From Balanoglossus misakiensis (Eukaryota; Animalia; Hemichordata): a stretch of DNA of 64,000 nucleotides. Numbering within the stretch: position 1 is the stretch's first letter; every line of letters starts with the position of its first letter. The position numbers were made by a program, and so were the translations under genes. Below, one piece after another: positions 1-64,000 of this stretch. Below the pieces are notes generated by a model. It ran no database searches. It was not told the origin of the DNA and saw nothing but the letters and a program-made list of their open reading frames with translations. The stretch is taken from NCBI GenBank assembly GCA_040954595.2, contig CM082579.2:10901625-10965624 (forward strand). The letters are read 5' to 3'.

Positions 1-2230
1 ACATTGATTTCCAAACCTGGGCCCACCATATACAAATTAACTGAATAAGATCATGTCAGAATGAATTTCAAAAATCATCATCTGGATAATCGTAGATTGT
101 CACAAAATGGACACTTCATTTCAATTTAGTTCTTCTAAGTGTGGATACTGATTGATATTTTTTGTAAGAACAAATCTATTTTACATATGGCACAAAAAGA
201 TTTGACCTGACCTAACCACACATTATCAATGATTGGTTTACAGTTTATGGAAACTACATGGATATTTCAGTTACAATTACTGTTAGTGTTGTTTAGTGTA
301 GGACGTGTAGTTTTGCAGTTTTTAAATCCCTTTGGTTTGATGCCATTGTTTTCAATTCCAAAATGGACGGGTACACAGGAAGTTTTGGTAAAAGAACTGA
401 AAAAGTCAAGAATTTCAAAATAATATTGTAAATTTCAGGTCAGTGACTGTCAACCCTTTTTATAGGTCCGTACCGGTACATAGAAACAAAATCAACCAAT
501 CAGTCTTCACAAAGCAACATTTTATCGCATTGTAAAATGCCAGATTGCAGTGTATTCCATGGCCTACCTCATCATCATTATTCCCAGTGTCAGAAAAAAA
601 ACAGACTATTTTGGGATGACTCGTGTTACCTGAATATGGCCAGGTAACATGGCTGGGTGCACTGTCACGGTAGTATTTTCTCATCAGAGGTCAACTCTCT
701 AAAAAAGTCGGACATCAACCGACAACATGATCTTAGGTTGTATACTATTGTTGGTGATATGTTTTAGTATCATACAGCAACTGTTGAAATGAAATAGTCA
801 TGGACAAATTGACTGGAACCCTCTCTCACTATCACAATATCCACCATTCAAGAATACCTTTTTCCTCCCAACTGAGTCTAATCTGCTGACATGTTGTACA
901 AGTTTCTAATTCCTCTCTGACAATCAACTTGCAACACATCATATCAATTTCAAGAATGTTTACTCTTTGTATGTAAGTATCTATGAACTTTTTAATGTTA
1001 ATTAATTTCAAGCAATAAAATGTTAATCTTTAAAAAAAGTGATGCCCAGCAATGTACATGTGTCCATTTTTTGTGTGGAATATTGCATTTCACGCGAACG
1101 TTACAACAAAGGACACACACAGAATGGATACCTACACATCTACGAAAACACTTCAGAATTGAAGATGGAAAATAAAGTCATTATTAGGTGTGGGCCCAGT
1201 CTTCCTATTGACATTTTCTGGATTGTTTTTGTAGATCAATAGTTGGGGCTGTGGTCTTGCAAAGCAATCTTTTTGATTTCAAAATGCAGAAGCCTTTAAG
1301 TACATGATAGATTTATTCATCAATGAGCCATTTGCATTAATATTCTGCAATTACATGTAGAGTTCAATAGACTGATGGCAAATATAATCTCTGTCCAATT
1401 TATCATATTCAGAAAGGAATGCTACAATCAATAAAATTTTCAACAGAACAGAATATCACAGAGCTAGCCCCAAACAATAAAATAATGTTTAATATCCATA
1501 ATTTGAACAGCAAGAAGTAGAATAAATTTTTGAACAAAATTAACCACCTTGGTAATACAATGATTCATATATATACTGCACTTTGAAAAATAAAATCTCT
1601 CCAACATTGTGCAGGTTTTGCAGTTTCTCACGTCAGTTCTTTTTCATATCTCTTCAAATCACTTTTCATGGTATGATTGTTTTCATTTCCTGTCAGGATG
1701 TCATACTTGTATAAAAGAAGTTACCATGACAACGCAAGGCTACTTGTCTTTTACCAGTAATGAACTTTTTCTCTGAGACATCAATGGAGTGGGATGCTGC
1801 CACCGAGATGCTCAAAATTCCCGGACAGAAACAAATCGCAAGATATCTAGTTTCAGAAGCTCTGACACTATTTGCTCTAAATTGGCACTTCTAAAGTTAC
1901 CTGATGATATGCTTAATACAACTCACATGTAAAAGTCCCTGTAACGCTTTATCAAAGCAGAATTGTTCTGTGTAGTAAACAGCAAATTGCTGATAATGAT
2001 TATGTAAATACCATTATTGCACCATTTATTTGAAGTGTAGAGCTATATAGTTTAATGACAAAATTGTCAATTTGTAAATCATGAGCAGTCGTTCATTCTT
2101 CAATGTGTTCAATGTTTTGAGGTTGACTTCAGATAAAGTAGTCAGCAAATATTGCTTGATACATGAGGTGACACAAACGACAGACATTTCCAAATTTGTG
2201 AGTACTTTGTCAATGTCAAATGGATGGATG

Positions 2231-2439
2231 TACTGTAAAACACTTTATTTTCGCGAGTTGACATTTTCGCGATATCGAGAGAGGCCACTGTTTCGCGAGT
2301 ATTAATTTTCGCATTCTCTTATTTCATTCACTGCATCGTTATCTTCAAAAAAAAATTTTATTTTTATTTTCACGCTATTTTGACCCGCGCTTATTTCGCG
2401 AAAAATTTATTGCTCGCGAAAATCAAGTTTTTTACAGTA
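2231..2439. mobile_element. MITE family A copy (~210 bp, TA-flanked, Tc1/mariner-like)
   Basis: Termini TACTGTAAAACACTTTATTTTCGCGAG and its near reverse complement; six copies in the window. Confidence 0.85.
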
Positions 2440-3815
2440 TTTAGGAAAGTCAGGGACTAACTTCATAAATGGCTTAATACCAGATAGCCACCTACCGTAC
2501 AACCTTGGGTGTACATTCCCGGTATACCTTGATGGCATATTCATAGTATAGTCTAGAATCTAAGAGCTGTAGATTTTCATGACCAAAATTTACATCAGAT
2601 ATGCTTTGAAATTCAGATTAAACAATAAATGTATGTTTTCAAAAATTTAATCCCTCAAAAGTGAAGTCAATTTCATCATAGCAACAAATTCTTGTGACTG
2701 AAATAAAAACTGCAGTCCGTTTCTGTGATATGAGCACAGATACACATACACCTCAAAATTACATTACTCCATCTTAAGCCTCTTTTTAATTAAGCAAAAC
2801 TCTGTCACTTACCAGATCTTTAGTATCAACTTTGTATCTGTGGATGGACAATTTAAAATATACTTCAATGCTGGCATGAAAGGATACCTTGAAATAGAGT
2901 TCATTGTCATAATATGAAAATCTCAAAACCATCGTCTATGATGTAAATTTTTGGAGTGTACAGCTACACAAGCTACCGGTGGTTCTTACCTAAAACTTAT
3001 AAGTACCGTACAATGTATATCTTTCATTCGTTTCTCTTCTGTTTAACAAAGAGGATGAACCTGAAGACATAAAAAACCCTGTCTGAATTCATGAGCTTCA
3101 AATGTGCCAGTAAACCTGATGAATTGTGAAGAAGTCCTTTCTTGATGACATATTTGCATCTAAAGACAAAATAATGAGAGATTCATTTCAGACTATAACT
3201 ACATTATAATTTCAATACCATTTTAATAACATTTCACATAACCTGATTTTTATCTGTTTAATACAACCCCCAAATGTTGCAGACTACGATTGAAGAATAC
3301 GTACAAGGCTTCAAATGTTTTCAATCTCAACGCTATTTGCTCTGCTAGTCAAACTTTAATTTTAATACACAGTTTTACAAAAATATGTATATACATGTAT
3401 AATGCTGCTAAAATAGAAAAGTTGTAAAATAGTAAAATCACAGTACTGTCATGTGAGGGCAGTATTCTACAGTATTCTGAAAACACTGGCTCCATTCACT
3501 TCAACCATATATAACCTGTAAAAGGTCTTTAACCCTTTCTTACCAAAACATTCGGTTTAATCCCACGGAAATGAGGCTGTAAATTTTCATTGCTATAAAA
3601 AGAAACATGTCATGTAATTAGAGCATTTGACAGTTCCTTGGATAAATCAGACAAAATGAAGCAATTGTATAATGAGTCAATATAAGAAGGAATACAACTA
3701 TTATTATTAAACCGCAAAGTATTGATAAGCAGGAACTTCCTCTTTAAAAATAGCTGTGTACCCAGGATCCATCACTTTTCCTCCGGATACGTCATTCTAT
3801 TTAAAGTGTGTAGCT

Positions 3816-4075
3816 CGTCTCACGCGCATGCGCGTAACTTCCCAGCAAATTTTCCATTCGATGCATTCAAATAGTGGACTGCCTTCGCTTCCTTCCATAT
3901 TTCATGCGCACCGTATAAGTAGATTCTGGTTTTGTCCCTCCTTTTCACCCAAGCTAGTGTCTTTTCCCGATCTCCGACACAGATTATGGTCGCCGCCATC
4001 TTCTCTGTTGTTAGGACAGAGCACTGCCTTATGGGATTGACTGTTCACTAAACGTCTGTAACCAGCGGCTACAGT
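3816..4075. repeat. Dispersed ~300-bp repeat, second copy at ~21830-22140
   Basis: Shared TCTTTTCCCGATCTCCGACACAGA(T/C)TATGGTCGCC and GCACTGCCTTATGG.ATTGACTGT. Confidence 0.7.
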
Positions 4076-4525
4076 TGGAACGTGCGTGTGAGACGAGCTA
4101 GGCGCTCTAAACAACAAGCGACCTCAGAGGACTTTACAGCCCAGCTGTATTTCTTTGCATTATAAACAAGATAATTGCTTCAGAATTAAATGGCGCACTT
4201 CTCTTGAGACTTGGACAAACTTGATAGCAGAGCAATCAAAGGCAAATATATGTCGTAAAATATAGTAATGCAAAATACATCACATTTTCTACAAATTTGT
4301 CTTAGAAGTGAGTTAGGTCACCCCTAACAACATGCATACCAAATTTAAAATCTCGACAAGCATGAGTGGTCATCATTTCACCTGACCAAGGTAGTTACAG
4401 AAAAAGAACATGTTCACGTAAAATGACATCATCAATAAATATGCTAGTTCAGCAAATCAAAGTGCATAAGAAGTGCAGGATACATCAGAATATGCAAGAG
4501 TATAACAGCAAGAGTATCATCCATT

Positions 4526-7500
4526 TCAGACAGGTCTGACTGTATGTAGTCCAAACACATCTTGGCCAATGGCTGGGATGTGACGTTGACCTTGTCCCCA
4601 GTTGTCTAGTTCATGGTTGAAGGAAACCCGATGAGTAATTCTGTGATTTATTTTAAAACCACTGCCTTCTAACTGCGTCAGAACATTGAGAACTTGTCTG
4701 AAATATGAACAGAGGCAAAAATGATTATGTTGACGTTTGAGAATTGGCTCAAGAGTTATTTTCAGTGTAGTAAAATTTGTCTAATCTGGACACCAATGAA
4801 CCCCAAAAAGCAACAACGCAAGTTTAGAAATAAATGAATTCTTATGATTAAAGTCCATACCACTATCACCTAACATAGAATGAGTACAAGGCCCATCTTT
4901 GTCTATGGTTGAAGACACACTCTAAATGCAGACACACACAAAAAGAGCACCATTTTGTAAGCTCACCTGTGTAATGGTGGTACACTGTCAATGGTTATTA
5001 AACAACCTCTTGTAGACACCACATTGAAGCTGTTGGTACAGTCACATTTGATGTGCAATGATCGATCGGGATAACGATTCTCAACGACCACAATCAGACC
5101 GGCCCATCCATGATCCAAATAGTAACAAGTCACTCCTTGCCTACCCTGCAATGTTTCAAATACAACACTTTCAGTGACTTCATAATCTACTATTGAAATA
5201 TCAGTATCCGGAAATAAACCTCCTTATTATAATGTCTTTATTGCGAGAACCAGCCCTATTGTTTTTGTGAGGTTGGAACAATACAGAGAGAAATAGGGAT
5301 GACAGGGTCAATTGCCTGAGGTGACAGAACTGTTATTTGCACATCTGAATCAGATACTGTAAAACACTTTATTTTCGCGAGTTGAAATTTTCACGATATC
5401 GAGAGAGGCCACTGTTTCGCAAGTATTAATTTTCGCATTCTCTTATTTCATTCACTGCATCATTATCTTCAAAAGAAATTACAGGACTTTTTATTTTCAC
5501 GCTATTTTGGCTCTCGCTTATTTCGCCAAAATTTATTGCTCGCGAAAATAATGTGTTTTTACAGTACTCTGCTCCATGTATTGATGTGGGCACATCTTTG
5601 TGAGGAGAAACTAGGCATGATGTGTTCGTACCTCATGTCTTGAGCCAGCAACTATGGCCAACTGTATCACAGCATCAGCCAGGAATGTACCCGAGGGTTT
5701 GATCTGGTCCACTACCACTTCTCTCGTACTGTGTATGGTCAACGTGTACCCTGGTTGTGTGCGCTTCCTCACAGGACTTTTAGCACCTGGTAAATAAACA
5801 GAGCAATTTAACAACAAGGACAAAATTCAATCACATTCCGGTCTACAGCTATCCTGATTATCACGCATTCTACCATCATATGGAAAGATGCCCCTACCTG
5901 TTTCATTTCTACAAAATCAGATTGAGTTAAGCTTGAATCTTATGTTTAAAGGTATACAGTCACCTCCAATTTACATACGCCCATATATGGCTGAAATGGC
6001 GTATTTGAGCATTCTAAAGAACATATGGTGGCACTCTTATTTTCGCGTGTGCCACCCACTGAAAATCTGTGATTGGGTAGATCTCAATTTGCCATGGGAA
6101 CTAGAGCTAATTTTCCATAGGTGACTGTATACCTTTAATTGATCGTTTGACTGATTTAATACCCAGAAAATTTACAAAATTTGCAAACTTCATCACTTGC
6201 TCCCTTTGATCTGTGTAACATGTTTTCTTTCTACATACCCTGCATATCAACTCCTGTTGTCCAATGATTGAATGCTGTACATACAATGATATAGGGTCCT
6301 GGTTCTAATATGGCGCTACAACCAACAACATTCTTGAGCTGTCTCCGACAAAACGAATCCACCTTGTATATGCCAGTGGTACTCATATCAGCTGTTCTGA
6401 GGACTATGATTCCAAGATCTAGCAGACTGCGGGCATTCTTCTGTTCACGTCTGGTAAAGCAACAGAATACAGTCATGTTAATTTGTGTGAAGGATTATAA
6501 GATTTTATTTGGTTTGCAGAAAAGGCAGGTTATGGGAATTAATGACACACACCGTGACTACAGAGTCAATTTGTGTTCTACCTTCAGGTGGATGATGATG
6601 TTTGGACACATGCTCATGTATTCTATGTTAAATTACTGGAATGATGTCATCTTGGTTGATCTGATAACTGGCTCTATTGAGAGGGATGGGTCATTATCTC
6701 TGTACATCATATTAAAGCCATGTAGTCAAAGGAGTTCAACACACAGTATATAATCATGATGAAATGATATCAACAAAGTGATTCCAAATCTGACTTTGGC
6801 ACTGCTTCCATTGTACGTACCTGCCACCCTCTTGAAATAGTCCAAACTCAACTTCTGTTGGTTCACACACTGTCAAGATTGTGACCTCCAAAGCTCCACC
6901 CGCATAATCTGAGAAGATTCCACTTATTCTGGATTCGAACCAATCAGATCTTGTCTTGCATATGTCAACACAGTCAAAATATCTACAAGTTAAATGAATA
7001 CATATACCGGTATGCTAGTTATTTTACCATACAGAATACTAGTAAGTCCGCATATTAAACTACATAGAACTTAGAGTGTTACCGTAGTACACAAAAACAT
7101 CCGTGGAAAGTGTGTTACATATGCAGGAATTAAAAGTGACTCCCAACAAGTCACACTTGGGATAAAATACAAACTCTTACTTCATGACATCATCCAGTGA
7201 CATCCAAAAAACACCTTCAGAAGCGCCATGTGCCACCAAAGCTTCTCTCAAATCGGCCGTCCATTTTGGCGAGTCGTCAGCCCAGTCACCTTTCCAAGAA
7301 TATGTACCCCATGGATTACGAAATCTTATCAATCTGCATAATACACAAACAAAACAAAATCAAGGAAGTCTGGATGACGATCATTCAAAAAAAGATTCTG
7401 TGTCTTATGGAGATTGCTATATCTTGTGGGATCAATTATTACCACTGTAACATACAATAAATATGACAATAATTATAGTATGATTACTGATTAAATGACA

Positions 7501-10500
7501 CAAGTAGCACACGTATCCACAATGAAGACAATCATATTGTGATCCAATTAACAAAGTAGCCTTGGAAACTGGGTAGTTGGTTGCCATAGCAATGAGGGTA
7601 AGGTTGACAGGTCAAGGTGTGAGGTGGCAATCAAGTTCTCCCCACACCAATCCCTGTCCCCCTTACCCCTTCATTACATTGTCTTCTTGCACTCCACTGC
7701 TCCAGGATCATGTGACCAGTGAATTAAAGAACCAATTTCAACACGATGTTTAATAGAAACATATATCTTATGCACTCCCACAGAAAATTGGCTAGTATTG
7801 GCCTCAGTCCTACTGGTCAATGGTCAAAGCATAAATTATTAGTATTTTTATGCACATACAAATATCTATAAAATACATAGATACATGTAACACACACACA
7901 CATACATACATGTACACACACATACATACATACATACATACATACATACATACATACATACATACATACACACACAGACTGACAGACAGAGATGGTAAAT
8001 CATAAGATGCTACTTTTGAGAATGATAAATGATTCCATTACATTCATTCAATGGGCAGCTATGTTATGTTCACTTTGATTTCACAAAGTTGGATGACAAT
8101 CTTGTCACTACACACCAGTTTTTATTTGCCACCACTCTTTGCAATCTACACTAAACGGATATGTCTGAATCCATGTCTCACCTTTCTCCACAGATATCCT
8201 GTACATCCAGCACAGAATAGGCATGTCTTGGCCTTAATCCCATATCATGATAATCAGCATCAATCACTTTCATAGTGCCACCACCACACGACGCTCCCAT
8301 CAAGAATCTGAGGTTTAGAGTGAGAAACAGGATTGTCATCACTGTGCCCTACAACTGACAAATAAATAATTCTCAAAAGAAACTTTTGAGCAGTCCTCAC
8401 ATCTTACTTTGTGCGATTTAGCATAGTAATTTAGCAATGTGGAATCCCTGAGCAGTGTCCACATTGTTACCTATAGCATTTCTCACTGTACTAGACATAC
8501 CCAGCTTCCTTGGAACTCAACAATTTCACCCAGACAAGATCGGGCTCTATGGGATCATCTGTTGGCTTCAATCCGCTACCTGAAATGAAGACAAGAAATC
8601 TCAAGCACTGCTTATCACCATACCACCTTCGGGGGAAAATTCACAAGGAGCCTTCTGATCGACATGAGTGTCACAACCAGCAATATACCAGTCTCGGCTT
8701 AAATTCATATCTCCCTTGTCAATGAATTGTGTTCCTTCCAATCAAGTTTTCTGCAAAAACTTTCTAGCAATGCTTTGGTACCAACCTATACTACAGTCAA
8801 ACCTGTGTTAGTGGCCACCTCATTTCAAGTAATTTGGGATGAATAAAACTTACTTTGTAGTTGTAGGCTTTCACATGGGGCTCCAGTTAGTGTGGCCAGA
8901 CCTTCAATACATCTACCAGACACCACTGCTTGGTAACATCCGTGCAATTTAGCCAGTGCCTTCTCTATCAACGGTACAAACAATTGTTTTCTCTTAGCCT
9001 GAAATAATAACACAGCGTGACCCACTTGAGAGGAGTGACAATAAAATACAAACAAAAGTCCTGCTGAAAATTTTCTTGTACATTGTACATTTAAATCCAG
9101 AATTCTCCCTATCTTAAATAGGTTTTAAGCTACCTAAGTGAGTGATGAAAATCTCACATGGTTGACACAATTTCAAGATGGCCGATTTTTGCCATGTTTA
9201 AGAAATGGGAGTTCATATTAGCTAACGTGATGATGGGTTATTCTGAAACTTTGTAACAGAAAAAATAACAAAATGTGAAAAAAGTTTAATGAGTTTTAAT
9301 ATGGTAACTACAGAGACAGACATGTTTGACTAAAGAAAGTCATGAAATACAGTAAACATATCATTTCTTCTATCTCTTACTCCAGTGGGTTGTCGACTTT
9401 TCACCCAGAATGCAATGTGATTTGACCCCCAAGCGCAAAGTGAAAGCCTACCTGAGAATACACAAGTAAATTATTGTGATCACAGGGTAACAGGTCGTCA
9501 ATGACAACAGTGGTCCAGACACCATCTTTGCACAGTCGGACTTGATAAACACCTTCTGGAATGTACTCTCTTGTAATCATAATCTTCTCAACCAAATCAG
9601 GCCTTTCTGCCAACACGGCCAATGCGCTTAAAAACCTAAAAAGAGAAAACCAGGTAAGCCTCACATGTGAGAGAGTCGATTTTAACTTCAATCCACGATT
9701 GACTTCACAATACAGTGCTCTGTTTTCAGACAACTAGTTGACATAAAATATATCACAGGTTGAAAGGGGGTCAAGGTGCAAAGGGCTAATACCATTAGTC
9801 TGTATAGTGCCTTTCTCACGTGCCGTCAACGCCGCCCCAGCGGCTGCCCTAGGGCGGCGTTAATTTGTAAGTGCCATGTGTGAAAAGGTGAGAGCGGCCC
9901 TGCGCCGCTCTTTTTTTGTGACGGTGTTGAGGGGTGGGACCTGGGTCGGGGCGCCGCACTAAACAGCGATTCAAATCACGTGTGAACAGAAACACCGCAC
10001 TAAACGCCGATCTAAACGCACTCTGCCGACGCGGTTTGTCTCATTAACGCTGCATTAAGCGTTGAGGTTCACTTTACTAAAACAATGGCCGAAGCAGTGT
10101 CTCGAGGCAACAATTGGAGTGACGCGGAAATGGCCAAGGCACATACAAAGGAATTGCAAACTCGACCTCCGACAACGATTTTGTAGCATGGACTGCAGTC
10201 TTCCAATCGCAACCTCCAATGAAAGGTTACCATAAACGGGTATCGGGTCATTCAAATGCCCATAAAATCGGCGTCGACGACGTTTAAAAAGCAAATTCAA
10301 GAGTACCATATACAGTAAACACACGCTGCTGTGGACGCGCATAGAGGGCGATGACCCCGTCCCTTTTATACACATGTGAATGCAAAACTATTTGAGTCGC
10401 TGATAAGAAATGTTTACCAACTTTTAAAATCCCGAAAAGGGCGGCCTAACCATGGCACATGTGCAAGCGACTAATGCCATGCCCAATAAGCTTCAAGCAA

Positions 10501-13500
10501 AATAACACCCCCCCCCCATCAAAAGTAAATGATATGTATTTAAAGCTCCAGATAGCTGTAACTTTTCACAGTTTTGAGTATAATTTGTGTATCTACTGCA
10601 GTTTCTTGTTCAAATCCCTAAGCAAGACGAAATGCCCAGTATTCACTAACAATATGTATATTGTTAGCATTGTTATTGTGCAAATTTGAATTCAAGTCCG
10701 GACTAGAATTTAACAATGGCCGGTACACATACACAAGCTATGTTGACAAGTGGAGTACTGGTATTAGACTATATGCTGTTTGGAGTAAAGCGGGAAATTG
10801 TTTTACACAGAATAAAAGTGGTGAAACCAAAGCCAAAAGTTACAGCTGATGTCCCTTTATCAACCCTGAAACCTTTAAAGTGTATACCACTTCTTTGTAT
10901 CTCTCGCTGCCCATTTCCCATTAATTATGTTTGACACCGTTTGTTATTCTACGTGTGGATATATAGTGAATCAACGTTCGACCACACACAACTTCCATCC
11001 AACTTGTAGACACTAGAGTGAAAAACTCGCCAAAATGAATAATCGGTGTTTACCATTTATTTATTTTAGCGAGATTTGTACTCTCATATCGTACAAGTAA
11101 AACAGAGAGACTTTGTCCCTTTAAGTATGCAGACTTACCAACAGTTCCCCAGAATGCCTTGTGAGATATCAGATGGCATGGCAGTTCTGAAGACAGTCCA
11201 TTGTATCTTATGATCTCCACGAGATGTGCTCGCAATCTGACTTGGCCTCAACCAGTGACGTACTCTGGAATCCTGGGTGTCACTCGTGTAGTAGAGAGAC
11301 TTGGGGGCGGGGCAAAATCCATCATCCACAAATAAGGATTGGTCCTTCAGGATGCAAGCAGTACATGTTAGAAACAGGCAAGTGGTACTGTAAAACACTT
11401 TATTTTCGCGAGTTGAAATTTTCGCGATATCGAGAGAGGCCACTGTTTCGCGAGTATTAACTTTCGCGTTCTCTTATTTCATTCACTGCATCTTCTCTTC
11501 AAAAAAATTTACGCGACTTTTTATTTTCACGCAATTTTGGCTCTTGCGTATTTCGCGAAAAATGTATTGCTCGCAAAAATAACGTGTTTTCAGTATTTTG
11601 CAAAGACACACTTTCACAAAAATAACGTGTTTTCAGTATTTTGCAAAGACACACTTTCACATCTTGTAAATGAAACTATTGCGATTTAGAATAGCCTTGC
11701 ATATTCTTTTCATGTACAAATCTTGTGTTGTCAGAGACAACAAGATGTAACATCTAACATTACATAAAATTCCACAATAAATTTATGCAATTGTTGAATT
11801 GCATTTTTTGTCTTTTTACAATTTTAACTACTGGATTATTCAGCAGCTCTGAGCTGTCTAAAAAACTTTATAACTGCAATACAAACAGTTGTGCTATTTA
11901 GAACCTTTGACTCCTTTTAAGAATATCTGTTAGTAAATTTATTTTAAAATTTATTTAAATAATTGCCTGAAATTTAAAAATTCATATTGACTAGCAAGTT
12001 GCCTAATGACAGTCTTGAACTTGATGACACATGGATGGAGTAGACCTGCCAAGTTTACTTTTAAGTTTACCTCTTTGCAGAACTTCAAAATCACTTCAAA
12101 TTGCTGCTTAGCAGAATCTTCATCTTTCTTTCTTTTGGACTGCATCACTACACTCTTCTGTCGGTGAATTTTCCCGGATTTTGCTCCTTTGTCCTGATTT
12201 TTCTTATTCCGATCCAAGCCGCAGAGACTACACTTGAGCCGTTTGGCGCTGTTTTCCAACGTGCACCCGGAGCAGTTCCACTTCTGTGCCGAAGTTGTTG
12301 GAGCAGGGAAGCCTGCAGGCAGTGCTGCAGCGTTCGGTCTGACAGCGCCACAGACGCAGCACACGTTGACTAAATTCGTGTTGTTGTACGTACACATTGC
12401 ACACGCCCACTCATTGTCACTCGGAGGTGACGCAGGAGTTGCGGCTGAAGAGGACGACGTCTTCTGGCCGCCGCACGCGTTACATTCAAAGACATCGGCG
12501 GGATTCAACAACGTGCACGTCTGACACTGCCAGGTTTTCACTCGGACTGCATTGCTCCTGCTGATTGGCCCACCCGGAGACGTTGGAACAAACGTGACGG
12601 TCTCTTGTTCGAGGTTGATGGTGGCCATGCCTTGCTCGCCATCTCTGTTCTGTCCGCACACCTTGCAAGAGTCCACAATGTGCGGATTCTCTTCTGCTGT
12701 GCAATTTGTACACGTCCAGGTGACTTCAGCCGAGTCAGTAGTATCCATAGGTTGTAATGCATCAGTTTCAATTGATTTGTCTTTGTCCGATACACTGGCA
12801 CTGCTTTCATAATTTTCGGATGTATTGGTACTCTTTCTAGAATCGCCACTAATGTCAGAGTGACCGGTACTACTATCACTTCCATCATTGCCATCATCAT
12901 CACCACCATCTTTATCATTATCATTGTCGCCAGTATCATCGTTACCAATATCTTCACCATCATCATCACCATTGAATTTAGCACACTTAACATGTGGATC
13001 AACAACATCTTCTCTATTACCTGCACTATTCTCTAATTCTTTTGTTTGATTTAGTTTCATTTTCATACTCATCTTCTTTGGAATGTTACACTGAGTGCAT
13101 TTTTTTCCTGTATTTTTCACATAACAGCGTGCACACTGCCATTCTCGCGCAGTATCACTTGTTACCTTGGCATTGTTTCCTGTTTGTACATTCAAATCCA
13201 GGGTACAGGGAGGTTTTGACTTTGGAAGATATCCCGGCACAGCACTGCAAGCATCTTGTCCCTGTACAGTCACAGGTGATTTAAGTTTACTGTTTATTCG
13301 GGAATTATCATCTGTTGGCTTTACAATTATTTCCTTCGGTCGCTTCGGAGATTTACCAGCTGGTGACTTCCGCAGGCCATTAGCGTCTCTGTTTGCTTTG
13401 AAATCACTTCCCGGAGGACTTGTCAAATCTATCAAATCTTGGAGATTGGGAAGGGATGGCTTTTTGGGTGCTGCACAAATACTGCACGATTTGACACTGG

Positions 13501-15607
13501 AGTCATTTTCAACTGTGCATCGGTAACACTTCCATGTGCTTGAAGTTGATGGAGCAGCCACCTCCTCCTCACCATGGCTTGTTTTTGTCTGCGTGGCTGG
13601 CTGGCCTACATCGGCCGTGAGATCAATCAGTGGACTGGTGTCATCAACTTCCATTGCTTCAGTTGCTGATGCTTTGTCATTTTCCGCCTCCTTCTTAACG
13701 GTTCGCGGGTTTGTACACATTTCACAGCACACAGAATCTGCTGAATTAACAAAGGTGCAGACTGTACACGCCCATTCCGAGACTGAAGTTGCCATTTTAT
13801 TGTCACTTCTTGAAATCTCCCGGGTTTCTTTGTCTTCTTCAGTGGTATCTACACACACTTTCCTAGAAAGTAGAAGTTAAACGGGAGAGAAAAAAAAGAC
13901 GGGGAAGTGGTGAGAAATCACAGACTATTATTTAACATAAGTTATTCCAGGACGACACATAAATGAGTAACTGACAGAGCATACTTCCTTTCTCAACAGG
14001 AAATGTGAAAGACAAACTTCTGAAAGTAGAAATGGAATGAAAGGGTCAACCATTGTGATACTCAGTCAACCTATCACTTTCAGCATATCGGGTGTCATTG
14101 TATGGTTGGTTAAATACATATATTAGGACTATGTTCAATAAACCAGAGTTTCCACAATCCAGTGGTATTATTCAGAAGGTAATTGGTGCCTAAAATAACA
14201 GAAAACTGTCTGGTGATAACGTACCCATTCATCTCAATCAAGCTACCCGCATTTACAAGGTGAAACCGTGAACCCTCTGTCCACATTGGGTTCACCTTGC
14301 AGATACTAGAACATTTACATTTACCTAAAAGTCAGCTAAAGAACTAAATTGTATTAAAATTCAAGAATATATAGGATTACTTCATTACTTATTTGTAATC
14401 TACTTCAAAATGTAAAAATCTGAAATATTTTTGTTCAATTTTGCACAACTGTTAGACCAGCTGAGCTCTGTGCATAGCAGTTTGTAAATGACTAACTGTA
14501 ACATCTGGTCTGATTTAGCAGATACCACAGACACTTCAGTGGGAAAAATCAAATGTTTCCAATAAGGCTCAGACTGTCTGTCAGTTATATTTGGACTTGT
14601 ATCCATAAATCATACAAGCACTTTCTGGTATTTTTGTCTTTTGGACAAATTCTCCCCTGAATACAATATTGTTGGCATATTATAATACATATATCTCTGC
14701 AAATCGAACCTTAAAGCATGGTATATCCATGTTTAAAGAAAAAAGATGAGTGGCTTCTGAGAAATGGCTAAGAAATGGATTGTATGAAAGAAAATAACCA
14801 AAATTGCCCCAAAATACATTTGTATTGACATATAAGTTCAGCACATGCAATTCAACGCACAAACGTAGACTGGAAAACATGTCACTAGAGGGCGCTGTGG
14901 TAGTGAAATCTTGGGATTGTGTGTAAATATAAGAAAGTTAGCATGTTTCATGAACAGTTTCTGAAAAGTGTCCCTATGGTAAATTCAAGAACTGTATGGT
15001 TAATGGAGACTAACTAAGCATATTATATATTGATTACACGGTAGAAAAGAGAATGATCACTTTTTTGTCAAGGGTAGTCGCGGGGCTACAAAACCAAGGC
15101 TACATAGCACAGGCGACTGTGCTAACATAGGTATACAATCACATCCTTCTTCCGTGTATTCTTTGTCCAATCCCGGTCCCACATTTTCCGAGATGACATT
15201 ACGCACCTAAACGATCCACAGTGCACGAACCTGTGCCGCTGTCAGAAAAGTATTGTAACTCTCACCTGCATACTCCGAACAAGACTGAGTGGAAGACACG
15301 ACTTATAAACAAACACAAAATCACGACTTCGTCGGATAAATGACAGCCCATTTACTTACTTGTCCCGATGTGTTACTTCTTCGTTGTCTGCTTGGTCACG
15401 AAGACTCCCACATACGCGAAACGTCTCCCCAATGCCCCCGCTCGTTGGCGGCGGATAAACATTACACGTACAGGTTTTCTCCCCCGCAACCGTGACTGGA
15501 GCATTTGCTGACGACGTACGGTTTATAGCGCCGCAGTACTCTGGATCTTTGTCATTCTTTGGCGTTCTCTTCTCACAGACCATAGGCTGCGACACGCCAC
15601 TTCCCAT
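4526..15607 (-). CDS. CAPN15: Calpain-15 / small optic lobes (SOL) homologue, ~1270 aa: RanBP2-type zinc fingers, CysPc protease core and SOL-homology C-terminus
   Basis: Exons (minus strand): 15607-15360, 13862-12071, 11344-11139, 9635-9452, 8998-8854, 8579-8501, 8307-8182, 7333-7181, 6982-6821, 6450-6239, 5786-5632, 5145-4967, 4697-4526. All introns are GT-AG with consistent phases; total 3813 nt. Catalytic triad motifs [19 protein letters not shown] and RNPWG are present, and the C-terminus FGLHTVRPV* resembles SOL proteins. The first exon is the least certain, because the conserved-looking start MATSVSEW lies inside exon 2. Confidence 0.93.
5355..5566. mobile_element. MITE family A copy
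   Basis: Same TIRs and internal sequence as 2231-2439. Confidence 0.85.
5946..6138. mobile_element. MITE family C copy (TTAA-flanked, Kolobok-like termini)
   Basis: TTAAAGGTATACAGTCACCT...AGGTGACTGTATACCTTTAA; related copies at 30745, 40270 and 57382. Confidence 0.8.
7890..7991. repeat. (CA)n/(CATA)n/(GACA)n compound microsatellite
   Basis: Directly visible. Confidence 0.9.
9805..10473. mobile_element. GC-rich non-autonomous DNA transposon remnant in a CAPN15 intron
   Basis: Abrupt CpG-rich block with degenerate terminal inverted repeats (TAGTGCCTTTCTCACGTGCC / GGCACATGTGCAAGCGACTA) and internal CACGTG/CACATGTG subrepeats. Confidence 0.55.
10900..11125. repeat. Partial copy of repeat family B
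   Basis: GTGGATATATAGTGAATCAACGTTCGACCACACACAACTTCCATCC is nearly identical to ~37380-37425. Confidence 0.7.
11386..11595. mobile_element. MITE family A copy followed by a ~43-bp tandem duplication of its right end
   Basis: Same TIR and internal sequence; CAAAAATAACGTGTTTTCAGTATTTTGCAAAGACACACTTTCA occurs twice across ~11574-11659. Confidence 0.85.
12071..13862 (-). CDS. CAPN15: CAPN15 large exon 2 with seven RanBP2-type zinc fingers and an acidic low-complexity linker
   Basis: ORF 11951-13858 contains seven W-x-C-x2-C...C-x2-C units (WAC, WKC, WQC, WTC, WQC, WAC, WNC). Acceptor ttctag|G at 13862; donor GAG|GTAAAC at 12071. Confidence 0.92.
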
Positions 15608-16370
15608 GGTCTGCCATGGATTATTACATATATAAATCGAACACTAAAGTATACCAACCCCACTCCCATACAAGTCACTTTCCCCCTTCCTTTCGCGAAT
15701 GCAGTTACTTCCTGTGTCGAAGGTGTTATTTATGACATGCTTGTAATGTTGGTTTCGATTGGGTACCTTTCGTACTGCGAGTGCAGGAAATCGGGCGCGT
15801 CTCTACACCTGTTGGACTAATGCAAATCAGAAGAACACTATATACATAACTAAACTTAGGAAAGAAGTAAAAGAAATGCGACAAAATAAGAAAATAAAAC
15901 CAGAACCACCTTTACTACAAACTATTTGAGTGTAAATAACTGAATGAATGTCAAACAATATAAACCAATCAAAAAAGGCGTTACAACAAAAATGTCGCAG
16001 TGTTTAGCACTGAGAAAAGCATTAATATAAAGCACCGCATTCGAAAGATTGACGGGTGTATTTTTCTCAATAACAGAGACGTAAAATAATTGTACTAAAA
16101 AAATAACTATAATAATACTTTCAAATGGTAAAATCGATGTCACATCTTTTCTTTGTTGATTATGCAATCAGTAAAACGAATGCTGTTACCAATCATAAGA
16201 GCAAAGGCTAGTCTCAGTGTCAAATATTATCCCACGCAATCTACAGTCTAAGTTTAGGACTTCGAGAACAGCGAGCGTATTAGTACTTCCGTCAGTGGAA
16301 ACGACTTCGATTTTTACCCATGATCATTTATGTTTCGTGAGGACGACATCGCCAGATAGTTGCAGTCTTC
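15608..16370. promoter_or_regulatory. Putative bidirectional promoter between CAPN15 and GAB
   Basis: The divergent ATGs (15607 minus, 16371 plus) are 763 bp apart. The flanks (~15.1-16.7 kb) are CpG-rich compared with the CpG-poor introns. ETS-like ACTTCC motifs lie near 15707 and 16285. Confidence 0.6.
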
Positions 16371-19300
16371 ATGGCGGAGGAAGTTGTGTGTACGGGATGG
16401 CTGAGAAAGTCGCCTCCCGCAGGCAAAATGCCATTCGGGGTAAGTCTTCATTCCGGAGTGGGGCTGTTTTCTTGTTGTCACTGATGATGGCGTGACATGT
16501 ACCTCGTTCAAAAACTTTGCCCGTCGACGCGACTGTTCTTCGAAGTGGCTGTTGGGAGTGGCGGTAACGCCCGTTCTTGCAAGGAACATTACTGACGCCC
16601 GACTTAAAACTGATTAGCTTATTTGTTGACTGCATTATATTTCGCACAATTTTCACCCTCCAAGTTATGCTTTGCCAAATACAACCTATGAATTTTAACC
16701 GACTGTGCTGTATGCAGTGTCCATCGACACGCATAGTTACTTACACATGATGACGTGCCCTGTCCTTTCCGTGTCTAGTCTACTTCTTGTGATTTAAAAA
16801 AATAATCATTTTCTAGTGTTTTCGATTAGCTCCCGCGTGGATTTCCTCAAAGGGGTAGTGGTCGTGGAGGGGGAATTATTGAATTCCGAGAAACCTGAGT
16901 TATATGATCTCTGATTTACTTTTCCTGGTATTGCATATTGTTTGTCGAGTGAGAGTGAACTAACATCAACTTGTATGACCTTTCCGTGAGTCACAACCTG
17001 GTACAGATTGTTTTGATGGGTGAGAGAGGATCATGGCCAAGTGTTTAAAGCGATATTCAAGCATTATAGTCGATACACGTTTGTATATCCTATTTGTGTA
17101 TGACTGTTTTTGGCCGTCAAGCCCTTGACCCATTTCTCTATTTTTTCTTTCTTCTTTTTTCATATGTGATCCATATTTGGGGTTCATCCCATCCTTGATT
17201 ATGGGGCTTTGACGTACATGACTTGTGCAAAACTGCTGCAACATGCTTTCATGCTGTCAGGGAGTGCCATTTGCTTCATGTACCGCTTGGGGTCAGGTTA
17301 GTTAATAAGTTGCCCTTCAATGTCATGTTGTGTCCTGTCTCCTGCAAATCATACTCACACTATTAACCTATCTGCCTGTCTCTCACAAATATTGGTTACA
17401 GCTTTCGGTAAGGTGACACAAATCAACAAATATCATATTTTGGCATGAAAAGCTAAAGTACAAAGAAATTGATCACCCCTGTCACGCATCAGTCTTGTGG
17501 AAAATTAGATTCCCTCCCATATTCTACTGCTGTTTTTTTCCTGCTCTACACCACTGAGATTTTAGTTCCACGCAACTGTCTTCCTGTTGTTGTTTTTTCA
17601 AGTTCCTTTCACAGTTTCTTTTCTGTTGCCTGCAATCTGTCGTGTTTTATCAGTGGACATTTCAGTTTGAATATCCGGGCTTAATGGAAATTAACAGGTG
17701 CTTTGTATACATGTATGTTTCCCCCAAAAATCATAATCTTTTACCAATACTAATCCCTGACATTGCTTGTCACAGTTTAATGATCTGAAAGTGTACCAGC
17801 ATCCAAAAATTGATTCTGATGAACTATTAGCAATTATTTGGAAGTTTGCTTACTTTTCATCAGACACAAAATAAAATTTGCAATTTTGATATATCCGTAT
17901 TCAATTTCAAAAACGTGCACAAAATACTGTTTTACAATGAGACGTAAACATTTCTTTGAATATGTTATATGCTCACTTACAAATTTGTATTTATGTATTG
18001 TTCAGACTGGTATACACATTGACTTGTATCGATGTGTTCATTTGGGCAGAATTAATTAATGGATCTGACGTCTGTTCAAATGCCAATATACATTGTATAC
18101 TCTGGGGTTATTGCGAGCAATGTTTGTCACAAGTTGAAACCATTCTGATGGTCCATTTTGATTTCTGTGAAATTAGGGAAGCAAACCTTGCTAGAACTTA
18201 ATTTCTGTGCATTTCAAGATGAAGACTTGTTATGCAGTGTGGATAGGACATCCTGTTTTTTCAATGCTGCTCTGGAAATAATCTCGCTTCAGACTTGTTT
18301 GATCAGTTTAAGCCCAGCAGTGGGTTTGTTTTTAATGTTCACTTTCAAATCATCCAATTTTACTATTACTGTTTGTAAATGACACGGTAAATTCACCATT
18401 TAAACATTAATGATTAAATCATGGTGCCACGCCAGCCCATGATCACCATAAGAAACACTGGGAAATACAAATTCACTGTCATGTTCAGAGCTTGTTCTGA
18501 AAATTAAATTACCATTGCCATTATTGTACCAAATTGTTTCACACAACAATTAACTTTGACCGAGCACACACACGTATTTAGTTGTAATCTTATAGAACGG
18601 CAAACATTGGTACATGTATGTGGCTAGGACTGCCAAACCAATCCAGATAACTACAGGTATTGTTGGCATGAATGATACTTATTATGGTATCATAACATTA
18701 CAACTTATATTTTTTATAAATACAAAACAACCCAAGAGCTGTTTGATATTGCCCAGGCTTCCGTCCTGATTTGACTAAAAATGAAATGATCACAACATTG
18801 AGTCAAATTGTGAAAGGTTGGTTTGTATATACAGCAGAATCAAACAACTTAAATAATAAGACAATAATATTATATGTTAACATAGTTTTAAGTTCATGTT
18901 TCATTTTTTTAACCCTTTCACACCCAGTTCCCCATATAGAGGTCCATGGTGGTGAAAGGGTTAAAAATTATTTTCACTTGATATCAGGGATACCGTGCAA
19001 AGTTACATGAGTGGCTGGTATTCTTATAACTTGCAACTCTTTTTTACTTTTTTGTAAAATGATTGTTTGGATAAAAACTTTTAGAGGTCAAACTCCCTCC
19101 CAAGCTATAAAAGGAATTTTTCCACATTCTGAGTCTTTATAATTCAATAATGCTCCACAAATGTATTTTCACAGAAAAGTACACTATTTATCCTTTTTCT
19201 TTCATTGACTTTAAATGTTTACTTTGTACCTACAGAAATTCTGGAAGGATCGCTGGTGTGTGTTGAAGAAACGCGATCACCAATTCTACTTAGAATACTA

Positions 19301-22300
19301 CAAGAATGAATGGGCAACCAAACCCAAAGGAACGATAGACTTAAGTAAATGTTCACAGGTGGCTGAGGGATTGGAATTTGAAAATAAAAGGAACTTGGAA
19401 AGCTCACATGTATTTACAATTGTGACAACAAAGCGAACTTTTTACCTTGTGACAACCTCGGAAGATGATATGCATCGATGGACGAGGAACCTTTGCCGGG
19501 TTTGTGGCTTTAATATGGAAGAGGAGACTTTACAAGGTAAGAAAATTAATATTTTTGTACTGGAGTAACCAAAGTAGTTTATGGACATGTTTTGGGTGAA
19601 ATAAAATCAACATAGTCAGAAATAAAAAAATGATTGAGATCATATTTTTATGAAATTCTATGTTTTTCATTCATCCAGCATGGCATGTCGTGATGATGTA
19701 AAGTTATGTCATAGATCTGTTTTATATCAAAGAGGTTACATGACCACTGTTTGGTCAGATTGATAATTGAAAATGAGTTATGGGGAATGTTCAACTTTGT
19801 GCAAAAACTAACAAGTTTTGCCAAAATTGCTTTATGGAGAATGATGAGTAGAAATGTCTGTTGGAAAGAATCGTGACAAATTGTTCTCCCAAGAGAAATT
19901 AAAGCATGGTAGCCATCGGCGACCACTGTTAGATTTTAACAAGACAACATTTCATTATTATAGCAGTTGCCTCTGTTATTATGCAAATTAGCCACCAAAA
20001 CACTGAGTGATGTTCAAATCATCATGACCATTGAATTGTAGTAGTCATAGGATTTTCCTTGGCAAAGCATTATTGCACTATCAACCCACAAGTATAGCAG
20101 ATTGGAATAATTTGATTAGCAGATCAATTGCCATGAGTGTTGAGGTGAAATACTTATATTTCACATTTCTTTTATTCTCTGAAAAGTTTCTTATCTAAAT
20201 CAATACCCATGATTTATTGTGGCACAAGGATATTTTCTGACCTAGGTTATTTTTTTCTCTATAGAAATTGTTTTAATTTAATAAAAGACGGTGAACCACT
20301 TGGACTTTGGAGTACTTAACTTCCATATGTGAATCAGGATATAAACATGTTTACCTTTAACTGTGCTACCATTGTCCACATATACAGATGTAGACTAATT
20401 TACATGACAAAGAACAGTTGTGCCAGTGCCTCATGAATATCCTGGTAAAGTTGAACTTTGATCATTTTGGTTACCGTGGCGTACCCTGTCACCAACAGTT
20501 ATGGTATTTAAGCAAAGTTTACTGTAAACATTGTGTGTTGTTTAATCACAGTTTTGCTTTCACTGATTATAAACAAACGTACAGAATAATATACTAATCA
20601 GTTGTTAAACTATGATCAGAAGGAAATGTTTGTCAAATTTATTCAAAATAGTGTACTTATACCATAATTCACAAACTCTGGTTCCTTGTTGAGACCATAT
20701 GTACACATGACGTTTGTGATTGCTGTCATACATCTGTTTTGACTTTTGATCTTGTATGCATTTCACAACCATACACATGTAGTGATGTCACATCGTGTAA
20801 AGTATGGCATCCATGCCAAGTTTTTCCCCCCTGATGATTGGAACAGGTGCATATCACCTGTACAAATCTAGACTCCATTTCCTGTTACTCCTATGTGGGG
20901 AGGAGCATGATCATTGATGGGGGGTAAGTGCCATGCTCAAGGTTAACTGCACCATCATGTCAGTGGGTAGGATTTGAAGACCTTCACATTAACACTTTTT
21001 GCTCAAGCAGGTGCCATACCCACAGTAATGGCAAAATAGAAGCAAAAACATGTCTTGTCAGTCTTCCTGGCCAATGTGATTTCACTGCGAAATTCAATAA
21101 ACTTTGTAAATTATTATTTCTTTTACAAACATACTGATTTACAAAAACTAAGCCCACATGACGCGCCACGGACTCAACAAACTCACTGGTGACTAAAGAA
21201 AATTATCCACAACACAGTTTGAGTGTCAAGACGAAAGTGCAAGTAGAATGACTGGCCTAGATAATTGCCCCTCCCCCCTACTCCTTTAATGAATTTTGTA
21301 AAAAAAATAACCAGAAACTCAATTCTAACAATTACATTGTTATGCAAATTTATATAGGCAGTGTTGTACCAGAAATACCTGAGGAGAACTTTGGACTTGT
21401 TTACAAATACATGTAGGTGGAAAACAACGTCACAACTAGACTATGGCAAGGATAGTCATAAATGTGGAGGGGGTGGGCCCAGGGAGAACCAGTTTCAACA
21501 AGCTCATTTATGACTACCGGGTAATAGCATTTTGGTTGTACAACAAATGGTAACAGGTGTTAATCACTGAGTTAATAAATTGCAATGCTTTTCAAATCTT
21601 AGATGATACTCTAATTAAAATGTATTTCTAATAATGATTCTGAATGTGTGTACATTTACATGTACATTACAACTTTACATGCTTGGATTTGTTTCACATA
21701 ACTGCTATACTTGTACATGTAGAGCAGCTGTAAATGTTTCGAGGGAAAGTCAATGTTTATGAACATGAAACGTGGGATGACAACTCCCTTTAATTAAAAG
21801 AACTTTTTTTTTCAAAGGCTGAGGATCCTCTTATGCGCATGTGCGTAATTTTGTGTGTACAAACATTACGTCCAATCCAAGTGTTCTGCAGGTTTTGCAT
21901 TTGATGCATACATACAAACAGTGGACTGTCTTCACTTCCTTCCATGTTTTATACGCACCGTATGAGTACCTAGACTTTAGTTTCGTCCCTTCTTTTCATC
22001 TAAATTTGCTGTCTTTTCCCGATCTCCGACACAGACTATGGTCGCCACTGTCTTGTTTGTTGTTATTATAGGAAAGCACACTGCCTTATGGCATTGACTG
22101 TATACAATTTTTGTAACCAGAGTCTCTGGTTTGGCACATGTGCATAAGACGATCGTCACCCTTTAATAGGTGATTTTAAAATGAATTTCTGTTCGACCGA
22201 TTGTTATCACAGAGAATACCAGTGTGAATAGCATTTTTGAAATATCCAACATAAGATAACCAATGTCCGGTACATCTAAAATTCATTATTTAACCTAAGA

Positions 22301-25300
22301 GTAGGAAATATAAAGTGGTCTTTTCCTTCAATGAAATGAAAATAAATTCCAAGAGAGTGCAGGGTATGTTATTTACTGGATGTGTTTATATCTCATGATA
22401 TCAGTGCCTTTGATGGCACTTTAAATCAAACAATAAATTAAAGTAGTGACCTGTCCATGACATTTCCGCTACAAATACACAATGTCCACGCCCCTTGTCC
22501 ACTACATGTTTGGCGTAGAGCATATTTTACCTTCCTATACTTTATTATCAACATATTTTCCGGTAGTGCCATTATGCTATTAAACTATTAGTAACCAGGT
22601 CTTAGTTTACATACATGTAGCAGATCTATCAGTTAATATTAACCTGATTGTGTAATTATGGAAGTATGTTGTACAGAGAAGCAACATGTCAATCATAGAG
22701 AGATTTAGAAAAAAAAAATGTCAAAAATATGTTTTGTTTTTTTTATGTTGACTTCCCATGAACATATTTTAAATCCCTGAATTTTTACCGATATGTTTTC
22801 TTGTACACAAAGACATGTCCCATCTACCGGTATACAGTGCTGTAACTTGGTCGTTCCACCCGGGAATGTTTTCATTCAAGCATAATTTCCGAGCTGTTTT
22901 GAATTATGAGAGAAATACATTTGTAGTTTTGTCAATACTCATACTCAGAAAAGTTTGTGTAGTTAATTTACCAACTTAAAATTTCACAGTATTTCCTGGT
23001 TTAGTCATTCATAACAGATGTATTGGTATTTCCTGTTCAAAATTCTTTCTTTCTACAGTTAGGTTTTGAAGTTGGAACACCATCATCTTGGAAATTCTGG
23101 ATGGAATTATATCATGAGGTCTTTTAAAAGCATAAACCCTGTTTTAGTGTTTAATATGGCAAAGAAGTGGAGTGGGGAATTGAGAAAAAGCTGAAATTCA
23201 TACTTTGATGTGTGTTCAACATAAACTGTGTCATTTTCGTGTACATGTAGTACCTCATATATTTACATGTATATCCTGAAGAATAAAGCAAATACCATGT
23301 CAGATTGAAACACAGAAATCAAAATATGTAATTTGATTCTGATGGTCGTATTGATACCAAGTCATTACTTTTACCTACGCCACTCCATACAATTTTAAAT
23401 TAAAATGCTGCACTCCAGATAAAGTGGGGGTTTTATCTGAACTTTTCTGATACCTGTGCAGTTCAGAAACCATGTCTTGTTGTCAGTTATACTTGGAACT
23501 GATCTTTGCATTTCAACAGAAAGTTGATGGCTTTCAAAAAGTTTCACTATGGCAAGAAAATCTGAGCTTTTTAGGAAGCCAATGTATGGCAGGATGTGTG
23601 GGTGTGAGAAATCAGTGTGTCTATTCAATATATTCCAACAGTGAAACCAAAATTCTAACTCTTTCGGTTTTGTTCGGTGTGGCCTCCTATTGTTACGAAT
23701 GGTAGGACATTTTTAAAACTACTTTCCTTTATGTACAGTACAAGAAAGAGTGTGTATGTAAATGAGTGTGTATGTCACTGTGTGTTTATGTGTCTGGTTA
23801 TGTACTGCATGTCCAGTAACTCTATTTTTTTGGATTTTTTCCCCCAGTATTTTTCTCCTGTGTAACAACTCCAGATTCTTGTTTTATTCTGGATAACTTG
23901 ATGGCATTGCTGTTTTTGACAAATTAACTCAAGTCCAGACTTAATTTTCCACATAACCATGCTAAATACTACAATTTAAGGGATGTGTTGAAAAACCAAA
24001 TACTTGTACATTGTACTGAGTATTTCTTTATGTTTTATAACCGAGTAGAACAAGAAACCAGAGTTGACATTCAAAGCAAAAATACTGAGAAAAATAGTGC
24101 AAAGATGGAGTTAATACTGGGCTATATATCATGTAATGCGAGTATACCCAAGTTATTCTGACAAGTTGTACCAGTAGGTCCAAGTTTTTCTTGTGTTAAT
24201 GCCAACAATATAAATGTATCTGTAATTAAAACAGGATAATTGTTGCATGAGACTGGTACACATGGCATTGTGAAATTTCACACACTGATACACTTAACAT
24301 GCTGAACATTGTGATGGGAAGAATTATGTGTAAGGGTATTCCATTCCAATACTTTGTATATTTCAGTGCCATGATGTGACCCATGTCTGACCCATGTCTG
24401 ACTTGTAAAGTGACACTCTCTTAATGTACAGTACTGAGACCTTTCTCACCAACAGTGTATGTTAGTGGATTGGAAAGTGTTCCGTAGTGGAGTTCATGGG
24501 AGATGGCTGTAGTTACTTGCAGACAGGCTGAATGCTGGTTCGTCGATATACTGTAAAACACTTTATTTTCCCCGAGTTAAAATTTTGGTGATATTGAGAG
24601 AGGCCACTATTTCGCGTGTATTAATTTTCGCGTTCTCTTATTTCATTCACTGCATCGTTATCTTAAAAAAAAATTAACTCAACTTTTTATTTTCATGCTA
24701 TTTTGGCTCTCGCGTATTTCGCGAAAATTTATTGCTCGCGAAAATAAAGTGTTTTACAGTATTACCAGGAGCATCTTGTTTTATGTGAATTCTGTGTATT
24801 TGCAATGTCTTGCTTTTAATCATCTTCCTAATTGAATGTAAATAGTAATTGGAGAAGAACCAGCATGAGTGTTGTCTTGACATCTTAAATGAATTACAAG
24901 TTGTCAGTCACACAATGCAGGCTAATTACGATTAATTTGAATACTGTAAAACACTTAATTTTCGTGAGCAATAATTTTTCGCGAAATACGCGAGAGCCAA
25001 AATAGCGTGAAAATAAAAATTCGCGTAAATTTTTTTTGAAGATAACGATGCAGGGAATGAAATAAGAGAACGTGAAAATTAATACTCGCAAAACAGTGGC
25101 CTCTCTCGAAATGAAGTGTTTTACAGTACTTGTCAACTCAGAATTTACTAGAAGTATACATAATGAAAATACTGGAAAATTATCAAATATTGCGTGAGGT
25201 GTTCTTGTATCTAGTATTCCTGGAATATGATCATGGGAATAAAAACATGACAATATGTTATGTCTACTGTAATTATTAAAATTGTCATTTCTATCCATGT

Positions 25301-28300
25301 GCCAGTTGTGACTAATTATACTCATCAATGCAAAGTCAAAAGAAGCCAACAAATTCATCTTGTCATGGCGGATGAAACATGGCAATTTCTTGACAGGCAT
25401 GCTTGCATAGAATGAGAGACACGAGAGCATGCATTGAATTCAAGTTTCCTTGAACTATCATTTGTTAGGTGACCCAGTGAGACACAATCAACATGGAATG
25501 TTCTACCAAATAGCCTGGCTATCCAAGGACAAGGCCATTCGCTTCCAATGATATCTACATTGCCTTAGCTGTAGACATCAAGTTACATGTGAGTGTGCAC
25601 TGAATAGTAATCATTTCAGTGTGCCTCCATACCTAATACACATATTTTGTCGTGAATTTCCGTTGTTCAAGTGAAACAGACACAATTTCTCTGAATCCAG
25701 GCATGCCTGTCCTGTACATGTAGGGTTTCTGATTGATGAGTAATTTTAGGAATTCGGTTTGAAAAAAACCCTGAAGTCTCCAATCCTGACCCAAGTCAGA
25801 AATATGGGCATCAATGTAAGAAACCATATTGGAAATTACATGAAGGAAATAATACAGACAATCAGTACCCTTTGATGTCTGTATGTGAGAGACAGGGTCA
25901 CCTTGTCTTTTTTTTATATCAGATTCTCACAGAAGAAAATTGGCTCTAACTCTAAGCTTGCTATACATATAGATTTCCACTGGAAATCCCAAGATATTCA
26001 CACCAAAAATGTAGGGGTCCAAATGGACAAAATCATTGATATTAATTAAACAATTACTGATCATACATTTATTGATTATTGGAAATTTCTATATTTTCCT
26101 CCAGTAATGAGTGCCAGTATCTGCTTCAAATTTCTGTATTCAATTTCGAGTGAAAGCCTTTGAATATATGTTGTCAGAAACCAATTTCAATTTTGCTGTT
26201 TTGTACATGTACATTTGTGCCAGTTTTATGAGAATCATTTATGACACATAAATATTATGCCTGGTGATGTGAGTCACTCTATAAATGTGAGTATTATTAG
26301 AATTACAACAAGGACTTTGCTGATTGGCCAAGGAGAACATCAAATTATACGAAACAAGTTGAATTGAGGCTGTGCAGTATACCTTATATTCAGCATGTGT
26401 ATACTGTAAAACACTTTATTTTCCCGAGCAATAAATTTTCGTGTAATACGTGAGAGCCAAAATAACGTGAAAATAAAAAGTCGCGTAAATTTTTTTAAAG
26501 ATAATAATGCAGCAAATGAAATAAGAAAATTCGAAAATTAATACTCACGAAACAGTGGCCTCTCTTGATATCGCGAAAATTTCAACTCGCGAAAATAAAG
26601 TGTTTTACAGTATTCTTAGCTTTTTCTCCCTGTACCTATGTGTACATGTCTCCTATTTGTAAGTTGTTGTTTATGCTCATCCACACATGGACAAATTTAC
26701 AGTGGTTTAAGTTTTCATTACTAGTGTTCGGTACAGTTCCCACTAAGATATTAAGCAAGTACACCCTGGATGGAAGTTGTGTGTGGTCGAACGTTGATTC
26801 ACTATATATCCACATGTAGAATAACATTAACGGTGTCTTGCACAAACATAATTAATGTAAAAAGGGCAGCGAGAGAGAGATTTTGTCCCTTTAAGGCTCA
26901 AAATAGTCTTGATAGAATATTTTATTACTCCCTTTTTTGTAGCTTTTATGAGATGCTTAGTACTGGATGGCTGATATCATGCTTACTTTAATATTTTACT
27001 AGACCGGTAAAGAACAGACTGTGTAACAGTGAAATATTGCATGTCATAAAAAAAACAAAAAAAACACCTTTTAGTGCCATTTTAGTGTGATAAGTGGTTT
27101 TAGCCAGTCACATATATCCTGTATTGAGAAACTGGGATGAATATAGCTGTGCCATTGTAATATGAGCAACCTACAATCCCATTTCAAGGATGCTTGAATT
27201 ATAATATTTCATGTGTTTGTTTTAGTGTGCTTCAGGGATGTAGAAAATGTTTGGTGTACACACAATGTAGCCAACAAAAGTGAAGATGAAGGTGTTTTTT
27301 AAGTTTAAAAGCAACTTCCTGTGATCAACTTGTGAGCCAAGATGTTCACATCCTGCAATTCTTTTCTCTTTGCTGATTGATTTTGCAGCATGTCAGAATC
27401 TTTTCTAATTTCCTGTCTGTTAGAAAATTGACTGTTGAAAGCACAACCAAGAGACAATTGCAAACTTTAAATGTCTCTTCTACACAGATATGTATATGGT
27501 GTTCAAAAGTTAGGAGACTGAGAAAATTTTCAATGAGTGTGCGTTTGTGAATGGTGACAGTCCATGAACTGACTGCTGGCAATCCATATGATATATATTT
27601 TAATTATTACGAAGTAGGTATATATACAGCGAGACATTTTAGTTTACTGCAACATACGTACGCAACCCTGAAAACGTTCTTCTATGCTGTATGAACATGT
27701 ACATGTATGTTCAAATGTTCGGTGTAATAAAATGAATAACACATGATGCTCTGACAATATCATCTTTAGCCTGCCCTCGGGCTGGTGATCTCTGACCATA
27801 ATATTGACGATGCTTGAGCCACAGAGATCACCATCCCTCGTGCAGGCTTCAAATCGTGATGTTTCCCTCACTATCATGACTGTGTTATTATTTACATGTA
27901 AATATACCCTGGCAGACCAAGGGTGTTTCAAACAGGAAGTTTATGCACTCCTGAAATAAGTTTGCAACCATCCTGTCCAGGGTGTTAATTTTAGCCAAGG
28001 AAATTGATAGGCAGGAAATACACATGTTTTCCTATTTCCAGGGTCTACGGCCAAATAGAAAAGTCTGTTAGATTTGAGAAATTGTAATGCTGACGAGGGG
28101 TAGTAGAGATACACTAAGTCAGCAGTGTAAGTTAGCCAGTTCAGAATGGTTTGAGGAACTTGATTTATTTGCCACAGTTTAAAAAAATAACTACTTCATA
28201 ATTTTATTCTGTTAAAATTAGGTATTTTCTAATACAGATCAACCCTGTAAAATTCCGGGGATGTATATGTATTTTGTCATATTGAACATAAAATGGTTCC

Positions 28301-31300
28301 TGTAGATTAAATTTTACTATAAATATGCTGACGGTTTGGGAAATTGATTAATAATCATCAAAAATACTGTATGTAGTTAAAGATCATTAACCCTAACGCT
28401 GCCAAGTCAGTATGAACTGGTTTGATTTCCAGGGTGCCTAGAATCCGGGCTCCCAGGCCCGTTAGGCTGCCAAGTGTGTGTTAATCAGTAGGGCCTATAC
28501 ATGACCCTCAGACCAATACAGTACAAACCAGTACAATTTGGTACATTTTTCAGAGGGCTCAGACTGCCAAGTGTGTCTAAGTACGTATGAGAGCCATGTC
28601 AAGACAGTCAAAATACGTTTCAGAAGAAAAAGTGGCAAATACGTATTTTAAGGGACTTGACACTCTAACCAGATATGACCCCCGGTAGCAATAGGGTTAA
28701 TGTGTGCTGAAAAGAATGATCAGTTATTACCTGGTAGCATAGATTCATAAAATGTTAAGTCCGTGTGGTAAAATGTATGTATGTCTGACTTGGTGCCAGC
28801 ATGCATGAGCATGTCGTTCTTGATAATAATAATCATAGTCATATGTACACTTAGGAATTTGCATATGAACACAGGATATATTTGGTGTCTTCCCCCCCCC
28901 CCCCCCCCCCCCCCATAGTCATATTTATATCAATCATAACCCCCTCCCCAATGATTCAAACTTACATTTGAAAGTCACAGATGTGTACACGTGTTTTTAC
29001 AGTCATGAGTGACAGTTTTGGTAATTTACAACAATTCATGTGTGCTAATCAAAATGACCAATCCAGTTGGCAAGTCTCATATCACTCTTCTGATATCATT
29101 CTGAAGCCACTTCATTGTGTCCAGATATATTTGTCAATCTTTAACTAAACTGTGTTTGGCAAAGCAGTGTTGTCCTTAGTTGAATTTTGCAGTCCAGAGT
29201 GTGGAGAGAGAAAAAACCCAAGCATTATTGTCAAGATGAGCAGGGCCATCATCAGTAAGGGTATGGACTCAATAATAGTTTTGTTGGAGTAGTCATAGGT
29301 TTAATATTGTACAGTTGGGATGATATACATCATTCATATATAGTTATGTATGACTGAGTTTGATAAGCTCAGGTCGGCATATGTCCTGTGGCGTACATCA
29401 GCTCTGCATTGCGTGTTTACGTTTGAGCATGATGTATTTTTGCTGATGCAAGTCGGAAGCCAGATTGGCTCCTTGTGCATGTATTTGCAAGTCATATCTT
29501 GAGCAGAGTCAGAGCAGAGTCAGAAATGATGTCATCTAATTAAATTGTCTGCAGTTGTAGAGACTGTGTCTCCACTATCACTGTGTCCTTGGAATGAGGT
29601 GGTCTGTAGAAAACCCCAACTTTGCCCTTTACAAGGCCTCCAGCTGGCTTTGTTGGACTCTTAAAAATCTACCCAGCCCAATGTTGATATTTTGACAAAT
29701 TTGATGTCTTGCCAGTGAAACAATATTTAACAGTTGTGGCATGCTTGTTATCAGGTAGCTCTAGTGTATGTAATCGCATACATGATACAGGATCCAAAGC
29801 TGACAAGCTAGTAATGGGCATTTAACATGCAAATGTACTGTATGGATGTGTCTGACACACAGGTGAAAAAATATTTTGTTATTTTGTTCAATATGGCTGC
29901 TGTTGGTACGTAGAATATTACAATTGGCAACACACTTGTTTCATCAAACATTTATCACTCTTTCAGATATCAGGGCTTGTAAACTAATATTGTCATAATC
30001 CAACCTTGACATATTATAGTTACAGTTCCTGAATGTAATCCCTGAAATTAAAGAAATTAAACATGCCTCCAGGTACAGAAAACTGTCCAATTTCTTGAAT
30101 ATCAGTTCATTATTTTCATGACTAAATGTTGTAGTTTCATGCTTGATTTCAATCCTAAAACCAGCTTTTTGTCAAACATTTCTCCTAAGTTAAAGAGACT
30201 ACCTGTCAACAAAAGTGGTTTCAATTTTCATGAAAGTATTTGATAGTCAGATGTATGTAGAACAAATAATTGAAAACAAGGGTCTTCCCACTGATGTGTT
30301 CATAATATTAGCAAACAAAGATATTTTTATAAACTAATAACTTCACTTGAATGATATTTCATAAACTGCATGTATTTTGTAATTGTTAATGGTTAGGCAT
30401 AATAATAATGTGAAAAGTCGTTGGTTGTCTGTCTCATCAAGTGATAGAAACTATAATATTATGAGTCATAATATTGTGATTTTCATGTTGCATTATGCCA
30501 CTATTTTATATTGCATGTGTGGCAATATTGATAACCTTATGTAATATCATGATAACTTATTCATTCATGATGACATGTGGAATTAAGGTCAAAGGTCACT
30601 AATTTAGACATGGTGGCCAATGCACAATGGAAACTTTGTGAAGAGAATGGACCGAGTAGACATGATTAAGATAAACCAACAAAGCAGAACCAAAATAATA
30701 AATACATGTACAAAATAATAAACAGTAATTCTTAGGTGATAATTTTAAGGTATATGGTCACTTCCAATTTACATATATCCATAATTATGGCTGAAATAGC
30801 GTACATGTATCTGGGTGTTCTAAAGAATGTATGGTGGCACTCTTTTTTTTTGCATGAAAATCTGTGATTGGCCAGATCTCGATTTGCCATGGTAACTTGC
30901 TAAATTTGCATAGGTGACTGTATACCTTTAATTTTGTCAACTTAGGTGTGTGATTATCGCAATAGTCAGTGTTCTGTGGAGGTTTGACCATGGCTTGCAC
31001 TGTAGCAGTCATGAGATTGGCAATAGTTTCCATGAAGTCAATGCCTAGAGCATATAAGAGTACTGTTTAACCATGTAAATGAGAGTGTCTGGACTGGATG
31101 ACCTTGCAAGTGTGTCATTTAAATCAAGTGTGATTTATCACCTGCAATCAGTAAGCTGACCTATAGTTTGGCCAGAATTAATTCAATCACCTTGACTAGT
31201 GTAGACTTCACATCCTAGACTGAATTCCAACAAACAACATGCCAAAACATATGCCAGAGATTTCTCCTCAGATAATAAATGGATTTCAAGAGATGTCTAG

Positions 31301-34300
31301 TAGAGATAAAAAAACATAATTATATTCTGTCCTTGATATATCGTACCCAGGAATACTTATGGGTTGCACACACTGACATGTTTTGATTTTATGATAATAG
31401 AACAGAATAGCAAAGTCAGATATTTTTATTTATATCAGATGATCAGTAATGAAATATATAAAATACCACTTGACTTTTATATTAAGAACAAGTGTGGTCT
31501 CTTAGACATTACGAGTGATTGCTTGATATAGTATGATGGTGGAATTTAAACACAGGTGACATAATAGGTAGCCTTTAGTTCTGTATGATGTACTCAGTCT
31601 GCATTTTCTGTCCCCATGATTGGTAGTGGTAGAATATCCTGCTTTGTATTCCTGCAGACTGATGCAAGAAATGTCTGCAGTTCCTCACTTGAGGGCACAC
31701 ATGAAGACTGTTCATATCAGTGGCTGTTGATATGTGCACCAGTACTCACGTTTACATATAGCTGATAGCTCTATAAATATCTAACCTAGTTTGCTATTGT
31801 CAGTAGGCAAGAATGCCACCTACATACTTTCTGTGCCATAAAGAGTCTGTAATCATGTTCTGATATTCTGCTTACATGCCATTAGTCAGTGATATGCAGA
31901 TGAGTGGACACCCACCATTGTCTGTCTGTATTACTCCTTGATTTTGATTGCATAAAGCCTAAGGATGAATGAAATTATCAATAAAACACTTTTTTAGCTG
32001 TAAAAATATTTTGCATACTTTTTTTGTAATAAATAAAATACATTTACAGCAAAGTGCTTATAGTATAAAATAATAAAACAGAATAACTGACGTTTTACTT
32101 TGGAACTGCCTCAATGAGAATATTTGACACTTTGCCATATGCGATGCCTGTCACTTTTTGTCGTCTGCTTCATTTAATGCTAGACCCTGTGCACTCGTAG
32201 CTACATTCATCTGCACAAGTTTGGTTCAGTTGGAAACTTTTTTCTGACGCTGTTTTTGTTAAGAAAATGACACTGATACAATTATAATATAGCAATAACC
32301 CCTGCCTCTGTCAAGTATACGCTCGAATTGGGCTTGTGCTATTATGTCTCAAAATGTACCCAATTCTCGCGTATACCCACCTTCAGCAGGGGTTATAATA
32401 TCAATAGCTTGATGGGTTTTTTTCCAACAAGGTATATGCTTGTAGTTACCTGTAGGTTGATCTATCACAAGACTGCAGACCTTGTCCCATTGCCTAGTTG
32501 AGTTACATGTACCTTGGCAATATTTGTGCATTTGTCATTGACTGATTAGTAGAAAGAAATGTACAACCTCCGACATTTTTTGTGACATGTCTCTTGAAGT
32601 AAGATGATTTGTTCAAGTGTCTGTTCTCAGTGTGTTTAACAAGTCTGAAGTAGTAAATGTGAAGCATTTGATATCATTATCAAGCTTATTAGAGTATAAA
32701 TCTAAAAATAGATTATGAATCATGATCCCAAACAGCGCCAGGATGCAGATGTTAGATCAGAGTGAAATAACAGTGTAATGTAAAACCCCAAGAAAGTTGA
32801 GCCAAACATCGTGCATGAAATATGATTCATCCATCCTTGTATCATAGATGAATCACCATATAAATCATCACTACTATAAAAAGTAAAACTCATCATTATT
32901 CTGTGATAAAACTGTGCAGTGTTCATCAATAACAAAATTCTCTGTTTGGTATTTCTGCAAATTTCAGTTACTTTGCATGGATTGAGCCTACATGTAGAAT
33001 CAATAAATGTGCAAATTATTATTTTAAATACAGACTTCAGGACAGGTACATGTAACCTTATGTATTGCTGGATTATGTGATCCTTTTGTATACAAACTAT
33101 GCCACTGTGCCAAGATTTTTCAAATCAACTCTGTCTGATATATAAAGATATTTTTATCTTGTAGTACGTAAAAAGATACTGTGATCTTTCTTATGATGAA
33201 ATCATAAGAACTCATGAAGTATATGTGTCATTTGCTCATTGTAAATTAAAGTGAATTTACAGCTTAATTTCTGTTAAGTGATTTTGTACTTTTTGAAGGA
33301 TTTTTTAACAGTTTACTTTTTACTATTAAACATGTAGTTTACACTTTTTTCCTCTTTAGTGAAAACATATGTTTTGATGATCAAGATAACTAATAGCTAG
33401 TGCAAACCAACAGAATATATCAGATGATGTTTCCTGTATGCAGAGTATTGAGACTATGTACTAGTCATGTGATCAACACAATAAATCCTAAGAACAAGCG
33501 TTAATCTCCATTGCCTTTCTACATTTCACGGATAAACATAAACTCAATACAAACATGTAGTACAACTTGCTGTTTGTTGTCCTCAGTACAACCAGGACTC
33601 AAACATTTGAGCAGTCTCCCAAGGTCATGTGATCTCCAAGGTCATGATGCGACTGTGACAGTAACACTGCTTTGCATACTTTCAAAATATCAGAAATGCT
33701 AATCTTTACAGCTTATGATGCATGTTTTGCAGACCGAGGTTGTACAGCAGAAGGGTCTGACCTTTAGTTAGGAATAGGATTGCCCATGCATGTACTCGGT
33801 GACAGTGTGCAACTGAGGTTTGCAAAACACTAATTAAACAGTCATATACCTTATTGAAGGCTAAATATGGGGTGTTCAAATACTATTCTGCAGAGTTTTT
33901 GAAATAAGAATGCTGTCAATATTTAGGGGTTATTTATACACGAATTTTGGTCGATAAGGCATGGCTCACATACGTTCTTAGACGCACTTGGCAGTTTGAA
34001 CCCCCCGTAAAATGTACCAAATCAATTCTAGGCACCCCGGAAATCAAACCAGTTTCAACTGACTTGGCGGCGTAAGGGTTAAATTGGGATTGATTTGCAA
34101 TTATGAACAAGAATTGTGCAGTACACTGTTATGCTTACTGATTCTTAATTCGTCTATTTTTGTCACAGGAAAAACCAACAATACACCCTCAGAACCAATA
34201 TCAATACCAGGAAATGCTGCTGTTGGGACAACAAGTGGTTCTTCTCCATCAGCTGTGGGGGGTCAGCAGCGATCAAGTGGGGAGTTTCGTAGAAGGTCTC

Positions 34301-37300
34301 CATCCAAGGCCGTTAGTCCATTACCCACACCAGACCCTGGTGAGAGTTATATTCACTTGAATGACTGTATGACAGGGCCATCAGAGGCCGCTGATGAAGT
34401 CTCGGCTTTTGAAGAAGGTCAATATAAAAAAGCACCCCCTCCGAGACTGGCCGAGAGACAAGTGAGTTCCAGCAGCATACCGGAAAGTCCACCACCACCA
34501 CCCCCTGTGAAAAGTTCCTATGACCATCCACCCCATCCTGTGGTGGCTGATGACACGTACGATGTGCCTCCCATTCACAGTGCGGGCTTGGCGCCCATTG
34601 ATGACTCGGACGGCATCTATAAACTGGTGCCCCCTCCAAAGCCAAAGCTTGAGAACAATGAGGACACGGACATTTTAAGTAAGAACTTCGAGCGCCAGAT
34701 ATCCAAGGCAAATAATGTGAGTGCGTCGCCAAGCTCCGAAGCTCTGTCAAGTTCACTGACACGGTCACCCAATGACTCCTATGACCTAGTGCCCCCACCG
34801 AGGCCGTGTAAACCTGCACAGTTTGTACCAGCCAACGATGGTAATGATGGCAATGCAATTTATGATGTGCCCCCGACGCACGATTCTGATATCTATGATG
34901 TACCGCCCTCGCACGGCAAGGAGCTGGAGAGCCCCGGAGTGTACGACGTTCCACCATCGTTTCAGCACGCGTCCAAGCCTCCGGATTTAACCAAAAAACT
35001 CTCCTCGTCAACCGACGCACTGGCGATGGAATTCACCAAGATTTCCCAGAAGAATCAAGACACGCTGCACGAGATGGGCCACAAGGAGAACGGCATCATC
35101 GCCCTTGACGACGAAGTGCCTCCTCCCGCTCCTCCGAGGCCGGCGAAATCCAAAGCAGATGTAGACGACGAGTACGTCTACCTGGCCGAGCAGACTGTAC
35201 AGCAGAGTAACTACGACATCGTGCCCCCACCGCGTGCAGTGGTCACCTCCCCGAAAGCTCTGAATGCACCCGTGGACATCCCGGCACCTCCACCCAGACC
35301 GCCAAAGCCTCCGACGCTACTGAACGACATGTCTCACAGTCCAAACATGCCCAGTACGCCACCACCGAGCTTTGACGACAGATTCCGACTGAACGAATCG
35401 ACCATCAAACAAGGCGTGGCCGAAGACGAGCTGACTGATAAACTCAGTCTGCTGCAGACGCAAGACGGAGGCTCGGCAGAAGGCAGTGGTGAGGAGGAGG
35501 ATGACTACGACGTGCCTCCCAAAGCGGTCAAAGCCAAAGTGAACGCCAATGACCAACAGGGCTATCTGGACACCAAGATACCAGCGCCTGCGTCAGTTGG
35601 ACCGACCGGTGCCGAGTACCAGAATTTATTCATCCAAAGGCCTGGATACGTCGAGATGAGAGGAGCCCTGACGTCAGAATTGGGGGAGCCCACAGAGAAC
35701 TACGTACCCATGGCGACAAGTATTGATGACAACACGCACTACACCCCCATGGTGAGTGCACTGAGCCACCCAGTCCCTCCACCGGCATCGCAGCTTAAAG
35801 AAAGCACAAGACGGAGTCAACAGCCTCTGTTTCCACCGCCTGTCAACAGGAGTCTCAAACCAAAGAAGTTCCCGAGAGGTTAGTACTGAAAAAATTTCAT
35901 GTTGTCTACGGCAGATGAAAAGGTGTACCAAAATACTCAAAAGTTTCTTAAAATTGCATTATTTCTGGTAGTGTTGGAATGTTCAATTGCAGGATTATTC
36001 AGACTGTCCCAGCTGTGGTGTTTACAGTGAAACCTGTCATTACGGACAACTCTCTAATCAGGACACCTCTGGGACAGGTCTTTCAAGACAAAAGTCACAG
36101 TTTGAATAAAATATTACATATCTATTAAGGACACCTCTCTATTGAGGAAAGATTTTCCAGTCCCAGGGGTGTCCTTAATGGACAGGTTTCATATTTCATG
36201 TCTGATTCCCAAAAACTTTTATGTGCATCACCTGCCATGAAATGTCATAGAAATGTCTAATAGACAGCGATAGAGGAAAATGAAACTCAGAAACCTGCTT
36301 CACACTCCTGAGTCGCATGTATACATAAACAAAAGTCGCCAGGAAGACCCTTACAGCACATAAAAAAGTGAGAATTCAGTGCTTTAAAGAAATAAAGATA
36401 ACAGCAGATAATCAAGCTATATACCCTGACTAAAAGGGGGTTTATTACTAAAGGTCCACTATCTGTAATTTTTGGCAATTTTTCTCAGTATTTTATTCTG
36501 TTTATCAACCATGGTTTCCTATTCAACTCCCTGAGTCAGTGTTAAATGTGTACATGTAGTGTCGATCTTCTCAATGTAGCCCATGTGTGCATGATCGACA
36601 TTGTTATTGTTTAAAAATTGTATTCAAGTCCAGACTTGAATCCATGATTATTAATTGTAAACAATAACAACGGTTGGTGCACATACACATGACTTGTTTA
36701 GAAGGAGAAAACGGGGTGTGTTCGAAAATTATAAGGAGGAAACAAATAAAATGTAGTTGATACACAAAACAGAAATACTGAAAAAATAGCCAGAAGCAAA
36801 AAGTAAAAGCCAAGTCAAAGATCAGAAACACTTGCCATTAATGAAAACTTCAAGTCTTTAATAAGTTTTATCAGTAATACAACGGTATGATACAGTCCAC
36901 GGAATACTCTTTCAGAATAAGCTGGTCCAGTATTCCCAATAATTTTCCAGAAGAAAATACTAAAATATTAAAGTCCATGGCTTGTTGAGTGCAGTTATAA
37001 ATGCCAGTATTCCCGATGTTTTCCCCTTCCTGACAGTGCCACCTCTGCCCACAGCCTCTGCCGGGAATTTCTATGCCACCCGAGATGATGTCTCCCCCTT
37101 TGTCGGTTTGCCAGTTGAGTCTCCGAGAACAAGAAGTTTTGGAAAAGCGGGCCTTCAGTAAGTAGTGTCTCCTTCTGTTTTCTCTGTAGACTCCCCAGGA
37201 ATGCATCACCATGGGGCAGGCTGTGCGTAAGTACAGTGTGCATTTCAAACCTTCTTTTGTGTCTGCAGCCCTCTTCTCTTTGTGTCTTCATCCTTTCCTT

Positions 37301-39100
37301 CCAACTCAAAGTTTCTCTCTCGCTGCCCTTTTCCCATTATTTATATTTGATACAAGACACCGTTTATGTTAATGAACATGTGGATACATAGTGAATCAAC
37401 GTTCAACCACACACAACTTCCATCCCACTTGTAGACACAAGAGTGAAAAACTCGCCAGAATGAATAATCGGTGTTTACCATTTATTCATTTTGGCGGGAT
37501 TTTTACTCTCATATCATACAAGCGGGATGGAAGTTGTGTGTGGTCAAACCTTGATTCACTATATATCCACATGTAGAATAACATAAACGGTGTGTATGAG
37601 AAATAGAAGTTCAACAAGTTGACTGAGTTTTGTATACTAACTTCAAGTATGGAACTTTTAAACACAGAAGTCATGAAATACAAACCACATCAATCTTACT
37701 ACAGTGACTTGTCGACTGTCTTACCCACAATGCAATTAGTATAATGTGATTTGACCCCCTAGCATGAAGTTAAAAATTATTTAAGGAAGCAAGCATTACC
37801 ATACCTCAGCCAATGAATACCATAATAGCATAACATGTCACTTTCACTCCTTGATGGCGCAACATGGTTGACTTTTCCACCTCATGCACTGAATGTTTGC
37901 TGCGACATTACAGCTTACTTGGTGGTGATGATGATGACCGTGATCGAAGCGACACAATGGAGAGCAGCAGTAGTTCATCTGACGGTGGTGATGGTGTGCA
38001 GGGCCACAGGGAGCTGTATGAATCTATGCATCCCAGATTTAAGAGTGGCCAGGAACACCCTCCAGAACTGTACATGAGACACGACCCCAGAATATACCAG
38101 GTAAATCACTACCTCGGCTCTTGTTGTATCCAGTTTATCTTTCTGTGAAAAAGAGATATAACCACATTAGCGTTAGGGTTAATAGCATTATCTCTGAAAG
38201 CCAACAAATAAAACTCATTTCTGCAATATCCTTGATACTCTAAGTTTGGCCTTTTGTTAAGGGAGAAATGATTTGTGAAAATCTCTCTCAAAAATGCTCA
38301 CTCTCAAAACAGCTTGTTCAGATGACCTTCAGAAATGTTGTGAAGATCACCCACCATCCATCTGAGAATTCTGATCTTGGTCACTCAAAATGTTGTGTAG
38401 CTTGCTGTGAGAAAGCTTGTGAAGGTCCATCTTAAAATATGTGTGCAACAAATTCTGATGTGTAATTTTTATTGAAATTCTATTGTTGATTTTGTGATGC
38501 ATCCCAGATTTAAGGGTGGCAAGGATTTTTGTGATGTTTTGTTTCCTATTCTGAAGATCAAACCCTCGCTTGATACTAGAGGGACTTTAATCCAACCTGG
38601 GAAATGGCATGTCAGAGAGGGTCAGAGAAATACTGTCAGTGTAGAAATTTCACATTACTATTGGGAAATGTTCTATCTTGGTAGAGAATTGTCAGTCAAT
38701 GTGACTGGACCACAGGGCAGAGTCAGGAAATATTGATATAACCCAGAAGTCATGTCATATACATGTATTACTATACACAACATACAATAACCACATATGC
38801 TGTCTTTGTTCTAAAAAAACACAGAAGTCTGATGAGTTACAACCCATGCCATCATCACCGCCGCCACCTCCACCAGTGGCCAGGAAGTCCACCACTAGGA
38901 AAGATCCCGTGAAAAAGGCAGGGGAGGTTCAGTACATTGACCTTGACCTTGATGAACCCAGTGAACCCGCACCGCCCAGACCAGTGCGTACAATACCCTC
39001 GTCGGAAACGGAATACACAAGTCTTGACATGGAGAGAACGATTGGACTGCAGGATGCCATGCGACAGAGGGAGAAAGACCTGAACAAAGAGGCAAAGTAA
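16371..39100 (+). CDS. GAB1: GRB2-associated binder (GAB/DOS family) PH-domain docking protein, ~887 aa
   Basis: Exons 16371-16439, 19236-19536, 34169-35878, 37037-37157, 37914-38100, 38825-39100 (2664 nt, phases consistent). The N-terminus MAEEVVCTGWLRKSPP...WKDRW is a Gab-type PH domain. Also present: Grb2-SH3 motifs PPPRPPKP and PPPVNRSLKP, YxxM motifs (YVEM, YVPM, YTPM), repeated YDVP, and tandem C-terminal SHP2-type motifs VQYIDL and TEYTSL. Probably co-orthologous to vertebrate GAB1-4; the symbol is for the family. Confidence 0.88.
19236..19536 (+). CDS. GAB1: GAB exon 2 (bulk of the PH domain)
   Basis: Acceptor tacag|AAA, donor G|GTAAG. Encodes KFWKDRWCVL...LEYYKN...PKGTIDLSKC...RTFYLV...MHRWTRNLCRVCGF. 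Confidence 0.93.
21830..22140. repeat. Dispersed repeat, copy 2
   Basis: Aligns by eye with 3816-4075. Confidence 0.7.
24549..24761. mobile_element. MITE family A copy
   Basis: Same TIRs and internal sequence. Confidence 0.85.
24942..25128. mobile_element. MITE family A copy, inverted and internally deleted
   Basis: Reverse-complement orientation relative to 24549-24761. Confidence 0.85.
26402..26612. mobile_element. MITE family A copy, inverted
   Basis: Same TIRs, reverse orientation. Confidence 0.85.
26767..26895. repeat. Partial copy of repeat family B, reverse orientation
   Basis: GGATGGAAGTTGTGTGTGGTCGAACGTTGATTCACTATATATCCAC. Confidence 0.7.
28387..28700. mobile_element. piggyBac-like TTAACCC...GGGTTAA MITE
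   Basis: TTAA-CCC termini. A related inverted end (GGAAATCAAACCAGTT...GACTTGGCGGCGTAAGGGTTAA) lies at ~34020-34082. Confidence 0.65.
30745..30931. mobile_element. MITE family C copy
   Basis: TTAAGGTATATGGTCAC...GGTGACTGTATACCTTTAA with a shared internal AAAATCTGTGATTGG. Confidence 0.75.
34169..35878 (+). CDS. GAB1: GAB exon 3 (Pro/Tyr-rich docking region)
   Basis: Lies within the 599-aa ORF. Phase-1 acceptor tcacag|GA and donor G|GTTAGT; multiple YDVP, YxxM and PxxP motifs. Confidence 0.9.
37315..37593. mobile_element. Foldback (palindromic) repeat family B
   Basis: 37357-37593 is a long imperfect palindrome (ACACCGTTTATGTT...GTGGATA...TATCCAC...AACATAAACGGTGT). Partial copies lie at ~10900-11125 and ~26767-26895. 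Confidence 0.75.
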
Positions 39101-39113
39101 AACAATGTACATG

Positions 39114-39580
39114 TTAACCCCTTCCATCACAATGGTTCAGTCCAAACCCGTTATTATCTATATGGTAAGGTTGGACCTCTAAGGAGGGAACTGGGGGTTA
39201 ATGTGCGAGAAAGGGGGTATGGCTGTACTTATGTCAAGTCATGTAAATACTATAGTCATACCTGGAGTTTGAATGTGTGTCCATGCTACTCGTCATACAC
39301 AGAGAGTGGTTACACTCAAGACAACAACTGCAGTTGTTGATGTTGACATCCAGATATGTAGTCAGTGTTTTGAGGAATACTGGTAGATAAATGAAGTTGT
39401 CAATGTGAAGCTTCTTGCATGTACATCATGCACTACTTATGTGTATGTGTTAAAGCCACTCAAAGTATTCCTTTAAATTGCCAACTTTACCCTTCCACCA
39501 CCATGGTCTGGTCCCAATCCATTGTTTTCTATAGTATTAGTTGGACCTCTAAAGAGGGAAACAGGGGGTGAAAGGGTTAA
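39114..39580. repeat. Two short TTAACCC...GGGTTAA hairpin elements (39114-39201 and ~39486-39580) in the GAB 3' UTR region
   Basis: Both share GTTGGACCTCTAA..AGGGAA..GGGG; a truncated reverse relative lies at 18909-18964. Confidence 0.6.
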
Positions 39581-40269
39581 TTATCACTTGTTAACAAATG
39601 TAAGCTGTAAAGTGTATTGTACTGAGAAACTGAAACTAACAGTTATGTATGAATTTAAAGGAAACGATTTGATATTTTTAACAGCAGCTGGTACTATATT
39701 CCACATGACATTTTCAGAAATGTGGCCCATTTTTGGCGATCAAGGAGCAAGCTTATCACGACAGCAAAACAGTTAGGGTCATCATGATATATTATCTGAT
39801 GTTGGTATTTGTCAATAGAAGAAGTCATGTATCCACGTAACATTCAGTATGTCTGCAGTATTGTATTTAGTATATATGGTTATCTATGTAGCATTGACAT
39901 GTATTGTCGATATTCAGTATTGATACGAAGAGTAACTTTGATGTATCCATTTTCTACAGCTACATGTACACGTATCACCATGTTGAGTCATAATGGGTTT
40001 AGTTGATACTCTGTTGAAAAAAACCTTTGAAAGTAGACAAACCAGTGCCGGTAGTATCTTTGTGCCACTTGTCAAAACAAAAAAGTTACATGTATAAGTT
40101 TTGAGAATCTTTGGTGTAGATTTTACTGTGAAGCTATATACAATGGACTGGCATTTTCTGTGTAGTAAACTGCTTCCAAGTAATTAGAACAACACAGTGT
40201 AATTCAGAAATTGATCATAGAAGTGTGAAGCACTAGAAATATTTGCCAGCGTATGCAGATCTATGTCAG

Positions 40270-40458
40270 TAAAAGGTATACAGTCATGTATGCAAATTTA
40301 GCCAAAGTTACCATGGAAAAAGTTGAGATCTAGTCAATCACAGATTTCCAGTGGGTGGCCATGTGATTAAAGGGCACCTCTATATGATCAGTTGAAGACT
40401 TTAGACATGCTCTCTTGACCGTATATGAGCATATGGAGAGTTGACTGTATTCCTTTAA
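40270..40458. mobile_element. MITE family C copy, inverted
   Basis: AAAGGTATACAGTCA...TGACTGTATTCCTTTAA. Confidence 0.7.
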
Positions 40459-42809
40459 GGATGTACGCGCAGAACATAAACCGGAAACACTGCGCGCACC
40501 CGTCTTTTTCCCCATAGGATAACATTGATAATTGCTAGAAAACAAACTTCTACTATTGTCATTTTCACAAAATTTTACACATAGCTCAGTCCAGTAAATA
40601 TAAATTCATTGGTCAAATAAAATATAGGGGTCACCACGCTCTATTTTGAGATAAATTGTGTTAAAAATTTTGCCCATAGACAAACCATCTTTACATGATT
40701 GTTTCAAGGAAATTAAAAAAGAAAAGGGCATTATTGTAAAAATTTGCGGTTACTATGAATTAATGTAGTGTGAGTTTAGAATTTCAATGTGCTATAACAC
40801 AGTGGTATACTGGTGTTGACTTCCTGTGAGTTTTTTTTTTGCAATAATGCAGTGGCTTCTTTTTGCTTATCCCATTCAATTTATGATGAGAGATGGTCAA
40901 ATTCAAGTCCTAGACAACTTGCTGAAGAATTTTTTTTTTTAATTTTTTTTTTATCAAAGTTGACATCACAAGTTCTGTGAGAGAGCATGTCAAAAAATGT
41001 TTTTAAGTTTAATACACTGTGGCAGAAAATCCAAATTTTAATGACAGGTAGCTTTTTTTTTAAATTTCTAAATTGATTTGAAATGAACTGGAATGACAAT
41101 TCTATGACTAATAGTTGGATAAAAGTTTTTAACAGAATGATTACGGTGTCAAATATGACTAACTCACTGACATGCAAAACTGCCAAACATTTTAATGTCT
41201 ATTTTATAACATATGTAAATAAAAATACCAATTGTATATGTAAAACTCACTGTTTGAAGTCAGTATATATGGAAATGTGGAGTTTATACTTGTGAGATGA
41301 ATGTGTAATATCTGTCATGTAAAACTGGTGTTTTGGGTCAAAATGTCAATTTTAAAAGTATATTTGATGTATTTGACCAAATTTCTTGTCTTTCAAAGAA
41401 CTCAAAAGTTTAGCCATTTTTACAGGCATAATGGTTTATAAACATCAGCTTCATCTCTTTTAATTGCATTTTATTTTGTTTGTTTGTTTGTTTGTTTTTA
41501 CAAACAGGACAATGGCACAGCAGATTATTTCATTATTTTTACATAATACTTTAATGTTAACATGTGTAAAATTATATAATGTTAAAACATGGCTATATAT
41601 TGTTCATTCTGCTTGTCAGAAGTATCAATTGAAAGGGGTCAAATGAGAAAAAAATACCCCAATTCTCTACATGCCAAATTGTGCAACATCGTAAAGTTTT
41701 GTGTCTCAGCCAATCACAAATTGCAGGTGTGACCTTTGACCTGTAAAGTTGCATATCCACTGAGAGAGGTAACAAGGCTCATCACATTTATGGTTTAACA
41801 ACAGACAGTGTCACTATAACATGATTACAATTTAGTATTCCTAGATTCCTAGGTGAATAATGTTCTTCAGAGGTTTGACATGTGCCATCCATGAATATGC
41901 ACAGATGCCATCTATTTCTGGGGAATAGCTCAAAGCCCAAATGGCACCGGTTTATAATGAGTTGGGCGACATAGTTGATAATGCCCTTTGGAGACTTCAT
42001 TGTTTTTCGCTTACATTGTTGCTATCTCTAAAAACACAGGAATTTCCTTCAGTTTTAACCATGTGCATTGGGATTGTTTGTTTGTTATCTACTCTACATC
42101 CTGCCTTCCTTTGCAGTCTCCTTACTCATGATGCTACATAAAACAGTTCAAGCTCATTGCAAAACAAAGAGGAAGTTGAAAGGAACTTGTCAACTGTGGT
42201 GTCTTTCTCATTATAGCAGCGATGTATTTCGAATCAGCTGAACAATTCCAGTTGACTGTGTGACACAGTCAGGGACAGAAATTGGATGGAAATATTGCAA
42301 CTAGACGTAGACAAGATGAAAAAAAATCTCTAATATTTGTGTGCGAGTTTAATACACAGAACAACATATTATCTTTATAACCACAATGTTTACTTATTCA
42401 CGTATGGATGGTTGCAGTCACAATTATAATGCAACTGAAGTAATATTGCTTTCTCTTTCTGTGATTCAGAAAGCAAAAATAAAATACTGCCATGTGTAAA
42501 TAGCCTAGCAGAACTATCTCTGAGATCAAAATACAAGTAGAAATGTGACTGCCTGTCTGTGCTATGTTAGAGTAGGAATGTTTTTAAAGTCATGTACCAT
42601 TTATTAATAAAATAACAGCTGCTGCCTTGTTTATGTCCATTTTATTCACACATGAAGTTTGATGTTAATATGTAGAGTAGATTTGTATTTTAATCATGTG
42701 TCAAGTTTAAAAAATAATAATTAAAAGAGGCAAATATTAAAAACACTGTTATGTGTTGTGTTTCGTGTGTATCATATGCAATCCAGATTTGTGAGAGAGA
42801 GCCTTCATG

Positions 42810-42852
42810 GTGTGTGTTTGTGTGTGTGTGCGTGTGTGTGTGTGTGTGTGTG
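42810..42852. repeat. (TG)n microsatellite
   Basis: Directly visible. Confidence 0.9.
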
Positions 42853-43818
42853 AGAGGTACCACACAATGTGTGAGTATACCAGTGTGAGCTTGTGAGGAT
42901 CCGTCAGCATTCTATGTTTGTACATGTGTGTTCATTAAAAAGAAACTGTAGAACCACTGCACATTATATGCTGGTGATTCCCCGAACAAGACACCTACTT
43001 CACCTGTGCTGCTATTTGACAGTGAGTCTCGCATTCAAATGAAGTTGAATTGCAGATGAATATTACATAAAAATGGTCAAAAACTAAACTCAAGCAAGAA
43101 CTGGTGAGACATTCGCTCAGAATTTAATGTGTAGAATTACCTGGAAGAGAAAACACCACAGCTTGTATGTCACTAGATATGCTAGGTGATGAAATGCAAT
43201 GTTCGTAAATTTCTTCTAATGTTGTTTGTCTTTCTTCCAAATTTTCTCATTTGTGTTACATCAGCACTATATCCATAGAGTCTGAATGGATAATGAGAAT
43301 ATTTCTATGATACTATGTCTCATAATCTGAACAAAACGTACGACCGATCCATGGCTACCTAAACGCAACATTTCAATGCTATCCGACAAGCAGTGTCTCA
43401 CAAGATGAAAAGGTTCCATTATGACAATTGAAAACACCAGATATTAGCACAAAAATCAAAATGAACACACATGTATAAGATTTACTTAATGTAACTAAGC
43501 TTCTTTATATCATTTCCGTGTTTTCAACTCATTTGCATACGTTTGGTAACGCAGTGGTTCTAAAGTTTTTGATGCGGACTTACATAAATTTAAGGGTAGC
43601 CAAGTTCTTGTACTGGTGAAATTCATGGAGATGTCGTAAACGGACTTACACTTTTACAGGCACGGAGTCTCTTGTCACCCCCCCCCCCCCCCGTGCGCCC
43701 TCTATCGGAAGACAATGCATGCAAATCAACGAGGAACTGTAAAGTGTTAACTACAACCAGAGTTTGTCTGTTAACTTTGAAAAAAAGTACAGTTATGACA
43801 CCGAAACGATGACAACTT

Positions 43819-46800
43819 TTATAGTGCAACAACAGAATTGATAAAAGAAGAAATTAAAATAATCGCCATAGCAATTGTAACCATGGAAGCATCTGACAAC
43901 GCGGACGGTGTGTGGCACTTCTGGTCCCGGTCAGTGGCTGAAAGAAAAAGAGTGATGATTATACAAACAACTCCCTCCACGTTACACACATACACAGACA
44001 TACATGTTCTTCCATCTTCAATTTGTGTGTTCTTTTGACTGATATTTTGCCATTTTTTGGGGAAAAGAGCATAAATAAACCTTAAAACGTTCTTCAATGC
44101 ATGATGAGAATAATAATATTCGAAGGTTCTGTTAAAACTGTCCAAGAGAATACCTTCTCTAAGCATTAATGCTTCTCCTATGTTTTCATCTGTAAAATAA
44201 TTCGGAAATATGGCCTTTGGTCGGATGTTGGGAGGACACATGATTGGTACACCTGACAAATAAGTGTAGAGTTCTCTCTTCGCATCCGGGTCACTTTCGT
44301 TGCCATAGATTTTCCAGCGTTGCTCCCAAACCTGGAATACAAAATGAACACCATTTGTATCCATACACGCGGACGTAATCTGTAGTATATTCAGTATGAT
44401 TATGCCATAACAATTTCATTTTGAGAAGTCGCTTGTTTGTGTTATACTTTATATTTTCTTTCTTTCCTTCTTTCTATCTTCTTTCTTTCTTTCTTTCATT
44501 TGATGCGTCGGTGTCTCATCAAAACAGTCACCGTGATAACATCGGTACCTGCAAGTTGGCACGATACGTTGATCATGCAACAACGAAACCGATACTTCAT
44601 TGAAACCGATAAAATGAGGCCATGACGAAACTACCGCAAAACTTTGTGCCTGAATACATCTGTGTTTATCTCATGATTTCGCTCTTTTTCAGTTTTGTCT
44701 CGAGAGAGTTTTCTACCTATACTTTTCACTGTGGTCATAATACTTATCTTTAAGAACATTTTTTATGTAAGTTAGTGGGCCAGCAACTAGGATATACTAC
44801 TTAGATGTAACTTGCCTTTTTGAAATGTGTTTTCTTAAAGTTATACTGATCGCTCCATCTTTTCTTTTTTTTCTGTCTGTTTACAATTTTGTCTCTATTG
44901 TACCCCGACCACCGTTGATATATTTCTATTAACCAACTTACATAACAAAAATATTTCCTGGTGCTATTGTCTGGTACATGTTCATCTTCATTCCTGAGCA
45001 CCACGTACTGCACCGCCTTCTCGTCGACCCCAAATTCCTGATCGGAAAACTTGTAACGATATGTGTAGCTTGCATTCCAACTTGCCAGACACGAAAATTT
45101 TCCGGTGTCTGTGTAGAAGGGAAAAAGGTTTTTGAGTAGCGCATCCCAAGCCTCATTGTTCGGAACTTGTTGTATTTTATTTACTTCAAAATATCTTGCA
45201 GTTCTCTTTCCATATTTTTGGTGTGCCCAATGAAGCCATTTTGGGACATGACGTCATGGTGCTTTGTGCACACTTTTCAATGAACAAGTAAGAAGTTTTT
45301 GTGTAGTTTGATGGAGACGGCCATTTTCTGGTTGCAACCAATGATTTCCTTGCCATATTCTCCTTCAGCGTTGCATGATACCCGCTTGATATACTCGCCC
45401 CTCGACATGATCTTACAACGACTTAAGCAGAAGGTACACTAAGTTCCAAATAAACATCCAAACGACCGAAATATGGTAACACGACGTTTGATTAACAGGG
45501 CCTGATCAAATGAAAACCGCCGAATTTTGATGTGCAGAAAAAATTTAATCGTCAACATAACCGAATATAAATTTTATTTATATGTCTTCCATCGTGTCTC
45601 ATCAAAAGGAAAAATAAGGCTACTGTACTGAAACCCACCTGAATTTCCCTGGCGTCGTTTACATTTACTGTAGTCAAAGGCAAACTGATCAGGTTGAGCA
45701 CAGCCAGCGTCCAACATAGACACCAGTTGTGAACATGAATCCAGTCTTGGGTTGCGACCAATGCCCACACCATTTTCATGCGTATGTGTAAAGGCGTAGC
45801 GGTAGACTCTGTTCAGTGGACACAACTCTGGTACGGGTACTTTAGCTGCAGTGGAGAACATTTAAATAGTATTTCATCATCTGGACCCAGATATGTTGGA
45901 AACCTTCCGATCTGCATAACAGGTGCTCCTATATAAAACCGATTTTCTACACATACTACATGTATAGACTATGGCAGGTCATACGCACTGAGGAGCAGTT
46001 TGACCGCAGTAGGCCTATTTTCTGTAAGTTTTCAATAGTACTTGTGGAACCGATACCAGTTCTCCCAAGAACTGGTTGTGAATACAGTTGTGTAGGCCGG
46101 TGCTTTCCCCCTCTGTTATAAAGTCACAAAGAGCCTCGAGTGCATTTTGGTTGGACATGAAAACTGCCTTGATTTGTGTTTGTGGTGTACATGTATATCG
46201 ACAGCATCAGAAAAACACACGTCAGGTACACCTCCGGCCCGTGCACTTCACTTGTGAAAATCAAATTCAACTGACTTTGCATTTATACGTCTAGTGCTTC
46301 AACTTTCAGTTTTTGTTGTTTTTCTCTGCCATATTGGTTGTGGTCGCATAACTATAAATGTATTGACTACCATTCTTCTTTAACACTGTTGAGAATTCTA
46401 CAACTTTAAATTCTCTATTATAAATTCTTAGCAAAATGAATGTCGCAGTTCTCACCAAACCTGACCATCGTTCTAATTCCGTAAATGTCGTCTGTGCACT
46501 TGACGACCTCTTTGGATTAGGAGACTGCTCATTGGGCCAAACGGTATACATTACTCACCATATAAGGGAGTCCATCTACCATATTTAGACATGTCAGGTA
46601 GATTACCTTCCAATATACTATTGACTTGACATGATGATATGACGTCATAACTGCCTTGTCGTGTAGCAGTGGCATAGACTGAAGAATGAAAATACAGCAC
46701 TTTATTCAATCAAAAGTAAAAGCCAAAGAAGTTGGTTACTGCGAGTTTTGACAAATTCAAAATTTGCAGAGAAGGGGGAGGGCTTTAAGAAGTCATTTCT

Positions 46801-49800
46801 TGAACTGTGAGTTGTACACTTCAAAGTCAAGGTTTTGTATTGCAATTAAATGATCCAATTCAACGTATTATCACATACATATCTCCATAGCATATTACCA
46901 TAGTATGACATCAGAAGTAGGTAAATATGGACCAAGCGTTATTGTTATTACCATCCCTCTGACGTCACCAACCGGAACTATCTTAAACTTGCAAACAAAG
47001 TCCCCTTCGGGCGGCAAAATTCAGTGCAATATGCTGGTGGTGAAATGGTTCTAGTAGGGCCGGCAACGCTACTTACACTGTATCCATTCGATGTAATTGT
47101 TGCTCCGAACATTGAAGACGCTGCAAAAGTAGTTACTGATGGTCTCGCTGTGTAAACAAAAGTAAAGCCGGCAGATGATTAATGCTTAGGTCTCTTTGAT
47201 GCTGCGTTTCGGAGTAAGTGTTCGCCATTGAAGCGAATATGGGCCTATCTCTACGCGATCCTACGATTAAACGCGTTCACTCCCGCACATCCTATAGGAA
47301 CTCGGGACAATTTATTCATAGTCTGGGGGCAATTGCAAGTGATCTTATATCGGTAACTGAACTCTTGGCTCTCCTAAGTTTCAATATTTACCCATGTATC
47401 AATTCTTGTTCTACACTGGATAGCTTGATGAAATGTTCCGTTTTAGCTTCTCAGCGACTAAAAAAGCCATAACTATCTTGAACAGAGATTTATTCTCTTA
47501 CGAAAGCCGTGTAAATGACAGACATTGCAACTCTGTAAGCCCACCACTAATGATTGTCGAATGCAAAAAAAGGTGGTTCGTCAATTTAATATTATACCGC
47601 TTTAGCATATGCCGAAAGTGAAATTGAATACTATTACACAAGAATTTTCGAGAAATTATCAACATTTCTCTGTTTTTACGACGAATGACAGCTAGTGCCA
47701 ATTGAAAGCCTTAGGGAGCATTCGTTTTTTACAGGGAGGGGGGGCCGGTGGAAATCAGGGGGGGGGGGGTTACTTTTACAAAGCAGTTTTTAGGGGGGGG
47801 ACAAATTTTATAATCAAGGGATTATTATATAGGGACTGAAAGGGGGGGGGACTTGAAAACTTTGACGGCTAAATATTTATTTTGAGTCCACAAAAATGCA
47901 GTTTCGCGTCCTTTATTTTACAAAATTTTCCACACCCACCCCCTCCATTCATCAACACCTTTCAATCATTGACTGGTTTATCTAGTGTCCCAGGACAGGG
48001 GACTTGCCCCCACCCCATGATAACTTTGAGCGGCGACGTTAATTTGCTTTTGCTGGGTTCATTAAAATGCAGCTTTGAGCTCTGTATTTTATAAAATTTT
48101 CTTACGTGGGAGGGGGACACCCCCTCCCAAACCCACCCCCTTCAATTCTCGGTTTACAATGTCTCCCAACACAGAATACAATACTTAAAAAATAAAAACA
48201 ATGTTCAGTTTTAATACCCACTGATGAGGGGAAATATCGGTTTCAAATTCTTTTCATGGGAGCGCTGTGTCCATGATAAGTTTAATCCGGTGGATAAACT
48301 TTTTTTTTTGGGGGGGGGGGGGGTCACATTTTAGAAAAGTAATTTCCAGGGGGGGTTGCCTTTTACATTTAGTCGGCGACTCAAATTCCACCGCCCCCCC
48401 CCCTCCCTGTAAAAAACGAATGCTCCCTTACCTAAATGGTGAGAATGAATTCACCGTTGCGTTTGCTAGCAGATATACGTTAGCCAATCTCTCCACACAT
48501 TTAATGTTGCCTATGGATTGTTCAGCCAACAAATATCTTTGAGGGTGGATGGTCTGATTTGAAATGTGATACTCGCCACCTATTTGACCTCTGCTGTCAA
48601 ATAAATTCCATTTCCCAGACAAGGACTCATCAAAGTCACAATCACCGTCCACCCCAAAATCTGAAGGGAAAAAAACCATCACACGTAAGTGGTCGACGTG
48701 TGCACCTAGATACCTAGCGGTAGTTCATGATTAGTAGCTCCAGGTTTTGCCTTGGTTTGTATTTTTGCAGTCTAACACTCAAACCAAGTCAAAACCTCGA
48801 GCTACTACTGAACTGCAGCTATTCCGTGATGTGAATAGTAGTTTGAAGCGAAGCAGATTTGGGAACATCAATAGTATAGACTCAAGATTTATCAAGAACC
48901 AGTCATACTACTGAGGGTTGAAAGTGTGGGGTATAACGTTCGATAATATAGTTCTCTGAATTCTTCTTGCACTTTTCATGTCAAGTTAAAATACTTCGTG
49001 ACCAGCCCCCCCCCCCACTTATCACTGAAAGCTCCCTTATAAACCGAGATCGATTTCATTCACCCATGACCTTTGCATTTCATTACGCCCAGTAACCCGG
49101 CCTTTTGTCTAGAATCCAGACTTGGATGTGTTTCGCTATGTTCCTCACACGAAAAAAGACGAGTCTGGATGCTAGACTATCTGGCCTTAAAGACATCGCA
49201 TAACGCGACGCAGAGAGCAGTATTCCCACGACCTTTAACCTTGCAGAGACTTGATCTATTTGAGTTTTGAAACTCAATACTTTTCCATTTTCCCGTCAAA
49301 CCAGACAAACATACAAACATAAATGTGCAATGATAACATAAAATCTTCATTGAGAACGATAAAAACTGACTGTGTGCCGCAGTTATAGGAGACGTTGGTT
49401 TGAGGGCTGCTTTAATTCGATACAAGTAATCGAAACAACGATTTAATAATTAGTCTCGAAACTGGGGCGAAACAGGCAGAAGTCACACGCGTTTAAATCA
49501 TTATGCCTGCATTAATGTTGGATAGCATAATTAGCAGTTACAGTATAGAACCAAACACATTTGATACTGGTAATTTCCATCCGGTCATATTGAAATTACC
49601 TTTCAACCTATCACGTACTGTTGTGGGGGGGAGGGGCTATAAATATTCTCACTTGCTCTGCGTACCCTCTTTAACTGGATATTGAGGCCGCCCTTAAATG
49701 ACCTCGACTGTACGGTCAGACATCACGATTCGTCCCAGCATGGTAGCCACGCAGAGGAACGCATATCGAGTATCGAGTGTTGCACTCTATAGAAGACATA

Positions 49801-50160
49801 CGGGTCGTTTTTGAAAAATGTTGATCACGACAAAATCATGTAAATGCTTAATATTAATAAAACAAATTTCATGTTTTCAAAAATAGTACATCGGTTTCTG
49901 TAGACAATAAACACGGGGGTTACCCTTTCCCAAATAATTAGCGCCCTATACGCAGTTCATAATCAATAAACAGATGCTATGCTATGCTATCGTATGTAAT
50001 GTTGAATAATGTTGACGGCCAGATACTAGTAACAAATCTGTTGATCGGCCGTCGTTTTCGCTGGATAAAAGTAATCAGTCACAAATCAGTGCTTACCTTG
50101 CGACAAAAAGCAAATTATTAAGAGTGGAAGAATGCGAAAAGTTGCCGATATTTCCATCAT
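43819..50160 (-). CDS. Secreted, probably GPI-anchored cysteine-rich protein, ~384 aa, resembling APCDD1-like/DUF7042-DUF7044-type domains
   Basis: Exons 50160-50097 (signal peptide MMEISATFRILPLLIICFLSQ), 48660-48432, 47147-47077, 46678-46559, 45845-45639, 45108-44942, 44331-44154, 43937-43819. All are GT-AG, phases match, total 1155 nt. Motifs include CDFDESLSGKW, YFCSVFNVRSNNYIEW, PVPELCP, FSCLASW and KYFCY, followed by a hydrophobic C-terminal tail. The last intron is in frame without stops, so its boundaries are less certain. Family call is from memory of the Cys/Trp pattern. Confidence 0.72.
47714..48427. mobile_element. PIF/Harbinger-like MITE (~714 bp) with TTA target-site duplication
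   Basis: Near-perfect TIR GGGAGCATTCGTTTTTTACAGGGAGGGGGGG / CCCCCCCTCCCTGTAAAAAACGAATGCTCCC, flanked by TTA at 47711-47713 and 48428-48430. Confidence 0.85.
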
Positions 50161-52642
50161 CAATTGGTCTGCAGACTGTCTTTGATCGTTCGTCTCTCAG
50201 TGTTTGCGCCAAGCAATCCAAAATAGCAAGCTATCCAATTGCACACATACCAATAACCTGACAAAACTTTCTCGGTATGTATTTACATCTCTGGGGTCGC
50301 AATGCAATGCAAGTCAATGACAGTCAGCTGGGCATATGACGCGTCGTACACACAGAAAACTATGTGTTAGTGTCTAGGATGAAGATTTCCTAATATGATT
50401 GCCATATGTATCATGAAGTGGGCATTTTGATTTTTCGAGTTTTGACTACTTCTCTTGTCGACTAAGGATAATGATAAGATCGAAATTGAAAAAAAATATC
50501 GATTAAAAATATGGTACTATGGCAGCTCTTGGGGCTTCAATCATAACCCTACGGCCATCGCCCTAGGTACACGTTTACCATGTTATCATAGTTATATCAA
50601 GGTGAAACCAGTGTGAGGAGTGACTGCGGTGAAACGTATTGAATGTCAATGCATGTTGTCTGCCTCTTCGACGACCAGCGAGGTTCTGTAATTTCAAACA
50701 CTAGAGGGCGTTGTCTGAATCCAGCCTTCCAGCTCCGGAAACCAAACAGGACGGGCAGGGAAGGGGTGAGGGACCGGGAGAGGGGAAGGCTTTAGGCTTT
50801 CTTGGACCTTTAGTTCTGTGCGGTGTCCTGTTTCTTAGTTCAGAGAGTACATGATTTTACTGTCTTTACTTCCATTTTGTGACCAGCTTTTTTTTTCAAC
50901 TTCGTGCGCTTTTAGACTTGATAAAGAAAACACTAACTAGGCCTAAATCATGATCGCAAAACTTCATTTGATTGTGTGTCAAGTTTAAGCTTTTATATCG
51001 TTATCAACAGTGCGTCATTGGTTATAGAGAATGTTAATGTATGATTAATACCACGCTGGCCGTCAGATCATTGATTTATTTCTGATTTGATGAGTACAGA
51101 ATGTATTGATTCGTATCAATAGACATATTGTGGTTCGGACATTAAAAAACGCAATTTTAGCTGTATTCAAATGTTCGTTACTTTCTCCCACAGTGAAGAA
51201 AATGACATTCCCTTTATTTGTACAAGTAATAGGCTTGCCAGAAGACTACAATGTTTCATATACATGTATATGGCCAACAGTTGCTTCCACTAAATTTACT
51301 TCTTTGCTAATACCGTTTTTCGGGTGCTCATTTCAAGAAAGAGGGTTTTGTTGTTACAACACTATTTACAATTATCAACGGGTCACCTTGGCAACCCTGA
51401 TTTTTGTCCCATGGCCTCCAAAATTTGCGAGATGAGGCTGAAATAGAGGCGAAAACTTGACGAAGTCGCATTTCGAAGGTTATGCTGACCACGGTCTCGC
51501 TCTCCTGACCGCACACAAACAAGCAGTTGGCCACGTGCCAGTTGGCCACGTGATGCTGTTGATCCTTTTAGTAGTAGCGCCATGCGCTGTTGACTTTATT
51601 CATGGTACCTTCGCGGTATACTATTCTCAGCACCCAGCTCCTGTTGTGATAAACAATACACAGAAATTAAAGAAGTTGTCCGAGGCCACGAGCGCTTCTC
51701 AGTGCGGATTCTCCGTAGCACATCCTCTCTACCTGTTGTGTCTTTACCCATGGTTCCCTGGAAACATGCATTTCCCAAGACCTGGCTGTAGGACTCTTTT
51801 GTTATACATACGTCACAGTTTGAACCCAAAGTACGACTTGTGTTGTCAGCAGGATATCAACAAGTCCAACTTCCCGGAGTTGGGAATACCTGTTTACAGC
51901 CGTTTTCGTCCTTGCGGATGTGGCGGTCCATCAGCGAGCATATATATAGCGGTTCGTCCGCATGTGAGCTCAGACCACATATCGCAACATTCATTTCTTC
52001 ATCGACTGTCCTCCACCAATAATTTCGGTCTGTCGTACGTCTGGCTACCGCATTCAGGACATAATAGGTAAGGGTTTCCCCAACTGATCCGTTTAAACTT
52101 GATTGCAGTACTTATTCAAGTACATTTAAACTATATCAGTATTGCAAAACTACATGTATAATAGTTTTAAAGTGAAGGGGTCGTCACAAATCCCTGAAAT
52201 TAGATCATTCTCTAAGAGTAAACGAAGCAGCCAACCGTAGCGTAGACTGTATGACAGCAACTGAATATCCTAGTAGGTCGTGGCGACTGCAGTGGGGTTT
52301 TGCTCTGGTATGGGAGGACATATTCTCATCAAGGGGGACACCCACGTGGCGCGACGCCCCATTCCATTTAAAGTCTAGTTCATGATTATTTACGTATGTA
52401 CCGCGGACGTCTATCTTTACGTCAGTGCTAAATCCTTGTTATCGCCACAGGTTCTTGTAACATGGCTTGGATAAATCGTTCGAGGGGGGGGGGGGGATCG
52501 CAGGTCGAGCTGTAGTGGTGGTACATGTATACAGCTATCGTTCTCTGAACTTTGTGTCACCAAAGACCTGAGGCTGACTCGAGCAATGTTTGGAGAAAAT
52601 GTGGTTTAGCGCCAGGTTTATACTGGATGCTTATGAGACAAA

Positions 52643-52700
52643 ATACATACATGCATGCATGCATGCATACATACATACATACATACATACATACATACAT
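52643..52700. repeat. (CATA/CATG)n microsatellite
   Basis: Directly visible. Confidence 0.9.
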
Positions 52701-53165
52701 GGTCTGGTTTTTGTTGGACATGGACCACTATGGGTCAAAATTTTCTGCCCAAATTTTGGGTGACCTCAGATGACCTTTGACCTACTTTTGCATATCTCGG
52801 CATCCAAAGCAGGTACAGCCTTGGCATTTGGAGATTTGGGGCCATAATGAAAAGCCAAAGTTTTGGGTCACCTGTGACACCTGCTTAACTCATTATTTAT
52901 GTGCATACCTAATTCCGGGCTAATCAAAAGGGCTAGAGGTCTGGTTTTTGTTGGACATGGACCACTATGGGTACAATTTTCTGCCCAAATTGTGGGTGAC
53001 CTCTGGGAGACCTTTGACCTACTTAACACTATATCAGCACCAAACATATATATATAACCTTGATATGTCATGGGATAAAACACAGCATTATGTTTCTACT
53101 CATTAATTATGTGCAGATCAGATAATAGAGCTTGGGCCCGGACAATGCTGCTTGCAGCTTTAATT
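52701..53165. repeat. Two ~237-bp direct repeat units with a common invertebrate repeat terminus
   Basis: GGTCTGGTTTTTGTTGGACATGGACCACTATGGGT at 52701 and 52938; ends in GGGCCCGGACAATGCTGCTTGCAGCTTTAATT; preceded by a (CATA)n microsatellite. Confidence 0.65.
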
Positions 53166-53321
53166 ATATATAATCTCCCAGTATTTCGAACGAGTATTAC
53201 GTCAGCAAGGGACGAGTGACTCCCCCATAGCGGCCGTATCCCTCCGAGCCGATAGGCCAGGAGGGGATACAGCTATGGGGGAGTCACAAAAGCATAAAAC
53301 TTGGTACACTTTTGCATTGAC

Positions 53322-53376
53322 CCATGGCGGCCATTTTCTGATATGGATCCAAAATGACAGCGCCCTCTGGTGGCCA
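53322..53376 (-). promoter_or_regulatory. Consensus CTCF-like site next to a YY1-like motif
   Basis: Minus strand reads TGGCCACCAGAGGGCGCTG (53376-53358) and AAAATGGCCGCCATGG (~53337-53322). Motif match only. Confidence 0.45.
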
Positions 53377-55420
53377 GAAACAGACATTCATACTTAACAG
53401 ACATTCATACTTAAGTTTAACACTCAGAGACAGGAATGTGGGTTGTAAAACATGCTTGCTCCCATACATCCCTTTGAATATTATCCTAATCCTGATGTAC
53501 ATGTATCAGATCAATCTTGTATATTACTAATTGAACGATTTGTTCTTCGAAATAACAACCAGTTCAATACACAAAGTCATGCAAAGGGGTAATACAACAC
53601 CTCTTCTCCAGAAAGTCAAGGGTTCTCGAGAATACAGGCAGCTCCTAAAGAACATGTGCTGTGAGAAACCTAGCAAAGCTATATCAAACCAACAGAATCC
53701 CAGTGGAAATCAAGTTGGACAACTCTTAGTCAAGCCCAAGAAAAGAAGGGTCAACCTCAGGAAATCAGTGGCCAAAAGTCATGCACATGTTTCTTTACAA
53801 AAAAAAACGTATAATCATATGACTGTACAAGAAATGGCGTGGTATGAAAATTACATTACATTGTATTTATTTTCAAAGTACATCACTGTATGAAAGAAAA
53901 GTCAACAATTTCGCCATAGATCACCCTGAATGTTTACCACTATATAGAAGAAGTTCACATTTAGTGTTTATTGTCCTAACTGGACATCTTGAATAACATG
54001 AAAGTTTCAGTGCAAATAATTGCAATACGATAAACGTGACAAAAGAAATAAGACAACACACACTGCATCAAGCCCTGAATGAACCAATGACAATCAAGAT
54101 ATTTACTCTGAAAACAAATCACATCAAACTGTCGTCAAAACAGGCAATCAACAAATTGGTACTGTGACACTATAGTTTACACCACAAGAAAACTGCTGAT
54201 GGTAGCTATGATGTGTCACACGGAAAACTCAATATGTCACACATCACTTTCTTTAGAATATCTGAAATGTTCAAATACAAGTAGTATGGTACAATGGGTA
54301 TGACTGATCAAATACTTTACACTTGCGTGTCATTATCTTTTCAAACTTGAAAATCCCAATTACCGCCAGCCATCGAAATAAACTCACTGAATTGTAAACC
54401 ACCGATCATTCGTTGGTCTACAGCATGTGGATAGACAAATGTACAACATGGCAAAGAGTATGTGAATCTACAGAGGGCGCTATTTTTCCTGTACCCAAAC
54501 TCAACAAGAGTGGACACAGCTTTCCTTACAAATGAATCGTGATACATTTTGTCATCTCTTGGTTCTTACATTTTTCTAAAAATGAAAAATTTCTGTGACA
54601 AAATGATTTTTTCAAAGTAAAGTATGACCGTCCTCTGCAATGCATCATTCTAACAAATACAAAACAACAACAACAGTTGAACACATTCTACAACTGTACT
54701 GATACAAGAGAAAACTATCTGCATATTGGCGAAATAAATCCAAACGTAATGAATAGTGCAAACACAAAAAAATAATTCAAATTCATCTCCTGTAGAGCAC
54801 ACACATGGTTATATGACACACAATATTTACTGTGTCATAGGGAAAGCCAAAGAACAAACTGTAAATACTATATATAACGCTCGGAAACATTGACAGCTAG
54901 AATTGTCGGTTTTCAAGACAACTCCAAAACGTTGCTAACATTCAGAATGAACATTTCAGGAAACATTTCTAAAATAAGACTTTTCACTGCAGTGTATGTA
55001 ATTGGTTGAAAAGTGATGGAAGCAACCCAAGATCATTACAAACAATTCTTAAAACACACGGTAACGACACATCCCTCCATTGTTGATTCAAAATTATGTA
55101 TGCTCACTAATTTGACTGACCAAGCCACTTTCCCCAGCTATACCCAAAGCCACAAATGAACGTGTACATTATTGTGAACTTTCAACCTTTGAAGGGTGGG
55201 TTTCGGTTGATTGGAACATACAAAATTCATGACAAACATATTATTACTATGGACAAACAATATTAGACAAAATTACTGACAACATTCATTTTGCAGGAGG
55301 CCTGTGGTTGGTTAACATGCTTGAGGTTCCCAGGAAATCATTGTTTTTGGTATCCCTAAATGAGTTATTTCGATATATTTTCTAATTAGTAGTTTTCTTT
55401 ACTGCTGATTACAAGTTAAA

Positions 55421-57050
55421 TCATTTTTTTTTCTGTTCAGATAACCTTGCTTTGTACTCCTGTGCATGCTTGCCCCAGGAATACTCCTGACCACAGGCTT
55501 CTGTTATGTTTAGGTATTTCAGTGCATTGGCAGAGTCATTTTGTTCTTGGTAAGCGTCGGCAAGATTATAACATGCATTTAGTATGTGATATGGGTCAGA
55601 GAGGGTGCTGATCAGATGGGTATATATTTCACATGCATCACTGTACTGTTTCAAGTATCTGAAGGCAATGGCCTTCACGATAGAAGCAATGGGATACAAA
55701 CCACCTGCATATGCAACTGCTTTGTCGAGACACTCTATGGCTTTTAGCAGGCACTGACGATTGCTTTCTATCGGATTGTGATGGTATTTGGCCATGTATG
55801 TGTCTCCTAGGTTAAACGCGAAAATTGGATTGTCTGGCTCTTGTGCTGCTGCATTGTGAATAACTCGCAGTGCTTTTTCGGAGTCTCCAACATTGCTGTA
55901 GCAGTAATAATGACGTGCAAAATTTACCGTGGAATTGGATAAAGGGGTTAATTCGAGTGCTTTCTGGGTGAGTTGACGTGCTTCTTCATAGCGACCTTCA
56001 TTGAGTGACAGCTTACTTAAAATTCCCAAAGCATAGCTGTGATGGGCATTTTTCTTAAGAATTCTCTCAAGCAAATTTCTTTCTTTTGCCATTATTTGTA
56101 AAGCTTCTGGACATTTTGAATCTTTACAGATACGATAACGTTTTAGTGAAAGAAAAGATGCTTGCCAAAGCATCCAATCTGTTCGTTCTGGAAGTTCTAC
56201 TAAAGCATGATCAAAGCAATCAATTCCCTCATCAAACGTTTTTTTGTCAAAATAAGCAAAAGAGACACCCTTGTGAGCATATACATACGCTTTCTGTTTC
56301 CCTGACAATTTATCAAGTGACAAAGTTGCTATCAACTTTAGCGTTTCATCAACTCTGTCCATCTCACCCGACATGAAATGAACCCATGCTTTATCTGCAA
56401 GAAGAACCAACTTATCACCAATTGGACCATCGTCGTCACCATCACAGCTGTCGAGTTCTTTCTGGTTGTCGGTGAGGGCGTCATCAAACCACTTCAAAGC
56501 GGCACTTGGATCTCTCTTGTCTTCTGATCTCAGTTTGGACACGTACAGGTAACCTTTGATAGCTTTATGGGGAACTGGAGAGAACTCCTGGTTGTGATAT
56601 TTAAATCTGTTGTCCAAACAACACTGTAAGACCTACAGTACATGGAAATGCATGTTATATTGTCATGTGCAAACCTCAGGTCTCAGGCTCATTAACTCAC
56701 ATAATATAAGAGCTTCAACTGACACAACCATTTGACAAATAAATTTTACACTTTAAATGATGCGAGAATTAGGTATTCAGGATGTTTCTTTCTACATTTC
56801 AATTAACTTTAGGGGATAAATTATTATCCTCAATGGAATAGTTGTTAAACATTTTCTTAATTTTATGATATTCCAACCAATCACAGATGTAATTTATTTA
56901 TGTATAAACTTCCAAAAATGTCAATGAAGGTCCTCACCTCAAAACTGTTGTCACAAAATTCTTCGAGTTTCCAGGTAAAGTGGCAGGGAAACCTCTGCAG
57001 AATTTCTCCATTAGATTTTGCTGTATGCTTCAATCCTGTTATGTGTGTAA
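55421..57050 (-). CDS. IFIT-like tetratricopeptide-repeat domain (two exons)
   Basis: The small exon 57050-56938 encodes EILQRFPCHFTWKL, the hallmark IFIT N-terminal CHFTW motif. The 398-aa ORF continues with IFIT-like TPRs (LADKAWVHFMSGE; KGVSF...GIDCFDHALVELPE; EEARQLTQKALELTP). Confidence 0.8.
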
Positions 57051-60000
57051 CTGAAAATTCTATTGAATAGTAAAAACAAAGTTTGGAATTTAAACTGATT
57101 TCACGATTTTAATTTTAAATTGAGATTGGTCTATTGAAATTAGCTTTTATTTATTATGGTATGCCTACATTTTATGAGAGAGTTGAGTTGTATCAAACAG
57201 TGAATGAAACAACATAAATATCTATCAGCGCAACAACATAAATATCTATCAAAAGAAACTAAAACAACCAAAATAACGTCAATATTGAGCGATTTTGTTC
57301 GTTCAATTTATTGAAGCAATATTCCCGTGGGAAAATCAGTTGAAAACTAATAGAGTTTAAAAATAAATATTCTGGACCATGTTAAAGGTATACGGTCACC
57401 TATGGAAATTAGCTATACAAATGTAGTTACCATGGCAAATTGAGATCTAGCCAATCACAGATTTTCAGTGGGTGGCACATGGGGAAAAAAGAGCGCCGTC
57501 ATATGTTCTTTAGAACGATCAAATACCCCATTTCAGCAATGTATGGGCATGTGTAAATTGGACGTGACTGTATACCTTTAAGTATAATCATTTTGCAAAG
57601 AGTGTCAATTGCAGGAAAGAAAGGGAAGATTTTGAGACCGAACACTTAAATTCGCTTTTGCTCCTAGACCCAAGAAATCTGTAATAAAAAAATAAATTCA
57701 GCCTTTCATGGCCATGCATACTTTCATAATCGAAGTTGTTTGGAGAATATTATTTTGTTTTATTTGGAGCAGATGATATAACGGATGCATGGATATGTTG
57801 CACATAACTGCATTACCTTCGATGTTCTTGTCTACAGGTGGCACAGTTGCAGTTTTCGTTTCCTTAAGTTCGTCGATAGTCTGAAGTAACTGCCGATTTT
57901 TGTCCATGGTCTTTTGATTTTCCTCTTTCAGTTTGATATTTATCATGGTTAGTTTCGAACTGTGGTTTTCACTGCTCTTCAGCATTTCCTTCAGACGCTG
58001 ACTTGTCTGCTCACTTTCTTCACCAAGAACACGAATTCTTACTTCACTTTCCCTCTTAAGGAGCGTATATTCCCTCTCCTTGGATTGTAGTAGGTCTCGA
58101 ATCTTCTTGTTTTCGTTAAAGAGCGAAGTGATGACAGAGAGATAGTTGTCTGTCGAGATTGGTTCCAAGACACGAGCAGCTCCTTCTTTTGAAATAGATT
58201 CCACCAGAATCTTGTCCGATTCTTTGGTGCCAGTGTTTAAGATGTTGACGCCATTTTGATTGACAAGTCTCTTCAGTTCTGATGAAAATGTGATTCAATA
58301 TTGTTAGCAAAATGTTATATATGATCGATACGATGTAACCCCCTTTGCAATTGGGTCGGAGGCAATAGAATGCAAATAAATGGGCACTATCTATTTTAGT
58401 TTATGCTCGATGTGCAAATCAATGGCAGACTAGTACAGACCTATCTTTAGAATCAAACTTCAACAAGCAGCCAACTAAACCAAAACATTCCCTTTAGAAC
58501 AAATTTCAGCAGCAAGCTTATTCGTTTTGATTAGTTGAATAGAGTATTGTTTGACCAACTTCCCTGCCTAAATGTTTGTGAACACTGACCGTCTCTATCA
58601 TATCTGCATGTCTCTCCCTCTTGTAAGGTGATTGAAGACAACTGTTGGCTATCCAAAATCAAACACCGTCTGATTCCAAGGACACCAAGAACTTCTGGCC
58701 GTTCATCCAACAACGGGGACAACTGTAGAGGGCGCTGTATTCTTATCAACAGGACGATTGGTGTCTGTGTGTCTCCCACATCAACATTTATCTCAGCTTC
58801 CAAAGTGCCGGAACCACCAAGTAGTTTTGATAAACCGATTCTGTTTTGGCGTGTGGCATAGACATGTCGATCAACCTCCAAGGCAACCATTGCACTATTG
58901 TCATCTGCAGGTACAAAGATCGATAATAGGCAAAATAAATTGTATGTATTCTCATTAAAATGAGCACATGTTTTACTGAATAGTGGAGTATACTTTTTAT
59001 GCAAACATTTCAAACAAATGGATTATCAGCTAGAAACATAAGAACCTATGGAGGCGTTCAAAATATCACGATATGTCATGTCATATCTGTAAGCACTTGC
59101 CTGGTTCAATCAGAATATCTTCAAGTTCTGAACACTTCTCTCCACATATTTCACAGATGTCTGCTGATTTCACTTCCGGGACAAAACCTACAAAGATATA
59201 CGTCAACGTCATGAGATGCTTTATTTACTACATCTCCTATTTACAAGTCGAACAAGTATTTTGTGATGGTGAGAAAGTCATTATCGGACATTGTAAATAC
59301 GTGTTTGATAAGAAATTTAAGGCCAGATAAAAAAATGTGCTGTTCCGATTACCCGGCCTACCCTAATTTTAACCCGCCGACCCTAAACTTTTTAGAGCTT
59401 CGTAAACTGGAAGTAAAAATAACGATGTCAAATATACAAAATTTATGAATATTGCGAGAATCAGGCAAAAACTACGACTGCCAAAGATGTAAAAAAATTG
59501 CAATAAATAAATTTCCCTACCTACCTACCCTATTATTGAAAACCATGTAATCGGAACAGCACATATTTTTTTCATTTGGCCTAGGCTAAGTTGAGTACAA
59601 ACGATTGCTCTGAAATCAGCTTACCTTCGTTCATGTACTTCAATTCTGCCCGACACCGTCTATATCGCCACACCTCTATGGTTGTCTTAAGGGGAACATC
59701 TGATACGTTTAATCTATGAAGCATAGATTCTGTGACGATATCAGCCTTGAATAATTCCCCCAATCTCCCTCGTCTGTAGTCACTCCATAATTTCTCCAAC
59801 GCCTCTGATGTCTGACATGCCAACACAACACACAGACACCCTTGCTTGATTTCCTGAATTGTAATTCCACCAACGCTGTTCAGATACTCTTTCACCTTTG
59901 GGAAATCGTCTTCAGATTTGATGCTGTAAATTTCTCTTTCTATGCGTTCAGCCTGATCTGGAGTCAAGTTAGCATTGTCGACGTAAATATGAATCTCGAT

Positions 60001-61946
60001 ATCCCCTGAAATAAAGTTCATCAATTTTAATACATTGCCGAAAATAATTTAACTTCAGCCTGAACTGCCATGTATTAAACATGCAAGAGATAAATCCACC
60101 ATCTTTAAAATCTGTTGACCGCATTTAAATCTCAGGGCAGGAGAAAACCACTTTTGTTCGAAACATCCCATATATTTAGATGGAGAAATCCATACATTGT
60201 ATCGCGAATGTGCTTACGTAATGAATATTTTACCTCGAATTGTTCTGAAGGTATGTGTGTAAGTTTGTCCACCACCAGAAGCTTGTCCGTCGTTGTGGTC
60301 ATCGTTACCATCTCCACTTTCAAACCCGTTGCCTGGTGGAAGATTTTCACCCTGCCCTCCTGTGCTGTTGCCATTGGTGATCGAACTTCCTTGTTCCTGA
60401 ACTGGAATTGTTTTCGGGTTGTCGACCCCTGGAAAGAAGTAAGAAGCATTGCAGGTATCTAAATGACATATGCTGAATGTGAGTTTACATCTACGTGTAT
60501 AACACTTTGCAGCAAAACATATTTCTGATCAGTTATTCAACTGTTAGTCTTTATATGGATATTCTTTATATCAGTGTTACACAATGTATTTGACATTCAT
60601 TCCGATACCGATTAAAGTGTTTTATGCAGCGTTCACATGTAATATTTTCTTCTTGAAGACAGTCATTATCATTTACCTTTTGAGGATTCTTCCCCAGGGT
60701 CTTCACACTCTGCAGACCTAAATGTAGAAGAATCCAGCAATTTCTTTTGTTGAACTGCAATGAAACCATTCTCTGCAGACTTATGAAGTGCTTTACTCAA
60801 TTCCTGTGATGCGTTATTAGCACGACCATATTTACACAGGACAGGCATGATGGTGTCTAACCATTTTTCACTTTCGCTATCGACATTTTGGCATTGTCCA
60901 GTGTCACATGACGGGACAGAGATGGTGGGGAAGTGTTCATCTATGAACGATGCAAGGCCTGATTGCTTTGGTTGTATTGTGGGCACACCGGCAGCACAAG
61001 ACATAAGACCGATCACACCAAATGGATCACCTTTAGTTGTGAATATTACCACGAGGTCACATTGCATCAGATCTTTCTTTAAGTGGTCCATCGATGCCTT
61101 GTTTGGATATAGCCGAATATTCAACAGGTGTGATGCGGCCATCTTCTCCAGTTTCCGCTGAAACTTTTCGCATGGTGTTTGTGTTACAAGTCCTCTGAAC
61201 TTCCACTTTGTGTTGTTATCGGAGTAGTTAAAGTAGCGAGCTACTTTTCCCATGCTACGTGCTGCTGCTTCGAATTCCTTCAGATCTTGTAGACTTGATA
61301 TTGTGTGTACAGACAGGACTTCTATTGTGTTCCCCAACTCTGAATTACTAGCTGGACGCTGACCAACACCCATCTTTGCCAAGGGAATGTACAGCTCATG
61401 CGCCACTTCTGAATTCAGAGAAACTTGAATCTTCCTCTTGTAGTCATCGCATACTGATGGACCAACTGACAAAATGGCGGAAGCCGCATTGATATATTCC
61501 ATAATTTCACCATCAAGGATTTCCAAATCGGAAGGCTCCAAGCTCATGTTGTCTATCATATCCGACAAAACTGGAACGAATCTCGGAATCCCAAGATCCT
61601 TTTGAATACACTTTGCAACATCGGCAGTTCCGTTCTTGCAAGTAGTGCCATATATTGTTGTAATCGGGAGACATTTCTTCAACTCGGGGAATCGGTCAAG
61701 GTGACAAATTAACCAGTCCCTTTGCGGTTTCTGATTTCTCTTGACAGTTGGAAGAATCAACTCCACACCATGTTCGCTCGCGTCCTCCACCTCTGCGTCA
61801 GTTGCTTCCAAAACCATGAAGGAGACTTTATTTTCTCTGACAGCAAGGTCTATCGCTAGTTGTCTTTCAGTGATACATGTTGCTATGTTACGCCTTCTCG
61901 GCCACCATTCTTCTCCAACAACCAGTACACGATTACTGTGAGACAT
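55421..61946 (-). CDS. Multidomain putative immune protein, ~1325 aa: degenerate GT4 glycosyltransferase, TRADD-N-like domain, unknown domain, coiled coil, IFIT-like TPR domain
   Basis: Exons 61946-60677, 60458 (or 60428)-60234, 60005-59625, 58904-58590, 58278-57817, 57050-56938, 56632-55421. All introns are GT-AG and the exons splice into one stop-free frame (3978 nt). The ATG is preceded by an acceptor (ttgtag|G ATG), implying at least one upstream exon. Confidence 0.75.
57382..57581. mobile_element. MITE family C copy, inverted
   Basis: TTAAAGGTATACGGTCACCT...GTGACTGTATACCTTTAA. Confidence 0.8.
59321..59581. mobile_element. Harbinger-like MITE in an intron of the GT4-IFIT gene
   Basis: TIR GGCCAGATAAAAAAATGTGCTGTTCCGATTAC / GTAATCGGAACAGCACATATTTTTTTCATTTGGCC, flanked by TAA and TAG. 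Confidence 0.75.
59625..60005 (-). CDS. TRADD-N-like domain exon
   Basis: IQEIKQGCLCVVLACQTSEALEKLWSDYRRGRLGELF...ESMLHRLNVSDVPLKTTI matches the G-x-L...LE-x-LW-x-DY-x-x-G-x-L signature of TRADD-N-like domains in invertebrate immune proteins. Confidence 0.75.
60677..61946 (-). CDS. GT-B/GT4 (Glycos_transf_1-like) domain exon of the type found in invertebrate NLR and immune proteins
   Basis: RVLVVGEEW...ERQLAIDLA...DASEHGVELI...DWL, ILSVG, EVLSV...LK...AARSMG, and DLMQCDLVV...DPFGVIGLMSCAAGVP...SGLA match the cnidarian/amphioxus immune GT4 pattern by eye. Confidence 0.8.
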
Positions 61947-63618
61947 CCTACAAGATGAATATACTATATGAATAAGATGCAAGATGTGATTTTTCATTTT
62001 AGTGAACAACATAACACTGCTTTACACATTTTCTTGAACAATATATGTTCATCCTACATGTAGTATGGTTGACATGTTTGTGTGCATGGGCCTACATACA
62101 TGTAGGTTGACTGTCACTGACACATATTTAACGTATACCAGAACACAGTGAAAACACCCCCTATTCTAATGGCAAAAAGTCTATAGTATTCTGTTTGTTT
62201 GGTTTGAACATCATTTCACTTCATTTGGTCACCCTTTCTTAGCAGGTCATTGACTGGGTTACTGGTTCTAGATTTATATACAATAATTAAAATGGGGCAA
62301 TCCATTAAGTCTTCTGTTTTACTTCCTTCACCACATATTTCATGATTTATATATTTTAAATCACACATTTTCTTAATTTTAAATTTAATTGGTTTTGTGA
62401 CTTCACATGTTGAATTTATTAGTCCGAACACAGAATTGCTGATTCAAATTCATGATGGTTCATTTGAGGCCACCACCCCCTAAGGGACAATGCGTTATCG
62501 ACCTCCTGTCCAAACAACCAGAAAGAGGTCAGCGATATACACAAAGGGTTTCTCACTCAATTGTGGCATTCCAAAAGTGAAAGAATGTGAAGTGAAAAAG
62601 AAGTCAAACACTCAACTGTCAAATAGTAAAGCATGCGAACATTTATGGTAGACTCAGGTCAAAGGTCATGAGTTGTACGGCGTATATTCAAAGCCGCATC
62701 ACGTAGTGAAAGTAATCCGCCATATGCAAATTTATAAGGTATAAATAGAAAAGGTGTCATCCGGACTATCTCTCCTCATTGCAAACGGGGAGAAGGCGAC
62801 ACAGAAGTAGGCTAAGACCCGATGGTGTAGAGGAGATACGGAGAGGGTCGGCGGTCTCCCGCCCACCCACCCCATGTATATATTGCTTTCGCCACGGATA
62901 AGCCCACCAGAATTTCGACCCAATCCTAACAATGGCTATATCCCTGATCGAAGTGATAAGGCTTTAAATATATAGTCACTTTGAGAAGGGTTCAGGGAGT
63001 GGAGAGGGACGAATGGCCGGGAAGTGAGACTCGATGCGCGTCGTTTCAATACCAAATTCAAGTCTAATTTATTATCACAAACTCTGCGGTTTATATACCG
63101 TGTGGTGAACCACAGACCAAGAGAAAAAAACAGACTAGCAACGCGGCATGTCCCTTTGATGTCTTGTTCACCTCGGCAAACAACGGCAAACAATAGGCTT
63201 CAAATGTGTCAAATGGGTTAGACACCGAGGAGACTTCCCAGAATACTTTGCGGTTGCGTCATTATCGACAGCTGCAGTACCTTGCCTGACACAGCTTTGC
63301 ATTCAGGACTCGACTGAAACACTACTTGACGACAACCACGATTTACACTTGATTTACACGTTAGAAGTAGTATTTGCATCTACAACCTATGCAAGTTTAC
63401 AGAACACGATTCGGCGAACAGGAATCTATTCCAAAAAATCGAGATTGATGATTAAACCTTTTCAAATTTACGATCGAACACACTTATTATATATTCATAT
63501 TTTTTATTGAAATGGTCAAACTCATCTCTCCGATGCTCAAACTTCCTCAAATTTTCGCTGTACACTCGCCTTCCATCTACAGCTGACTGACAACAACAAC
63601 ACAAACTTTCACGAAAAC

Positions 63619-63646
63619 ACTTTCGTTTCATAATCGGGAAAATTCC
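63619..63646. promoter_or_regulatory. ISRE-like plus kappaB-like motif pair upstream of the GT4-IFIT gene
   Basis: ACTTTCGTTTC (63619-63629) and GGGAAAATTCC (63636-63646). Motif match only. Confidence 0.4.
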
Positions 63647-64000
63647 GGACATTGCCGAAGTGGATACGTTCGGAAATCTTCGGAGACAAGCTGCACCTTG
63701 AAGGTGAGCTGAGACACGCATAGGGGGATTAGGAGATGTACTTCACACCTTTTGACAATAGCGTTGCTAGTCTGTTTTTCTCTTTGTCTGTGGGTGAACC
63801 TTGACATTTGTTCACACCTGATACAATAGGTTTGGTGACCGGCGTCACACAGGTAGCAAATAAAGGAATTACATGTCTGATGAAGGAATTGCATGTCTGA
63901 CAGACAAATTGTGGGCGGAGCCTAATAGTAATATACAATGAGTGTGGTCTCCGACATGATAGCATTGCTCGATATTCTGTCAATAAATTCACAGTGTGTA

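What the first reader, a model, noticed from the sequence alone, without database searches (positions are those of the whole stretch)
55421..61946. IFIT-like TPR domain fused to a GT4 glycosyltransferase-like and a TRADD-N-like domain: candidate new invertebrate immune protein architecture
Seen in sequence: the ORF-track fragments and two exons whose frame is missing from the track splice through canonical sites into one ~1325-aa frame. The order is GT4-like domain, Gly/Asp linker, TRADD-N-like domain, unknown ~105-aa module, coiled coil, then an IFIT-like TPR domain beginning with CHFTW. Established knowledge: vertebrate IFITs are stand-alone ~450-500 aa antiviral TPR proteins, TRADD-N binds TRAF2, and GT4 and TRADD-N-like domains occur in coral and amphioxus NLR/death-domain proteins. 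Inference: the IFIT solenoid may serve as the sensor in place of a NACHT/LRR module, coupled to TRAF-type signalling with coiled-coil oligomerisation. I know of no described protein with this combination.
Basis: partly seen in the sequence, partly recalled or inferred. Interest (0 to 1): 0.9.

Follow-up and report, generated by a model that had tools for sequence, protein, structure and literature searches.

The report
Acorn-worm-type IFIT fusion immune gene
This compact gene, whose closest relatives are in acorn worms, is predicted to be spliced into one protein joining a relative of the vertebrate antiviral IFIT proteins to a glycosyltransferase-like head and a TRADD-N adaptor; it shows IFIT relatives outside vertebrates, but it lacks the residues IFIT5 uses to hold RNA, so it likely senses or baits something other than viral RNA ends.

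Summary
The gene is real as a model. Glandiceps and Ptychodera gene models have the same order. No RNA reads were available.

The solenoid is a true IFIT relative: an acorn-worm profile matches human IFIT1/5 end to end (E about 1e-67, OGT 6e-33). It belongs to an expanded acorn-worm family that the 2013 survey said did not exist.

The domain keeps 0 of 11 IFIT5 RNA-contact positions, the GT4 head lacks the EX7E motif and donor-binding Arg in 4 of 4 copies, and TRAF coupling is untested. GT4+TRADD-N is a catalogued chassis that captures immune genes, and GT4+TRADD-N+TPR is listed for amphioxus; an IFIT cargo was not found in print.

An ISRE beside a kB-like site lies 1.7 kb upstream. Best reading: an inducible receptor or decoy scaffold with a non-RNA ligand and a pseudo-enzyme head. 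New variant of a known kind.

The parts
63619..63646 (-). ISRE-consensus site (63619-63630, gene strand) 5 bases from a kB-like 11-mer (63636-63646); candidate immune-inducible promoter
   Evidence: Exact match to the ISRE consensus of PMC3688568; the only such pair within 40 bases in the window; 6 of 5000 simulated 2.05-kb regions and 3 of 300 simulated windows hold a pair. Post hoc, kB consensus recalled, start site unknown.
63229..63239 (-). second kB-like site
   Evidence: 1 of 5 matches of the 11-base pattern in the window, 2.7 expected
61948..63280 (-). probable 5'UTR intron (donor after 63281, AG acceptor one base before the ATG)
   Evidence: sequence; inferred, no reads
60677..61946 (-). 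exon 1, aa 1-423: GT4-conflict glycosyltransferase-like domain, likely catalytically impaired (D307-x7-M315 in place of E-x7-E; no donor-binding Arg)
   Evidence: PF20706 E 3e-34; alignment with a bacterial GT4 and three homologues
60234..60428 (-). exon 2, aa 424-488: Gly/Asp/Asn-rich linker
59625..60005 (-). exon 3, aa 489-615: TRADD-N-like domain with G544-C545 at the place of the conserved u[S/C] turn
   Evidence: PF20694 E 1.6e-9; motif described in PMC8195603; homologues have KS
   Evidence: matching CxxC stretch in P0001, P0002, P0006
58590..58904 (-). exon 5, aa 645-749: ACT/ferredoxin-like (beta-alpha-beta-beta-alpha-beta) domain; duplicated in the Glandiceps protein and N-terminal in Ptychodera P0009
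   Evidence: AlphaFold2 pLDDT 79.7; Foldseek and VIA hits to ACT/S6/RRM/EF-G V folds, best Z 6.5, rmsd 2.8, 71 aligned
57817..58278 (-). exon 6, aa 750-903: end of the module plus a charged helical, weakly coiled-coil-like stretch
   Evidence: sub-threshold Pfam hits to ZapB and Sas-6 coiled coils; heptad check 5 of 8 a/d positions
56938..57050 (-). exon 7, aa 904-941: start of the IFIT-related domain with CHFTW (56985-56971); no in-frame ATG of its own
55421..56632 (-). exon 8, aa 942-1344: IFIT-related TPR solenoid, ending about 30-40 profile positions short of the IFIT1/5 match; RNA-contact residues not kept

Best explanation
The locus is predicted to be spliced into one 1344-residue cytosolic protein in which an IFIT-related solenoid is joined to a GT4-TRADD-N unit, and it likely works as an inducible immune receptor or decoy scaffold whose solenoid would bind a protein ligand instead of RNA ends. 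Shown: the domains, their order, the same order in Ptychodera and Glandiceps models, IFIT kinship, loss of the IFIT5 RNA-contact residues, loss of the GT4 EX7E/Arg signature, and an ISRE plus kB-like pair upstream. Inferred steps: (1) IRF/NF-kB switch the gene on in infection; (2) the solenoid, captured from the acorn-worm stand-alone IFIT-like family, binds a pathogen antagonist of those proteins or a partner complex, as IFIT3 acts by binding other IFITs; (3) binding reconfigures the TRADD-N switch that holds its neighbours (the model of Kaur et al.), with the ACT-like domain and coil helping self-association; (4) the GT4 head is a pseudo-enzyme that binds or regulates and does not transfer sugar, so the output is recruitment of downstream signalling or death proteins, not necessarily TRAF.
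For: Single open frame, short introns, matching phases; no ATG for a separate IFIT gene in the exon-7 frame. Same order in 3 of 158 stored proteins with GT4, from two genera. IFIT kinship: 10 of 10 shown ESM Atlas rows are IFIT clusters at 0.96-0.97; a profile without named vertebrate rows hits IFIT5 at 7.7e-68 and IFIT1 at 3.8e-67 as single full-length stretches, best natural non-IFIT OGT 6e-33 in 3 stretches; fused-clade versus vertebrate hhalign score 252 over 380 columns from residue 2, four control TPR families 52-101 over at most 199 columns; vertebrate-only profile gives the window 75.3 bits against a maximum of 59.0 for 220 other TPR proteins. RNA contacts kept: window 0 of 11; P0006, P0007, P0009 1 of 11 each. 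GT4 motif D-x7-M/L and no GR in 4 of 4, E-x7-E and GR..KG in the one bacterial comparator (roles of these residues from PMC8760489). GT4-TRADD-N carries variable immune cargo such as Bcl-2, LRR, AIG GTPase and STING. IFIT3 does not bind RNA alone (10.1101/152850). ISRE plus kB pair.
Against: No transcript evidence here; the homologues are predicted RefSeq models and one of them (P0001) runs into the start of a neighbouring GT4 gene, so such models can over-join. Both Ptychodera models stop within the solenoid. Nothing tests a ligand or a partner. Some GT4 enzymes tolerate loss of one Glu, an Asp and (in 2 of 4) the Lys remain, and only one bacterial comparator was aligned. Residue mapping rests on a profile alignment at about 19% identity and basic residues lie within one position of 2 of 6 basic sites, so RNA binding in another mode is not excluded. 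The N-terminal 125-residue vertebrate profile does not separate the window (14.8 bits) from other TPRs (maximum 19.3). The single-sequence fold was poor (pLDDT 54.7) and ranked consensus TPRs and OGT above IFIT1. The promoter pair is post hoc.
Confidence: 0.45

Rival explanations
1. One reading: the solenoid senses foreign RNA as IFIT1/5 do and signals through TRADD-N to a TRAF, an NLR-like receptor without NACHT.
For: IFIT homology; u[S/C] turn kept; ISRE upstream; stand-alone relatives keep some RNA contacts.
Against: 0 of 11 contacts kept and net charge -8 over the domain (the net charge is not discriminating, vertebrate rows range -9 to +2); MATH is not a universal TRADD-N partner.
Confidence: 0.15
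2. The GT4 head is an active effector that glycosylates invader or host-interface molecules brought in by the solenoid (the effector model of Kaur et al.).
For: GT4-conflict domain whole and conserved at 34-40% across homologues; PFG core and an acidic first residue kept in 4 of 4.
Against: Second Glu and the Arg lost in 4 of 4; N-terminal GG loop of the bacterial family not seen in the window sequence.
Confidence: 0.15
3. Reverse polarity: the dead GT4 is the sensor (for a glycan or sugar nucleotide) and the released IFIT-like solenoid is the effector that blocks translation through protein contacts.
For: Inactive enzymes serve as receptors in these systems (abstract of PMC8195603); IFITs inhibit translation initiation (PMC3688568).
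Against: GT4-TRADD-N is the constant part and the C-terminal cargo the variable part across the family; no ligand known.
Confidence: 0.17
4. Two separate genes, or a decaying exon-shuffling product without a function.
For: Intron 6 is the longest (766 nt) and holds four AATAAA/ATTAAA hexamers; homologue models are truncated or over-joined; P0007, P0008 and P0009 carry the same solenoid clade without GT4.
Against: Intact frame; same joins in three taxa; homologue sequence continuous across the exon 6-7 junction; exon 7 has no start codon.
Confidence: 0.08

Closest known systems
Jawed-vertebrate IFIT1/IFIT5 (PDB 5w5h, 5udi, 6c6k, 3zgq/4hor), IFIT2, IFIT3
   Same: CHFTW start, collinear helical solenoid over about 380-460 columns, ISRE-type site upstream.
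   Different: C-terminal part of a 1344-aa multidomain protein; intron inside the domain; ends before the last repeat; RNA-contact residues not kept; forms its own clade, not an orthologue of any vertebrate paralogue.
GT4-GTase+TRADDN-DEDD2(+X) proteins of cnidarians, amphioxus and Saccoglossus, including GT4+TRADDN+TPRs of Branchiostoma (Kaur et al. 2021, PMC8195603)
   Same: GT4-conflict followed by TRADD-N followed by a variable immune cargo.
   Different: Cargo here is IFIT-related; the paper's TPR cargo is called TTC28-like (1 of 8 rows so named; sequences not obtained) and its Saccoglossus rows list Bcl-2, TM+LRR, ankyrin or nothing. Extra CxxC exon and ACT-like domain; GT4 motif degenerate.
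Stand-alone acorn-worm proteins auto-named 'IFIT1/2/5-like' in RefSeq (e.g. XP_077997910.1, XP_070570675.1, XP_006812281.1)
   Same: Same solenoid family; top hits of the search.
   Different: Up to about 800 aa with a C-terminal helical extension, no GT4/TRADD-N, and partial retention of RNA-contact residues.
Glandiceps XP_077977119.1 and Ptychodera XP_070569242.1 / XP_070568966.1 ('uncharacterized protein')
   Same: Same domain order; same clade (100/100).
   Different: Glandiceps has the ACT-like module and coil twice; both Ptychodera models stop within the solenoid.
Vertebrate TRADD (TRADD-N/TRAF2 complex)
   Same: TRADD-like_N Pfam family, u[S/C] turn.
   Different: No death domain; phmmer of exon 3 against the PDB gave no TRADD hit; TRAF binding untested.

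Membership tests
IFIT family | End-to-end collinear homology to IFIT1/5 above generic TPR likeness | tested here: met
   E about 1e-67 versus OGT 6e-33; hhalign 252 versus 52-101
IFIT family | N-terminal subdomain with the CHFTW signature | tested here: met
   In the sequence at 56985-56971; the 5 of 5 PDB hits of P0001 at E<=1 are IFIT1/3 through this part. The N-terminal profile score alone does not separate the window from other TPRs.
IFIT family | Groups with IFITs and away from other TPR proteins in a tree | tested here: met
   30 IFIT-like rows versus 8 other TPRs, SH-aLRT 95 (quick tree, aligned to a profile built from the ingroup, so biased); branching among the ingroup lineages unresolved. 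TTC22 and TIR-bearing forms were not in the set.
IFIT family | RNA-tunnel residues of IFIT5 (E33, Q41, K150, R186, Y250, R253, Y254, K257, Q288, R294 from PMC9677429; R260 recalled) | tested here: not met
   0 of 11 kept
IFIT family | Stand-alone protein from a two-exon gene with the frame in exon 2 | tested here: not met
   Eight coding exons, domain split by a phase-0 intron; vertebrate layout from PMC3688568
IFIT family | ISRE in the promoter | tested here: inconclusive
   Consensus match 1.7 kb upstream of the ATG beside a kB-like site; 8 ISRE matches in the window against 2.75 expected; start site unknown; the stricter N2 pattern has no match upstream
IFIT family | Induction by interferon or dsRNA; antiviral activity | not testable with these tools
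   needs expression data and assays
GT4 glycosyltransferase (GT4-conflict, PF20706) | Profile match over both Rossmann halves | tested here: met
   aa 8-389 to model 1-374 of 385, 119 bits
GT4 glycosyltransferase (GT4-conflict, PF20706) | EX7E motif and Arg/Lys pyrophosphate-binding pair of active GT4 enzymes | tested here: not met
   D-x7-M/L in 4 of 4; Arg absent in 4 of 4, Lys kept in 2 of 4
TRADD-N superfamily (exon 3) | Profile match, u[S/C] turn, position between two globular domains | tested here: met
   PF20694 37.9 bits over cut-off 23.7; homologues score under the cut-off, 14.5 and 15.5 bits
TRADD-N superfamily (exon 3) | Binding to a TRAF MATH domain | not testable with these tools
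   no TRAF of this organism at hand
TRADD-N superfamily (exon 5 as a second copy) | RRM/ACT-like fold plus sequence kinship to TRADD-N | tested here: inconclusive
   Fold class fits but Z is at most 6.5; hhalign to the exon-3 alignment scores 10.5, inside the shuffled range 8-16
GT4+TRADDN-DEDD2+TPRs of amphioxus (Kaur et al.) | TTC28-like TPR cargo | tested here: inconclusive
   Those sequences were not obtained; no GT4-bearing protein other than P0001, P0002, P0006 was among the 158 stored after the best 150 of 717 hits
NLR / STAND receptors | NACHT or other STAND NTPase | tested here: not met
   no such Pfam match in 8 of 8 exons at E<=1

The most novel reading that the evidence does not exclude
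IFITs, and their control by an ISRE, are older than vertebrates and interferon. Acorn worms expanded the family and built one lineage into a GT4-TRADD-N chassis as an animal 'integrated decoy' receptor: an IFIT that gave up RNA binding to bait pathogen IFIT antagonists, wired to a pseudo-glycosyltransferase switch, while sister stand-alone copies may couple RNA sensing to a C-terminal nuclease-like domain.
Probability: 0.25. Interest if true: 0.85.

Novelty: new variant of a known kind. Interest (0 to 1): 0.63.

Why it matters
The standard account (PMC3688568) has IFITs arising with jawed vertebrates and interferon and rejects acorn-worm hits. Here acorn worms of three genera hold a family that matches IFIT1/5 end to end, with at least three stand-alone lineages shared between Saccoglossus and the other genera, which puts IFIT-type solenoids before the vertebrate interferon system. 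The fusion adds IFIT to the immune genes captured by the GT4-TRADD-N chassis and gives a concrete, testable case of both an IFIT and a GT4 losing their canonical residues inside one receptor-like protein. The upstream ISRE/kB pair makes 'was IFIT IRF-inducible before interferon?' directly testable.

Tried and rejected
Transcript check: no RNA holder was listed for 55000-62500, so no reads were laid; this is no evidence either way. No whole genome was held, so paralogues and synteny could not be examined; tblastn finds no second copy in the window. The complex prediction (GT4 with TRADD-N) was not available; no verdict. A second ESM Atlas look-up, for the exon-5 module in P0001, did not complete. 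Word-index homologue searches were insensitive: one search found 2 generic TPRs, and only 2 family members among 96 hits, so they say nothing on range. Single-sequence AlphaFold of exon 8 was too poor to use. TRADD (1F3V) was not among the shown rows for the exon-5 model; that does not exclude kinship. phmmer of exons 1 and 3 against the PDB gave nothing useful; NCBIfam gave only generic TPR hits. A further 3' exon completing the solenoid was sought down to position 40000 and not found. The C-terminal extension of stand-alone forms gave no significant Pfam, PADLOC or PDB match, and the genome scan with it could not run. An AU test does not reject a clade of the fused lineage with vertebrate IFITs (p 0.17) and does not show one. 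Rejected: 'TPR is generic' (controls); 'two genes' (see rivals). Literature searches without a description of this fusion or of hemichordate IFITs; subscription journals are mostly not covered; supplement file 13 of PMC8195603 was not searched and file 4 is cut in storage, so a listing there cannot be excluded.
Full report
Observation. The minus strand between 61946 and 55421 holds eight exon-sized open stretches. Introns are 196-766 nt and poorer in GC than every exon. Pfam assigns exon 1 to GT4-conflict (E 3e-34), exon 3 to TRADD-like_N (E 1.6e-9) and exon 8 to TPRs; exons 2, 4, 5 and 7 have no match at E<=1. Splicing is not shown by reads.

One gene or two. A search for longer proteins gave 3 hits among 6300 candidates, two of them Ptychodera flava proteins with GT4. 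All eight exons align to both in order at 25-61% identity, including the CxxC mini-exon, and the homologues read straight across the exon 6-7 junction. The full-library search added Glandiceps talaboti XP_077977119.1 (1613 aa), with GT4, TRADD-N, CxxC, two copies of module plus coil and a near-complete solenoid. Exon 7 has a phase-1 acceptor and no in-frame ATG. Against this, the homologues are predicted models; P0001 runs on into the start of another GT4 gene and both Ptychodera models stop inside the solenoid. I put the fusion at about 0.9. The window's organism is inferred to be an acorn worm only because its nearest tree neighbours are.

Is the TPR part an IFIT relative? The top 14 of the 150 listed hits (717 at E<=0.001) are all acorn-worm proteins, most auto-named IFIT-like by NCBI; shark, ray and frog IFITs follow. 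A profile of 20 rows without any named vertebrate hits IFIT5 at 7.7e-68 and IFIT1 at 3.8e-67 in one full-length stretch; only an engineered consensus TPR scores higher, and the best natural non-IFIT is OGT at 6e-33 (similar). In reverse, a profile of 9 vertebrate-type rows (three named, the others assigned by clustering) scores the window at 75.3 bits and 21 of 24 acorn-worm-type proteins above the best of 220 other TPR proteins (59.0); the three below are partial. Profile-profile, the fused clade matches vertebrate IFITs over 380 columns from residue 2 (score 252) and four control TPR families over at most 199 (52-101). ESM Atlas rows are all IFIT clusters, with a recognition value just under the tool's mark. 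Weak points: the N-terminal 125-residue profile does not separate the window from other TPRs, and the single-sequence model was poor. Trees give a fused clade of 7 rows (100/100), a vertebrate clade of 9, three stand-alone lineages each with Saccoglossus plus Ptychodera and Glandiceps members, and an unresolved base (duplicate isoforms and P0014, P0020, P0154 were left out; generic TPRs were left out).

Does it work like IFIT1/5? Mapping IFIT5 positions through the profile and taking RNA contacts from PMC9677429 (passages; R260 recalled), the window has V, R, Y, L, V, A, R, Y, S, N, M at E33, Q41, K150, R186, Y250, R253, Y254, K257, R260, Q288, R294: 0 of 11 kept. Seven vertebrate rows keep 6-11, twelve stand-alone acorn-worm-type rows 1-5, and the three other full-length members of the fused clade 1 each. 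The domain ends at profile position 433, against 461-476 for IFIT1/5, and no further exon was found. It is therefore a homologue that I do not file as an IFIT family member. IFIT3 is a precedent for an IFIT that does not bind RNA alone (10.1101/152850, passages).

The head and middle. Active GT4 enzymes use EX7E and an Arg/Lys pair (PMC8760489, passages). One bacterial GT4 found on a plasmid has both; the window and its three homologues have D-x7-M/L and no Arg. A pseudo-enzyme is the likelier reading, on one comparator. TRADD-N keeps the u[S/C] turn as G544-C545. The coiled coil is weak.

Regulation. An exact match to the ISRE consensus used for IFIT promoters (PMC3688568) lies at 63619-63630, five bases from a kB-like 11-mer, with a plausible 5'UTR intron between it and the ATG. 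It is the only such pair in the window; 6 of 5000 simulated 2.05-kb regions hold one. I noticed the sites before choosing the patterns, the kB consensus is recalled, and they could serve a gene beyond the window.

What is known. Kaur et al. 2021 (PMC8195603; sections 11, 12 and 15 read whole, other passages, and searches or parts of supplement files 2, 4 and 6) describe GT4+TRADD-N in cnidarians, amphioxus and hemichordates, fused to whole immune genes, and list 8 Branchiostoma rows as GT4+TRADDN+TPRs, one named TTC28-like. 'IFIT' has no occurrence in the main text and only 2 chance occurrences inside aligned sequence in 12 of 13 files searched. They propose TRADD-N as a switch between flanking domains and say MATH is not its universal partner. 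Liu et al. 2013 (PMC3688568; passages and the first half of the Discussion) place IFIT origin in jawed vertebrates and reject acorn-worm candidates. Passages of PMC13197388, PMC4887208 and PMC9334734 name no invertebrate IFIT. Eight searches found no description of this fusion (listings only). Earlier notes of this scan report IFIT-like TPR-TIR genes in other invertebrates and lamprey; these are unchecked leads, and they would make invertebrate IFIT kinship less singular.

Verdict. Real gene model, true IFIT homologue, known chassis, new cargo. Mechanism committed to: an inducible receptor or decoy scaffold whose IFIT-derived arm binds protein, relayed by a TRADD-N switch, with a pseudo-GT4 head (0.45). 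Rivals: GT4 sensor with IFIT effector (0.17), RNA sensor with TRAF (0.15), active GT4 effector (0.15), two genes or decay (0.08). New variant of a known kind; interest 0.63.

Noticed in passing
P0018, P0010, P0155, P0032, P0013, P0017 (C-terminal ~170 aa; alignment A5): Stand-alone 630-800-aa acorn-worm IFIT-like proteins end in a conserved helical domain; 3 of 6 have N-x-x-K-H, recalled as HEPN-nuclease-like. Pfam, PADLOC and PDB gave no significant match.
   Followed up: partly
P0111 (unnamed ENA record, 576 aa): An IFIT-like protein outside both the vertebrate and the named acorn-worm clades, on a long branch; hints at further invertebrate lineages.
   Followed up: partly
P0001 aa 909-1037: The Ptychodera model runs into the first ~115 residues of another GT4 head, pointing to a tandem array of these genes.
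   Followed up: no
P0009, P0007, P0008: Members of the fused clade lacking GT4 and TRADD-N (module+coil+solenoid, or coil+solenoid); either truncated models or stepwise exon shuffling through phase-1 introns.
   Followed up: no
window 9401-13876 (-): Calpain-15/SOL-like gene: RanBP-type zinc fingers and Peptidase_C2 exons.
   Followed up: partly
window 19215-39100 (+): PH-domain exon plus Pro/Tyr-rich exons resembling a GAB/DOS adaptor (PH match; family name from recall).
   Followed up: partly
window 43819-45253 (-): Two open frames of 198 and 150 aa with no Pfam match; probably exons of another gene.
   Followed up: partly
window 57382-57587: A ~200-base dispersed repeat in intron 6 with copies near 5940-6138, 30744-30931 and 40269-40363 (74-86% identity).
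   Followed up: no
window 55424-55432: A run of nine A directly before the stop codon; the alternative frame adds only nine residues and no homology.
   Followed up: yes
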